Shown: in pieces, positions 1 to 56,948 of the stretch
How positions within the stretch are numbered: position 1 is the stretch's first letter
How the letters are laid out: every line of letters starts with the position of its first letter
DNA from: Pedosphaera sp.
GTDB taxonomy: Bacteria; Verrucomicrobiota; Verrucomicrobiia; Limisphaerales; SIBH01
NCBI GenBank assembly: GCA_031414955.1
Contig: JANOQV010000132.1
Span: 1 to 56,948, forward strand
Direction: 5' to 3'
Length of the DNA: 56,948 nucleotides
Notes under the pieces: model-generated
Told to the model about the DNA's origin: nothing
Databases searched by the model: none
What the model saw: only the letters and a program-made list of their open reading frames with translations
Position numbers and translations under genes: made by a program

Positions 1-139
1 GGGCCGGGGCTTGGGCGCGGGACTGGGTTGACTTGGGGGCGATGCTTTTTTCATGTGACGACACGACAGCCATGTTCTTGTTTTTGCCGGTCGAGGAACC
101 GTGACCACCTCACTTTAAGAACAGTGTCAAGATGCACCC
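1..139 (-). mobile_element. Probable end of an insertion sequence (terminal repeat GGGTGCATCTTGACAC..., possible transposase start running off the window)
   Basis: Minus strand from 139 reads GGGTGCATCTTGACACTGTT, containing a perfect TTGACA, then an ATG at 54 opening MKKASPPSQPSPAPKPRP to the window edge. The plus-strand translation of 1-139 looks non-protein-like, and propeller-like sequence starts abruptly after it. The other end is not visible. Confidence 0.4.
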
Positions 140-3100
140 GCAGTTGTAATGGCGATAGCATCACCGCTGCCCCTGTGGTTCAGTTGTGGAACCTCTCGAA
201 CACCAACTTTCAGGCGGCGCGGAACGGAGATATCGTGATGGTCGGAACTCATTACGGATGCGGCACCACCACTGCCAATCGAGTTTATGGCCTTGATGCG
301 GCCACGGGTGCGGTCCTCTGGATGTTCAATGCCACTGGCAGTCAGCAGCTCGACGCGGTGTACGGCCTGGCCGTGGATTACGCGCGAAATACAGTTTACG
401 TGACGTCTTTCAAGTCTGGCGTTGCGTCGCAAAGCACGGTGTGGGCGCTGAATACCATCACCGGTGCCAAGCGTTGGTCTGTTGATATAGGTGCAGTTGT
501 TACGGAGCCAGTCTTGGACAATGGCGGGGTTTACGTGGCCACCCGATCCGGCACACTCTACAAGCTCGATCCGGCCACAGGCGGCACGATTTGGTCCCGC
601 TCTGTCACCAGCACGGAGTTGATCACCACCAGTCTGGTTGTGGACGCGGCGTTCGGTGCCGTGTATGTCGTGGATTCCGGCGGGACTCTGTATGCCTACC
701 AGGACGCGTGTTCGAGCAGTTCTGCGTTATGGGATTTCAAGCCCGACCTCAAAGGCATCCCGGCCAAAGTGACCGCACCCCCTGCGCTTCTTAACCACGA
801 ACGCGAGCTCTATGTCGGTTCAGACGACGGGAAAGTCTGGCAGATAAGTCGCACTGACGGAGTGGCGATGGCCCACGCCACGGTCGCTGCCACCAACGCA
901 CCGTCCTATGAACCCATCGTGTTCCGGGAGTATACACCCGGCGGCTACCGGCTTTTAGCCGGTTCCGGAGGCGTCGTGAGCAAGATCTGCATTCCCTGGC
1001 CGGCCGGTCCCGGAGACAGGGGAATCCTGCCGATTCCTACCTGCGTGGACCTGGGAGCGCCGGACGAGGGGCTCGCGATCAATGGCAATCTTGGCTCCGT
1101 AACTTCCCTCCCTGGTCAAAGCGTCACGCGGAATATGACCATCGGCAACGTGACATGCTACCCCTTCCAGTGCGCCTCGCTGCTCGGCAACCTGCCGTCC
1201 AGCCTCGGTGTGTCCGCCTTGAGCAGTACCAACGGCACGACCGCGTGGGACACTAACAGTTTCCTCGTCGATGTGACCGCCGGATTGCCTATGCATTTCT
1301 CCCTCACCTGCACCTCTTCCATTCCCGGCACCTACCTGACCACGGTCACGTTGGCGAACGCGGGCACCGTCCACGCCACGGTGACACTGACCAACATTGT
1401 CCTCCCCACTTCGATCGTTGTCACCAGCACGGAGGACAGCGGGCCGGGTTCGTTGCGGCAGGCGATTCTGGATGCGGCGGCGGGAGACACGATTGAACTC
1501 GGCGTCACCGGGAGCATTCATCTGAGCGGGCCCCTGAATGTGGACAAGCCGTTGAACATCCGTGGTTCGGTCGCCGCTGCGGCTGCAGTTCACGCCAAGT
1601 CCAAGGGCAGTGCGTCGCTGGCTCCCGAGAACCTGGTGATCAGCGGGGATAACGATCATCGCATCTTCAACATCACGGCGGGACCGACGACGCTCTCGGG
1701 GCTGACGCTGATTGAGGCGTCGAGTTTTTCCGAGGCCCAGCCGGACGGCGGGGCGATCCGCAACACGGCGCAACTCACCTTGAGCGCCTGCGAATTCACG
1801 AACAACACGGCCTTCGGCTCCGGCGGCGCGGTGATGAACGCGGGTGGCACGGCGGAACTGGTGGTCAACGATTGCACCTTCGCGGGAAACTCGGCGTTCA
1901 ACTACTTCGACTATATCGGCGATGGCGGCGCGATCGCGAATCAAGGTTTTCTGCATGTGACCAACTCGACGTTTTCGGGCAACACCGCCGTGATGCATGG
2001 GGGTGCTGTGGCCAGCAGCCGCTTTGCCGAGGCAGCCAGCAGCACGATTTCAGGCAATACGGCCAATTACGGGTTTGGTGGTGGGATTTTCAACGGTGGT
2101 GGCTATCTGGCACTCCAGAACTCAATCGTCGCGCACAGCTTCACGTTTTATTACGACAGTCAGGATGTGGGCGGCGTCATCACGAGCGGCGATTACAATC
2201 TGATTCAAAATACGAACGGCCTGGTGGTGCCGGGCACGAACAACCTCCTGGGGATTGATCCGGTGCTCGGACCCTTGGCCGACAACGGCGGGGCGACACA
2301 CACGCACGGGCTGGCCAGCATCAGTCCGGCGCTCGATGCGGGCGATGGCGCGACTTGCCCGGCTGCGGACCAGCGCGGCATCGCCCGGCCAGAGGGCGCG
2401 GGCTGCGACATCGGCGCATTCGAGGGCGCGCTGCCGGAGAACCATCCGCCGGTGGTGGCGAATCCGATTGCCACGCTGACCGGAGTGTTCGGGGATAATC
2501 TGGACTATCAGTTGCCGGCGGACACGTTCAGTGATCCCGATGCCGGGCGGACGCTGACGTATTCGATGGAGGGCAGCTTCATTGCCTACCTCACTCCGGA
2601 GACGCGCACCATCCACATCTCCTCCATGCCAGTGGGGACAAATCTCTTCACCGTAACCGCCACGGACGATGGCGTGCCACCGTTGAGCACGAATGTGGTC
2701 ATCGAACTCGTCGTTTTGAAAAGGCCCGTCACCGCGAGGGCGAACGACGTGGCCCGCCCGTCCGGTGAAGCGAATCCGCCGCTCTCGATCACTTATTTCG
2801 GACTGGTCAGCGATCCTGCCTACCTTGTCAATCCGCCGGTCGCGTCCACGATTGCGGTGGCCGCCAGCCCGCCTGGCACGTATCCCATCGTCTTGAGTGG
2901 CGGGTCGGACGACAATTACGAGTTCATCGGACTGACCAACGGCACACTGACGGTGATGGATTTTTCCGTGGATTACCGGCTGGTGCGTTCCTTCGGATTC
3001 ACCAACCAGATGGGCGTCAGGCCCAGAGCGAAAGTCATCGAAGGTTCAGATGGAGTGCTCTACGGCACGACTCCCGAGACGATCTATCGCGTGAACCGGG

Positions 3101-6100
3101 ACGGGAGCGGTTATGCAGTGTTGAGCACGAGCGGATCGAAGTCGCCGTTGCTGGAAGGCAGCGATGGCGTGTTGTATGGCACGGCGGACGCAGATGCCGG
3201 AGCGGGGCTGGGAATTGTCTTCCAACTCAACCGCGATGGCAGCGGGTATTCGGTGCTGCACAACTTCACGGGCGGCGCGGCGGATGGTTCGTCGCCGAGC
3301 GCGGCGCTGATCGAGGGAACGAACGGAATGTTATACGGCAATACCCAGTTCGGCGGCGTCAATGATCGCGGCACCTTGTTCAAGCTGAACAAGGACGGCA
3401 CGGGCTACACGAACTTCCACCACTTCAGCACGTTTGGCCGCTACCCAACGACGCCGATCATTCAGGGCAACGATGGCATGCTTTACGGCGCGACGAGAAT
3501 CGGTGGGCCGTCCTTCGGCGGCACGGTGTTCACGATCAACGAGGACGGAACCGGGTTCGCTGTCCTGCGCGCATTCGGGTTGGTAAGCGCCAGCCCCATG
3601 TCACCCCAGGACGTGATGGAAGGCGGCGATGGCGCGCTCTACGCCACGACGCTGCTGGACGGCGACGCGGGTTTTGGAACGATCTTCAAGCTGAACAAAG
3701 ACGGTTCGGGCTACACAAACCTGCACTCGTTCGCAGCGACGTTGGATGGAAAATCACCTCGGGGTGGCCTGGTCGAAGCCAGCGACGGAATGATCTATGG
3801 CACGACGCAATGGGGTTCCACCACCGCCTCGTCCTCGTTTTTCTCCGGATTCGGCACCCTGTTTCGGGTGAACAAGGACGGCACGGGTTACGGCATCGTT
3901 CTCGACCTCGGTGCAGCGGGCTTCGGCCCCGTGGGGGCCATTGAAGCCAGTGACGGGAAGCTTTACGGAGTTTGCAACAGTGGCGGCGACGCCCAGCAAG
4001 GCACGGTGTTTCAGGTGAACAAGGATGGCACGGGAGCAGTGGTGCGTTGGACTTTCAACCAGACGGGCGGAGATGGACGCGCTCCCAGCGCCGCGTTGAT
4101 CGAAGGCAGTGATGGCAAACTCTACGGGGTCACGGAATATGGCGGCGCGGGTGGCTCTCCGAGCTTCGGTCCGGTGGGCGCGGTTTTCAGCGTCAACAAG
4201 GACGGCAGCAGTCCCACGGTGCTTCATTCGTTCACGAACGGCGAGGCGGACGCGATATATCCCAGGGTGCCGCTCATCGAGGGCAGCGACGGAATCCTGT
4301 ATGGAATGGCGGACAACAAGCTCTACCGATTGAACCGCGATGGCACCGGCTATACGAACCTGCATGCCTTTACATACGCTGAAGGTGATGGGCTGACTTC
4401 GTTGACCGAAGGCGCGGACGGCACGCTCTACGGCACTGCGGCGTTTGGCGGCAGTTCGTTCGGCGGAACGTTGTTCAAGCTCAACAAGGACGGGAGTGGA
4501 TTCGTCGTGCTCCAATACTTCGACAGCTTCGACAGTTCATCCGGCACCGCCCCGCAGCACGTTTTCCGAACCAGTGGCGGCCAGCTTTACGGCATCCTTT
4601 TCTCCGGCGGCGATTATTCTGGCGGCGCGGTGTTCCGGGTGAATGACGATGGCTCGGCCTACACCAATCTTCATGTCTTTGGCGAATTTCTGGGGTCCGG
4701 CGGCGGACCCGTTGGCCGAATGATCGAAGGCAGCGATGGCCGGCTCTACGGGACTGTCGGCGGCGGTGTCTTTGGGTTGAACAAAGACGGCTCAAACTAT
4801 GGCGTCTTGTGCAATCTTCCGCCTCAAGATCAAATCAATCCCTACGGCGTCACCGAGGGCAGCGACGGTTACCTCTACGGTTTTGGTGCAGGCTACGATC
4901 CTTATCCTTCGCCCACCCTCCTTGGGAGCATCTATCGTCTGAAAAAGGACGGCACCGAATATTGCGTGCTGCACCGGTTCAGCGCGGCATCTGGCGACCA
5001 CAGCTTTCCCGTGAGCTGGCCGTTTCAGGCGAGCGATGGGGCGTTTTACGGCGCGGCCCAGCGGGGTGGCGCGGATGAGTTCGGTGCGATCTTCCGCTTC
5101 GCGATTCAGCCGGTGCTTTTGAACCAGCCGCCCACGCTGGACATCGCGATTCCCGACCAGTTGGGAAGCTACGGTTCCGCTGACAACTTCACCTTCGCCG
5201 TGAACACGTTCAGCGATCCTGATGCAGGCCAGACCTTGAGCTACACCGCCAGTGGATTTCCGCCCGGCGTGGTGTTCGATGGGCCATCGCGCACCTTGAG
5301 CGGAACGCCGACCAACGTCGGACTCTACGCCGTGACCGTTACGGCGACGGATGATGGCACGCCGGCCTTGAGCACGAACGCGGCGTTCAACTTTCTGATT
5401 GCTCCGGCGTTGCTCACGGCCACGGCCGACAACGCCAGTCGCTTCTACGGCGTGGCCAATCCGACCTTCACAGGAACGCTCACGGGCGTGACCAATGGAG
5501 ACAACATCACCTTCTCGTTCAGCACCACGGCGACACCGGACAGTCCGGCGGGCGATTATCCCATCACGCCCGAATTGCAGGATCCTGACTTCAGGCTCGG
5601 CAATTACACCGTGAGCACCAACCTCGGTGTGCTGACCGTGCTGTGCCCCACGAACCTCGTCGTCGTCACCACCAACGACAGCGGGCCCGGTTCTTTGCGC
5701 GAAGCCATCACGCTGGCGAACCTGAGTTGCGCCCCCGGCCCGGTGCTGATCAGCTTCGACATATCCGGCGCGGGTGTGCAGAGCATGGCGCCACTGACGC
5801 CGCTGCCCGCCATCACGCACGCGGTCACGATTGACGGCTACACGCAACCGGGTGCCAGTCCGAACACGCTGGCCGTTGCGGACAACGCCGTGCTGCTCAT
5901 TGAACTGAACGGTGCCAATCTCACTGGCGTGTCGGCCATCGGTCTCTACATCCAAGCCGGCGACTGCACCGTGCGCGGGTTGGTCATTAACCGTTTCACC
6001 GAATACGAGGCGGGAATTCTGGTGCAGTTCTCCGACAACAATGTGATCGAAGGCAACTTCATCGGCACCGATGCCACGGGCACCAACGTGCTGGGGAATG

Positions 6101-8136
6101 GAACCGGGATCGCGATTTACTCCAGCACGGGCAACCGGATCGGCGGACTGGCTCCATCCTCTCGCAACATCATCGGCGGCAGCTATTCGTCGGGCATCTC
6201 TCTGGCCTATGTCTGCACGAGTAACCAGGTCTTCGGTAATTACATTGGTCTGGGAGCGGATGGATTGACCGTCATCACGAACAGCCACGGCATTGGCGTG
6301 ATCGAGGCCCACAATCAAATCGGCGGGTCTGCTCCTGGCGCTCGTAACATCATCTCCGGCAATCAGGTTGGTTGCTCGATTGGCGGAGGCACCGTGATCC
6401 AAGGCAACTTCATCGGGACCGATGCATTCGGCACTCTGCCCCGAGGCAATCGCTACGGAATCCATATCCCCGAATCACGCAACAATCTCATCGGTGGGAC
6501 AGTCATCGGAGAGGGGAATTTGATCTCGGGGAACGAATCGGGCGTGGTAATCCAAGGGGACATCGCGACCAACAACGTTGTGGCCGGCAATCTCATCGGC
6601 ACGGATGTCACTGGTACCAACGTGCTGGGCAATGGCACCGGGATTGCGTTTTCGGGAACGACCGGAAACCGGATCGGCGGGCTGACTCCTGAGTCGCGCA
6701 ACATCATCTCGGGCAACTCGTATGGCATTAACCTGACGGGGGCCGTGGGCGACGAAATCGTCGGCAACTACATCGGTGTGGGAGCTGACGGCGTGACCTC
6801 GTTGCCGAACGTCTTCACCGGTTTCTACATTCATATCAGTTCCCAAGTTCACGTCGGCGGCTCGGCGCCCGGTGCGGGTAACGTGATCGCCGGCAGCGGC
6901 AGCGGTGTCTATTTTATCGGCGGCGCGAGCAACGTCGTCCAGGGCAACTTCATCGGCACGGATGCTTCCGGAACTCTGTCTCGCGCCAATGGGTCTGGGA
7001 TTCATGTGAGCGAATCCAGCCACAACCTCATTGGGGGCACTGCCGCGGGGGCGGGGAATCTTCTCTCTGGGAATTCCAGTGCGGGCTTGAGCATTGGCGG
7101 TGTAGTTGCGAACACCAACGTCGTGCTCGGCAATCTCATCGGCACCGATGTCACCGGCACGAACGCGCTGGGCAATGGGGACTACGGGGTCTTTATTGGC
7201 GGCACTTTGGGCAACGTCATTGGCGGCCCGACGCCCGGCGCGGGCAATGTGATTTCCGGCAACGGTCTCCAAGGCATCGCCATCTACTACGGCGGCGCGG
7301 GCAATGTCATCCAAGGCAACTTCATCGGCACCGACGCGACTGGCACGATGGCCGTGAGCAATCGGGTCGCGGGCATTCTCATCGTAGGATCGCCCGGCAA
7401 CACCATCGGCGGCACGACGCCCGGCGCGGGCAACGTCATTGCCTTCAGTCCATATTCCGGCGTGGGCATCAATGAAGCCGGGGCCACCAACAACACCGTT
7501 CTCGGCAACTGCATCTTTGCCAACGGCACCGTCGGCATCGATCTGGCCACAGACTTTGGCGGTGTGACACCAAACGATTCAGGCGACGGCGACGATGGCG
7601 CCAATCACTTCCAGAACTTCCCGGAAATCATCCGTGCCCTCGTCGGCGGTGGCGCGATGCAACTCAGGTATCGTGTGGAATCGACAGCCGCCGCCTCGGC
7701 CTATCCGATGACCATCGAGTTCTTCATCGCCGATCCGAACGGCTCAGGCCGCACGTTGATTCACCGTGCAACGTACGCGACACCTCAGGAAACAAATGCC
7801 ATCACCTTCACGCCGCTCGTGCTGCTCTCATTAACCAACCGCCTCGTCGCCACCGCCACGGACGCGAACGGGAACACCTCGGAGTTCTCGGCGGAGGCCG
7901 CCGTGACGGTGTTGAGCGACGTGGCCTTGAGCATCGCCGGTGCGGGTGGCTCTCAGACCCTCTCGTGGCCGACCGAGGCGCTGGGATACGTGCTGGAATG
8001 CACCGACAACCTGGCCCCGCCCCCCTCGTGGCAAACCGTGACCAACGGCATCACCGACAACGGCACGCTCAAATCCTATTCCGTGACGAACGACCTCAGC
8101 GCGACGAATCGCTTCTACCGGTTGCGCTGGGAGTGA
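28..8136 (+). CDS. Giant multidomain surface protein (PQQ-like propeller, choice-of-anchor Q-like/beta-helix, He_PIG and MBG Ig-like domains, Gloeo_Verruco-type repeats, beta-helix repeats, C-terminal FYRL module); 5' end uncertain or interrupted
   Basis: 2702-aa ORF. Motifs: LDAATGAVLW (PQQ-like); VTSTEDSGPGSLRQAI; LGPLADNGG..TH...SPALDAG..DQRG..R...CDIGAFE; DTFSDPDAG.TLTY; ~13 LIEGSDG.LYG...GG...G..F.LNKDG.GY repeats; N.IQGNFIGTD repeats; ends NRFYRLRWE. No signal peptide, and the frame is open to the window edge. Confidence 0.85.
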   Translation: MTWGRCFFHVTTRQPCSCFCRSRNRDHLTLRTVSRCTRSCNGDSITAAPVVQLWNLSNTNFQAARNGDIVMVGTHYGCGTTTANRVYGLDAATGAVLWMFNATGSQQLDAVYGLAVDYARNTVYVTSFKSGVASQSTVWALNTITGAKRWSVDIGAVVTEPVLDNGGVYVATRSGTLYKLDPATGGTIWSRSVTSTELITTSLVVDAAFGAVYVVDSGGTLYAYQDACSSSSALWDFKPDLKGIPAKVTAPPALLNHERELYVGSDDGKVWQISRTDGVAMAHATVAATNAPSYEPIVFREYTPGGYRLLAGSGGVVSKICIPWPAGPGDRGILPIPTCVDLGAPDEGLAINGNLGSVTSLPGQSVTRNMTIGNVTCYPFQCASLLGNLPSSLGVSALSSTNGTTAWDTNSFLVDVTAGLPMHFSLTCTSSIPGTYLTTVTLANAGTVHATVTLTNIVLPTSIVVTSTEDSGPGSLRQAILDAAAGDTIELGVTGSIHLSGPLNVDKPLNIRGSVAAAAAVHAKSKGSASLAPENLVISGDNDHRIFNITAGPTTLSGLTLIEASSFSEAQPDGGAIRNTAQLTLSACEFTNNTAFGSGGAVMNAGGTAELVVNDCTFAGNSAFNYFDYIGDGGAIANQGFLHVTNSTFSGNTAVMHGGAVASSRFAEAASSTISGNTANYGFGGGIFNGGGYLALQNSIVAHSFTFYYDSQDVGGVITSGDYNLIQNTNGLVVPGTNNLLGIDPVLGPLADNGGATHTHGLASISPALDAGDGATCPAADQRGIARPEGAGCDIGAFEGALPENHPPVVANPIATLTGVFGDNLDYQLPADTFSDPDAGRTLTYSMEGSFIAYLTPETRTIHISSMPVGTNLFTVTATDDGVPPLSTNVVIELVVLKRPVTARANDVARPSGEANPPLSITYFGLVSDPAYLVNPPVASTIAVAASPPGTYPIVLSGGSDDNYEFIGLTNGTLTVMDFSVDYRLVRSFGFTNQMGVRPRAKVIEGSDGVLYGTTPETIYRVNRDGSGYAVLSTSGSKSPLLEGSDGVLYGTADADAGAGLGIVFQLNRDGSGYSVLHNFTGGAADGSSPSAALIEGTNGMLYGNTQFGGVNDRGTLFKLNKDGTGYTNFHHFSTFGRYPTTPIIQGNDGMLYGATRIGGPSFGGTVFTINEDGTGFAVLRAFGLVSASPMSPQDVMEGGDGALYATTLLDGDAGFGTIFKLNKDGSGYTNLHSFAATLDGKSPRGGLVEASDGMIYGTTQWGSTTASSSFFSGFGTLFRVNKDGTGYGIVLDLGAAGFGPVGAIEASDGKLYGVCNSGGDAQQGTVFQVNKDGTGAVVRWTFNQTGGDGRAPSAALIEGSDGKLYGVTEYGGAGGSPSFGPVGAVFSVNKDGSSPTVLHSFTNGEADAIYPRVPLIEGSDGILYGMADNKLYRLNRDGTGYTNLHAFTYAEGDGLTSLTEGADGTLYGTAAFGGSSFGGTLFKLNKDGSGFVVLQYFDSFDSSSGTAPQHVFRTSGGQLYGILFSGGDYSGGAVFRVNDDGSAYTNLHVFGEFLGSGGGPVGRMIEGSDGRLYGTVGGGVFGLNKDGSNYGVLCNLPPQDQINPYGVTEGSDGYLYGFGAGYDPYPSPTLLGSIYRLKKDGTEYCVLHRFSAASGDHSFPVSWPFQASDGAFYGAAQRGGADEFGAIFRFAIQPVLLNQPPTLDIAIPDQLGSYGSADNFTFAVNTFSDPDAGQTLSYTASGFPPGVVFDGPSRTLSGTPTNVGLYAVTVTATDDGTPALSTNAAFNFLIAPALLTATADNASRFYGVANPTFTGTLTGVTNGDNITFSFSTTATPDSPAGDYPITPELQDPDFRLGNYTVSTNLGVLTVLCPTNLVVVTTNDSGPGSLREAITLANLSCAPGPVLISFDISGAGVQSMAPLTPLPAITHAVTIDGYTQPGASPNTLAVADNAVLLIELNGANLTGVSAIGLYIQAGDCTVRGLVINRFTEYEAGILVQFSDNNVIEGNFIGTDATGTNVLGNGTGIAIYSSTGNRIGGLAPSSRNIIGGSYSSGISLAYVCTSNQVFGNYIGLGADGLTVITNSHGIGVIEAHNQIGGSAPGARNIISGNQVGCSIGGGTVIQGNFIGTDAFGTLPRGNRYGIHIPESRNNLIGGTVIGEGNLISGNESGVVIQGDIATNNVVAGNLIGTDVTGTNVLGNGTGIAFSGTTGNRIGGLTPESRNIISGNSYGINLTGAVGDEIVGNYIGVGADGVTSLPNVFTGFYIHISSQVHVGGSAPGAGNVIAGSGSGVYFIGGASNVVQGNFIGTDASGTLSRANGSGIHVSESSHNLIGGTAAGAGNLLSGNSSAGLSIGGVVANTNVVLGNLIGTDVTGTNALGNGDYGVFIGGTLGNVIGGPTPGAGNVISGNGLQGIAIYYGGAGNVIQGNFIGTDATGTMAVSNRVAGILIVGSPGNTIGGTTPGAGNVIAFSPYSGVGINEAGATNNTVLGNCIFANGTVGIDLATDFGGVTPNDSGDGDDGANHFQNFPEIIRALVGGGAMQLRYRVESTAAASAYPMTIEFFIADPNGSGRTLIHRATYATPQETNAITFTPLVLLSLTNRLVATATDANGNTSEFSAEAAVTVLSDVALSIAGAGGSQTLSWPTEALGYVLECTDNLAPPPSWQTVTNGITDNGTLKSYSVTNDLSATNRFYRLRWE

Positions 8137-8233
8137 CAGGTGGACGGTCGTTCTTAGCCGGAAAGTTCCAGTTGGTTCTGTTCCGTGGAACGCGGCATGG
8201 CTTTTTGGGCCGGCACTATTAACATCGGCGCCG

Positions 8234-10519
8234 ATGAGCCGCCGCATTGAAATCTCCGCCGCCGACCGGCTGAAGTCCGCCATCCCGTTCGGGATTGGAC
8301 GGACCAAGCCGGCGCACTTTCGCTCCATGCTCCAGGTGGCGTGGGAGAACCGGGACAATCTCGGCTACGCCTGGAAAGTGTTGAGCAAGGGGGTGTGCGA
8401 TGGCTGCGCGCTGGGCGTGGCGGGTTTCCACGACTGGACGATTGAAGGCACGCACCTGTGCATGACGCGGCTGAACCTGCTGCGGCTGAACACCATGCCG
8501 GCGCTTGATGTGAATTTGTTATCTGAGATTTCCAATTTGAAATCTCTGTCCAATGCCGAGTTGCGCGAACTTGGCCGCCTCCCCTGCCCCATGCTGCGTT
8601 CGCGCGGCGACAAGGGCTTTCGCCGCATCTCGTGGGAGGACGCTTACGCCCGGATCGCGAAGCGCATCCGCGCCAGCACGCCCGAACGACTGGCCTTCTT
8701 CGTCACTTCGCGCGGCGTGACTAACGAGGTCTATTACATGGCACAGAAGGTTGCCCGTTTCCTCGGCACCAACAACGTCGATAACGCCGCCCGCCTTTGT
8801 CATTCACCCAGTGGTGCCGCCATGAAGCATGCGCTAGGAGTCGCGGCCAGCACTTGCAGCTACAAGGACTGGTTCGGCACGGACCTGATCGTTTTCTTCG
8901 GCGCGAACCCGGCCAACGACCAACCCGTTACGACCAAGTATCTGCACCTAGCCAAGAAACTCGGCACCAAGGTGGTGATGGTGAACCCGTACCTGGAGCC
9001 GGGCATGAAGCAGTATTGGGTGCCGTCCAACGCCGACAGCGCGCTCTTCGGCACGAACATCACGGACTACTGGTTTCCCGTGTCGCAGGGCGGCGACATC
9101 GCCTTCATCTACGGCGTGCTGAAGATTCTCGTCGAGCGCGGCTGGGTGAATCAGGATTTCATCGCCAAGCACACGGTGGATTTCCAGTCTCTCAACTCTC
9201 AACTCTCAACTCTCAACTTCCCCGACCTCGAACGCGCCAGCGGCCTGACGCACGCCGACATGCAGGAATTCGCCGAACTGCTGCGCGACGCCAAGAACGC
9301 CGTCTTTGTCTGGAGCATGGGCATCACCCAGCACACGCACGGCGGGGATGGCGTGTCGATGATTCTGAACCTCGGCCTCGCCCGCGGCTACGTGGGCCGC
9401 GACAAGAACGGGCTGATGCCCATTCGCGGGCACTCGAGCGTGCAAGGCGGCGCGGAGATGGGTGCCTATGCCACGGCTTTCCCCGGCGGCAAGGCCATCA
9501 ATGCGGAGAACGCCGCCTGGCTCTCACGCGAATACGACTTCGAAGTCCCGCCCGAAAACGGATTGAATGCCGTCGAGATGGTCGAGTCCTGCGCACGCGG
9601 CGAACTGGATTTGCTTTACTGCCTTGGGGGAAATTTTCTCCGCACGCTGCCTGAGCCGGATTACGTCGCGAAGGCGATGGCCAATGTGCCTCTGCGTGTG
9701 CATCAGGACATCATCCTCACCGATCAAATGTTCATCGAAGCGCAGGAGGAAGTTTTGCTGCTGCCGGCCAAGACACGCTACGAACAGGACGATGGCGGAA
9801 CGGAGACGACGACGGAGCGCCGTGTTATTTTCTCGCCAGAGATTTCGCGCCAAGTTGGCGAAGCCAGAGCGGAATGGAAAATCCTGCGGGAACTGGCGGT
9901 TGCGGCCTTCCCCGAGCGCGCCCACCTGCTGCGTTGCGAAACCGGCCAGGCCATGCGCGAGGAGATTGCGCGCGTCGTCCCGTTCTACGACGGCGTGCAG
10001 CATCTCAAGAACGGTGGCGACCAGTTTCAATATGGCGGGCCGCACCTGTGCGCCGATGGAAAGTTTCAGACCAGCGATGGGAAGGCGCACTTTCGGGTGG
10101 TTGAATTGCCGGAAGTGGTAGAGCGAGGTGTCCTCAACGCGACTGGTGCCGATCCGAAACGCTCGCGGCGCGCTGAGGACAGCGCGCCCTACCAGTTCAT
10201 GGTCAGTACCCGGCGCGGCAAACAATTCAACACCCTCATCTACGCTGAGGTCGATCCGCTGAACGGCGCGTCCCGCGACGCGGTGCTGATGAACGCCGAG
10301 GACGCGGCGGCGTTGAACTTGCGCGACTCCGAGCGCGTCACACTCGTCAACGACACCGGCCGTTACGAAGGCCGCGTCTTCCTCGCCGCCATCGCGCGCG
10401 GCAACCTGCAAATCCATTGGCCAGAAGGCAACGTCATCATCCCGCGCGGACGGAACGACACGCTGGGCGGGGTGCCGGATTACAACGCCACTGTGCGGGT
10501 GGAAAAGACGCCGGCATGA
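8234..10519 (+). CDS. FdhF/YdeP-family molybdopterin oxidoreductase (formate dehydrogenase alpha-like)
   Basis: CDGCALG, ARLCHSPS, GANPANDQP, WSMGITQH, PIRGHSSVQG and STRRGKQFN motifs. ATGA-coupled to fdhD. Confidence 0.9.
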   Translation: MSRRIEISAADRLKSAIPFGIGRTKPAHFRSMLQVAWENRDNLGYAWKVLSKGVCDGCALGVAGFHDWTIEGTHLCMTRLNLLRLNTMPALDVNLLSEISNLKSLSNAELRELGRLPCPMLRSRGDKGFRRISWEDAYARIAKRIRASTPERLAFFVTSRGVTNEVYYMAQKVARFLGTNNVDNAARLCHSPSGAAMKHALGVAASTCSYKDWFGTDLIVFFGANPANDQPVTTKYLHLAKKLGTKVVMVNPYLEPGMKQYWVPSNADSALFGTNITDYWFPVSQGGDIAFIYGVLKILVERGWVNQDFIAKHTVDFQSLNSQLSTLNFPDLERASGLTHADMQEFAELLRDAKNAVFVWSMGITQHTHGGDGVSMILNLGLARGYVGRDKNGLMPIRGHSSVQGGAEMGAYATAFPGGKAINAENAAWLSREYDFEVPPENGLNAVEMVESCARGELDLLYCLGGNFLRTLPEPDYVAKAMANVPLRVHQDIILTDQMFIEAQEEVLLLPAKTRYEQDDGGTETTTERRVIFSPEISRQVGEARAEWKILRELAVAAFPERAHLLRCETGQAMREEIARVVPFYDGVQHLKNGGDQFQYGGPHLCADGKFQTSDGKAHFRVVELPEVVERGVLNATGADPKRSRRAEDSAPYQFMVSTRRGKQFNTLIYAEVDPLNGASRDAVLMNAEDAAALNLRDSERVTLVNDTGRYEGRVFLAAIARGNLQIHWPEGNVIIPRGRNDTLGGVPDYNATVRVEKTPA
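9190..9217 (+). repeat. Heptamer tandem repeat (TCTCAAC)4 inside a CDS
   Basis: Directly visible; translated as ...LNSQLSTLN... A second, degenerate 7-mer run (ATCTGAG ATTTCCA ATTTGAA ATCTCTG) lies at 8521-8548. Confidence 0.85.
10116..10194. repeat. REP-like doublet (GTAG-type inverted pair) inserted in frame in the oxidoreductase gene
   Basis: TGGTAGAGCGAGGTGTCCTCAACGCG...CGCGCTGAGGACAGCGCGCCCTACCA: inverted arms bounded by GTAG/CTAC. Confidence 0.75.
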
Positions 10520-11325
10520 GTTCGTCGCGCAAGGTGATCCTTCGTTACGGCGCAGGTCGCCTGCGCCGCGAAAAGGACGAACTCGCCGTCGAGGAACCTC
10601 TGGAGATTCGCTTGGACACCAGACCGCTCGTTGTGACCATGCGCACTCCGGGGCACGACGATGAACTGGCGGCGGGATTTCTCCACACGGAGGGACTGGT
10701 GCAGACGCGCGGCGACCTAAGGGCCATCCGCCGGAATCCGCGCAACCGCGCCGGCAACAGTCTGGATGTGTTTCTTTCTGCGGATGTCCCCGCGGATTTG
10801 TCGCGCCTGGCCCGGCGCGGCTATGCCTCCTCCAGTTGCGGCCTGTGCGGCAAGGAATCCATCCAAGCCTTGCAGCGCCGGCTCAAAGCGATCAGTTCGC
10901 GACTGAAGGTAAATCCAAAACTCCTGGCGGGCCTGCCGGAAAAACTCCGGGCCGCCCAACCCACCTTCGAACGCACTGGAGGCTTGCACGCTGCGGGCAT
11001 TTTCACGCCCGAGGGCGAACTGATCGTGGCGCGAGAAGACATCGGCCGGCACAACGCGGTGGACAAGGTGATTGGCTTTGGGTTGTTGCACGGTCTGCTG
11101 CCGTTCGATCGCCACATCCTCGTGGTGAGCGGGCGAGCCTCGTTTGAGATTCTTCAGAAATCTCTGGCCGCGCGCATCCCGATCCTGTGCGCGGTCTCGG
11201 CCCCCTCAAGTCTGGCGGTGGAGTTCGCCCGCGCCAGTCGGCAGACGTTGATCGGCTTCCTGCGTGCGGAACGCATGAACATTTACGCTGGCGCAGGCCG
11301 CGTGCGCCCCATGGTCTCCAGTTGA
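10516..11325 (+). CDS. fdhD: Formate dehydrogenase accessory sulfurtransferase FdhD
   Basis: LAVEEPLEI, TMRTPGHD.ELAAGFL, SSCGLCG, TGGLHAA, REDIGRHNAVDK and SAPSSLA motifs. ATG at 10516 overlaps the upstream TGA. Confidence 0.95.
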   Translation: MSSSRKVILRYGAGRLRREKDELAVEEPLEIRLDTRPLVVTMRTPGHDDELAAGFLHTEGLVQTRGDLRAIRRNPRNRAGNSLDVFLSADVPADLSRLARRGYASSSCGLCGKESIQALQRRLKAISSRLKVNPKLLAGLPEKLRAAQPTFERTGGLHAAGIFTPEGELIVAREDIGRHNAVDKVIGFGLLHGLLPFDRHILVVSGRASFEILQKSLAARIPILCAVSAPSSLAVEFARASRQTLIGFLRAERMNIYAGAGRVRPMVSS

Positions 11326-11545
11326 AGGCAGGAGCCACAGAATTTAGAGGAAAGAGGAGTGCCGCAGTTCGGACGGCATGTCTGCCCCGCAGTGGCACCG
11401 CCCGGGGTTCCTGTTCACACGGCGCGATCCTCGCCCCCTCGACACCGGATTGTCACATGACAGTCTGGGGCCACTGCTCCAAGAATTTCAGGGTTTGAAA
11501 CTCAACTTGATCCAACCACGCGCAGCGGCGTTGTGGGCCTGACTT

Positions 11546-12526
11546 ATGGCTGATAATTCTGGTCGTAACTACGTCATCGGGGTTGATCTCGGGGGCACCA
11601 AAATTCTGGCCGGCGTGTTCGACCTCAAGATCCAGCCGATGGGTGCGACCAAATTCAGCACCAAGGCCCAGCGCGGGCCGGAGGCGGTCATCGAGCGGGT
11701 CGCGCGCTGCGTGCAGGATGCGATTGACGAGTGCGATCTGAGCCTGAAGCAGGTTCGAGCGGTGGGAATTGGAGCGCCAGGTGCGGTGGATCCAGAACAT
11801 GGTGAAGTTATCTTTGCGCCCAATCTGGATTGGAAAGACGTGGCGATCGTCAAGGAGCTGGAGCAGCGGCTCGAGCTTCCGGTGTTTCTCGAGAATGACT
11901 GCAAAGCGTGCATGCTGGGCGTGTACGAGCAGGAGTTGAAAAGCAAACCGCGGCATGTGCTGGGCATTTTCATCGGCACCGGCATCGGTGGCGGGCTGAT
12001 CCTCAACGGCGAGTTATACGGTGGCTCCAGCCACACCGCCGGAGAACTGGGCCACATGGTCCTGGATGTGAACGGCCCCAAGTGCAGTTGCGGCAACAAG
12101 GGCTGTTTCGAGGTCTTTGCCAGCCGGACGGCTATTTTCCGCGCCGTGCAGGCGGCGATCAAAAGCGGCCAGAAGAGCGTCCTCACGGAAATGCTGGGCG
12201 ATGACTTGAAAGATTTGCGCAGCGGCGACATCCGCAAAGCCATTCGTCGCGGCGACAAGGTGGTGGAGAAAATCGTCGAGGAAGCCGCCGATTACACCGG
12301 CATCGCCATTGGTAACCTGATCAACCTGCTCAATCCCGAAGTGGTCGTATTGGGTGGAGGCGTGATCGAGGCTCTGGCCGATGAAATGATGCCGACCATC
12401 GTGAAGAGCGCGAAATCACACGTCCTGACGGGCAACCTGCGCAACGTCGATATCATCGCCTCGAAGCTGGGCGACAACGCGGGCATCACCGGTGGGGCCG
12501 TGCTGGCGCGGGAGAAGACCCGATAA
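11546..12526 (+). CDS. ROK-family sugar kinase (glucokinase-like)
   Basis: GVDLGGTK, LEND, IGTGIGGG, AGELGH, C.CG..GC.E zinc motif, and GDNAGITG. Confidence 0.92.
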   Translation: MADNSGRNYVIGVDLGGTKILAGVFDLKIQPMGATKFSTKAQRGPEAVIERVARCVQDAIDECDLSLKQVRAVGIGAPGAVDPEHGEVIFAPNLDWKDVAIVKELEQRLELPVFLENDCKACMLGVYEQELKSKPRHVLGIFIGTGIGGGLILNGELYGGSSHTAGELGHMVLDVNGPKCSCGNKGCFEVFASRTAIFRAVQAAIKSGQKSVLTEMLGDDLKDLRSGDIRKAIRRGDKVVEKIVEEAADYTGIAIGNLINLLNPEVVVLGGGVIEALADEMMPTIVKSAKSHVLTGNLRNVDIIASKLGDNAGITGGAVLAREKTR

Positions 12527-12596
12527 GGGACAGGCTCAGTGGATTGTAATCCGGCGGACGGACAAGGGAGCGAAACAGCCTCGGCGGATTCACCGA

Positions 12597-14732
12597 TTAT
12601 TTCCAAGGGCTGGGCAGCAGTTCCACTGTGGGCAACCGCCGCACCCGCGTGGTCTTCTTACGCTCCGTTTTCACCACCGCCTCCAGTCGGTGTATGAATT
12701 CCATCTGGCTCCGGCAGGATTTCTCCTCCTTGCCAGGATGGGCGCGCGCGTAGGTCCCGTCGGCACGCAGCAGCCAGGCCTTGGTATTGTCGGCGAGGAA
12801 CAGGGGGAAAATCTGCTCGCAGATGTGTTTGCGCAAGGCTGGTTCCTCGATCGGAAATGCTATTTCGAGGCGGCGAGCAAAATTGCGCGGCATCCAATCC
12901 GCGCTGGACACAAACACCTGGGGGTGACCGGCGTTGTCAAAGCAGGCGATGCGACTGTGCTCGAGGAAGCGATCCACAATGCTGCGCACGGTGATGTTGG
13001 CACTGATCCCCTTCACGCCTGGCCGCAGGCAGCAGATGCCGCGGATGACCAGTTCAATCTTCACCCCGGCTTGTGAGGCCCGGTAGAGCGCCTGGATGAC
13101 CTGGGGATCAACCAGGGAATTCATCTTCACCTTGATGCCCGCGGGCAGTTTTTTGCGCGCGTTCTCCGCTTCGCGATCGATCAAGGCGATCATCTTCTCA
13201 TGCAGCTCAAAGGGCGCGATGAGGAACTTGCGCATCTCCTGGAACTGGCCGATGCCGGTGAGCAGATTGAAGAGGTTGGTCGCGTCCTCGCCGAAATCCG
13301 GCCGGCAAGTGAAGAAGCCCAGATCGGTGTAAAGCTTGGCCGTGGTCGGGTTGTAGTTGCCCGTGCTCAGATGCACGTAGCGGCGGATGCCGTCGTTCTC
13401 GTGCCGCACCACGAGCATCATCTTCCCGTGGATTTTGTAGCCGACCAATCCGTAAACAACATGCACGCCGGCCTCTTCGAGTTGGCGCGACCAGTGGATG
13501 TTGTTGGCCTCGTCGAACCGGGCCCGCAACTCCACCACGGCCGTGACCTGCTTGCCGTTCTTCACCGCATTCATCAAGGCACCGATGATGCGCGGGTCAC
13601 CCCCCGTGCGATAAAGCGTCTGCTTGATGGCCAGCACCTTGGAATCTTCCGCCGCCTGTTCGAGGAACTCGACCACGCTGTTGAAATTTTCGTAGGGGTG
13701 ATGCAGCAGGATGTCGCGTTCGGCGATGGCGGCGAAGAGATCGCGCTTCCCGCGCAGGGCCGGGGCCGTGGCGCCGATGAAGGCTGGGTCGCGCAACTCC
13801 GGCGAGTGGTCGCCGTGATAGATGGCCATCAACCGGGTGGGGTTGAGCGGGCCGTCGATCAGATACAAATCCTCCTCGTCGAGCCGCAGCGTGCCGAGCA
13901 GCGCCTTGCGCACCTCCGGCGGGCAGATGTGTTCGACCTCCAGGCGCACCGCGTCGCCCTTGCGCCGGTTGTGCAGTTCGTTCTCCACCGCCTTGAGCAG
14001 GTTCTCGATGTCCTCCTCGTCGATGTACAGCTCGCTGTTGCGCGTGACCCGGAAGTGGCAATAGCCCAGAATCCGTGTGCCGGGAAACAGGTCAGCCAGG
14101 AAGTGCCCGATGATCTGGCCCATGAAAACGAAGTCGGCGCGGGTCTCCTGGCGCGGCAGGCGCACCAACCGCGGCAACACGCGGGGCACCTGGACGACCG
14201 CGAGATGTTGCAGCGTCTGGTGGTGTTGCGTCATTTCCAACTGCACGATCATGTTCAGCGACTTGTTCAGCAGTTGCGGAAAGGGATGAGCCGGATCGAT
14301 GGCCAGAGGCGTCAACACCGGACGGACCTGGGCCAGATAATACTCCTTCAACCAGCCCAAGTCTTCCGCGCTCAATTGGTTGACTTGCAGAAATTGAATG
14401 CCGCGCGTGGCAAGTTCCGGCAGCAATTGCTCGCGCCAGCAAACGTATTGCTCATCCACAAGCTGATGGACTTGCTTCTGGATGGCTTGAAAGCGTTCCG
14501 TCGCCGTCAGGCCGTCCACGCTCTGGCCCACCACTTCGCTCTCAATCTGCTGCTTGATTCCGGCCACGCGCACTTCAAAAAACTCGTCCAGGTTGGAGCT
14601 GAAAATGGAGAAAAATTTCACTCGCTCCAGCAGTGGAACAACTGGGTCGCACGCTTCGGCCAGCACGCGACGATTGAACTCCAGCCAACTCAGCTCTCGA
14701 TTCAGAAAATGCGCGGGCGCAAATGAACTCAT
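12597..14732 (-). CDS. ppk1: Polyphosphate kinase 1
   Basis: FLNRELSWLEFN.RVL, SSNLDEFFEVR, HPFP, LHHPY, KQTLYRT, ELRARFDE, KIHGK, TGNYN, RSIVDRFLEHSR and SADWMPRN. Confidence 0.97.
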   Translation of the reverse strand: MSSFAPAHFLNRELSWLEFNRRVLAEACDPVVPLLERVKFFSIFSSNLDEFFEVRVAGIKQQIESEVVGQSVDGLTATERFQAIQKQVHQLVDEQYVCWREQLLPELATRGIQFLQVNQLSAEDLGWLKEYYLAQVRPVLTPLAIDPAHPFPQLLNKSLNMIVQLEMTQHHQTLQHLAVVQVPRVLPRLVRLPRQETRADFVFMGQIIGHFLADLFPGTRILGYCHFRVTRNSELYIDEEDIENLLKAVENELHNRRKGDAVRLEVEHICPPEVRKALLGTLRLDEEDLYLIDGPLNPTRLMAIYHGDHSPELRDPAFIGATAPALRGKRDLFAAIAERDILLHHPYENFNSVVEFLEQAAEDSKVLAIKQTLYRTGGDPRIIGALMNAVKNGKQVTAVVELRARFDEANNIHWSRQLEEAGVHVVYGLVGYKIHGKMMLVVRHENDGIRRYVHLSTGNYNPTTAKLYTDLGFFTCRPDFGEDATNLFNLLTGIGQFQEMRKFLIAPFELHEKMIALIDREAENARKKLPAGIKVKMNSLVDPQVIQALYRASQAGVKIELVIRGICCLRPGVKGISANITVRSIVDRFLEHSRIACFDNAGHPQVFVSSADWMPRNFARRLEIAFPIEEPALRKHICEQIFPLFLADNTKAWLLRADGTYARAHPGKEEKSCRSQMEFIHRLEAVVKTERKKTTRVRRLPTVELLPSPWK

Positions 14733-14944
14733 TGGGGTGATTCTATCGCCCAGGCACTGGTTTGGTGAAAGCCTGGCGAGGTTACGTTACCGTGACAAGC
14801 GGAAGGCTCGCCCAGACCGGCAAGTGCAGAGGTGCCGGCTCGCTCCCAACCATCCGGCACCCGTTGGATCAGATGTTCAGAAATGTCACACCGACTTCAC
14901 CGGGCCGCTGCTGGCCTGGCATCGAAGGAGGGAATGTTGCCTCC

Positions 14945-15352
14945 ATGCGCGCCACCATTTTAGTCGTTGATGATGAACCTGATGTCGTAGACCTGATCGG
15001 TTTCAACCTGCGCACCCATGATTACGAAGTGCTCTCCGCACATGACGGCCTCGACGCTTTGAACAAGGCCCGACGCCTCCTCCCCGACCTGATCGTGCTC
15101 GACGTGATGATGGAGGGAATGGACGGGCTGACCGTGTGTGAGATCTTGCGCGCGCAACCCTCGACCAAAAACATCCCCGTCATCATCCTCACCGCGGCGG
15201 TCGGAGAAATGGCGCGGCTGAACAGTGTGGCGGCGGGCGCGGCGGACTTCCTGAGCAAGCCCTTCAGCCCGAGTGACCTGGTGCGCCGGGTCGATCACTT
15301 GTTGTCCGTCGCTCCGCCCAGCGACGCGGATGGTGGTTCCATCAGGTTTTGA
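14945..15352 (+). CDS. Single-domain response regulator (receiver)
   Basis: ILVVDDEP, LIVLDVMM..MDG, ILTA and SKPF; no output domain. Start taken at ATG 14945. Confidence 0.88.
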   Translation: MRATILVVDDEPDVVDLIGFNLRTHDYEVLSAHDGLDALNKARRLLPDLIVLDVMMEGMDGLTVCEILRAQPSTKNIPVIILTAAVGEMARLNSVAAGAADFLSKPFSPSDLVRRVDHLLSVAPPSDADGGSIRF

Positions 15353-15845
15353 GACGGGCCAGTTGCTTGGCCTGGAGCAGCCACTCCAGCCGCGCACCGG
15401 GGCGGCGGCGAAATGTTTCGACCGTCAGGAGGCACAGGGACCCTTTCCGCAACTTCCATGCTTCCGGGGTGCCTGCGCTCAGCAGCCTGGTCAGCGTCCG
15501 GCTCAATTGTGGCTCATGGCCGACCAACATTACGCGGTGCGTCCGGGGCAGCGTGGCGAGGTGGCGGATCAGACTGGCGGGATTGGCTTCCGGGGTCAGC
15601 AGTTGCGTCAGTTTCAAATGGCGGCGGCACGTTAACACCTGGGCTACGAGAGCGGCCGTGTCATGCGCGCGCACGTAAGGGCTGGAGAGAATCAGATCGA
15701 AGGACAATCCCAGCGCGCGCATGCCCCGGGCCGCAGCACGCATTTTCTGCCGGCCTTCCGCAGTGAGCGGACGCAAGTCATCGTTCTGGCCGCCAAACTC
15801 AGTCCGCTCGACGGCGGGACCATGCCGCAGGAGATACAATTTCAT
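15342..15845 (-). CDS. sixA: Phosphohistidine phosphatase SixA-like (histidine phosphatase superfamily)
   Basis: MKLYLLRHG.A, D..RPLT.EG, SSPYVRA..TA and LVGHEP. Confidence 0.85.
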   Translation of the reverse strand: MKLYLLRHGPAVERTEFGGQNDDLRPLTAEGRQKMRAAARGMRALGLSFDLILSSPYVRAHDTAALVAQVLTCRRHLKLTQLLTPEANPASLIRHLATLPRTHRVMLVGHEPQLSRTLTRLLSAGTPEAWKLRKGSLCLLTVETFRRRPGARLEWLLQAKQLARLKT

Positions 15846-16022
15846 GACCTGGCAACGGTGACCGTTTGGCACCACTTATTCCATCAAGCAATCATGGGCT
15901 CCGGGAAGGCATCGCTCGCCATACCCGGCCCAAGGAATCCAACTAAGCGCACAAGCAATTTGTGACTTGGGGGCAAACTACGGTTTGTTTTCAAAACAAG
16001 CGCTGCTTAGATTTGCCGACCA

Positions 16023-18500
16023 ATGAAATTCCCGTGCCCTGCGCTCTGCGCTCTGTTCGTCGCGCTGGTGGCGACCGCTGAGGCGAAGCTCTCGCCCGAG
16101 CAGATCGCGAAGCTGCCCGCACCTGCTCAGGTCCAAATTGATTTCGCCCGGGACGTGAAGCCCATCCTCGACCTCGCCTGCGTGAAGTGTCACGGCAAAG
16201 GCAAGGAGAAGGGCGGCCTCTCGATTGAGACGAGCGCGTCGTTCCTCAAGGGCGGTGACAGCGGTTCGCCCATTGTCGCGGGCAAGAGCGCCGAGAGTCT
16301 GCTCATCGAACTGGTCGCGGGTTTCGATCCCGAAACCGTGATGCCCCAAAAAGGCTCGAAACTGAAGCCCGGCGAAATCTCGACGCTGCGCGCGTGGATC
16401 GATCAGGGCGCGAACTGGCCGGCGGACATCACCTTTAAGAAGGCGGCCATCAACAATCTGCATCCGCGCCGGGTGGATTTGCCCGTGGTCCAAGGGGGCG
16501 GGAATCCGGTGGATCGCCTGCTTGTCTCTTACTTTTCCACCCACCGCGTTTCGGCCAAGGACATTATCGAGGATGGCACGTTTGCCCGGCGCATTTATCT
16601 CGATGCGGTCGGCGTGTTGCCGACGCCCAAGGAGTTGGACGAATTCCTGACCGACCCACACGCGGACCGACGCCTCCGGCTCGTGGAAAAATTGCTCGGC
16701 GACAACCGCCGTTACGCCGAGCACTGGCTCACCTTCTGGAACGACCATCTGCGCAATGATTACAAGGGTGCGGGCTACATCGACAATGGGCGCAAACAGA
16801 TCACGCCCTGGTTGTTCTCCGCGCTGCTCACCAACAAGCCGTATGATCAGTTCGTGGCGGAACTGGTGAACCCAACCAAAGAGTCCGAGGGCTTCATCAA
16901 CGGCATCTCCTGGCGCGGCGCCGTCAACGCCAGCCAGATCCCGGTGATGCAAGCGGCGCAGAGCGTGGGCCAGGTTTTCATGGGCGTGAATCTCAAGTGC
17001 GCGTCGTGCCATGACAGCTTCATCAACGATTACACCCTCGCCGATGCTTATGGCATTGCCGCCATCTTCGCCACCAACAAGCTGGAGATCGCGGAATGCG
17101 ACAAGCCCACCGGCCAGTTCGCCAAGGTGAAGTTTCTCTACCCCGAACTGGGCGAGATCGATCTCACGCTGGGCAAACAGGAGCGCACGCGGCGACTCGC
17201 GGAAATTCTTACCTCGCGCCAGGGCGGCCGGCTCACGCGCACTGTGGTGAACCGGCTCTGGGCGAAGTTCATGGGCCGCGGACTCGTCGAGCCAGTGGAT
17301 GAAATGGACGCGCCCGCCTGGAACGTCGACGTGCTCGACTGGCTGTCCGAGGATCTGGCCGATCACGGCTACGACCTGAAGCGCACCATGAAATGGATTC
17401 TCACTTCGCGCGCCTATCAGTTGCCCTCGGTGAATCTCGGCGAACACACGGAAAATCAGTTCGTCTTCACCGGGCCGGCCATCCGTCGTCTGAGCGCCGA
17501 GCAATTCCGCGACGCGCTTGGTGGATTGACCGGCGTTTACTACGAGAAGCCCGCCTTTACCGCGGAGGCCGCCGGCCTTGGTGCCGCGAAATTCCCCAAG
17601 GCGGCAAAGTGGATTTGGAGCGAAGCCGACGCCGAAAAGAAGGCGCTCGCGGAACCGATTTACCTGCGCAAGACCTTCATGCTGGCAGCGCTGCCCAAAA
17701 GGGCGCACGCAGCGGTTGCTTGCGATAACAGCTTCACGCTTTTTGTGAACGGGAAAGAGATCGCCAGCGGCAAGGATTACGGTCAGCCGAACTTCGTGAA
17801 CCTGCTGCCGCACCTCGTTCCCGGTGAGAACACCATTGCGGTCGCGGCCATCAACCACACGCCCGAGAACAAAGTGCCGCCCGCCGGCGAGGCTCCGAAG
17901 GAGAGCGAGGCGAATCCCGCCGGGTTCATCTTCGCGGCGCAATTGCGTGGTGCGGAACTGACTGAGATTGTTTCCGACAAATCTTGGAAAGTCTCAAAGG
18001 CCTTGGATCCCAGATGGCACTCGATGCCATTCGACTCCGGCACATGGAGCATGGCCGCTGAACTGGGAGCCGCCAACATGGCACCTTGGAAAGTCGGCTC
18101 CAAGCTCGACACCACCTTGGCGCTGGCCGAGGAACACGGCACGGTGCGCGCAAGCTTCGTGGCCGCCGACCCACTGGCCGTGGCCCTGGGACGTCCGAAT
18201 CGCGAACAGATCACCACCACTCGCCCGAGCGCGGCGACGACCTTGCAGGGCCTCGAACTCACCAATGGCGAAACGTTGAACAAGATTGTGAAGCGCGGCG
18301 CGCAGAAATGGCTCGCGGGAAGCAAGCTCAAGACGGATGACGTTGTGAACGAAGTCTTCGCGAAGTCGCTGGGCCGGAAGCCGACGAAGAACGAAATGAA
18401 AATGGCCGCCGAACTGGTTGGCACTCCCGCGAAGCAGGAAGGCCTGGAGGATTTGCTCTGGAGTGTGGCCATGCTCCCGGAGTTTCAATTGATTTACTGA
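16023..18500 (+). CDS. DUF1549/DUF1553 (PSD1) protein with planctomycete cytochrome c domain and an inserted sugar-binding-like domain
   Basis: Signal peptide; DFARDVKPIL..ACVKCHG; RRIYLD..G..PT; NKPYDQFV; CASCHD; VNRLW..FMGRGLVEP.D; LTSRAYQ; RRLSAEQ.RD; EDLLW......EF. Confidence 0.9.
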   Translation: MKFPCPALCALFVALVATAEAKLSPEQIAKLPAPAQVQIDFARDVKPILDLACVKCHGKGKEKGGLSIETSASFLKGGDSGSPIVAGKSAESLLIELVAGFDPETVMPQKGSKLKPGEISTLRAWIDQGANWPADITFKKAAINNLHPRRVDLPVVQGGGNPVDRLLVSYFSTHRVSAKDIIEDGTFARRIYLDAVGVLPTPKELDEFLTDPHADRRLRLVEKLLGDNRRYAEHWLTFWNDHLRNDYKGAGYIDNGRKQITPWLFSALLTNKPYDQFVAELVNPTKESEGFINGISWRGAVNASQIPVMQAAQSVGQVFMGVNLKCASCHDSFINDYTLADAYGIAAIFATNKLEIAECDKPTGQFAKVKFLYPELGEIDLTLGKQERTRRLAEILTSRQGGRLTRTVVNRLWAKFMGRGLVEPVDEMDAPAWNVDVLDWLSEDLADHGYDLKRTMKWILTSRAYQLPSVNLGEHTENQFVFTGPAIRRLSAEQFRDALGGLTGVYYEKPAFTAEAAGLGAAKFPKAAKWIWSEADAEKKALAEPIYLRKTFMLAALPKRAHAAVACDNSFTLFVNGKEIASGKDYGQPNFVNLLPHLVPGENTIAVAAINHTPENKVPPAGEAPKESEANPAGFIFAAQLRGAELTEIVSDKSWKVSKALDPRWHSMPFDSGTWSMAAELGAANMAPWKVGSKLDTTLALAEEHGTVRASFVAADPLAVALGRPNREQITTTRPSAATTLQGLELTNGETLNKIVKRGAQKWLAGSKLKTDDVVNEVFAKSLGRKPTKNEMKMAAELVGTPAKQEGLEDLLWSVAMLPEFQLIY

Positions 18501-18503
18501 ACT

Positions 18504-19988
18504 ATGAAGACTTCACGCCGTGACTTCCTCAAGACGGCCAGCGCCGCCACGCTCGGTGCGCTGGCGTCCGGCTACCCGCGCCTGGCCCTGGGCGAAGACG
18601 CCCTCGAAAAAATCGCGCCGCGTGCCGACACCATCATTGTGCTCTGGATGGCCGGCGGCATGGCCCAGACGGAGACTTTCGACCCGAAGCGCTACACGCC
18701 CTTCACCAAGGGCATGAAGCCCGGCGACATGTGGAGCACCTTCCCGACGATCGACACGGCGGTGGACCACATCAAGATTTCACAAGGGCTGGAGAACATC
18801 GCGAAGGTGATGGATCGTGCCGCGCTCATCCGTGGCTACACGGCGGGCGACCTCGGGTTTATCCTGCACTCGCGGCATCAATTCCACTGGCACACCGGCT
18901 ACGCGCCGCCGCAGACCGTGGCCTGTCCGCATATCGGATCGTTCATCGCGCGCACGCTCGGGCCGAAAAATCCGGCTGTGCCCGCGTTCATCAACATCGG
19001 ACAGCGCTTTGATCTGGGCGAAGGCGAGGAGTTGAAGGCGTTCACCACGGCGGGCTTTCTCGGGAGCGAGTTTGGCCCGTTCAACGTGCCGTTCCCGGAA
19101 GCCGCCGCTGACTCGGTACGTCCCCCGATGGGCATGACGCCGGGGCGCTTCGAGAATCGCGACAAGTTTTACCGCAAGTTGGTCGAGAATTCGCCCGTGA
19201 TGCAGCACGGCGGCGGCTTCCAACGCGAGTCGTTGCTCCGCTCCATGGATAACGCGCATCGCCTGCTCAGTTCGCCCGCCGCGAAGGCCTTTGATCTCTC
19301 GCTCGAACCTCTGGAGAGCATCAAGAAATACGTGCCCGATTACACGCCCGGCAAGCGCTACAACTCGGATATGAACCGCACCGGCAGCTACGAGGCTGGG
19401 AACCTTGGGCGTTTCGGTCTGGGCTGCCTGCTGGCCCGCCGGTTGGCCGAAGTGGGTGCGCGCTACGTTGAAGTTACGACCGAATACATCCCCTTTCTCA
19501 ACTGGGACACGCACGAGAGCGGCCACGAGAAAGCCGCCAACATGAAAAAGACCATCGACGCGCCCGTGGCCCAACTGGTGCGTGATCTGGAGGAACGCGG
19601 CCTGCTCGACCGCACCCTGGTCATTCTCGCCAGCGAGTTCAGCCGTGACTCGTTGCTCGAAGGCAAGCCGGGCAAGGAAGTGCCGGGCCAGGTGCCAGTG
19701 CCAGATACCATCGAGGACATCAAGAACTACGGCATGCACCGCCACTTCACGGATGCGGGTTGCGTGCTGATGTTCGGCGGCGGGCTCAAGCGCGGCCACG
19801 TCCACGGCGAGACCGCGCCCGAACGGCCGTGCAAGACGATCAAGGACCGCGTGGTCATCGAGGATCTCCACGCCACGCTCTACACCGCCATGGGCATCTC
19901 GCCCAAGCTGGCCTACGACATCGAGAAGCGCCCGTTCTACGTGACCCGCGACGGTCAGGGGAAAGCCATCAGATCGTTGTTCGCCTGA
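18504..19988 (+). CDS. DUF1501 family protein (Tat-exported)
   Basis: SRRDFLK Tat motif, LWMAGG..Q.ETFDPK, GCLLARRL.E.G.R, WDTH, DLEERGLLD.TLV...SEF.R and DLHAT. Lies directly after the DUF1553 gene. Confidence 0.92.
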   Translation: MKTSRRDFLKTASAATLGALASGYPRLALGEDALEKIAPRADTIIVLWMAGGMAQTETFDPKRYTPFTKGMKPGDMWSTFPTIDTAVDHIKISQGLENIAKVMDRAALIRGYTAGDLGFILHSRHQFHWHTGYAPPQTVACPHIGSFIARTLGPKNPAVPAFINIGQRFDLGEGEELKAFTTAGFLGSEFGPFNVPFPEAAADSVRPPMGMTPGRFENRDKFYRKLVENSPVMQHGGGFQRESLLRSMDNAHRLLSSPAAKAFDLSLEPLESIKKYVPDYTPGKRYNSDMNRTGSYEAGNLGRFGLGCLLARRLAEVGARYVEVTTEYIPFLNWDTHESGHEKAANMKKTIDAPVAQLVRDLEERGLLDRTLVILASEFSRDSLLEGKPGKEVPGQVPVPDTIEDIKNYGMHRHFTDAGCVLMFGGGLKRGHVHGETAPERPCKTIKDRVVIEDLHATLYTAMGISPKLAYDIEKRPFYVTRDGQGKAIRSLFA

Positions 19989-20034
19989 TCGACCGCAGCG
20001 ACTGGCCGGCGCCTCAAAGTCCGGCTCTGGAATG

Positions 20035-20065
20035 AAAAAGCGGCGGCCGATTTCGGCCGCCGCTT
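20035..20065 (-). terminator. Rho-independent terminator between convergent genes
   Basis: AAGCGGCGGCCG-ATTT-CGGCCGCCGCTT hairpin followed by a U-run on the minus strand, just after the stop of the 2732-aa gene. Confidence 0.75.
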
Positions 20066-20088
20066 CGCGTTTCAATCCTGGTCCGGAC

Positions 20089-23000
20089 TCAGGGCAGAAC
20101 CACCAGTTGGTAGTAGCGCTGTCCGGTCGGGGAGAGAGAGATGTCGTCGTTGATGCTCAACAGGCTATCACTTTCCACGGTGAGCGGGGAGCCAAGGTTG
20201 GTCCATTCCAAATCGCCCAGCGCATTTTTGTATTTCACCTGATACGTGCGTCCGCCGGTCGCGGCCCAGGTCAGGGTGAGTTCATTGCCGACCAGGCTGG
20301 GCACGGCGAAGTCGGGCAGCGACAGCACTCGGACCTGCACATTTTCGGAGTCGCTCAGGACGGGCGAGCCGTTGTCGCTGACTCGAATGGTGATGAGGTT
20401 GGTTCCAGCCAGACCCGGCGTCCAGGTGAAGGCTCCGGAGTTCAGGTCAATGGCCGCGCCCGGAGGCGCACCTGGATCGAGGGTGAAGCCCAGCGTCTGT
20501 CCGCCATCGGAATCGGAGGCCGTGGCGGTGAAGGCCAGGGGCTGGTTCACGAAGACGATCTTGCCACCAATCGGGTCGAGCACGGGCGAATTGTTACCTA
20601 TGCCAGGCACGTAATTGGAAGCGCGCGGGGTCTGGTTGGTCGGCATGTGGTAAACGAGTGGTCCGCCGTTGGGATAGCGGCCTTCGCTCACGTTGCCCGT
20701 GGCGTTGGTGAAGGTGATGGCGTCGATCTGCGTGCCGTCGGCGGCGAACAGTCCGATGGCCTCGCCGGCGGTGGCGAGCTGGAAGTTTACGTGCAGATCG
20801 GGGCGCGGCAGTCCGCCGGAAACATTCTGGCCCGTTTCATTGTCGGCCCAGACGAGCAGGAAGCCCTGGCCGGGAATGAAGTGCGGGCCGTTGGTCGTAA
20901 TCAGGTACTTGAACTTGTTGGCCAGCGTATCGGTCAAGTAGTAGCCGGCGAGGTCGACGCTGTTGGTGGATGGATTGTAGAGTTCGAACCAGTCGTCGTT
21001 GTCGTTGTCGGCCGGGTCGGCGAGGTAGTTGGTGTTGCTGGCCATCCACTCGTTGATGAACACCACCAGCGGGCCGGAGCGTCCGTCATTGTTGGTTCCG
21101 GCCGTGACGTAGAAGAACTCCTGCCGGTCGAAAGGCTGCCCGTCCGGGAACGAGCCATAGGAACGGTTGGCCGAAATGCCGGCGTAATTCACATAATCCA
21201 GCACGCGCGGGGCGTTGGTGTGGAGGTAGGAGAGCGCGATGGATCCGGAGCCGCTGGGCAGGATGAATTCAGTGTGAAGTTGGGCCGGCGTGCTCTCGCC
21301 CGCTTCACCGTCGCAGATGATGATCATGAACTGCGTCGGGCCGATGCTGTAACCCGCCGGGATGGCGAAGCTGGTCAGGTTCGTGTAGGTCGTCGAGAGA
21401 TACAACCCGTCGAGAGACACGGGGCTGGTGCTGGCATTGTAGATTTCAATCCAAGGCTCGCGTTCGCCGTTGTTGTCCAAGAGTCCGTTCACGTTGTCGG
21501 CTTGGAGTTCATTGATCCAGAGCGTGGGGAAGGCGGGCAGATTGGTCGTGCCCTGGTTGGCCGTGCCCGGAGTGAGGGAGTTGATGGCGGGACTGACCAA
21601 GGTGGGCGGGATGTAGTTCGACGGAGTGGTGAACACGCCGATGTTGGTGAGCACGTTGAGCGGGCCGCTGTTGAGGATTTTCACCGTCAGGTTGGTGGCC
21701 TTGTTGCCGGGCAAGTTGGTGGCGTAATACCAGAAGCTAAGGTTGTGAACCGCGTTGGTCAGGGGCGCGGGCGAGAGCAACTGGGAGATCACGCGCGGTT
21801 GGGCATTGCCGAAGCTCAGGCAATCTACCTTCAACGCGCCGCTGCCGCCATGCACCGGGTTGCCGACGATGAGGGTGTTGGTGTAATTGGTGCCAATGTG
21901 CCAACTGTTCGTGACCGGCACGGCTTCGAGCAGCGGGCCGGTTTCAAAGTCGCCATTGCGTACTAAGTTGGTCCCGACCCCGACATTCGTGCCGACCACC
22001 ACCACGATGTCATCAATCACCACGTTGGCCCCGTTGATCTCCCCGTTGCCCAAGTTGATGACGAGGCGCATCTGGTTGCCGCCAGCCCCAGGTCCGGCGA
22101 TTCCCGTGGCGCTGACAAAACGCCAACCGGAATAGACCGTTTCCGGCGTGGAGATGCCACCACCGTACACGGCGGGCAGATAGCTGCTAAACCAGTTGCC
22201 CACGCGGGCATTTTCCTGGGCCGCGTCGATCAACTGGAAGGAGGAGCCAGTGCCGCTGGCGGCGTCCGGCCACGGCAGAGGCCCATCGTAACGCACCCGG
22301 TCCACGACGAGATCAACGTCGTTGGTGGTGGGAGCCGGTTTGATGAGCGAGAGCGTCTCGCCGTCGGTCTGGAGGCCACCAGGGAACTGATCGAAGGCCG
22401 GCACCAGACCGCCGTAGGCATTCGCATATTGCACTCGGTCCTTGGTCAGGACGAGGAAGCCGCGCGGCCCGATGGTCGCGCCCTCAGGGAAAGTGTAGTC
22501 GAGGCCATTCACGCGCCAACCGGAGAGGTCAAAGGTGAAGTTGGTGGCGCGGTTGAAGATCTCCACATATTCCGCGCCGAAGACCAGCGGGTTGGACATG
22601 ATCTCGTTGAACACCAGGTTGCCCACCGGGTTTTCGACCACGCCGGTGTAATTAACCGAAACTACGCGAGCCGTGCCGGGAATGGCGTTGCTCAACCGCC
22701 CGTAGCCCTGGAAGGCGAAGTCGTTCAAGCCGGTGACACTGACCGGGACGCGCACGCTCCAGTCCGTCTGGCTCGTCCAGGTGATCGGATAGGCGATGCC
22801 GTTGATCTCGAAAAACTTGATCTCGATCGGAGCCGTGCCGGTGAGCGTGACGATGTTGCTGCCGGAGGTGAAGTTCGTCGCGCTGGTGAAGTTGAAACTG
22901 GCGGATGGGATCTGGGTCAAGATGTAGGCGCGGCGCCCGGCCACGTAGGCCTTGATGGTGGACACCGTCCCGGCGTTGGCCGCAGTGACACCGTTGGCCA

Positions 23001-26000
23001 GATGCGCCGCCATCTTCGCATCCAGAATGGGATCGAGATAGGTGTTATTGAGCGGCCCGTCGGTCATGTCCCGCATGGCTCGCCAATACATGCGACGAAT
23101 CTCCGGCGTGGCATAGAGGGCCGCGATTCTCGGATCGTTCACCTGGAAAATATCCTGGCCGGTGCCGTCCCCGCCCACGCCCATGGTGAAGTCGATGTCC
23201 CAGGTCAACATGCCGAACTTGCTGTTGTTGGGCCGGTAGGTGTAGGCGTTCTTACCCCGGCGGTAGCCGTAGCTGTCCCAGTTGCCGCAAGTGTGCTGCG
23301 CGCAAAAAATCCGCATCCACTGCTCCAGGTCCGCGACCTGGCTCAACTGCTTCACCATGTAATCAGGCAGAGGGTTGATGGCCGAGTTGGTGGTCGGACT
23401 GATGATGTCCACCAGCGCGAAGAGATTGGTGTAGTCGTTGGCCGACTCGGAGGCGCTCACGGAGCGTTTGCGCCACATGAAACGGTAATGGGCCATCTTG
23501 AGCTGGTTCACGCCGTTGTAGGGCGACATGGTCCGGGTCAACTGGGCGTTGCCTTCGCCGCCATGGGCATCGCCCGCGTCATTGTACTCGAAGCGGTCTT
23601 CGATCTTGTAGAGCTGCCCTTCACTCTCATTGGGCCACCATTCCTTGATCGCGTCGCCGTTGGGCTGCTGCGAGTCCTCCATGATGAAAGGCACGCCGCC
23701 CGTGGTGCTGCGCCGGTTGCCGTTCACGAACAGATGAATGTAGCGACGGTAATTGTAGTGGATCCCCATCTGCCGGAAGAGGATGTAGGTGGTCTGTTCG
23801 GACTGGGCGCTACCGTCGCTGCCCGTGTCGCCGGACGGATTGCCGATGGTGTTGAGCACGAAGTCCGTCTGGCCCAGCAGCAAATCGTCCTCCGGGAAGT
23901 TGAGCACATAATCCACCCGGGTGCTCGGTGCCACCGGGCTGACCATTTGGCCCACATGCCAGACGCTGCCGCCGTACTGCGGCTGCAAGTTATAGATCAC
24001 GCGGAAGTTGTTATAGACGAAGGTCGCGTCCAGCCCGGCGTTGTTCAAACGCACGCGAGCCACCCAGCGGTCGATTGTTTCCTGCGTGATCCAAAAATGG
24101 TAGGTGGAGTAGCTGCCGGGCAACTGCTCTTCGCCCCAGCGGATCATGCATTCGCGCTTGGGTGAATCGACCGGGAAAACACGGGTCAGCGCGTTGGCCG
24201 GGAAGAGGTTCGTGGCCTTGACCACGGCGTTGTCCGCCGCCTGGATGTGAAAGGCCGCGAGCGTGCCCGAGACCTGGCCGGGAATGGTGGCGCTGTACAA
24301 ACCATCACCCGCCACCACATCGCCCGCCGTGCCGTTGTCCACCATGGTCACGTTGTTGAAGGTTTGGCTGGGATCGAGGCGGTAGCGGAGCAGCAGGGTG
24401 GAAAGTCCATCTGGGTCGCTGGCGCGGGCTGTCACCACCACCGCCGCGCTGGCCGCAGGGAGAATCGGGCTGTGGACCACGTCCGAAATCGCCGGAGCGG
24501 AGTTGCCCTGGTAACGGCTGTTGACCGCTCCGGGTGTGCCGAGGTTCTTCGGCACGGGCAGACGCCCTGGGGCTTCCATGCCGCCACCGTGGAATCGGAG
24601 CAACACTTCCGGGAATCCCCGCAACCAGCGCGCCTTGGCGCGCAGCGTGACGATGGTGTTCAACGCGAACGTGGCCGTGAAGGAATTGCCCGTATTCGAG
24701 CGCACCTTGTTCGAGCCGGTGTCGCCACGGGAAGCGCCTCGGATGTGCAGGCTCTTGGCCCCGGTGAAACCGACATTCTCAATGGACGATTGGTCGTGAG
24801 AACCTTGCGGCGTCCAGTTCGACAGGTCGGTCTCGAAACCGCCGTTGATCATGATGTTGGCGTTGCCGGGTTGGGGACGAACCTCGATGTCGTCCACCAA
24901 GGCTTCGCCGACGCCGAGCATATAGACGTGAATGTTGTCATGGGTCTGGGTCCATTCATCATCGACGCTGCCCGTGGCCTCGAAGCTGGTCCAGGTGCTC
25001 TTGGCCGTCTCATCGCTGTCCGCCCAGTTGGCCGCCAACTGGGTGTCGCTGCGGGGATCGATCAGCTCCAGGCTGCTGCCGCCGCCATCGGACCACAGGC
25101 CCCAGCGCCCGCCCTTGCTGTAGGTCACGTCGTTCATCGCGTAACGGAACGACACGTTGGTCAGAACCTGGCCGCTGCCGTTGGTCGTCACTTCGTAATC
25201 GGGCGCCGAGAGCACGACGTGTTCGCCGCCATTGGCCAGCGAGCCGTCGTAATTGCCGAAGAGGTTGGTGCTGTTCAGGGTCGTGTAATTGTTGGCCAGC
25301 AATTGATCCTTGTTCCGGCCCACGACGACATAAGCCCCAGGCTGAATCATGGTGTTCTTCGGGAACGTGTAATCGATGCCGTCGGTGAAACGCCAGTCGC
25401 CGAGGTTTACCGCGCTGCTGCCCCGGTTGTAGAGTTCCACGAACTCATCATCGCTGTCCCCGGAGATCGGGTTGTACATCATTTCGTTGATCACGATCGG
25501 ACTGTTGGTCGGTGCGGAGTTGGTCGTGCCGGGCGTAAGGGCCGACAGGCGTTGGAAGCGGGGCGCGCCATCCGGATAACGGCCCGAGGAAACACCATTC
25601 TCCTGGCCGTCGAAGCCGATCGCGTCGATCACGCGCGTCTGGTTGGAGTTGACCAGCACGATCTGCTCGCCGCTCGAGGAGAGCGCAAAGCCCAGATTGA
25701 GCGGGCCGGGAACAGTCGTGGCGGTGAAGGCGATGAACCCGCGCCCCGCCAGCACCGTGCCGTCGGCAATACGGTATTTGTTCGTGGTCACGGTGTCGCT
25801 CAACCAGAAACCGGAGATGTCCACCGGGGTTGTGCCGTGGTTGTAGAGTTCTATTCCGTCTTCCAGCGGCAAATCGGTGTGGGCCAGGAATTCGTTGATC
25901 ACGACATTGCGCGCCGGTTCGGACGATCCGATCGGATCGTAGCGCCCCGGTGAACCGCCCACGGAATCGCTCGCCGCCCAAGCTTGCCGGCTGCCCTCAC

Positions 26001-28287
26001 CGTAGGAAGGTCGGGCCAGCACCAAAGAATGCCCGCCGCCATCGGCCTCGATGGGCCAGGGATATTTGGTGCCGAAGCTCGCATCCAACAACACCTGCCC
26101 GGCCATGCCGTGCAACTTCACGGTGCCGCCCGCGTTGTTCAGTCCGTTCGTGATGATCGGTTGCTCGTCGATGTCGAGGCCGTTGGTCACGCCGTACTCC
26201 AGCACGCCGCTGATACCATAAACCGACTGCACGTCCGCCTTGATCTTGGCCAGCACCAGGAATCCTCCGCCGGGTAAAATCGTGTTGCTCGGGAAGGCGT
26301 AATTCACGTCGCCCGACAAGCGTTGGCCGGTCAAGTCTTCCCAGATGGGAAGGGAATTGTAGATCTCGATGAACTCGACTTGCTTGCCATCGGGACGATC
26401 CTTCGGATGGTAATGGATTTCCGAAATGACCAACCCGGTGCGACGGGAGGAGGCACCGAGCGGCTCGCGGTTGGCCGAGTAAGGCACCACCGTGCCGCCC
26501 ACCGCCGTGCCATAATCGCGGAACCGCGCGGTGGCGGCCTGCCCGCTGGTGCCGCTGGTGACGGCGAAACCGACGAACATGGAAGCCGGCGCAGCCCCGA
26601 GATTCACACTGCCCAGTTGCACCCAACTGCTGCCATCAAAACTGCCGAAGCCGGTGAACACGGTGCCGACCCGCTGCAAGCGCAGCCAGGTGTAAGGATA
26701 ATTCACCGGGAACCAGCCCGCCGTCGTAGCCGCAGCCGCCGTCGTGGCGCGGGACTGAAAGTAGGAACCCATCACGCTCGGCGTGGCCACACTGGCGGCG
26801 AACCGGCTGGTGGCAGTCAGAGTTTCACGCGCCATCAAGCTCGACACGGCCAGGGCGTTGCTTGCCGAAAAGGATTCCACTCGCACCTTGACGTCGAAGT
26901 CGCCGGCGATCTGCTGGTAGCCCAGGGTGAACTGGTCCGACGTCCCAGAAATGTTTGCGCCACTGCCGGTGACATTGAATCCATTGCCCGCTTCCACGAC
27001 CGACCCAGGAAGGCCGGGCGAACCAATGTCCGCGTAAGTGATATTCGCGGCAGTGAAGGAAGCCTGGCTGTTCGCGGTCACGGGATTCGCGGCCGCAGAT
27101 TGATCCGTCACGCCATTGACCGTCACCCTGTAGTTCGTCCCCGGAGTCAGCGGCGTCACCGTGAAGATGACATTAGTCTGCGTGGCATCGAGCACGATGT
27201 TGGAGATGGTCAGCACCCCAAGCGCGCTGGTGATGGAGTAATTCGCCAGATTGGTCGCGCTGGCCAGGAGCAGCCGTTCCGAGAAGGAGGCCAGCACTTG
27301 ATTGTTGCCGGCCTGCGCCAGACTGAGCAGCACCGGAGCCACCCCATCCGCATTCACGGTCAAGGTCGCCACCGTGCTCGTCGCGTAATAGGTGATGCTG
27401 GTGACGACGTTCTGCGCCACGGCCTTGAACTGTAGTCCATTAAAATGCAATGGCGCGGCCGCGATATTGTAAGTCGCCGCCGTCGCCCCAGGAAGCGCCA
27501 CGTCATTCGTGTACCACTGGTAAACCGGAGACGGATTGCCACTCGCGCCCACCGTGAAGCTCGTCGCCTGCTGCAACTCCGCCACCGTCTGGTTCGCGGG
27601 GTGGCCGGTGATGGCCACCGGAATCTGAATGGCCGGCACCGCCGTGGCGGAGAAGTTGTCGATCTGGTACACAGTGTCCGGCGTGCCCGAGCCATTGTCA
27701 TCCGACCAGAGGAGGTAAAGTGACGTGCCGCTGGTCCAGGCGACGCTCAACGTGGCCGTCAACCGCCCCGGGCCGTTCGTCGCGAAGTTGTCGATCAGCA
27801 CCCAGCTCCCCGCCGCGCCGGTCAGGCTGTAGAAGGCCCGGTGCCCATCCACTTCCTCGGCCACCGGAGCGGAGGTGGCCAAATCGTAACCGATCGTCAC
27901 GCTGCTGGCGTTGAGGCCGATATTGTTGACCAAAGTACACATCAGGAGCGTGGCCTGGTTGCCGGTGGGCCGAGTTTGCAGCAACAGCCCGGCTGAACTC
28001 CAGGTCGCCATGCCATTCGCGGCCGGCGGCACCGTGGCGTCTGACACCGTGCTCGTGTTGACGCTGGCGGCGGCGATGGTTTGCACCGCCGCATCGGCGG
28101 CCCCGGCCGCCGTGACGTCCGTACCCGCGCCCGCGACGGAGAACGTGCTCCAGTCCGCAATCGAAGGCTGGAAGTTAAAACTATTGGTGTAGCCCGCGCC
28201 GGTGACCGAAGCCGCCCGCGCGGATGGAGTTGAGCTGCCGACGGCCAGAAGCGCCGGAATCAGGAACAGGAAGCGTAGTTTGTGCAT
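20089..28287 (-). CDS. Giant secreted lamin-tail-domain / CotH-kinase-like protein with Ig-like and lectin-like domains
   Basis: Signal peptide MHKLRFLFLIPALLAVG..ARA. Several (V/I)INE.....D..EF.E(L/I)YN.....VDL.G..L.D lamin-tail repeats. DNGTAGDVVAGDGLYSATI. CotH-like core (LFVNG, LYKIE, GNWDSY...KNAY, WDIDF). C-terminal module ending RYYQLVVLP. Confidence 0.88.
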   Translation of the reverse strand: MHKLRFLFLIPALLAVGSSTPSARAASVTGAGYTNSFNFQPSIADWSTFSVAGAGTDVTAAGAADAAVQTIAAASVNTSTVSDATVPPAANGMATWSSAGLLLQTRPTGNQATLLMCTLVNNIGLNASSVTIGYDLATSAPVAEEVDGHRAFYSLTGAAGSWVLIDNFATNGPGRLTATLSVAWTSGTSLYLLWSDDNGSGTPDTVYQIDNFSATAVPAIQIPVAITGHPANQTVAELQQATSFTVGASGNPSPVYQWYTNDVALPGATAATYNIAAAPLHFNGLQFKAVAQNVVTSITYYATSTVATLTVNADGVAPVLLSLAQAGNNQVLASFSERLLLASATNLANYSITSALGVLTISNIVLDATQTNVIFTVTPLTPGTNYRVTVNGVTDQSAAANPVTANSQASFTAANITYADIGSPGLPGSVVEAGNGFNVTGSGANISGTSDQFTLGYQQIAGDFDVKVRVESFSASNALAVSSLMARETLTATSRFAASVATPSVMGSYFQSRATTAAAATTAGWFPVNYPYTWLRLQRVGTVFTGFGSFDGSSWVQLGSVNLGAAPASMFVGFAVTSGTSGQAATARFRDYGTAVGGTVVPYSANREPLGASSRRTGLVISEIHYHPKDRPDGKQVEFIEIYNSLPIWEDLTGQRLSGDVNYAFPSNTILPGGGFLVLAKIKADVQSVYGISGVLEYGVTNGLDIDEQPIITNGLNNAGGTVKLHGMAGQVLLDASFGTKYPWPIEADGGGHSLVLARPSYGEGSRQAWAASDSVGGSPGRYDPIGSSEPARNVVINEFLAHTDLPLEDGIELYNHGTTPVDISGFWLSDTVTTNKYRIADGTVLAGRGFIAFTATTVPGPLNLGFALSSSGEQIVLVNSNQTRVIDAIGFDGQENGVSSGRYPDGAPRFQRLSALTPGTTNSAPTNSPIVINEMMYNPISGDSDDEFVELYNRGSSAVNLGDWRFTDGIDYTFPKNTMIQPGAYVVVGRNKDQLLANNYTTLNSTNLFGNYDGSLANGGEHVVLSAPDYEVTTNGSGQVLTNVSFRYAMNDVTYSKGGRWGLWSDGGGSSLELIDPRSDTQLAANWADSDETAKSTWTSFEATGSVDDEWTQTHDNIHVYMLGVGEALVDDIEVRPQPGNANIMINGGFETDLSNWTPQGSHDQSSIENVGFTGAKSLHIRGASRGDTGSNKVRSNTGNSFTATFALNTIVTLRAKARWLRGFPEVLLRFHGGGMEAPGRLPVPKNLGTPGAVNSRYQGNSAPAISDVVHSPILPAASAAVVVTARASDPDGLSTLLLRYRLDPSQTFNNVTMVDNGTAGDVVAGDGLYSATIPGQVSGTLAAFHIQAADNAVVKATNLFPANALTRVFPVDSPKRECMIRWGEEQLPGSYSTYHFWITQETIDRWVARVRLNNAGLDATFVYNNFRVIYNLQPQYGGSVWHVGQMVSPVAPSTRVDYVLNFPEDDLLLGQTDFVLNTIGNPSGDTGSDGSAQSEQTTYILFRQMGIHYNYRRYIHLFVNGNRRSTTGGVPFIMEDSQQPNGDAIKEWWPNESEGQLYKIEDRFEYNDAGDAHGGEGNAQLTRTMSPYNGVNQLKMAHYRFMWRKRSVSASESANDYTNLFALVDIISPTTNSAINPLPDYMVKQLSQVADLEQWMRIFCAQHTCGNWDSYGYRRGKNAYTYRPNNSKFGMLTWDIDFTMGVGGDGTGQDIFQVNDPRIAALYATPEIRRMYWRAMRDMTDGPLNNTYLDPILDAKMAAHLANGVTAANAGTVSTIKAYVAGRRAYILTQIPSASFNFTSATNFTSGSNIVTLTGTAPIEIKFFEINGIAYPITWTSQTDWSVRVPVSVTGLNDFAFQGYGRLSNAIPGTARVVSVNYTGVVENPVGNLVFNEIMSNPLVFGAEYVEIFNRATNFTFDLSGWRVNGLDYTFPEGATIGPRGFLVLTKDRVQYANAYGGLVPAFDQFPGGLQTDGETLSLIKPAPTTNDVDLVVDRVRYDGPLPWPDAASGTGSSFQLIDAAQENARVGNWFSSYLPAVYGGGISTPETVYSGWRFVSATGIAGPGAGGNQMRLVINLGNGEINGANVVIDDIVVVVGTNVGVGTNLVRNGDFETGPLLEAVPVTNSWHIGTNYTNTLIVGNPVHGGSGALKVDCLSFGNAQPRVISQLLSPAPLTNAVHNLSFWYYATNLPGNKATNLTVKILNSGPLNVLTNIGVFTTPSNYIPPTLVSPAINSLTPGTANQGTTNLPAFPTLWINELQADNVNGLLDNNGEREPWIEIYNASTSPVSLDGLYLSTTYTNLTSFAIPAGYSIGPTQFMIIICDGEAGESTPAQLHTEFILPSGSGSIALSYLHTNAPRVLDYVNYAGISANRSYGSFPDGQPFDRQEFFYVTAGTNNDGRSGPLVVFINEWMASNTNYLADPADNDNDDWFELYNPSTNSVDLAGYYLTDTLANKFKYLITTNGPHFIPGQGFLLVWADNETGQNVSGGLPRPDLHVNFQLATAGEAIGLFAADGTQIDAITFTNATGNVSEGRYPNGGPLVYHMPTNQTPRASNYVPGIGNNSPVLDPIGGKIVFVNQPLAFTATASDSDGGQTLGFTLDPGAPPGAAIDLNSGAFTWTPGLAGTNLITIRVSDNGSPVLSDSENVQVRVLSLPDFAVPSLVGNELTLTWAATGGRTYQVKYKNALGDLEWTNLGSPLTVESDSLLSINDDISLSPTGQRYYQLVVLP

Positions 28288-28542
28288 AGATATTTATGTT
28301 CAGAAACAGAGGCCGAGAAATGCGCGCCGCCATAATGGATGGGGCGCAACACAACCGCGCAGTACTCGCCTGAGTACACGGCAACGTGGCAAAGGGCTGG
28401 CCGCTGGTTGTGCATGGGTTGGCGGAAATATACCCAGCACCTCCGCCATTGCAATACGGCAGTTCCGTGGAGGCGTGAATTTATATTCACCTGCGGCCTT
28501 CGCGCTTCCTTTCCCTCCCCGAACTGTCCAAACTCCAGCCTC

Positions 28543-29307
28543 GTGCTGCTCTTGCTCGACATTGGAAACACCCACACTCACGCGGCCTGCTGGGAACGAG
28601 GCCGGGTGATAAATCCGGCGGACTGGCCGACCACCGCCTGGGCGCCGGGGAAGATGCTCCCGCTGCTCGCGCGGCAACTGCGCGGCCGTGTTCCCTCCGC
28701 CGTGGCCCTGTGCAGCGTGGTGCCGGCGGCGACCCTCCACGCCCGGCACGCCCTGTTCAAGGCTTGGGGACTCAAACCGTTTCAACTTACCAACCGCTCC
28801 GCGCGTGGCATCGGCATCGACTATCCGAACCCCTCCAGCATCGGCCCCGACCGCCTCGCCAACGCCATCGGCGCCCGCGCCCTCCACGGGACACCCGTCG
28901 TGGTGGTGGGGTTCGGCACGGCCGTGGCCTTCGACATCGTGAACCGCCGGGGCAACTACGTCGGCGGCATCATCGCGCCCGGACTCGCGGCCATGACCAG
29001 CTACCTGCACGAAAAGACCGCGCTGCTCCCGGAGATCAAGATTCGGGAGATCAACTCCATTATCGGCAAGAGCACTGAGCAGGCGATGCTCATCGGCGCG
29101 GTGCATGGCTATCGCGGCTTGATTCGTGAACTGATCCAGAAATTGAAAGTGGAATTGAACTGCGACCACCTGCCCGTCGTCGCCACGGGCGGCTATGCGG
29201 AACTCATGGCCAAACGGCTGCCGGAAATCTCCGCCGTCGATCCGCTGCTGACCTTGAAGGGACTGCGCCTGGCGTGGCAGGTGAACCAGCAAGGGAACAC
29301 CAGATAG
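28543..29307 (+). CDS. coaX: Type III pantothenate kinase
   Basis: LLLDIGNT, CSVVP, IGPDRLAN, FGTA..FD, GGIIAPG, TALLP, GKSTEQAM, ATGG and LTLKGL. GTG start at 28543. Confidence 0.93.
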   Translation: MLLLLDIGNTHTHAACWERGRVINPADWPTTAWAPGKMLPLLARQLRGRVPSAVALCSVVPAATLHARHALFKAWGLKPFQLTNRSARGIGIDYPNPSSIGPDRLANAIGARALHGTPVVVVGFGTAVAFDIVNRRGNYVGGIIAPGLAAMTSYLHEKTALLPEIKIREINSIIGKSTEQAMLIGAVHGYRGLIRELIQKLKVELNCDHLPVVATGGYAELMAKRLPEISAVDPLLTLKGLRLAWQVNQQGNTR

Positions 29308-29402
29308 AAGCGGCGGACAGCCTTGTCCGAAGGCCGCGCCACCGTCGGAAACCCATCCGCTCCGAGGTCCGGCGAACGGCGGACACTGCTGTTCGTGGTT
29401 CC
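29307..29402. repeat. Degenerate REP-like inverted pair (CGGACA..TGTCCG type)
   Basis: GCGGACAGCCTTGTCCG ... CGGACACTGCTGTTCG in the coaX-sigma intergenic region. A similar single unit is at ~52476-52499. Confidence 0.4.
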
Positions 29403-29476
29403 GATGTTCCTAAGCCGCACGCCAGTATTGCACTTCGTCCGCGCCTCGACTATCAACGGCGCAACTCCGACACTGA

Positions 29477-30208
29477 ATGAACACGGGACGCACGGCGCTG
29501 GCGGTTTTTCAAACGACACATTGGACTCTGGTTCTGGAAGCCGCGCATCCGGATGCCTCTTTCGACAACACCGCCTTCGCCGATCTCTATCTCGCCTACT
29601 GGCCTCCGCTTTACGCTTTCGCCCGGCGGCGCGGACTCTCGCCGGTCGAAACCGAGGACGTCATCCAGGATTTCTTCATGCGCCTCGTGAGCAAGCAGGC
29701 GCTCTCCGGCGTGCGGCGTGATGGCGGTCGCTTCCGCTCCTTCCTGCTCAAGTCGCTCGATAATTTCCTGGCCAACGAATGGCAGCGCGCCCAGGCGCAA
29801 AAGCGCGGTGGAGGCCAGCGCCTGCTTTCGCTCGACGTGGAAGAGGGAGAAGCCCGTTTCGCCCTCGATGCACCGGACGGGGAAACTCCCGAATCCATTT
29901 TTGACAAGCGGTGGGCTTTCACCTTGCTCGAACATGTCGCGGAGCGTTTGTGCGATGAGTACGCCGCGGCGGACAAAGCCGTGCTGTTCGATCAACTCCG
30001 CAGCTCGCTGCAAGGCGACCGCTCCGGGCCGGCCTACGCGACCGTCGCCGCGCAGTGCAGGATGAGCGAAGGCGCGGTGAAGGTGGCCGTGCATCGCCTG
30101 CGACAGCGTTATGGCGAACTGCTGCGGCAAGCCATCGCCCGCACCGTGAGCAGTCCTTCGGAAGTGGACGATGAATTGCGCTACTTGATCAGCGTGGTCG
30201 GACGGTGA
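29477..30208 (+). CDS. ECF sigma factor of the Ser/Thr-kinase-associated type
   Basis: FQTTHWTLV, YW.PLY.F.RR.G...TED..QDFF, GRFRSFLL...NFLANEW, KRGGG, region-4 HTH (MSEGAVKVAVHRLRQRY) and EVDDELRYL. The kinase gene follows, and no anti-sigma gene is adjacent. Confidence 0.92.
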   Translation: MNTGRTALAVFQTTHWTLVLEAAHPDASFDNTAFADLYLAYWPPLYAFARRRGLSPVETEDVIQDFFMRLVSKQALSGVRRDGGRFRSFLLKSLDNFLANEWQRAQAQKRGGGQRLLSLDVEEGEARFALDAPDGETPESIFDKRWAFTLLEHVAERLCDEYAAADKAVLFDQLRSSLQGDRSGPAYATVAAQCRMSEGAVKVAVHRLRQRYGELLRQAIARTVSSPSEVDDELRYLISVVGR

Positions 30209-30213
30209 GTTGG

Positions 30214-30284
30214 AAGGTGGAAAGCCTCGCGCTGCGAGGCGAGTTGGCTCCGGCCTCCGTTCGCAGCGCGAACGGGACCACCTT
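30214..30284. repeat. REP-like doublet, GGTGG...TCGCGCTGCGA family (copy 1)
   Basis: AAGGTGGAAAGCCTCGCGCTGCGAGGC ... CCGTTCGCAGCGCGAACGGGACCACCTT. Closely related copies are at 45424-45488 and 45570-45650, with a single unit at 41875-41901. Confidence 0.75.
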
Positions 30285-30297
30285 GCAGCGTGAACTG

Positions 30298-30329
30298 CTG
30301 TAACCTCGCCGCGATTTTCCTTTGGGAAG
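30298..30329 (+). promoter_or_regulatory. Candidate ECF-sigma promoter upstream of the kinase
   Basis: CTGTAACCT-N13-CTTTGGGAAG, ending 3 nt before the kinase ATG. The same boxes and spacing recur at 35231-35262. Confidence 0.6.
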
Positions 30330-30332
30330 CTT

Positions 30333-34994
<4,662 letters not shown>

Positions 34995-35073
34995 GAAATC
35001 CCCGCGGAGAGCCGTCTCTGACTCAACCCGGTTCGCATTTCCAAGTCGAGCGATGGCAAAACTCCGCAGCGCC

Positions 35074-35138
35074 GCGTTCACGCCGCTTCAGCGTGCGAAT
35101 TGCCATGGGGCTTAGGAACGTCGAAGCGGCGTGAACGC
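35074..35138. repeat. REP-like inverted repeat (16-bp arms)
   Basis: GCGTTCACGCCGCTTC ... GAAGCGGCGTGAACGC downstream of the kinase. Confidence 0.7.
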
Positions 35139-35230
35139 CATGCTCCGCTTGGGTGCGACTCCCCGTGCTGCGTTCCCTGGCTCCCTTCCCACTACACGTT
35201 TGAGGTTCAAAGCCGGTGCGGCAACTCTCT

Positions 35231-35262
35231 CTGTAACCTTCCGCCAAAAAATCTTTGGGAAG
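35231..35262 (+). promoter_or_regulatory. Candidate ECF-sigma promoter upstream of the fibre cluster
   Basis: CTGTAACCT-N13-CTTTGGGAAG, 51 nt before the ATG at 35314. The boxes are identical to those at 30298-30329, while the spacer differs. Confidence 0.6.
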
Positions 35263-35313
35263 AGGTGGGACGCGATCTCGATGGGCCAAACAACCTGAGA
35301 AAGAAACTAAACA

Positions 35314-35796
35314 ATGAAACTCTTGCTGATGACTCTCCTCCTGACGCCGCTGCTCGGCGCGGCGCAACCCGTCCTGTTCGGACATGTGATCGCTGGTGGC
35401 GGCGGCACGAGCACGGGCGGCGTCTATCGCGTCCGAGGCACGGCCGGCCAGGCGCAGGCGGCCACCGTCCGCGGCGGCAGCGTTTCGCTCGCCACCGGCT
35501 TCCGCGCGTTGTTCGACATCATGCCGCCGCGGCTGGCCCCGCCGTTGAGCATCGAGCGGATGGAAACGGGCGTGCGGATTTCATGGCCGCTGGCGGCGGG
35601 GGACTTTGTTCTGGAGGAGACCGAATCCCTCGACACGGTACCCGTGGTCTGGACGGTGGCCACGTATCCTCACCAGACCAACGGCACCTGCCTCTTCATC
35701 ATCATGCCGTTTTCGTCCGTGACCAATTCAATGCTCCGCGCCCAGACCGGTGAATTGATAAACATCCCGGCCAAGAAGGTCGTAAAATTCCGGTGA
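35314..35796 (+). CDS. Small secreted Gly-rich protein, paralog of 44622-45086
   Basis: Signal peptide; IAGGGGTSTGGVY.V.GT.GQ; then LSIER...VRISWP....DFVLE.T..L.....W....QTN.T, shared with the 44622 protein. Divergent C-terminus. Confidence 0.75.
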   Translation: MKLLLMTLLLTPLLGAAQPVLFGHVIAGGGGTSTGGVYRVRGTAGQAQAATVRGGSVSLATGFRALFDIMPPRLAPPLSIERMETGVRISWPLAAGDFVLEETESLDTVPVVWTVATYPHQTNGTCLFIIMPFSSVTNSMLRAQTGELINIPAKKVVKFR

Positions 35797-35889
35797 TGAA
35801 TCGTGAAGCAAGGACGCAATGACATGCACACGATTTTTCCCAACAACGAACCTGTTCCGCAGTTCAATTCCAAACTTCCCAACCAAATT

Positions 35890-38289
35890 ATGAAAATAAA
35901 ACTACGTTCCATCCTCGCCGCACTGGCACTCGCGTCGGGCCTCGGTCGAGCCGTCGCCCAAGGCACGGCGTTCACCTATGAAGGCCGGCTGGACTTCGGG
36001 ATTCCCTCCGCCCCCATCCCCGCCACTGGTCTTTATGATTTCCAATTTCGAGTGTACGACGCCGCGACGCTGGGCTTGCCCCAAGGACCGTTGCAGAGCT
36101 TCGTCGCCGTGCCGGTGACCAATGGCCTGTTCACGGTTCGGCTCGATTTCGGCAGCGGCGTGTTCACCGGACCTGCCCGCTGGCTGGATCTCAAGGTGCA
36201 AACGAATGGGGCGGGAGCTTACACGCAACTCACACCCCGCACCGAACTCACGCCCACGCCTTACGCCATCTTCGCCGGGGGTGCCGATGCGGCGGGCATC
36301 AGTGGAATCATTCCCGATGCGCGGCTTTCGGCAAATATCCAGCGACTGGACAGCGGCACCGTGCCGGACGAGCGGTTAAGTCCCAACATCGCCCGGGCCA
36401 ACCAGGTCTGGCTGCTCAACGGCAATGCGGGCACGGATGCCACCACCAATTTCCTGGGCACCACGGACAACCAGCCGCTAGAACTCCGGGCCAACTACGC
36501 CCGCGTGTTCCGGTTTGAGCCGGACCCCGTCAGCCCGAAACTCATCGGCGGATTCAGCGCCAATTACGCGGCGCCCGGCGCGTTTGGATCGGTGATTGGC
36601 GGCGGCGGAAGTGCGCTCCGCAACAACCGGGTCTATGCCTCGTTCGACACGATCAGCGGAGGCGAGGGAAATTTCATTGAGGCCGGCGCCGACCACTCCG
36701 TCATCGCCGGGGGCGAGGTGAACAGAATTCAGGCGGACGCGGACAACTCGACGGTGGCGGGCGGCTACGGGAACATCGTCCAGACCGACGCCGATTACGC
36801 GACCATCGGCGGCGGGTTCATCAATTTCATCCAGGGCCGTGCCGACCACGCCACCATCTCGGGCGGCAGATTGAACACCATCCGCACCAACGCCGAGCAG
36901 GCAACCATCGGCGGCGGTTACTTGAACAGCATTCAGGCGGACGCGCGTTACTCGACGATCAGCGGCGGCGGCGAAAACCTCATTCAGACAAATTCTTCAG
37001 CCGCGACCATCGGGGGCGGCCAGTACAACCTGATCGAGACTAACGCCACCCACACCACCATTGCCGGCGGCCGGCTGAACATCATTCAGTCCGGCGCCTC
37101 TTACGGAACCGTCGGCGGCGGCTTCCAAAACACCATCCAGTCCAACACCCTCTACGCGTCCATCAGCGGCGGCTCTGGTAACAGCATCAATGCCTACGCA
37201 GAATCCGCGACCATTGGTGGCGGCGCGGTCAACACCATCCAAGAAGGATCCGAATTTGCGTCTATTGGCGGTGGCTCGGGCAACGTGATTCAGGCCAATG
37301 CCAGAGGCGGGACAATCGGCGGCGGCGGGGGGAACCACGTCTGGTTGAACGCCGACTACGCCACCGTCAGCGGCGGCTTCGCCAACAACATCCAGTCCGA
37401 CGCGCTCTCGGCCTCCATCGGGGGCGGCCGTTACAACACCATCCAGTCATCCGGCGAGGGCAGCACCGTCAGCGGCGGCATGAGCAACGTCATCCAAAGC
37501 ATCTCCAGATTTTCCACCATCGGCGGCGGGGCCGGGAACAGCATTTTCGACATAGTCTCCACCGCGACCATTGGCGGCGGGCGGATCAACACGATTGAGT
37601 CCCATGCTTCCGAAGCCACCATCGGCGGCGGCACCAACAACCGCGTCCAGACCTACGCCGTGTCCGCGACCATCGGCGGCGGCATGCAAAACACCATCGA
37701 GACCCAGGCCAGCCAGTCCGTGATCAGCGGCGGCCAACTGAACAAAATCCAATCCGGCGCCCGCGGAGCCACCATTGCCGGCGGTGCGAACAACCTCATC
37801 CACACCAATGCCTACTTCGCCTCCATTCCCGGCGGCTGGCACGCCCGTGCCACCCACCAGGGGCAACTGGCCCACGCCAGCGGACGCTTCGCCACCGACG
37901 GCGACGCGCAAACTTCGACCCACATCCTGCGCCGCCAGACCACGGATGCCACGACCACGGACCTGCTCCTCGACGGTTTCACCTCCACCGAGCTTCTGAC
38001 CATTCCGGCCGCGGCCGCCTGGACGTTCGAGGTTCAAATCGTGGGGCGCACCCAAGGCGGACAGACGGCGGGCTACAATCTCCGGGGTGTGATCGAGAAC
38101 GTCGTCGGCGTGACCGCGCTAGTCGGTACCGTGGATGTGGCCATGACCAAAGAGGACGTGGCCGCTTGGAACGCCACCGCCGTGGCCGACAACATCAACG
38201 ATGCGCTGGCCATCCGCGTCACCGGCGTCGCCGCCACCACCATTCGCTGGGTCGCCACCGTGCGCACCACGGAAGTGATCTTCCCGTGA
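35890..38289 (+). CDS. Secreted tail-fibre-like protein 1 (FTYEGR domain, 17-aa xTIGGGxxNxI repeats, phage-type tip domain)
   Basis: Signal peptide ending AVA-Q; AFTYEGRL..G.YDFQF..YDA...V.VTNGLFTV.LDFG..VFTG..RWL....LTPR..LT.TPYA; GNAGT....NFLGTTDNQPLELR; roughly two dozen 17-aa repeats; C-terminal GDAQ...QTTDATT...IRWVATV. Confidence 0.85.
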   Translation: MKIKLRSILAALALASGLGRAVAQGTAFTYEGRLDFGIPSAPIPATGLYDFQFRVYDAATLGLPQGPLQSFVAVPVTNGLFTVRLDFGSGVFTGPARWLDLKVQTNGAGAYTQLTPRTELTPTPYAIFAGGADAAGISGIIPDARLSANIQRLDSGTVPDERLSPNIARANQVWLLNGNAGTDATTNFLGTTDNQPLELRANYARVFRFEPDPVSPKLIGGFSANYAAPGAFGSVIGGGGSALRNNRVYASFDTISGGEGNFIEAGADHSVIAGGEVNRIQADADNSTVAGGYGNIVQTDADYATIGGGFINFIQGRADHATISGGRLNTIRTNAEQATIGGGYLNSIQADARYSTISGGGENLIQTNSSAATIGGGQYNLIETNATHTTIAGGRLNIIQSGASYGTVGGGFQNTIQSNTLYASISGGSGNSINAYAESATIGGGAVNTIQEGSEFASIGGGSGNVIQANARGGTIGGGGGNHVWLNADYATVSGGFANNIQSDALSASIGGGRYNTIQSSGEGSTVSGGMSNVIQSISRFSTIGGGAGNSIFDIVSTATIGGGRINTIESHASEATIGGGTNNRVQTYAVSATIGGGMQNTIETQASQSVISGGQLNKIQSGARGATIAGGANNLIHTNAYFASIPGGWHARATHQGQLAHASGRFATDGDAQTSTHILRRQTTDATTTDLLLDGFTSTELLTIPAAAAWTFEVQIVGRTQGGQTAGYNLRGVIENVVGVTALVGTVDVAMTKEDVAAWNATAVADNINDALAIRVTGVAATTIRWVATVRTTEVIFP

Positions 38290-38591
38290 GCAGGAAAAAT
38301 CTGGAGGCGCATGGTGGAAGCAGGATCGAAATGCGGGTGTGCTTGCGCGGCGAAGCGGCGGCAGAAAGTAGCCCGCCGCGTCGGCCGCAGGATGGTCGGG
38401 CCAGGCTGCCCCAGCCCCAGCAGGGCGAAAGAACCTTCCCCTTTGGAGCACAGGGCGGTCTGTCGCTCCGCTTCGTCCCGGCGGAATGTATCTCCTTCCG
38501 CACGCGGGCCTTTTTTGCTATCCAATCCGTTGTCAACCCACGACTTCGCCCGGCGGCGCGGTTGGAAAGACAAACTGACCAAAACCACAAT

Positions 38592-41500
38592 ATGAAAAAC
38601 TCACTACGTTCCCTACTGGTTCTCACGATCTGGCTCGCGGCCGTAGGTGCCGCTTCCGCCCAATCCACGGCGTTCACTTATCAAGGCCGGCTCACTCAGG
38701 GCGGCAACGCGACCAGCGGGATTTACGATTTGCAGTTCACAATTTTCGGTTCCAGCAGCGGACAGCCGATTGTCTCCGGGCCAGTGGACGTCGGATCCAC
38801 GGTCGTGAGCAACGGCCTGTTCACCGTCACGCTGGATTTTGGGGCCGGCGTGTTCACGGGTTCGGATCGCTGGCTGGAGATCGGTGTGCGGACCAACGGA
38901 GATCCCAATCCATACACCGTGCTCATCCCAAGGCAGAAAATCACGGCTTCGCCGTACGCCATCACGGCCGGCGGTGTGACGGGTGGCGTGTCGGCGGGGC
39001 AACTGACGGGTTTCATCCTGGCGGGGAACATTGCTTCCGGCAGCATCAGCGGCCCCATGCTCGCGGCGGGCAGCGTTCAAGCCGTGCATCTCGCGAGCAA
39101 CAGCGTGACGACGTCAGCCCTGGCCGATGATGCCGTCACGGCGCAGAAAATACGGAGGATTCCGCAGCCCCAGGTGTTCACCAGTGAATTCAGCGGCAGC
39201 TCGTATGGCCGCGCTTTTGCGCCGCTGGATGCGGACTCTTTTCTGGTCGGCCGGTCGGGCACACAGGCGGTTCAGATCGTGAATATTTCCGGCGCGGTAG
39301 AAGCGACGATCACGCCGCTTTCCATCCCGTCTTTTGTCCCCGTGAGCAATACGTTCGGCGCGGCGGTCGCGGCCATCAGTCCCACCGTCATTGCCGTGGG
39401 AGATTCACAGGCAAACTTCGATGTTGGCATGGTGTTCCTGTTCAATAGTTCCGGTTCATACATTCGCTCCATCCCCAACCCTTCCCCCGGTTTAGGCCTA
39501 AATTTTGGAGACAGTGTGGTGGGGGTCGGTCCCACGCAGTTGCTGGTGGCGGCGTCGCCGCCGCTGGGGTTCGGAGCCGCCGGGGCGGCGTATTTATTTT
39601 CGACCAATGGCACCCGGCTCACCACGTTCACTAATCCGGTTCCGTCCTCGAACGGAGTGTTCGGACACGCCCTCGCGGCGCTCAATCCCACCATGGTGGC
39701 CATTGCGGCCCATCGCCAGGATGGGAACTCCGGCGTGGTTTATCTTTTTAACACGAGCGGACAACTTGTGACGACGTTTCACAATCCGTCCCCGGAGCCG
39801 CTGTTGCGCTTTGGCAACTCGCTGGTGGCCGTCGGCCCCGACCGCCTCCTGATCCAGGAAGCCCCGATCGCCGGGATTGCACGTCCGACCAAAGCCTATT
39901 TGTTCAGCACCAACGGCCAGCTTCTGACCGTGCTGACCAATCCGGTGGGAGCGCAGCCGCCCTTCAGCGCCGAGGTCGGGGTGGGCTACCTGGCGCCGGA
40001 CAAATTGATCTTTTCCGCGCCCGCCCAGCAAGTCGGCGCCTGTTATGTCTTCGACACGAATGGCACGGTGCGGACGGTGTTGACCAATCCTCTGCCGATG
40101 GGCGCGGTGGGCTTTGGCACGATCGTCACCGGCCTCGGGTCGAACTACGTGCTCGCCTCCTCGCTCGGTGGCTCCGCGTCCAGTGGTGACGCCTATCTTT
40201 TCGGCCTCGGCGACGACCAGTTTTTCGCGCCGGGATTCGTGCCTGGCTTGGCCGGCGATTCCGTCCGGTTCAACAGCATCCGCACGGAACACATTGTCAA
40301 TGACACGATCACTGCGGAAAAGATCGGGGCCGGGGCGATTGATGCTGATAAAATTGCCGACGGTGCGGTCACGGCGGCCAAGATCGGCGGAGTTCTCGAC
40401 TCCTCGCAAATTCCCGAACTTGCCGCCTCGAAGATCACAACCGGCAAGCTTCTGGACGCTGTGCTCTCCTCCAATGTCGCTTTGCTCAATGCCAGCCAGA
40501 CCTTCGCCAGCACGAACAGTTTTACAAACGCCGCCAACAGTTTTACCGGCAGCTTCACCGGCAACGGCAGCGGCCTGACCGAACTCAATGCCGTAAACAT
40601 CAGCGGCGGCACGCTCTCGGATTTCCGACTCTCGGCCAACGTCGCACGCCTCAACACCATCCAGACCTTCAACGCCGCGAACACCTTCAACAATGCCGCC
40701 AACAGTTTCACCGGCAACGGCAGCGGCCTGACCGCGCTCAATGCCGCGAACATCAGCAGCGGGACGCTCTCGGATTTCCGACTCCCGGCCAATGTCGCCC
40801 TGCTCAACACGGCCCAAACCTTCACCAGCGACAAAACATTTGGCAGCGGCGTGCAACTTCTCGCCGACATCGCTCCAGCCTCCGCTCCGGGCGTCGCGTT
40901 CAACGGAGACGCCGACACGGGGATTTTTCACCCCGCTGCCAACTATCTGGGCCTGGCCACGGGCGGTGCTGAACGTTTACGGGTCACGGATGCGGGTCTC
41001 GTCGGCATTGGCGAAACCTCACCAGGCGCGCGCTTGGATGTGCGGCAAGCCGCCGATCGCGTCGCACAGTTCAATCGCACCGGCGACGATGGCGTGATTG
41101 TGTATTTCCAGCGCGACGGCTTCAACGAGGGCAGCATCACGGTCGCCGGCAACACCGTCATCTATAACGCCTTCACCGGCTCGCATTACGGCTGGACGGA
41201 CGAGAAGATCGAACGGGGAACGCTGGTCTCCATGACGGGGGAGAACCGCCGGCAGCGGCCCGGCCCGGATGGAGAAATCATTTACGGCGTCGCCGCGACG
41301 CAGACGGCAAACGATTCGCGCTGTCTGGGAGCGTATCTCGGATTGGAAGAACCCAATCGCCCGTCCGGCAACGGCAACCCGCATCAAATTATGTCCGTCG
41401 GCAACGGCGAAATGTGGGTGACGGAAAGCAAATCCGGAAACATCCAGCCCGGCGATTTCCTGATCTCCGCCGCCGTGCCGGGCTGCGCGATGAAGGACGA

Positions 41501-41816
41501 TCCGGCGGCCTTCCCCATCGGCCACATCTGCGCGCGGGCCGCCGAGCCGGTGGACTGGAACGACGTGAAGGCGGATGCGCAGGGCGTGAAGCGCGTCAAG
41601 ATTTCCGTCCTCTTCGAGAGCTTCCAGCGCGACAGCCGGGGCGCTCAGTCCACGGCTCTGGCCCAGGCGCAGCAAAAGCGGATTGATGCGCTGGAGACCG
41701 AAGTAAAATCCCTGCGCGCGACCCAAGACCGGCTGGCCCGGCTGGAAGCGCTGCTGGAGAGGAAATCTCCCGTGGCAACCACGCCCGCCGTCGCGAAGAT
41801 CGGAGGCGCGAAGTGA
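38592..41816 (+). CDS. Secreted tail-fibre-like protein 2 (FTYQGR domain, FG-GAP-like propeller, shaft repeats, peptidase G2/IMC-like C-terminus, coiled coil)
   Basis: Signal peptide ending ASA-Q; the same N-terminal domain; ~7 FG.A.A....YLF.T.G.....TNP repeats; FTGNGSGLT.LNA.NI repeats; ERLRVT..G.VGIG...P; FTGSH...GNGEMWV....GNIQPGD.L....PG.AMK; QQKRIDALE coiled coil. Start at ATG 38592. Confidence 0.85.
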   Translation: MKNSLRSLLVLTIWLAAVGAASAQSTAFTYQGRLTQGGNATSGIYDLQFTIFGSSSGQPIVSGPVDVGSTVVSNGLFTVTLDFGAGVFTGSDRWLEIGVRTNGDPNPYTVLIPRQKITASPYAITAGGVTGGVSAGQLTGFILAGNIASGSISGPMLAAGSVQAVHLASNSVTTSALADDAVTAQKIRRIPQPQVFTSEFSGSSYGRAFAPLDADSFLVGRSGTQAVQIVNISGAVEATITPLSIPSFVPVSNTFGAAVAAISPTVIAVGDSQANFDVGMVFLFNSSGSYIRSIPNPSPGLGLNFGDSVVGVGPTQLLVAASPPLGFGAAGAAYLFSTNGTRLTTFTNPVPSSNGVFGHALAALNPTMVAIAAHRQDGNSGVVYLFNTSGQLVTTFHNPSPEPLLRFGNSLVAVGPDRLLIQEAPIAGIARPTKAYLFSTNGQLLTVLTNPVGAQPPFSAEVGVGYLAPDKLIFSAPAQQVGACYVFDTNGTVRTVLTNPLPMGAVGFGTIVTGLGSNYVLASSLGGSASSGDAYLFGLGDDQFFAPGFVPGLAGDSVRFNSIRTEHIVNDTITAEKIGAGAIDADKIADGAVTAAKIGGVLDSSQIPELAASKITTGKLLDAVLSSNVALLNASQTFASTNSFTNAANSFTGSFTGNGSGLTELNAVNISGGTLSDFRLSANVARLNTIQTFNAANTFNNAANSFTGNGSGLTALNAANISSGTLSDFRLPANVALLNTAQTFTSDKTFGSGVQLLADIAPASAPGVAFNGDADTGIFHPAANYLGLATGGAERLRVTDAGLVGIGETSPGARLDVRQAADRVAQFNRTGDDGVIVYFQRDGFNEGSITVAGNTVIYNAFTGSHYGWTDEKIERGTLVSMTGENRRQRPGPDGEIIYGVAATQTANDSRCLGAYLGLEEPNRPSGNGNPHQIMSVGNGEMWVTESKSGNIQPGDFLISAAVPGCAMKDDPAAFPIGHICARAAEPVDWNDVKADAQGVKRVKISVLFESFQRDSRGAQSTALAQAQQKRIDALETEVKSLRATQDRLARLEALLERKSPVATTPAVAKIGGAK

Positions 41817-41938
41817 AAAGCCGCCTTGAGGAAACATCCGGGACGACCCTGAAAAAATTCCGTGAACCGATAGCGGTGGCTCCGGTCGCGCTGCGACCGG
41901 AAGAGCGGCCCAAAAAACAAACTGACCAACATCATCGT

Positions 41939-44617
41939 ATGAAAAATTCACTCCGTTCCCTGCTGTTACTCGCGACCTGGCTTGCGATAGCGGGTGCCGT
42001 TTCCGCCCAATCCACCGCCTTCACCTACCAGGGCCGCGTGCAGGCCAATGGCGCCGACTTCACCGGCGCCGGCCAGTTCAAGTTCGCACTCGTCATCAGC
42101 ACCAACGCCAGCCGCCAGGCCACCGCCACGGTCACGACCAGCGGCGGCTTCGTCACCATCGTCAATGTCACGGATGGAGGCGCGGGATATGTCTCGGCTC
42201 CAGCAGTCACTGCTGTCGGCGGAGGCGGCGCGGGGGCCGTGCTGACGGCCAATGTTTCCGGCGGCGCGGTGATCAGTATCACTGTCAACAACCCCGGCGG
42301 CGGCTATGTGAGCCTGCCCGCCATCGTCATCGCCCCGCCGCTTGACGCCATTCTTTACACCACCTACTGGAGCAATGACGGCACCAGCGTGAACGGGAGC
42401 GAACCCTCCGCTGCCGTCAGCGTGCCCGTCTCCAATGGACTCTTCACCGTGGTGCTGGGCGGCCCCGGCCTGCCAAATATGCAGGCCATCGGCGCGTCCG
42501 TGTTCGACCAGACCAATCTCCAGATGCGGGTCTGGTTCAATGATGGTGTCAACGGGTTCGCAGCCCTGAGTCCCGTGCAAGCCCTCACGACCACGCCCTA
42601 CGCCAGCCGGGCGCGAGTGGCGGGCAGCGTCAGCGGGACCATCGGTGCGGCCAACATCGCCACGGGCGCGGTCACCTCGCTCCAGATTCTAGACGGGAGC
42701 ATCACCGGCGGGGACATCGCCGACGGCACCATCGGCGCGGCGGATGTGAACGCCGCGAGTTTCAACAACACCTTCTGGCGGATCGGCGGCAACACGAATG
42801 CGACCGGCACGCCCTTCCTCGGCACCCTGGACTTCCGGCCCATGGAAATAAAAGTCGGCAATCTGCGCGTGCTGCGGTTGGAACCGGATTTTGAAAGCCC
42901 GAACATCATCTGGGGATACCGGGATAATTTCGTGGACTCGGCCTACGGCGCGACGATTTCCGGCGGCGGAACCTTGGGCCTGAGCAACTACATCGCGCCT
43001 TCGGGCTACGCCACCATTGGCGGCGGCCTGGGCAACGCCATCCAGAGCGTGGCGCAAAATGCCACCATCGGCGGAGGTGGATTGAATGTCATCCAGAGCG
43101 ACGCCCAAAACGCGAACATTGACGGTGGCTGGGCCAACACCGTTCTCGCGAGCGCGTGGAACGCGACGGTGGGCGGCGGCTTGCTCAACACGGCCGGAGC
43201 GGTCAGTGCGACGGTGGGTGGCGGGCAGAACAACACCGCCGGCGCGACCAGCGCGACCATCGGCGGCGGCACGAACAACCTGATTCGGAGCGGGGCTGTG
43301 GCGGCGGTCATCAGCGGCGGCCGGCAGAACGACATTGGCACCAACTCGACTTACAGCGCGATTGGCGGGGGACGTTCCAACGCCGTGGCCTCATCCTCCC
43401 CGGCGAGCACCGTCGCCGGAGGGCACTTCAACAGCATTGGCACCAACTCCGGTCAGAGCGTCATCGGCGGGGGCAGCACCAACAGCATCGCGAACAATGC
43501 CGCGCTCAGCGTCATCGCCGGAGGTCTGAGCAACTACATCGGCTCGAACGCATTTTTCAGTGCCATCGGGGGCGGGTGGCAGAACGGCATTCAGAACAAC
43601 GCCCGTTACGGGACCATCCCTGGCGGCACCAATAACATCATTCGGTACGGTGCCTTTGGTGCCGCCATCGGCGGAGGATCAGATAACAGTATTGGTACCA
43701 ACGCAGGCTACAGCACCATCGCCGGAGGTAATGATAACTACGTTGCCAATTCCTATAACGCGACGATCGCCGGCGGAAATGGTAACGACATCGGCAAGAC
43801 CTCAGATTCCAGCGCCATTGGAGGAGGCTACGGCAACTCCATTGCCGATGTTTCCTATGCAAGCACTATCGGCGGAGGTCACATCAACTACATAGATGCC
43901 AACTCAAAACAAAGCACCATCGGCGGGGGATATTTCAACCGCATTGGCACTAACTCACCGGCCAGCACCATCGGCGGAGGAACGAATAACCAGATCGCCC
44001 GCAATGCCGCCTATGCGATGATTCCGGGCGGCGACTACAACTTCGCCACGAACCGCGCCTTTGCCGCCGGGTCGCATGCCAGAGCCAGTCACACCGGAGC
44101 TTTTGTCTGGGCGGACTCACAAGATCTCTTCTTCAGTTCCACCGCGAACAACGAAGTGAGCTTCCGTTGCCAGGGTGGTGTGCGCTTCACCAGCGGCAGC
44201 GGCTCGGCCAACCAGACCGTGTCGTGGATACCCGGAACGGGCGCGTGGAGTTTTACCAGCGACCGCGAAACCAAGGAGGCGCTCGTGCCGGTCGAAGGCC
44301 GCGCGGTTTTGGAACGTGTAGCGCGCCTGCCCATCAGCGAATGGAATTACAAAGGCTATCCGCAGCGGCACATCGGACCCATGGCGCAGGATTTCCACGC
44401 TGCCTTCCCGCTCAACACCAACGACACCACCCTCAACACCGCCGACCTCCACGGCGTGGCCCTGGCCGCCATCCAGGGCTTGAACCAGAAGCTGGAAGAC
44501 CGGGCGAACCGCCTGGAAAAAGAATTCCACGAGACCAGCGCGGAGAACGCGGCCTTGAAGCAGCGCCTGACCCAACTGGAAGCCCTCGTCTCCAAGCTCG
44601 CCAACGGAAAGGAATAA
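41939..44617 (+). CDS. Secreted tail-fibre-like protein 3 with C-terminal peptidase S74-type intramolecular chaperone domain
   Basis: Signal peptide nearly identical to the 38592 gene; AFTYQGR; xTIGGGxxN repeats; GAFVWADS; TSDRETK...VLERVARLPISEWNYK...HIGPMAQDF.AAF...GVALAAIQGL followed by a coiled coil. Start at ATG 41939. Confidence 0.9.
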   Translation: MKNSLRSLLLLATWLAIAGAVSAQSTAFTYQGRVQANGADFTGAGQFKFALVISTNASRQATATVTTSGGFVTIVNVTDGGAGYVSAPAVTAVGGGGAGAVLTANVSGGAVISITVNNPGGGYVSLPAIVIAPPLDAILYTTYWSNDGTSVNGSEPSAAVSVPVSNGLFTVVLGGPGLPNMQAIGASVFDQTNLQMRVWFNDGVNGFAALSPVQALTTTPYASRARVAGSVSGTIGAANIATGAVTSLQILDGSITGGDIADGTIGAADVNAASFNNTFWRIGGNTNATGTPFLGTLDFRPMEIKVGNLRVLRLEPDFESPNIIWGYRDNFVDSAYGATISGGGTLGLSNYIAPSGYATIGGGLGNAIQSVAQNATIGGGGLNVIQSDAQNANIDGGWANTVLASAWNATVGGGLLNTAGAVSATVGGGQNNTAGATSATIGGGTNNLIRSGAVAAVISGGRQNDIGTNSTYSAIGGGRSNAVASSSPASTVAGGHFNSIGTNSGQSVIGGGSTNSIANNAALSVIAGGLSNYIGSNAFFSAIGGGWQNGIQNNARYGTIPGGTNNIIRYGAFGAAIGGGSDNSIGTNAGYSTIAGGNDNYVANSYNATIAGGNGNDIGKTSDSSAIGGGYGNSIADVSYASTIGGGHINYIDANSKQSTIGGGYFNRIGTNSPASTIGGGTNNQIARNAAYAMIPGGDYNFATNRAFAAGSHARASHTGAFVWADSQDLFFSSTANNEVSFRCQGGVRFTSGSGSANQTVSWIPGTGAWSFTSDRETKEALVPVEGRAVLERVARLPISEWNYKGYPQRHIGPMAQDFHAAFPLNTNDTTLNTADLHGVALAAIQGLNQKLEDRANRLEKEFHETSAENAALKQRLTQLEALVSKLANGKE

Positions 44618-44621
44618 CGCC

Positions 44622-45086
44622 ATGAAACACAAAACTCTCCCCGCCCTCGTGTTCCTGCTGTCCCTGGGACTCGCGGCCCGCGCGCAGGTCTATTCCATCA
44701 ACTGGCACACCATCGACGGCGGCGGCGGGACAAGCACGGGCGGCGTGTATTCCGTCAGCGGCACTATCGGCCAGCCGGACGCGGGCGTGCCGATGGCCGG
44801 CGGGAATTATTCGCTCGTGGGCGGCTTCTGGGGCGTGGTCTCGGCCCTCCAGACACCCGGCGCACCGCTCCTCTCGGTGCAGCGGATCGGTGGCAGCGTG
44901 CGCGTCTTCTGGCCGTGGCCCGCCACGGACTTCGTGCTCGACCAGACGGCGGCGTTGACGTCCCCGCCCGCCGCCATCGGGTGGGCGCAGGTTCCGCTGG
45001 CCGCATATCAAACCAACGCCACGCACATCTCCATCACCATCCCCACGTCCACGGGAAGCAAATTCTACCGCCTGCGCAGGCCGTGA
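44622..45086 (+). CDS. Small secreted Gly-rich protein (YSINW.TIDGGGG...GGFW) with C-terminal FYRL module
   Basis: Signal peptide ending ARA-Q; YSINWHTIDGGGGTSTGGVYSVSGTIGQPDAG.....GG.YSL.GGFW; ends KFYRLRRP. Starts 4 nt after the fibre 3 stop. Confidence 0.85.
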   Translation: MKHKTLPALVFLLSLGLAARAQVYSINWHTIDGGGGTSTGGVYSVSGTIGQPDAGVPMAGGNYSLVGGFWGVVSALQTPGAPLLSVQRIGGSVRVFWPWPATDFVLDQTAALTSPPAAIGWAQVPLAAYQTNATHISITIPTSTGSKFYRLRRP

Positions 45087-45314
45087 ACGTGGGTTTGCCG
45101 AGCTGAAACAGCCTGTGAGTCACTCACCCCGCTCTCCAGGGTCGTGGTGCCGTAGAGCGGCACTTCCCCGCTGACGAAATACGTGGTGTCGCCCCGGAAG
45201 GTAAAATTGGTTTCGCCCGCCTCGGGCACCAGTTCATAGTCGAGCACGAAGAGCGGAGCGGCATTGACTCCCTCGCCACCCAATCGAGTCAGGCTCATCC
45301 CTGGGCCTTGCCGC

Positions 45315-45384
45315 ACCTCCTCTCCCGCCCTTCGGGCACCCTCTCCTCCACTCCGAGTGGAGGAGAGGGATGGGGAGAGGAGGT
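45315..45384. repeat. Palindromic element (CCTCTCCC...GGGAGAGG type) inside an ORF
   Basis: ACCTCCTCTCCC-GCCCTTCGGGC-ACCCTCTCCTCCACTCCGAGTGGAGGAGAGGG-ATG-GGGAGAGGAGGT nested hairpins. Confidence 0.75.
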
Positions 45385-45423
45385 TCACGGGCAGGGAGGC
45401 CCGGCCACCCGGCGCTCCGGCCG

Positions 45424-45650
45424 GGGTGGAGAGCCTCGCGCTCCGAGGCGAGTTGGGAGTTCCGCTCGCAGCGCGAGCGGTGCCACCTGGGCGCTGGATG
45501 GCGGCGCGCTGCGCCGTCTTGTTACCGGTGCCGGCGGCGGCCAGCGGCGGGAGCAACCGAATGGCCGGCAGGTGGCTAGACTCGCGCTGCGAGGCCAGGA
45601 GGCTGGGCGCAGGGTTGGGAACACCGCTCGCAGCGCGAGCGGGACTACCT
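45424..45650. repeat. Two REP-like doublets of the GGTGG...TCGCGCTGCGA family (copies 2 and 3)
   Basis: 45424-45488 and 45570-45650 align with 30214-30284; copy 2 also shares the CGAGGCGAGTTGG spacer. Confidence 0.75.
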
Positions 45651-46842
45651 AAATCCACCGCCGCCGTGGTCTGGTTCAAGGTGTTGGTGTTGAGCGGCAG
45701 TTCCCGCAAGGCCGGCGCGGCCTGCCGATGCTCGATGCTCTCAATGAGGATACGCCTCGACTGGATCACTTCGAGCGACTTGCCCACGGGATGCGGCAAG
45801 TTGGCGAAGCCATTGGTGCGCCGTGCCGTGCTGAACGCTTTGCCGTGGGCCAGCTTCATTCGCCCTGAAAAATTCAAATCCGCATCGAGAAAATCCGGCG
45901 CGACCATGCTGGCGAGCTTTTGGGGGTTGGTTTCGCGGCGGATGAATTTGGCCTGTCCCGTCGGAGCACTGCCCTGCACCTGCTCGGTCAACATCTCCAA
46001 CCGCGAATCGGGCGAAAGCCCGAGGCTGGCCGGGTCCGGCGGACGCTCATGCAGCAGCACGTCGTGGGTCAGCCCCGAGGCCGTATTGCGAAGGCGAATC
46101 GAGGCTTTGATGCGCGTGAAGCAATTGCTGTAGATGATTTCATTCGAGTCCGTGAGCCAGCCCACCGCATTCGTCACTGCGTCGAGCAAGACCGAGCGGC
46201 CATCCACCGGATCAAAATAATCCAGGCCGAGCGGCTGAAACGTGACCGACTGGCCGCCCGGTTGAATGACCTTGATGCCCTCGCCCAGCCAGAGGTCCGC
46301 CGGCACGACCACCTGGTGCGTGGTGCCCGTGGCCTCCGCGCCCGAAGTGGTGATTTGAAAGGACGGATCGGCCGACACGAACTGTCCGTCCGCGCGACGC
46401 ACGTTCAAGCCCGCGCCCAGCTCGACATAGGCATTGGTCCGCGCGTGGACCTTGCCCGTGACGGTGTTGGTGCGCAGCGTCACGGCCTGCCAGTGAGTCT
46501 GGTTGGCCGAGCGGGAGGCCGCGTGCCACGGTGTCCGCACCAGTGGCGAGTAGCGCGAATCGGCGGCGGTCCCGACCACGCCGGCCAGGGCCAGCACTGC
46601 GGCCATCGCCACGGCGGCCAGGCGAGATTTTCGGGGCGGCCCAGAATAAAGCGGAGCGGGTTTGGTTTTCATGGGGAGTAGTGCTGCACAGAACCTTCGC
46701 CGACGAGTCTCGCCGTTTGGACAACAATGAGTCGGAGGTTCATTGGTCACAGGGTTTAGCCACAGCTTTGTCGGCGCAACTCCGCATGTTTATCAAAACG
46801 AGACAGGCGAACGGCCGGCTTATTGTGGATCGTGCCAGGGAA

Positions 46843-46918
46843 AGCCGGAGCGCCGAGCATTGCTCGGCACGAAGGCGCGTCGGTCCACTCAGGCCGAGCC
46901 ATGCTCGGCGCTCCGGCT
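46843..46918. repeat. REP-like doublet (GGAG-type)
   Basis: AGCCGGAGCGCCGAGCATTGCTCGGC ... GCCGAGCCATGCTCGGCGCTCCGGCT. Confidence 0.75.
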
Positions 46919-46964
46919 CCTGGCCCGCCGGCCACATCATGGCTTTTACTCCAGGTCACGAGTC

Positions 46965-47324
46965 TCAGTAGGTGCATGGGTATTGCTGCGGCGCACAGTC
47001 GAAGCATGGTTTGAAGTCACGGCAAAAGTTGGACGCGCAGGTGTAGCTCAGGGACGCCGCGATCTCTTTGTTGGAAAGACCCTCGGCCAGCAGCGGCGGC
47101 GCCAGGCTCATTCGCGCGCGCCTGATCCAGGCCTTGGGCGTGGTACGGAGTTGCGCGCGGAAACGCCGCTCCAGCGTGCGCACGTCCAGCCCGAGGTGCG
47201 CCGCCAAAGCTTTGACGCAGAATCGTTTTTGCCGGATTGCCACCTGTGGTCGTCCGTTCGGAGAAGATGTGCGCTCACACCAATAATACGCTCGATACCG
47301 CCTCGATCTTTCACCCATCGGCAA
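46965..47324 (-). CDS. Small AraC-type helix-turn-helix protein (DNA-binding domain only; start uncertain, may be a remnant)
   Basis: VKALAAHLGLDVRTLERRF....TTPKAWI...RM..A..LL.......KEIA..L.Y...SNF.RDFK......P..Y matches the AraC double-HTH pattern. Confidence 0.7.
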   Translation of the reverse strand: MPMGERSRRYRAYYWCERTSSPNGRPQVAIRQKRFCVKALAAHLGLDVRTLERRFRAQLRTTPKAWIRRARMSLAPPLLAEGLSNKEIAASLSYTCASNFCRDFKPCFDCAPQQYPCTY

Positions 47325-47423
47325 AAAATCTTTTGGGCGTGGCCCCCACGGTTCACATGCGGCTCATCGAGGTGAAAGGGTGCGGAAATCAGGTTCAAAG
47401 CCACCACGAATGGACACCGATGA

Positions 47424-47486
47424 ACCTACTGAGACTTGCACAATAGAGTGACAACCGATCACCCTATTGCACAAGTCTCAGTAGGT
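47424..47486. repeat. 63-bp imperfect palindrome with a partial third copy at 46957-46975
   Basis: 28-bp arms matching at 25 positions (ACCTACTGAGACTTG..CAATAG.GTGA) around a 7-nt loop. CAC(A/G)AGTCTCAGTAGGTGC occurs at 46957 and 47470. Confidence 0.75.
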
Positions 47487-47681
47487 GCGTCTGCCCTGGC
47501 CGCTTCCGCCTCCAAGCGGGCGAAAGCGGACCGATTGACCTGCCGGTTTGCGAACGGTGAAACGGTGTAGACGTCGCGCTCCATGCCCGTTGGCCATCAA
47601 GAACAGTGTCCAGATGCATCTCCTCCATTGGACAGGGCGCAGCCCGGAACCCGCGCTAAAACCGGGCGGAAAAGCCCTTCG

Positions 47682-47722
47682 TTGACAATCCTTTGTATTC
47701 TGATATTTCTGTCTAAACAGAA
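47682..47722 (+). promoter_or_regulatory. Putative sigma70 promoter and palindromic operator of the GbsR-family gene
   Basis: TTGACA at 47682, an AT-rich -10-like region near 47704, the TTCTGT-N4-ACAGAA palindrome at 47707-47722, then AAGGA RBS and ATG. Confidence 0.55.
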
Positions 47723-47731
47723 TTTAAGGAA

Positions 47732-48256
47732 ATGAAAGACCTGACCCCAGTCCAGCAACGGTTCATCCTCCACTGGGGCGAGATGGGGGTGCGCTGGGGC
47801 ATCAACCGCACCATGGCCCAGATTCACGCGCTGCTCTATCTCTCGCCCCAACCGCTGCACGCCGAAGCCATTTGTGACACGCTGGGCGTGGCCCGTTCCA
47901 ACGCCAGCAACAGCCTGCGCGAGTTGCAGAACTGGGGCGTGATCAAGGTGGTCCACCTCATGGGCGACCGGCGCGACCATTTTGAATCCATGGCCGACGT
48001 GTGGGAGATGTTCCGCCAGGTGCTGGACGAACGGAAGAAGCGCGAGATCGATCCGACCATCGAGATGTTGCGCCAATGCACGGAGGCCGCCGCGAAGGAC
48101 AAGGATCGCACCACTCACGATCGTCTTGCCGCCATGCGGGAGTTCTTCGAGACGATGGGCAAGTGGTACGAGCAGGTGGATCAACTGCCGACCCCGGCCG
48201 TGATCAAGTTCGTGAAGCTGGGCGGCAAAATCTCCAGGTGGATCGGATTGAAGTGA
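47732..48256 (+). CDS. GbsR/MarR-family transcriptional regulator
   Basis: FILHWGEMG.RWGINRT.AQIHALLY, LGVARSN.S.SLREL..WG and ERKKREIDP. Confidence 0.9.
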   Translation: MKDLTPVQQRFILHWGEMGVRWGINRTMAQIHALLYLSPQPLHAEAICDTLGVARSNASNSLRELQNWGVIKVVHLMGDRRDHFESMADVWEMFRQVLDERKKREIDPTIEMLRQCTEAAAKDKDRTTHDRLAAMREFFETMGKWYEQVDQLPTPAVIKFVKLGGKISRWIGLK

Positions 48257-48263
48257 GGTGCTT

Positions 48264-48431
48264 ATGACCATGGAAACTGAACTGGGCGGATGGGCGCTCT
48301 GTGGGGGCCGCGACAAGGCGAAGCCCGCGTCCCGCAACCCTGGCCGGCGGCGGCACGCCGGCCTGGTTCTGGAACTCGCACTCCTGCTCGCACTGGCGCT
48401 CTTGCTGCCACGAGCAAGGAATCGCAAATGA
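48264..48431 (+). CDS. Putative 55-aa membrane peptide (not in the ORF track)
   Basis: GAGGTG RBS. Translation: MTMETELGGWALCGGRDKAKPASRNPGRRRHAGLVLELALLLALALLLPRARNRK. Its TGA overlaps the ATG of the next gene (ATGA). Confidence 0.5.
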   Translation: MTMETELGGWALCGGRDKAKPASRNPGRRRHAGLVLELALLLALALLLPRARNRK

Positions 48432-49813
48432 ATATTCAATGCTCCGACCTCTGGACCTGGCGCGGCTCGATCAAGCGGGCGGAGTTCATTTTCTGGGGCG
48501 TGGTCTTGTTCGCCATCAAGTACAACCTTGACCGGTTGCTCATGTGGCGGATGTCCGGCCAGCGCTGGTCGCTGCTCGATTACACCAAGGTCAGCGAGTA
48601 TCTCTGGCCCAAGCTGCCGGCTTTTCGCGGAGTGGGAGACTTTGCCGTGCTGCTCCTGCTGGCCCTGCCTTTTATGGCCGCGGGCGTCCTGCTTACCTTG
48701 AAACGGTTGCGTTCCGCCGGTCTTCAGCCGTGGCTCGTGCTGTTCTTCTTCGTGCCGGTCATCAAACTCATCTTCTTCCTGCTGCTCTGTGTGCTGCCGT
48801 CGCGCGAACGGTTGGAGCGCGAGGCGACGGGGCCGGGCGGACTGAAAGGTTGGCTGGGGATGTTCATTCCGCGCAGCGGGAAGGGCAGCGCGGCAGCGGG
48901 AATCATTTTTGCCACGGTGTCGTCGGCGCTGTGCGTGTGGATTGGCACCACCGTGTTACGCGACTACGGATGGTCGCTGTTCGTCGGGCTGCCGTTCGCG
49001 TCCGGGTTTCTTTCGGTGCTGGTGTATGGCTACCACGAAAGGCGTTCGTTTGGCGGATGCATGGCGGTGTCCGCGCTGGCCATTGGGGCGGCTGGTGTTG
49101 CTTTGCTGATCGTCGCCATCGAAGGAGTGATTTGTCTCATCATGGCCGTCCCGCTGGCCGCACCGATGGCGATGGTCGGCGGCTGCGCGGCCTATCACAT
49201 CCAGGCGGCGGATTGGTGGCAGGGCAAACCAGCGCAGGTCTTTTGCGTCGCTCTCTTCGCACCGCTGCTCATGGTGGCCGAACATGTGAATCCGCCGATG
49301 CTGCCCCTCTTCAGCGTGACCTCCACCGTGACCGTCGATGCGCCGCCGGAAAAGGTCTGGGGTCACGTCGTCAGCTTTACCGACTTGCCACCGGCGCGTG
49401 AGTTCATCTTTCGCGCCGGCGTGGCCTATCCGATGCGGGCGCGCATTTACGGCCGGGGCGTGGGAGCGGAACGGCACTGTGAGTTTTCCACCGGTGCGTT
49501 CGTGGAGCCGATTGAAGTCTGGGACGAGCCGCGCTTGTTGAAGTTCTCCGTGACCAAGAATCCTCCTCCGATGCAGGAGTGGACGCCTTACGACGATTTA
49601 CACCCGGCGCATCTCGATGGTTTTCTCGCCTCACAGGCTGGGCAGTTTCATCTGGTGCCGTTGCCCGGCGGGCGCACTCGACTTGAGGGCACTACTTGGT
49701 ACCAGCATCACATGTGGCCGGCGACGTATTGGCGCTGGTGGTCGGACTACATCATTCACACCATTCACCTGCGCGTGCTGCGCCATGTGAAGCAACTCTC
49801 GGAGGAAGCATGA
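48428..49813 (+). CDS. Membrane protein with DUF805-like N-terminus and SRPBCC/START-like C-terminal domain
   Basis: W.WRG.I.R, LTLKRLRSAG, multiple TM helices, EGVIC..MA.PL, VTVDAPPEKVW, LFRAGVAYP-like segment, R.CEFSTG.FVEPI..WD and IH.RVL.H.K. Confidence 0.8.
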   Translation: MNIQCSDLWTWRGSIKRAEFIFWGVVLFAIKYNLDRLLMWRMSGQRWSLLDYTKVSEYLWPKLPAFRGVGDFAVLLLLALPFMAAGVLLTLKRLRSAGLQPWLVLFFFVPVIKLIFFLLLCVLPSRERLEREATGPGGLKGWLGMFIPRSGKGSAAAGIIFATVSSALCVWIGTTVLRDYGWSLFVGLPFASGFLSVLVYGYHERRSFGGCMAVSALAIGAAGVALLIVAIEGVICLIMAVPLAAPMAMVGGCAAYHIQAADWWQGKPAQVFCVALFAPLLMVAEHVNPPMLPLFSVTSTVTVDAPPEKVWGHVVSFTDLPPAREFIFRAGVAYPMRARIYGRGVGAERHCEFSTGAFVEPIEVWDEPRLLKFSVTKNPPPMQEWTPYDDLHPAHLDGFLASQAGQFHLVPLPGGRTRLEGTTWYQHHMWPATYWRWWSDYIIHTIHLRVLRHVKQLSEEA

Positions 49814-50751
49814 ACCGGCGCATCATCCTGGCGGGCGGCAGCGGTTTTCTAGGGCAACTGCTCGGCGAATTTCTCCAGCCGCGCGGCTGGGAACCGGTCG
49901 TGTTGACCCGTTCGCCTGCGGCCCGGGCCAAGTTCAAGGAACTGGCCTGGGACGCGCGCACGCTGGGCGACTGGGCACACGCGCTTGACGGAGCGGAGGC
50001 GGTCATCAACCTGGCCGGACGCTCGGTGAACTGCCGCGGCACGCCGGCCAACCGACTCGCCATCATGAATTCTCGCGTCGAATCCACGCGCGTGCTGGGC
50101 GAAGCGATTGCCCGTTGCTCGCAGCCACCCAAAACCTGGCTGAACTCCAGCACGGCGACGATTTACAAACACTCGTTCGATCGACCGAACGACGAATCCT
50201 CGACGGACTTCAGTCCCACGCCGGAGGCCAGGGATGCCTTTTCCGTGGAAGTGGCGCGGGCCTGGGAACAGGCGCTGGACGGCGCGCAGGCCCGCCAGAC
50301 GCGCAAAGTCGCCCTGCGCATCACGCTCGTGTTCGGCACCGTTCCGGGCGGCGTGTTTCAAATTCTCCGACGGCTGACGCGGTTCCAACTCGGCGGCAGA
50401 ATGGGCAGTGGCCGGCAATATGTGTCCTGGATTCACGAGGAGGATTTCTGCCGCGCGGTCGAGTGGATACTCGAACATCCCGAAATGAGCGGCCCGGTAA
50501 ACCTGGCTGCGCCGCATCCAGTGACCAACCGGGAGATGATGGAGACGTTCCGACGCGTCTGCGGTGTTTCCATCGGCCTGCCCGCGGCTGAATGGATGCT
50601 TGAGGTCGGCGCGTTCTTCCTGCGCACCGAAACCGAGTTGATGCTCAAGAGCCGCAACGTGATTCCCGGCAAGCTGCTCGCGAGCGGCTTCAGTTTTTGC
50701 TACCCGCGCATGGAGGAAGCGCTGCGCGATCTGGCCGGGCGCTCGCACTGA
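49810..50751 (+). CDS. TIGR01777/YfcH-like NAD-dependent epimerase family protein
   Basis: IILAGGSGFLG, VINLAGRSV, SRVEST, WEQ, LGG.MGSG.Q.VSWIH, GPVN..AP.PVTN and V.P.KL...GF.F.YP. ATGA-coupled. Confidence 0.92.
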   Translation: MNRRIILAGGSGFLGQLLGEFLQPRGWEPVVLTRSPAARAKFKELAWDARTLGDWAHALDGAEAVINLAGRSVNCRGTPANRLAIMNSRVESTRVLGEAIARCSQPPKTWLNSSTATIYKHSFDRPNDESSTDFSPTPEARDAFSVEVARAWEQALDGAQARQTRKVALRITLVFGTVPGGVFQILRRLTRFQLGGRMGSGRQYVSWIHEEDFCRAVEWILEHPEMSGPVNLAAPHPVTNREMMETFRRVCGVSIGLPAAEWMLEVGAFFLRTETELMLKSRNVIPGKLLASGFSFCYPRMEEALRDLAGRSH

Positions 50752-50781
50752 GCAGTGTGGGCCGCCACGCGGCGCATGGCT

Positions 50782-51306
50782 TCACTTGCGCGGGATGGAA
50801 ATGGTGACGGCGTATTTTCCCGCGCCCATTTGCGAGTCGGCTAGGAACAGATCGAATCCCTCGTGCGTGGCTTCGAGGCTGATGACGTCACGGCCACTGC
50901 GCTCGGTGATGACCGCGCGCTTCAAGTCCAATCCCACCGCCAGCTCCGCCCAGCCGGGCGGCGGCTGCGTCAAATCCTCCCACGGCTGGTCATTGAACAG
51001 GACGTTCTTCGGCGGTTGCCACTGACCGTGCTCGTGTTGAACGCCCTGCGCCGTGAACATGAAACGTTCGCTCCCATCCACGGTGGCCGAAACCGTGATG
51101 GCCACTGTGCCGTGCACTGACTGGACTCCCGGACGAACCGGAGATTCTTGGTGCGGCCTGAAGAAGCCCACCAGCCAGGCGATCTCCAGTCCGACCACCA
51201 GGCCGGCCAGGAACAAGCCCGACCACAGGAAAAGTTTTTTCCCCACGCGCCAAGGAAGACCCACCGGGGCCGGTTTGTCGAGCCGGAGCCTCTGTGCTTG
51301 AATCAT
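50782..51306 (-). CDS. Hypothetical membrane-anchored protein
   Basis: N-terminal TM helix (LFLWSGLFLAGLVVGLEIAWLVGFF) followed by a beta-rich domain (VDGSE.F.F...H....W..P..V..N...W). Start taken at ATG 51306. Confidence 0.65.
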   Translation of the reverse strand: MIQAQRLRLDKPAPVGLPWRVGKKLFLWSGLFLAGLVVGLEIAWLVGFFRPHQESPVRPGVQSVHGTVAITVSATVDGSERFMFTAQGVQHEHGQWQPPKNVLFNDQPWEDLTQPPPGWAELAVGLDLKRAVITERSGRDVISLEATHEGFDLFLADSQMGAGKYAVTISIPRK

Positions 51307-51333
51307 TGGCCACCCTCGGCTTTGCTGGCGCCC

Positions 51334-52473
51334 ATGAAATTCCACTCGCTCCTTCGTCGGATCGTCGCCCTCGCCTGGCTTGCCGCCACTGTGGCGCAGG
51401 CAGATCATCTCGTTTACTTCGGCACCTACACCGGCGCGAAGAGCAAGGGCATCTACGCCTTCCGCATGAGCGATGAGGGCAAGTTGACCTCGCTCGGCCT
51501 GGCGGCCGAAACGCCGAACCCTACTTATCTGGCGCTACATCCGAACAAAAAGTTCCTCTACTCGGTCAATGAGGTCTCGAAGTTCGGCGAGCGGAAGGCC
51601 GGGTTCGTGAGCGCGTTCTCAATTGATGCCAAGACCGGAATGCTGACCGCATTGAATCAACAAACCGCTGGCGGCACTGGTCCCTGCCACATCGCGCTCG
51701 ATGAGAAGGGCCGTTGCGCCGTGGTGGCGAACTACGGCGGCGGCAGCGTGGAATCTTTGCCACTGAAAGCGGACGGCTCGCTCGGTGAACCGGGCACGTT
51801 CATTCAGCACGTCGGTTCCAGCGCGGACAAGGGGCGGCAGGAGGGGCCGCATGGACATTGCATCCTCGTCGATCCCTCGCAGCGCTTCGCCCTGGCCTGC
51901 GATCTCGGCCTCGACCAGGTGCTCATTTACAAGCTCGACGCGGCCAAGGGCACGCTCACGCCGAACAATCCTCCGTTTGCCACCCTGGCCCCCGGCTCGG
52001 GACCGCGTCACCTCGCGTTCCATCCCAACGGCAAGTTCGCCTACGTGATCAACGAAATGCTCTGCACCATGACGGCGTTCGCGTGGAACAGCAGGACGGG
52101 CGTGCTCAAGGAATTGCAAACCATCTCCACGCTGCCCGGCGAACGCCAGCGCGGCGACAGCACGGCGGAGGTTTATGTGCATCCCTCCGGCCAATTCGTT
52201 TACGGATCGAATCGCGGGCACAACAGCATCGTGGGCTACGCCTGTGACGCGAAGACTGGGCGGCTCACATTGATCGAGCACACCGAAACGCAAGGCAAGA
52301 CGCCGCGGCATTTCGCCATCGACCCGCCGGGGAAGTTTCTCCTCGCGGAGAATCAGGACAGCGGCACGGTGGTGGTTTTCAAAATCGATCCGAAGACCGG
52401 CAAACTCACCCCGACGGGCGAGAAGGTGGAAGTGCCTGCACCGGTCGCGGCCGTGTTCGTCCCGGTGAAGTGA
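51334..52473 (+). CDS. Secreted 7-bladed lactonase (6-phosphogluconolactonase/cycloisomerase 2 family)
   Basis: Signal peptide; VYFGTYT..SKGIY, NPTYL, GPCH, ANYGGGS, RQEGPHGH, DLGLD, GSGPRHL.FHP, SNRGHNSI and PRHF.ID. Confidence 0.92.
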   Translation: MKFHSLLRRIVALAWLAATVAQADHLVYFGTYTGAKSKGIYAFRMSDEGKLTSLGLAAETPNPTYLALHPNKKFLYSVNEVSKFGERKAGFVSAFSIDAKTGMLTALNQQTAGGTGPCHIALDEKGRCAVVANYGGGSVESLPLKADGSLGEPGTFIQHVGSSADKGRQEGPHGHCILVDPSQRFALACDLGLDQVLIYKLDAAKGTLTPNNPPFATLAPGSGPRHLAFHPNGKFAYVINEMLCTMTAFAWNSRTGVLKELQTISTLPGERQRGDSTAEVYVHPSGQFVYGSNRGHNSIVGYACDAKTGRLTLIEHTETQGKTPRHFAIDPPGKFLLAENQDSGTVVVFKIDPKTGKLTPTGEKVEVPAPVAAVFVPVK

Positions 52474-52511
52474 GCGGAGCGCGGATCGCTGAGTCCGCGT
52501 GTTTTCCTGCT

Positions 52512-53138
52512 TCAGCCCCTTGAGACCTCGGCCGGAGCCGCGAGTCTCGCCATCGATCCATCATGCAGTTTGGGCAGCAAGAGCATCGCTGCGCCTGAGC
52601 CGATCAGGGCGAGGAACATGTCCCATTGCGTGTCCCATACGTCGCCTTGGGTGCCGAGGAATGCGCTCGCCCCTTCGCCCGTGAGCACGGCGGTCCACCA
52701 CTCGATTAGTTCGTAGAATGCGCTGAAGGCGAGACAGCAGGCGATGGACAACATCGCAACCGCGACACCGCGCAAGGCCAGTTTCCGCATGAGAAACTCC
52801 CGGACCAAAACGGCGGGAATGAAACCCTGCGCGACGTGGCCCAGCCGGTCGTAGTGATTGCGGGAGAGATGCAAGGCGTCGCGCACCCAGTCGCCGAGCG
52901 GAACCATGGCGTAGGTGTAATGACCGCCCACGGCAAGAATCAGCGAATGCACCGTGAGGAGAACGAGGCCCAGGTTCGAGAGCGGAAACTTCTTCCACGT
53001 CAGCGCGATGGCGATGCCGCCGATCCACACCGGCGCATTCTCCATCATCCAGGTGAAACGATCGGCCGAGGGCGACCAACCGAGCGCGATCTGCTCCCCC
53101 ACGACGAACAACGCGACGCACTTCAGAGTCGTGTTCAC
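52512..53138 (-). CDS. DUF2238 (YjdF-like) membrane protein
   Basis: TW.MEN, GGHYTYA.VP.G, RNHYDRLGH..QG, SAFYELIEWW and FLGTQGD.WDTQWDM. Confidence 0.92.
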   Translation of the reverse strand: MNTTLKCVALFVVGEQIALGWSPSADRFTWMMENAPVWIGGIAIALTWKKFPLSNLGLVLLTVHSLILAVGGHYTYAMVPLGDWVRDALHLSRNHYDRLGHVAQGFIPAVLVREFLMRKLALRGVAVAMLSIACCLAFSAFYELIEWWTAVLTGEGASAFLGTQGDVWDTQWDMFLALIGSGAAMLLLPKLHDGSMARLAAPAEVSRG

Positions 53139-54427
53139 GCGAGTTGCTGGACAACGCCACGGATGATGGCCACGCCTTCCTCCGCTTGCGCGCGAGAGAG
53201 GTTCAGTGGCGGCAGCAGCCGCAACTTCTGGGTGCCGGAGGGAATGGTCAGCACGCCCGCTTCGTGCAGGCGACCCACGAACTGACTGGAGGCTGGCTTG
53301 TCACTCGCCGCGAAGGCCGGGATTTTTTCTTTCTCCGCCAATTCAATCCCGAGCATGAAGCCGAGGCCGCGCACGGCCGCGATGATGTGCGGGAATTCAT
53401 CGACCAGCCGCTGCAACTCGCCCTTCAGGAAATCACCGGTGTGGCGCGCGTTGTCCGCCAGCCGGTCACGCTCCACGACTTCAAATACTTTCAACGCCAC
53501 CGCGCAGGCCAGCGGCGTGCCGCCAAACGTCGTCCCGTGGGTCCCGGCGCCGAGCACGTCCGCATGCTGCTCTCTTACCCAGAAAGCTCCGATGGGAAAA
53601 CCGCCGCCGAGCGCCTTGGCCATCGAGACGGCGTCCGGCAGGAAGGCCGTTCCGCGCGCGCCGGCGCTCTCCAGTGTGCGTTGAAAGCTCTGGAATCGGC
53701 CGGTGCGGAAGTAGCCGCACTGCACCGCGTCGATCATGAGCAGCAGTTTGTGTTGGTCACACAGTTCGCGCAGCCCGAGCAGGAACTCCGGCGACGCGGG
53801 CGTGATGCCGCCTTCGCCCTGGATGCCTTCGATCAACACTGCGACCGTCGCGGGCGAGATGGCGTCGCGCACCGCGTCCAGATCGTTGTAGGGCACATGG
53901 CGAAAGCCGGGCGTCGCCGGGTCGAAGCCTTTCTTGATCTTTTCCTGGCCCGTGGCCGCGATGCTCGCGAGCGTGCGCCCGTGAAAGGAGTTGGTCGCGG
54001 TGAGAATTTCGAAGCGTCCCTCGTCGTGGCCGAACTTGCGCGCCAGTTTGTAGAGGCCCTCATTGGCCTCCGCGCCGCTGTTGCAGAAGAAGACCTTGCC
54101 GGGCGCGAGATGCTTCACGATCTGCTGCGCCAGCCGACCCTGCGGCTCGTGGTAATAAAGGTTCGAGATATGCACGAGTTGCTTCGACTGCTCAATGAGC
54201 GCGGCGGTGATTTCCGGATGAGCATGCCCGAGCGTGTTGACCGCAATGCCGCCGCCGAGATCGAGGTAACGCCGTCCGCGCACATCCCAGACATAGCTGC
54301 CTTCACCACGCGTGAAAGCGAGGTCGTAGCGCGCGTAAGTAGGCACGACGTAGCGCGTGAAGAGTTCCTTCACGGTCTCGAACTGGTTATGCACGATCGG
54401 CGGTGGTGCCGGGACGAGTTCTTTCAT
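53135..54427 (-). CDS. argD: Acetylornithine aminotransferase (class III PLP enzyme)
   Basis: TYAR, GEGSYVWD..G.RYLD..GGIAVN.LGH.HP, H.SNLY, FCNSGAEANE, SFHGRT, IQGEGG, D.VQCG..RTG, AKALGGGFPIGA, HGTTFGG.PLA, VRGLG and LRLLPPL. Confidence 0.9.
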   Translation of the reverse strand: MKELVPAPPPIVHNQFETVKELFTRYVVPTYARYDLAFTRGEGSYVWDVRGRRYLDLGGGIAVNTLGHAHPEITAALIEQSKQLVHISNLYYHEPQGRLAQQIVKHLAPGKVFFCNSGAEANEGLYKLARKFGHDEGRFEILTATNSFHGRTLASIAATGQEKIKKGFDPATPGFRHVPYNDLDAVRDAISPATVAVLIEGIQGEGGITPASPEFLLGLRELCDQHKLLLMIDAVQCGYFRTGRFQSFQRTLESAGARGTAFLPDAVSMAKALGGGFPIGAFWVREQHADVLGAGTHGTTFGGTPLACAVALKVFEVVERDRLADNARHTGDFLKGELQRLVDEFPHIIAAVRGLGFMLGIELAEKEKIPAFAASDKPASSQFVGRLHEAGVLTIPSGTQKLRLLPPLNLSRAQAEEGVAIIRGVVQQLA

Positions 54428-54584
54428 CGCGGATGTGAATAAAGCGAACGGCGCAGAAAACAAGAAACATTGCGAGCCGGGGCGCTCCGGAAAAGTTTTT
54501 CTAAAAATCTCCTTGGCAACTTTTTCGAGCGGACGTACGAACGTGCCGCTCTTTGAAAGAGTCCCGCGCGTGCGGGATTCAGTC

Positions 54585-54748
54585 GCAGTCCAACGTCAGG
54601 GAACCCGGTGAGAATCCGGGACGGTTGCGCCACTGTCAGGAGATACGAATTCCAACCGCGAGTCCGCTCGCGGTGAAAAGCCACTGGTTTGAAAGAATCG
54701 GGAAGGCCGGAGTGAGGTCAGGCTCCAAGTCAGGATACCGGTTGGGTT
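54585..54748 (+). ncRNA. Cobalamin (B12) riboswitch
   Basis: AGGGAA-CCCGGTGAGAATCCGGG-ACGGTTGCGCCACTGT ... AAGCCACTGG ... CGGGAAGGC ... AAGTCAGGATACC in the canonical order, with CCAAC/GTTGG closing the stem. Located in a long leader. Confidence 0.92.
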
Positions 54749-54997
54749 GTGCTCGTCGTGATTCGTTCGCTTTGCGGGCGAATCAACTTCTCCGTCAAAG
54801 AGAAGGATGAGGCCAGACCCGGATGCCTGTCGCATTCGGGATTCGTGATGATGCCTTCATTTCGTTTTGACGCGGGATGAAGGCTTTTGTTTTTCGCCCA
54901 CCGTGGCTGGAACAGCCGCCTTCTCCTTCGCCCTGGTCTCGCAGTGAACCGTGCCCGTGAACTCGTTTCGCGGGGACAAAAACTACAGATCAGTCAC

Positions 54998-55765
54998 ATG
55001 AAGAAAATCAGTTTAGTTCTGCTGGCCCTGGCCGGCTTCGTCCTCCACTCCCACGCCGCGACCAATTTCGCGGCGCGCGTCATCAGCTACAACCCAGGCC
55101 TGAACTTCGCCCAGGGCTACACCAACACCTCCGCCGTGCTCGGTGAGCCGTCGCGCGTGAACCCTTACACCGAGGCGGTCGATCCGTTCAATCCGCCTTA
55201 CGGCACCGACCAGATTCTCTCCATCGGCGAGGGCGGCTCGCTCGTGGTCAAAATGGACCGCCCCATCTACAACACGCCGCGCAAGCCCTTCGGCCTCGAC
55301 TTCATCATCTTCGGCAATGCCGGCTTCATCATCACCAATGAGTTCGATCTGAACACGTATGATTGGCTCGGCACGCCAGCCACGGACGGCTCGATGTTTG
55401 GAGCCAATGAAGGCACGACACTCGTCTCGGTCAGCGCGGATGGCCTCCATTTCGTGCCGTTGTCTTCGCCACTCCTGCCGACGGTGGACACGCTGTTCCC
55501 GACGGATGCGGCCGGAAGATTCGATGTGCCGGTGAATCCTGAGTTGACGGCGGCGATCTTTGCCGGAGCCACCCTGAAGCAGATGCGCTCGCTCTACGCC
55601 GGTTCGGCGGGCGGCGCGGGCTTCAACATCGGCTGGGCGCAATGGCAGTCCCGGCGGGTTTGGCTGCCCTACATCCGCTACATCCGCGTCGAAGTGTTGT
55701 CGGGCAAGGCGGAAATCGACGGGATTTCAGGCGTGGCCCGGACGGCGGCGAAGCCAAGGTATTGA
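54998..55765 (+). CDS. Secreted protein downstream of the B12 riboswitch (candidate corrinoid-binding cell-surface protein)
   Basis: Signal peptide MKKISLVLLALAGFVLHSHA; VISYNPG, SIGEGGSLVV.MD..I.N...G.DFIIFGN, VSVS.DG..F and GGAGFNI......LPYIRYIRVE. Confidence 0.8.
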   Translation: MKKISLVLLALAGFVLHSHAATNFAARVISYNPGLNFAQGYTNTSAVLGEPSRVNPYTEAVDPFNPPYGTDQILSIGEGGSLVVKMDRPIYNTPRKPFGLDFIIFGNAGFIITNEFDLNTYDWLGTPATDGSMFGANEGTTLVSVSADGLHFVPLSSPLLPTVDTLFPTDAAGRFDVPVNPELTAAIFAGATLKQMRSLYAGSAGGAGFNIGWAQWQSRRVWLPYIRYIRVEVLSGKAEIDGISGVARTAAKPRY

Positions 55766-55778
55766 ACACCGCCGGCCC

Positions 55779-56789
55779 ATGCGAACGGCATCGGGAATCA
55801 TCCACTTCGTCTTTCTGGTCGCCGCGTGCCTGCTGCGCGCGGCGACCATCGGCGAAGGCTTTGCCACGGACCCGCTGGCCCGCGGCTGGCGGACCTTCGG
55901 CGAGGCCACGCTGTTCCATTGGAACCCGACCAATCAGAATCTCGAAGTCACCTGGGATTCGTCGCGCACCAACAGTTACTTTCAACTGCCGCTCGGGACC
56001 ATTCTGTCGAAGAGCGATGACTTCTCACTGGCGTTTGATTTGCGCCTGAGGGACATCGCCGTGGGCGTGAACCCGGGCAAGCCGGATACGTTTGAGATCG
56101 CGATCGGCTTCCTCAACTCGGTGAACTCCACTAAAACGAACTACTTTCGCGGCATGGGGGTGAGCGCGGCTTATGGGGTGAAGAACACCATCGAGTTCGA
56201 TTACTTCCCGGCCACGGCGGTGATCAGCGCGACGTTTGCGCCGACGGTTATTTCGAGCAACAACGTCATCAAGTTCAGCGACAATCACCCACTCGTGATG
56301 ACGACGAACGATCTGTTCCACATCGCGATGGCTTACACCGCGAGCAATCAGGTTTTGAAGACGACGGTGACACGCAACGGCGCGCCGTACGGGTTGTCGC
56401 CGAGCAACACGATCCGGGATTTGTCGCTCGCCACGCACCCGGACTTCCGCGTGGACCGGCTGGCGGTGATGAACTACAGCGACGCCTTGCAGATTGGACC
56501 CACGCAGTTCTGGGGCTCGGTGCGGGCGCACGGCACGGTGGACAACTTCGCGGTCACGGTGCCCGATCCGCCGGTGGGGAATTTCACGAGCGCGAGATCA
56601 AACGCGATCTGGCGCGGCACATTCGTAAGCCGGACGAACTGGTTCTACTCTTGGGAGCGGACGCTGAACCTCGTCACCTGGACAACCGCCTCGCCCACGA
56701 ACGCCGGCACCGGCGGCGCAATGCAGTTGCTCGACACGAACGCGCTGACGGGCGGTGCGTTTTATCGCGTGAAAGCGCTCAAACCATGA
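55779..56789 (+). CDS. Secreted lectin-fold-like hypothetical protein with C-terminal FYRV module
   Basis: Signal peptide and beta-rich body; ends W.....TNAGTGG..QLLDTN.....AFYRVKALKP. Starts 13 nt after the previous gene. Confidence 0.8.
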   Translation: MRTASGIIHFVFLVAACLLRAATIGEGFATDPLARGWRTFGEATLFHWNPTNQNLEVTWDSSRTNSYFQLPLGTILSKSDDFSLAFDLRLRDIAVGVNPGKPDTFEIAIGFLNSVNSTKTNYFRGMGVSAAYGVKNTIEFDYFPATAVISATFAPTVISSNNVIKFSDNHPLVMTTNDLFHIAMAYTASNQVLKTTVTRNGAPYGLSPSNTIRDLSLATHPDFRVDRLAVMNYSDALQIGPTQFWGSVRAHGTVDNFAVTVPDPPVGNFTSARSNAIWRGTFVSRTNWFYSWERTLNLVTWTTASPTNAGTGGAMQLLDTNALTGGAFYRVKALKP

Positions 56790-56837
56790 GGAAGCAGGTG
56801 AACATGCCGGCTGGGTGCGCGGCGGTCGTGGGAAAAA

Positions 56838-56932
56838 GCGGCGCTGAAGCGACCGCACACCAAACGCATCGCGCGGCACGAGGGGGGTGGGTCTGCGCGC
56901 CAGCGTTTGGTGTGTGGACCCTTCAGCGCCGC
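56838..56932. repeat. REP-like long inverted repeat
   Basis: GCGGCGCTGAAGCGACCGCACACCAAACGC ... GCGTTTGGTGTGTGGACCCTTCAGCGCCGC. Confidence 0.7.
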
Positions 56933-56948
56933 GTTCGGCTCGCGGCGC

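Follow-up and report, generated by a model that had tools for sequence, protein, structure and literature searches.

Small glycine-rich secreted proteins as proposed adaptors for MAT-like fibres in a seven-gene Pedosphaera cassette

The window (the whole 56,948-nucleotide stretch of DNA analysed) contains a cassette in which two small secreted proteins, each with a glycine-rich S module of about 50 residues, accompany three fibres with MAT-like N-domains. The preferred reading, held with moderate confidence, is that the small proteins are adaptors. Their S module would fold on contact with the N-domain of the fibre, whose export or anchoring would then depend on the tag that the adaptor carries. 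The S module is found beside fibres in several phyla, each time with a lineage-typical end tag, which makes it the likely missing fibre adaptor.

The cassette and its sigma-kinase pair

Seven co-oriented genes on the plus strand are confirmed by their ORF coordinates, in the order given by the earlier note: sigma factor, kinase, small protein A, fibres F1, F2, and F3, and small protein B. The intergenic gaps along the cassette are, from 5' to 3', 124, 319, 93, 302, 122, and 4 nt, the last placing small B 4 nt past the F3 stop. Signal peptides were judged from the sequence and a hydropathy threshold. All five proteins downstream of the kinase had been credited with Sec signal peptides, and their starts are signal-peptide-like by eye, but the N-terminus of F1 falls under the threshold.

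The first gene (29477–30208) encodes an ECF sigma factor of the kinase-associated type, with Sigma70_r2/ECF matches (PF04542, PF07638, and TIGR02937 over cut-off) and a paralogue on C123 of 87% identity. The second (30333–34994) encodes a Ser/Thr kinase with a Pkinase domain at residues 58–292, a single hydrophobic, transmembrane segment at residues 381–399, WD40 propellers, and a ConA-like C-terminus (GH43_C2 and DUF1349 matches). This agrees with the membrane kinase with WD40 and lectin-like domains proposed earlier. The kinase adjoins the sigma gene and there is no anti-sigma gene, which is the hallmark of kinase-activated ECF factors. The same arrangement is given for the kinase-associated groups ECF43, ECF59-62, ECF217, ECF267, and ECF283 in the available text of Casas-Pastor et al. 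2021 (PMC7826278). Unlike those groups, the pair in the source genome stands before many different secreted-protein genes.

A candidate ECF-type promoter, TGTAAC and TTTGGGAAG separated by 16 nt, is located upstream of small A (35225–35265, plus strand) and occurs twice more in a genome scan, on C123. The motif is present at 3 of 12 sigma-kinase pairs and none of 39 other kinases; because the pattern itself derives from these three pairs, the enrichment test is circular and the motif is a lead only. A scan for sigma-70 promoters and terminators gave no excess over shuffled sequences.

The upstream pair probably turns this copy of the cassette on, as an optional and reusable module. It is unlikely that the cluster is a signalling system of its own, with an obligatory kinase and sigma that specifically control the fibres. 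That reading would account for four of the nine fibre loci of the genome, which have a sigma gene of this type no more than 9 kb away (6.1% for random points), and the sigma-kinase-fibre-S order recurs at L120, in another family, and at L073. Two of those four loci, however, are paralogous copies, and 23 of the 27 ORF matches to this sigma type across the genome have no fibre nearby. Among 53 fibre-containing loci elsewhere, with flanks that are short (up to 8 kb fetched per side), a kinase or ECF sigma is present at seven and neither gene at 46. Fibre loci have the ECF-kinase pair, a module that is known and repeated, as an optional neighbour only, and its place in the earlier note as a defining part of the system is not sustained.

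The fibres and the small proteins

Fibre F1 (ATG 35890; 35890–38289, plus strand) has a signal peptide, a MAT-like N-domain of the FTYEG form (35956–36306), a shaft of 17-residue repeats, and a non-S74 tip. Fibre F2 (ATG 38592; 38592–41816, plus strand) has a MAT-like N-domain (38658–38999), a repeat region, a phage-fibre-like shaft, and a coiled-coil-like end. Its tip shows a weak relationship to the 'GKAM' class of tips (GKAM profile E 1e-5, residues 943–984). Fibre F3 (ATG 41939; 41939–44617, plus strand) has a MAT-like N-domain interrupted by an inserted domain of about 90 residues (about 42044–42332), a 17-residue-repeat shaft, and an S74 chaperone (44258–44410). The repeats of F1 and F3 are glycine-rich, with 24 and 21 motif matches. 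Several tip classes exist among the fibres of the fetched loci, and the description of a common N-domain with differing tips is supported.

Two features attributed to the fibres as a group apply to single members. The Pfam S74 domain (PF13884) is in F3, but F1 and F2 lack it. Phage-fibre-type shafts stand for F2, the only fibre with PHROG tail-fibre matches, but not for F1, which has no PHROG match, or for F3, whose virion-structural matches are confined to the N-domain insertion. The reported absence of an autotransporter barrel agrees with the lack of any Pfam or NCBIfam match to the C-terminal membrane anchor of trimeric autotransporters in the three fibres.

The model of the F2 N-domain is a seven-strand sandwich. 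A fold search against 48,161 chains returned generic resemblances to Ig/FnIII-like folds (best Z 7.4, no chain reaching 8), which provide neither a family name nor evidence of a new fold. The profile of the MAT fibres, NF053851, is matched at E 0.1 or better by 54 of 90 N-domain homologues (best 2.4e-7), and all six of its matches at E 1 or better genome-wide are on fibre N-domains. Scores remain below the 60-bit cut-off (22.7 bits for the best in the genome, 16 bits for F3). The N-domains are a distant subfamily of the MAT N-domain, apart from the Bdellovibrio-type model, and the three fibres are not a wholly new family. The word 'undescribed' in the earlier note is weakened because the N-domain maps, below cut-off, to described fibres, an outcome that the note itself had listed as counting against its proposal.

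Small protein A (35314–35796, plus strand) has a signal peptide, a divergent S module (35365–35520), and a variant C-terminal domain. Small protein B (44622–45086, plus strand), the proposed fibre adaptor, has a signal peptide, a canonical S module (44688–44846), and the FYRL C-terminal domain (44847–45083). The FYRL tail ascribed to the small partner is thus present in small B, but small A ends in KKVVKFR and has an insertion of about 17 residues in its tail. A paralogue of small A on C123, 81% identical, likewise stands before an F1-like fibre. A candidate E/R covariation (FTYEG with TGFR) was rejected: it is seen only in the window and the C123 paralogue and represents one event, and L079 pairs FTYEG with GGFW.

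As many as 191 ORFs of the genome terminate in the tail domain, a count that is approximate because the iterative search did not converge (44, 80, 146, and 198 matches). The domain is present on 10 of 10 S genes and on none of 12 fibres, and on none of 91 fibre ORFs in the fetched loci. The reading of the tail as a general-purpose C-terminal domain found on secreted proteins is supported. From genome distribution alone, we infer that FYRL domains act as sorting signals. If so, well over 100 proteins of a single Verrucomicrobiota genome may carry a sorting domain that has not been described before. Foldseek found no match to small B or its FYRL domain at E 0.001 or better.

The S module is without a Pfam family and forms 11,548 clusters at 50% identity. 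No usable match was found for it in the ESM Atlas, and no match to its profile among PDB sequences. Some proteins contain two or three tandem copies. The module is highly conserved and has a monomer pLDDT below 50, while the tail folds well; this combination would be expected of a segment that becomes ordered on binding a partner. Low pLDDT is also compatible with a homo-oligomer or a genuine disordered linker.

Pairing of the S module with the fibre N-domain

Among 60 genomes of the order, 38 contain both S and N-domain matches, none S only, eight N only, and 14 neither. The match counts correlate across these genomes (rho 0.80), which are related and not independent. In the source genome, a fibre is no more than 8 kb away for 8 of the 10 S genes, compared with 2.3% of random points and 7 of the 181 other genes with the tail domain, so the adjacency is not due to chance. 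More widely, a fibre is present at 53 of 79 S loci, and at 27 of the 33 with full flanks; 81 of 82 fibres have the same orientation as S. The co-occurrence and adjacency proposed as a check in the earlier note is therefore borne out, every S-positive genome of the order (38 of 38) carrying N.

The pairing has exceptions. No fibre is nearby at 6 of the 33 full-flank loci, and S stands without N in 5 of 17 fetched regions. Five of the eight N-only genomes were re-searched and most of their N matches are weak or partial; G157 has a strong N match and no S match. The count in the phylum sample (6 of 150) indicates that the S family is patchy. Three weak S matches were found in 80 other genomes of a Planctomycetota sample, none in a plasmid search, and two in a homologue search started from the single divergent S of L107. 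A metagenome scan with the T9SS-type S gave six loci, five of them flagellar false positives. The sole genuine one, L127, has a fibre that is cut off before the N-domain.

The tag joined to S changes with lineage. At all three Phycisphaerae/Planctomycetales loci with fibres alongside, S has a dockerin-like tail. In Herpetosiphon, S with a YLP-box-like tail is an unannotated ORF directly after the fibre Haur_5099. Fusions at the protein level join S to PF00404 or NF041540 dockerins and to the NF050076 YLP-box, and the distant S protein P0354 ends in a T9SS type A domain that scores 44.4 bits with TIGR04183 (cut-off 23). S is also joined to large multi-domain extracellular proteins of 800–3,500 aa.

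Under the adaptor reading, all five proteins would be exported by Sec. The fibre, likely trimeric, would fold from its tip, with self-cleavage of the F3 S74 domain as is established for MAT S74 fibres. The S module would bind the N-domain beta-sandwich, probably by adding strands, with up to three modules per trimer. The FYRL domain would then pass the complex to the sorting machinery of the lineage, the tag being lent by the adaptor since the fibres are without the common C-terminal domain of the genome. Varied tips, which are established to give varied binding in MAT fibres, may do so here. If true, this would explain how trimers whose C-termini are occupied by folding chaperones are secreted by a C-terminal tag.

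It is quite unlikely that S acts on the N-domain during export only, whether as a chaperone for folding or escort or as a cap that assembles by itself. The lack of structure in the S monomer is consistent with such a role, as is the excess of N over S matches (229 to 90 across the 60 genomes, or about 2.5 N per S), which fits reuse. The presence of S on surface-sorting-type tags and on the large extracellular proteins fits a lasting mount better.

Also quite unlikely is a co-regulated arrangement in which S and the fibres belong to one surface structure and meet through a third component, such as an outer-membrane platform. The orphan S genes and N-only genomes would suit it, and no S-N fusion within one ORF was seen in the 17 fetched regions, several of which were picked to seek one. 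A third conserved gene is nevertheless unneeded, because the S-fibre pair recurs by itself in Verrucomicrobiota, Planctomycetota, and Chloroflexota, phyla with differing envelopes and tags.

A remnant of a prophage, tailocin, or contractile-injection system is already disfavoured and highly improbable: the S74 domain and the PHROG matches of F2 and F3 point that way, but the proteins have signal peptides, the F2 N-domain matches nothing in 50,697 phage records, none of 55 candidates in an IMG/VR pattern scan is an S relative, the GC content resembles the flanks, and intact copies stand at nine loci of the genome. The PHROG scan, which covered 14 proteins of the window, where 87 raw ORFs are at least 150 aa long, found no capsid or terminase family, as the earlier note had stated, and its view of a cellular, non-phage fibre system is supported.

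A broader version of the adaptor proposal is possible but doubtful. Here S would be a universal socket for MAT-type fibres, mounting tagless trimeric adhesins on whichever element it is fused to: FYRL domain, dockerin, YLP-box, T9SS tail, or Pam tip. The 'GKAM' fibre tip and a tail of about 70 residues common to proteases would form a second plug and socket that displays enzymes at the far end. If true, the two pairs would amount to a modular surface-display system across phyla.

Comparison with known systems

T9SS substrates share a C-terminal beta domain (TIGR04183) that is common to many secreted proteins. The FYRL domain is alike in its distribution, and P0354 has a true type A tail. No match to the type A domain was found in small A or B with Pfam or NCBIfam.

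The Pam pilus of CPR bacteria has a tip protein, PamT (Troman et al., preprint PMC13278184; NCBIfam NF058579). In its available text, PamT is presented solely as a truncated Ig domain, a gene resembling those of tail fibres is reported as conserved next to pam operons, and how the host is recognised is left open. Against the PamT profile, the S module aligns with the N-terminal third (best E 4.1e-9), and the one match to this profile in the genome with E no worse than 1 falls on an S gene. S-only pieces match in 6 of 88 cases (best 5.9e-5). Matches at consistent profile positions occur in 10 of 43 S proteins, and in 22 of 28 in a set biased towards such matches. The S module appears, on this comparison, to be homologous to the PamT N-terminus. 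The match reaches position 80 or so of 241 and at most 36 bits against a 240-bit cut-off, and S proteins are not full-length PamT with its truncated Ig domain. The glycine-rich fibres F1 and F3 do not match the PamT profile, the seven cassette proteins have no NCBIfam match to chaperones PamC/D, pilins PamA/B/E, or anchor PamR, and NF058581 gave one weak match in 90 N-domains (E 0.017).

Bdellovibrio bacteriovorus grabs its prey with mosaic adhesive trimer (MAT) fibres (Caulton et al. 2024, PMC10769870; NCBIfam NF053851), and Table S3 of that paper already includes MATs in PVC and FCB bacteria. The fibres described here share a signal peptide, a conserved beta-rich N-domain directly after it that is homologous to the Bdellovibrio domain, a phage-like shaft (PHROG matches in F2), S74 (PF13884 in F3) and non-S74 tips, and many paralogues per genome. 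They differ in N-domain scores under the NF053851 cut-off, and there is no evidence of predation in the source organism. They differ also in the small S genes that adjoin them: no description of such a partner of the MAT N-domain was found in the available text of the openly accessible 'mosaic adhesive trimer' literature. In its available text, the MAT paper (PMC10769870) expects the N-domain to bind a surface element, left unidentified there. The S module bears on two open questions, how MAT fibres are held (PMC10769870) and how Pam grips its host (PMC13278184), and the S-N pairing would reduce both to a 50-residue peptide against a 110-residue domain.

Anatomy and possible regulation of the cassette

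The cassette (29477..45086) has the seven genes claimed for it in the earlier note, all intact and in the same orientation. In order, they encode an ECF sigma factor, a kinase, small protein A, three fibres (F1, F2, and F3), and small protein B, with intergenic gaps of 124, 319, 93, 302, 122, and 4 nucleotides. The features of the sigma factor and kinase agree with the earlier description. Two corrections apply: an S74 domain is present in F3 only and not in F1 or F2, and the FYRL tail ascribed to the small protein is not found at the C-terminus of small A. An insertion interrupts the F3 copy of the N-terminal domain common to the fibres (N-domain). The GC content of the cassette is that of its flanks.

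Divergent from the cassette, on the reverse strand (20089-28287), is a gene for a secreted protein of 2,732 aa that combines lamin-tail domains with a CotH kinase domain and a choice-of-anchor X domain. A secreted-protein-like ORF (45065-46750, reverse strand) converges on small B, appears truncated at its end, and has no match in Pfam, NCBIfam, or PHROG. A paralogous cassette (L001) lies on another contig of the genome (C123:34600-48200). Its sigma factor is 87% identical and its kinase is different, and two or three opposite-strand genes are inserted ahead of the small A-like gene and fibre. The L001 fibre has an N-domain 82% identical to its cassette counterpart, with a different shaft and tip. 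A promoter-like stretch of the cassette occurs twice more in L001.

Kinase-associated ECF groups are already known (PMC7826278). The genome contains 63 kinases and 27 matches of the cassette's sigma type, four of which lie within 9 kb of a fibre. Four of nine fibre loci are near such a sigma factor, compared with 6.1% by chance, and two of these loci are paralogous. Elsewhere, a kinase or ECF sigma factor is present in the fetched flanks of 7 of 53 fibre loci, and several other sigma-kinase pairs of the genome sit ahead of unrelated secreted genes. The proposed sigma-kinase control is thus plausible for this copy, but the pair is not a defining part of the system. Induction by a glycan is a conjecture drawn from the ConA-like domain of the kinase.

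The small proteins and their association with fibres

The small proteins are bipartite, with a Gly-rich module of about 50 residues (S module), which matches no Pfam family, followed by a C-terminal domain of about 70 residues. In a monomer model the tail is folded and the S module has a pLDDT below 50. The tail domain is present in 10/10 S genes and 0/12 fibres of the genome. Its seed profile matched 48 stretches of the genome; with an iterated profile, for which iteration had not converged, it closes about 191 ORFs (median 960 aa). From this distribution, we infer that the tail ending in FYRL is likely a sorting signal.

The FYRL-ending domain is an unnamed family, matched by no Pfam or NCBIfam model, and is found mostly on long extracellular proteins of the genome. 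It also closes the ORF at 28-8136 in the window. One S protein has five repeats of the tail domain. At loci L110, L112-L115, and L118 and in proteins P0001, P0131, and P0200, S lies at the N-terminus of multi-domain surface proteins of 800-3,500 aa or is present in 2-3 tandem copies.

Eight of the ten S genes in the genome lie within 8 kb of a fibre, compared with 2.3% by chance and with 7 of 181 other tail-domain genes. One of the remaining two is at a contig end (C172) and the other is chimeric (C269). This chimeric ORF (L009:3784-4359) joins the N-terminus of another type of ECF sigma factor to an S module and tail, and is either the scar of a deletion or a product of misassembly. Both fibre loci that lack S are at contig ends.

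A further 60 genomes of the order were compared; they include kin and hence are not independent. Both S and N are present in 38, N alone in 8, and neither in 14, and none contains S alone. In GTDB genomes, a fibre is present at 53 of the 79 S loci (27 of 33 among those with long flanks). Of 82 fibres at fetched S loci, 81 share the orientation of S. Six S loci with full flanks are orphans without a fibre, which counts against the link. Seventeen further regions comprise ten with S beside N, five with S only, two with N only, and no S-N fusion. The S family is patchy beyond the order: across the phylum, 6 of 150 genomes had it, and a sample of 80 Planctomycetota genomes gave three weak matches. 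Some loci (L012, L019, L020, L030, L031, L034, L036, L052, L065, L079, and L082) have Bifidobacterium or Bifidobacteriaceae titles although they contain Verrucomicrobiota-type genes; these titles are probably mislabelled.

Exchange of tags and partner tails

The C-terminal end of the S protein (tag) differs by lineage and is swapped. In three Phycisphaerae/Planctomycetales loci, S is downstream of the fibre and has a dockerin-like tail. Plasmid pHAU01 of Herpetosiphon aurantiacus has an unannotated S ORF (L090:11951-12250, about 128430-128730 of CP000876.1) immediately after fibre Haur_5099; its C-terminus is a YLP-box-like motif resembling the end of the next secreted gene. Haur_5099 has a hydrophobic, membrane-like segment beyond its S74-like domain. 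At one metagenome locus, S directly follows a cut-off S74-type fibre end and has a tail that is presumably FlgD/T9SS-like.

With a threshold of E 0.001, the S profile matched 11,548 cluster representatives. Rough patterns applied to 149 of the best 150 matches sorted the tails into dockerin-like (41), FYRL domain (31), YLP-type (4), IFxDGFE end (1), short or cut (16), and other or truncated (56). From protein sequences alone, tags above cut-off on S proteins include PF00404, NF041540, NF050076, and NF041766, as well as the T9SS type A tail of P0354.

This swapping by lineage is the strongest argument for reading the small proteins as adaptors for the fibres, which we consider more likely than not and for which no description was found in the literature searched. 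Anatomy, homology, co-occurrence, and tag exchange are observed; in the model built on them, the fibres and small proteins would be exported by Sec, the fibres would form trimers, S would bind N, and the tag would provide export or anchoring.

A second pairing involves fibres ending in GKAM..LQ. A gene with a common tail of about 70 residues directly follows 15/19 of these fibres, compared with 1/24 S74 fibres and 0/27 others, and 21 of 22 such tail genes have a GKAM fibre within 7 kb upstream; 11 of the counted genes had served as seeds for the tail profile. Pfam identified an M6, S8, or trypsin-like protease in six of the eight tail genes scanned, one below the gathering score, and none in two. 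The GKAM fibre and secreted enzyme are found at L003:8020-12976 (contig C23) and at L013, L018, L020, L023, L027, L030, L033, L035, L038, L043-L045, L055, L065, L072, L084, and L085, and the S gene is usually next after the enzyme. The GKAM tip and this tail are candidates for a docking pair that would display enzymes at the fibre tip. The cassette in the window has no GKAM-linked tail gene, and the F2 tip is weakly related to the GKAM tip. At L008:4355-8024 (contig C89), a fibre, an M23 peptidase, and an S gene form a single run; the peptidase tail differs from the GKAM-linked tail.

Comparison with MAT fibres and the Pam pilus

The profile NF053851 (Bdello_MAT_N), named for the mosaic adhesive trimer (MAT) fibres of Bdellovibrio, matches the N-domain in 7 of 11 copies in the genome (best E 1.9e-7), as well as 54 of the 90 homologues. 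When the genome was searched in six frames, the six matches at E 1 or better were all fibre N-domains, none exceeding the profile cut-off. The N-domain is predicted to fold as a seven-strand beta-sandwich (pLDDT 83), for which a fold search returned generic matches only. In Caulton et al. (PMC10769870), the MAT layout is the same as that of the fibres here, PVC and FCB bacteria are among the listed carriers, and the surface partner of the MAT N-domain is stated as unidentified. Judged by sequence, the cassette fibres are a distant, MAT-like subfamily of a known kind. The F2 N-domain had no match among 50,697 phage records and the S module no relative in an IMG/VR scan; therefore, the system of fibre and S is cellular.

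The S proteins match only the N-terminal third of NF058579, the profile of PamT, a protein of the CPR Pam pilus. Matches were obtained for 10 of 43 S proteins and 6 of 88 S-only pieces; in a set biased in favour of PamT matches, the count was 22 of 28 (best E 4.1e-9). The genome has one match at E 1 or better, an S gene, and the Gly-rich fibres have none. In the Pam preprint (PMC13278184), PamT is placed at the pilus tip by prediction, a tail-fibre-like gene is conserved beside pam operons, and host recognition by the pilus is left open. A possible reading is that PamT serves as the mount for a MAT-type fibre at the tip of the pilus.
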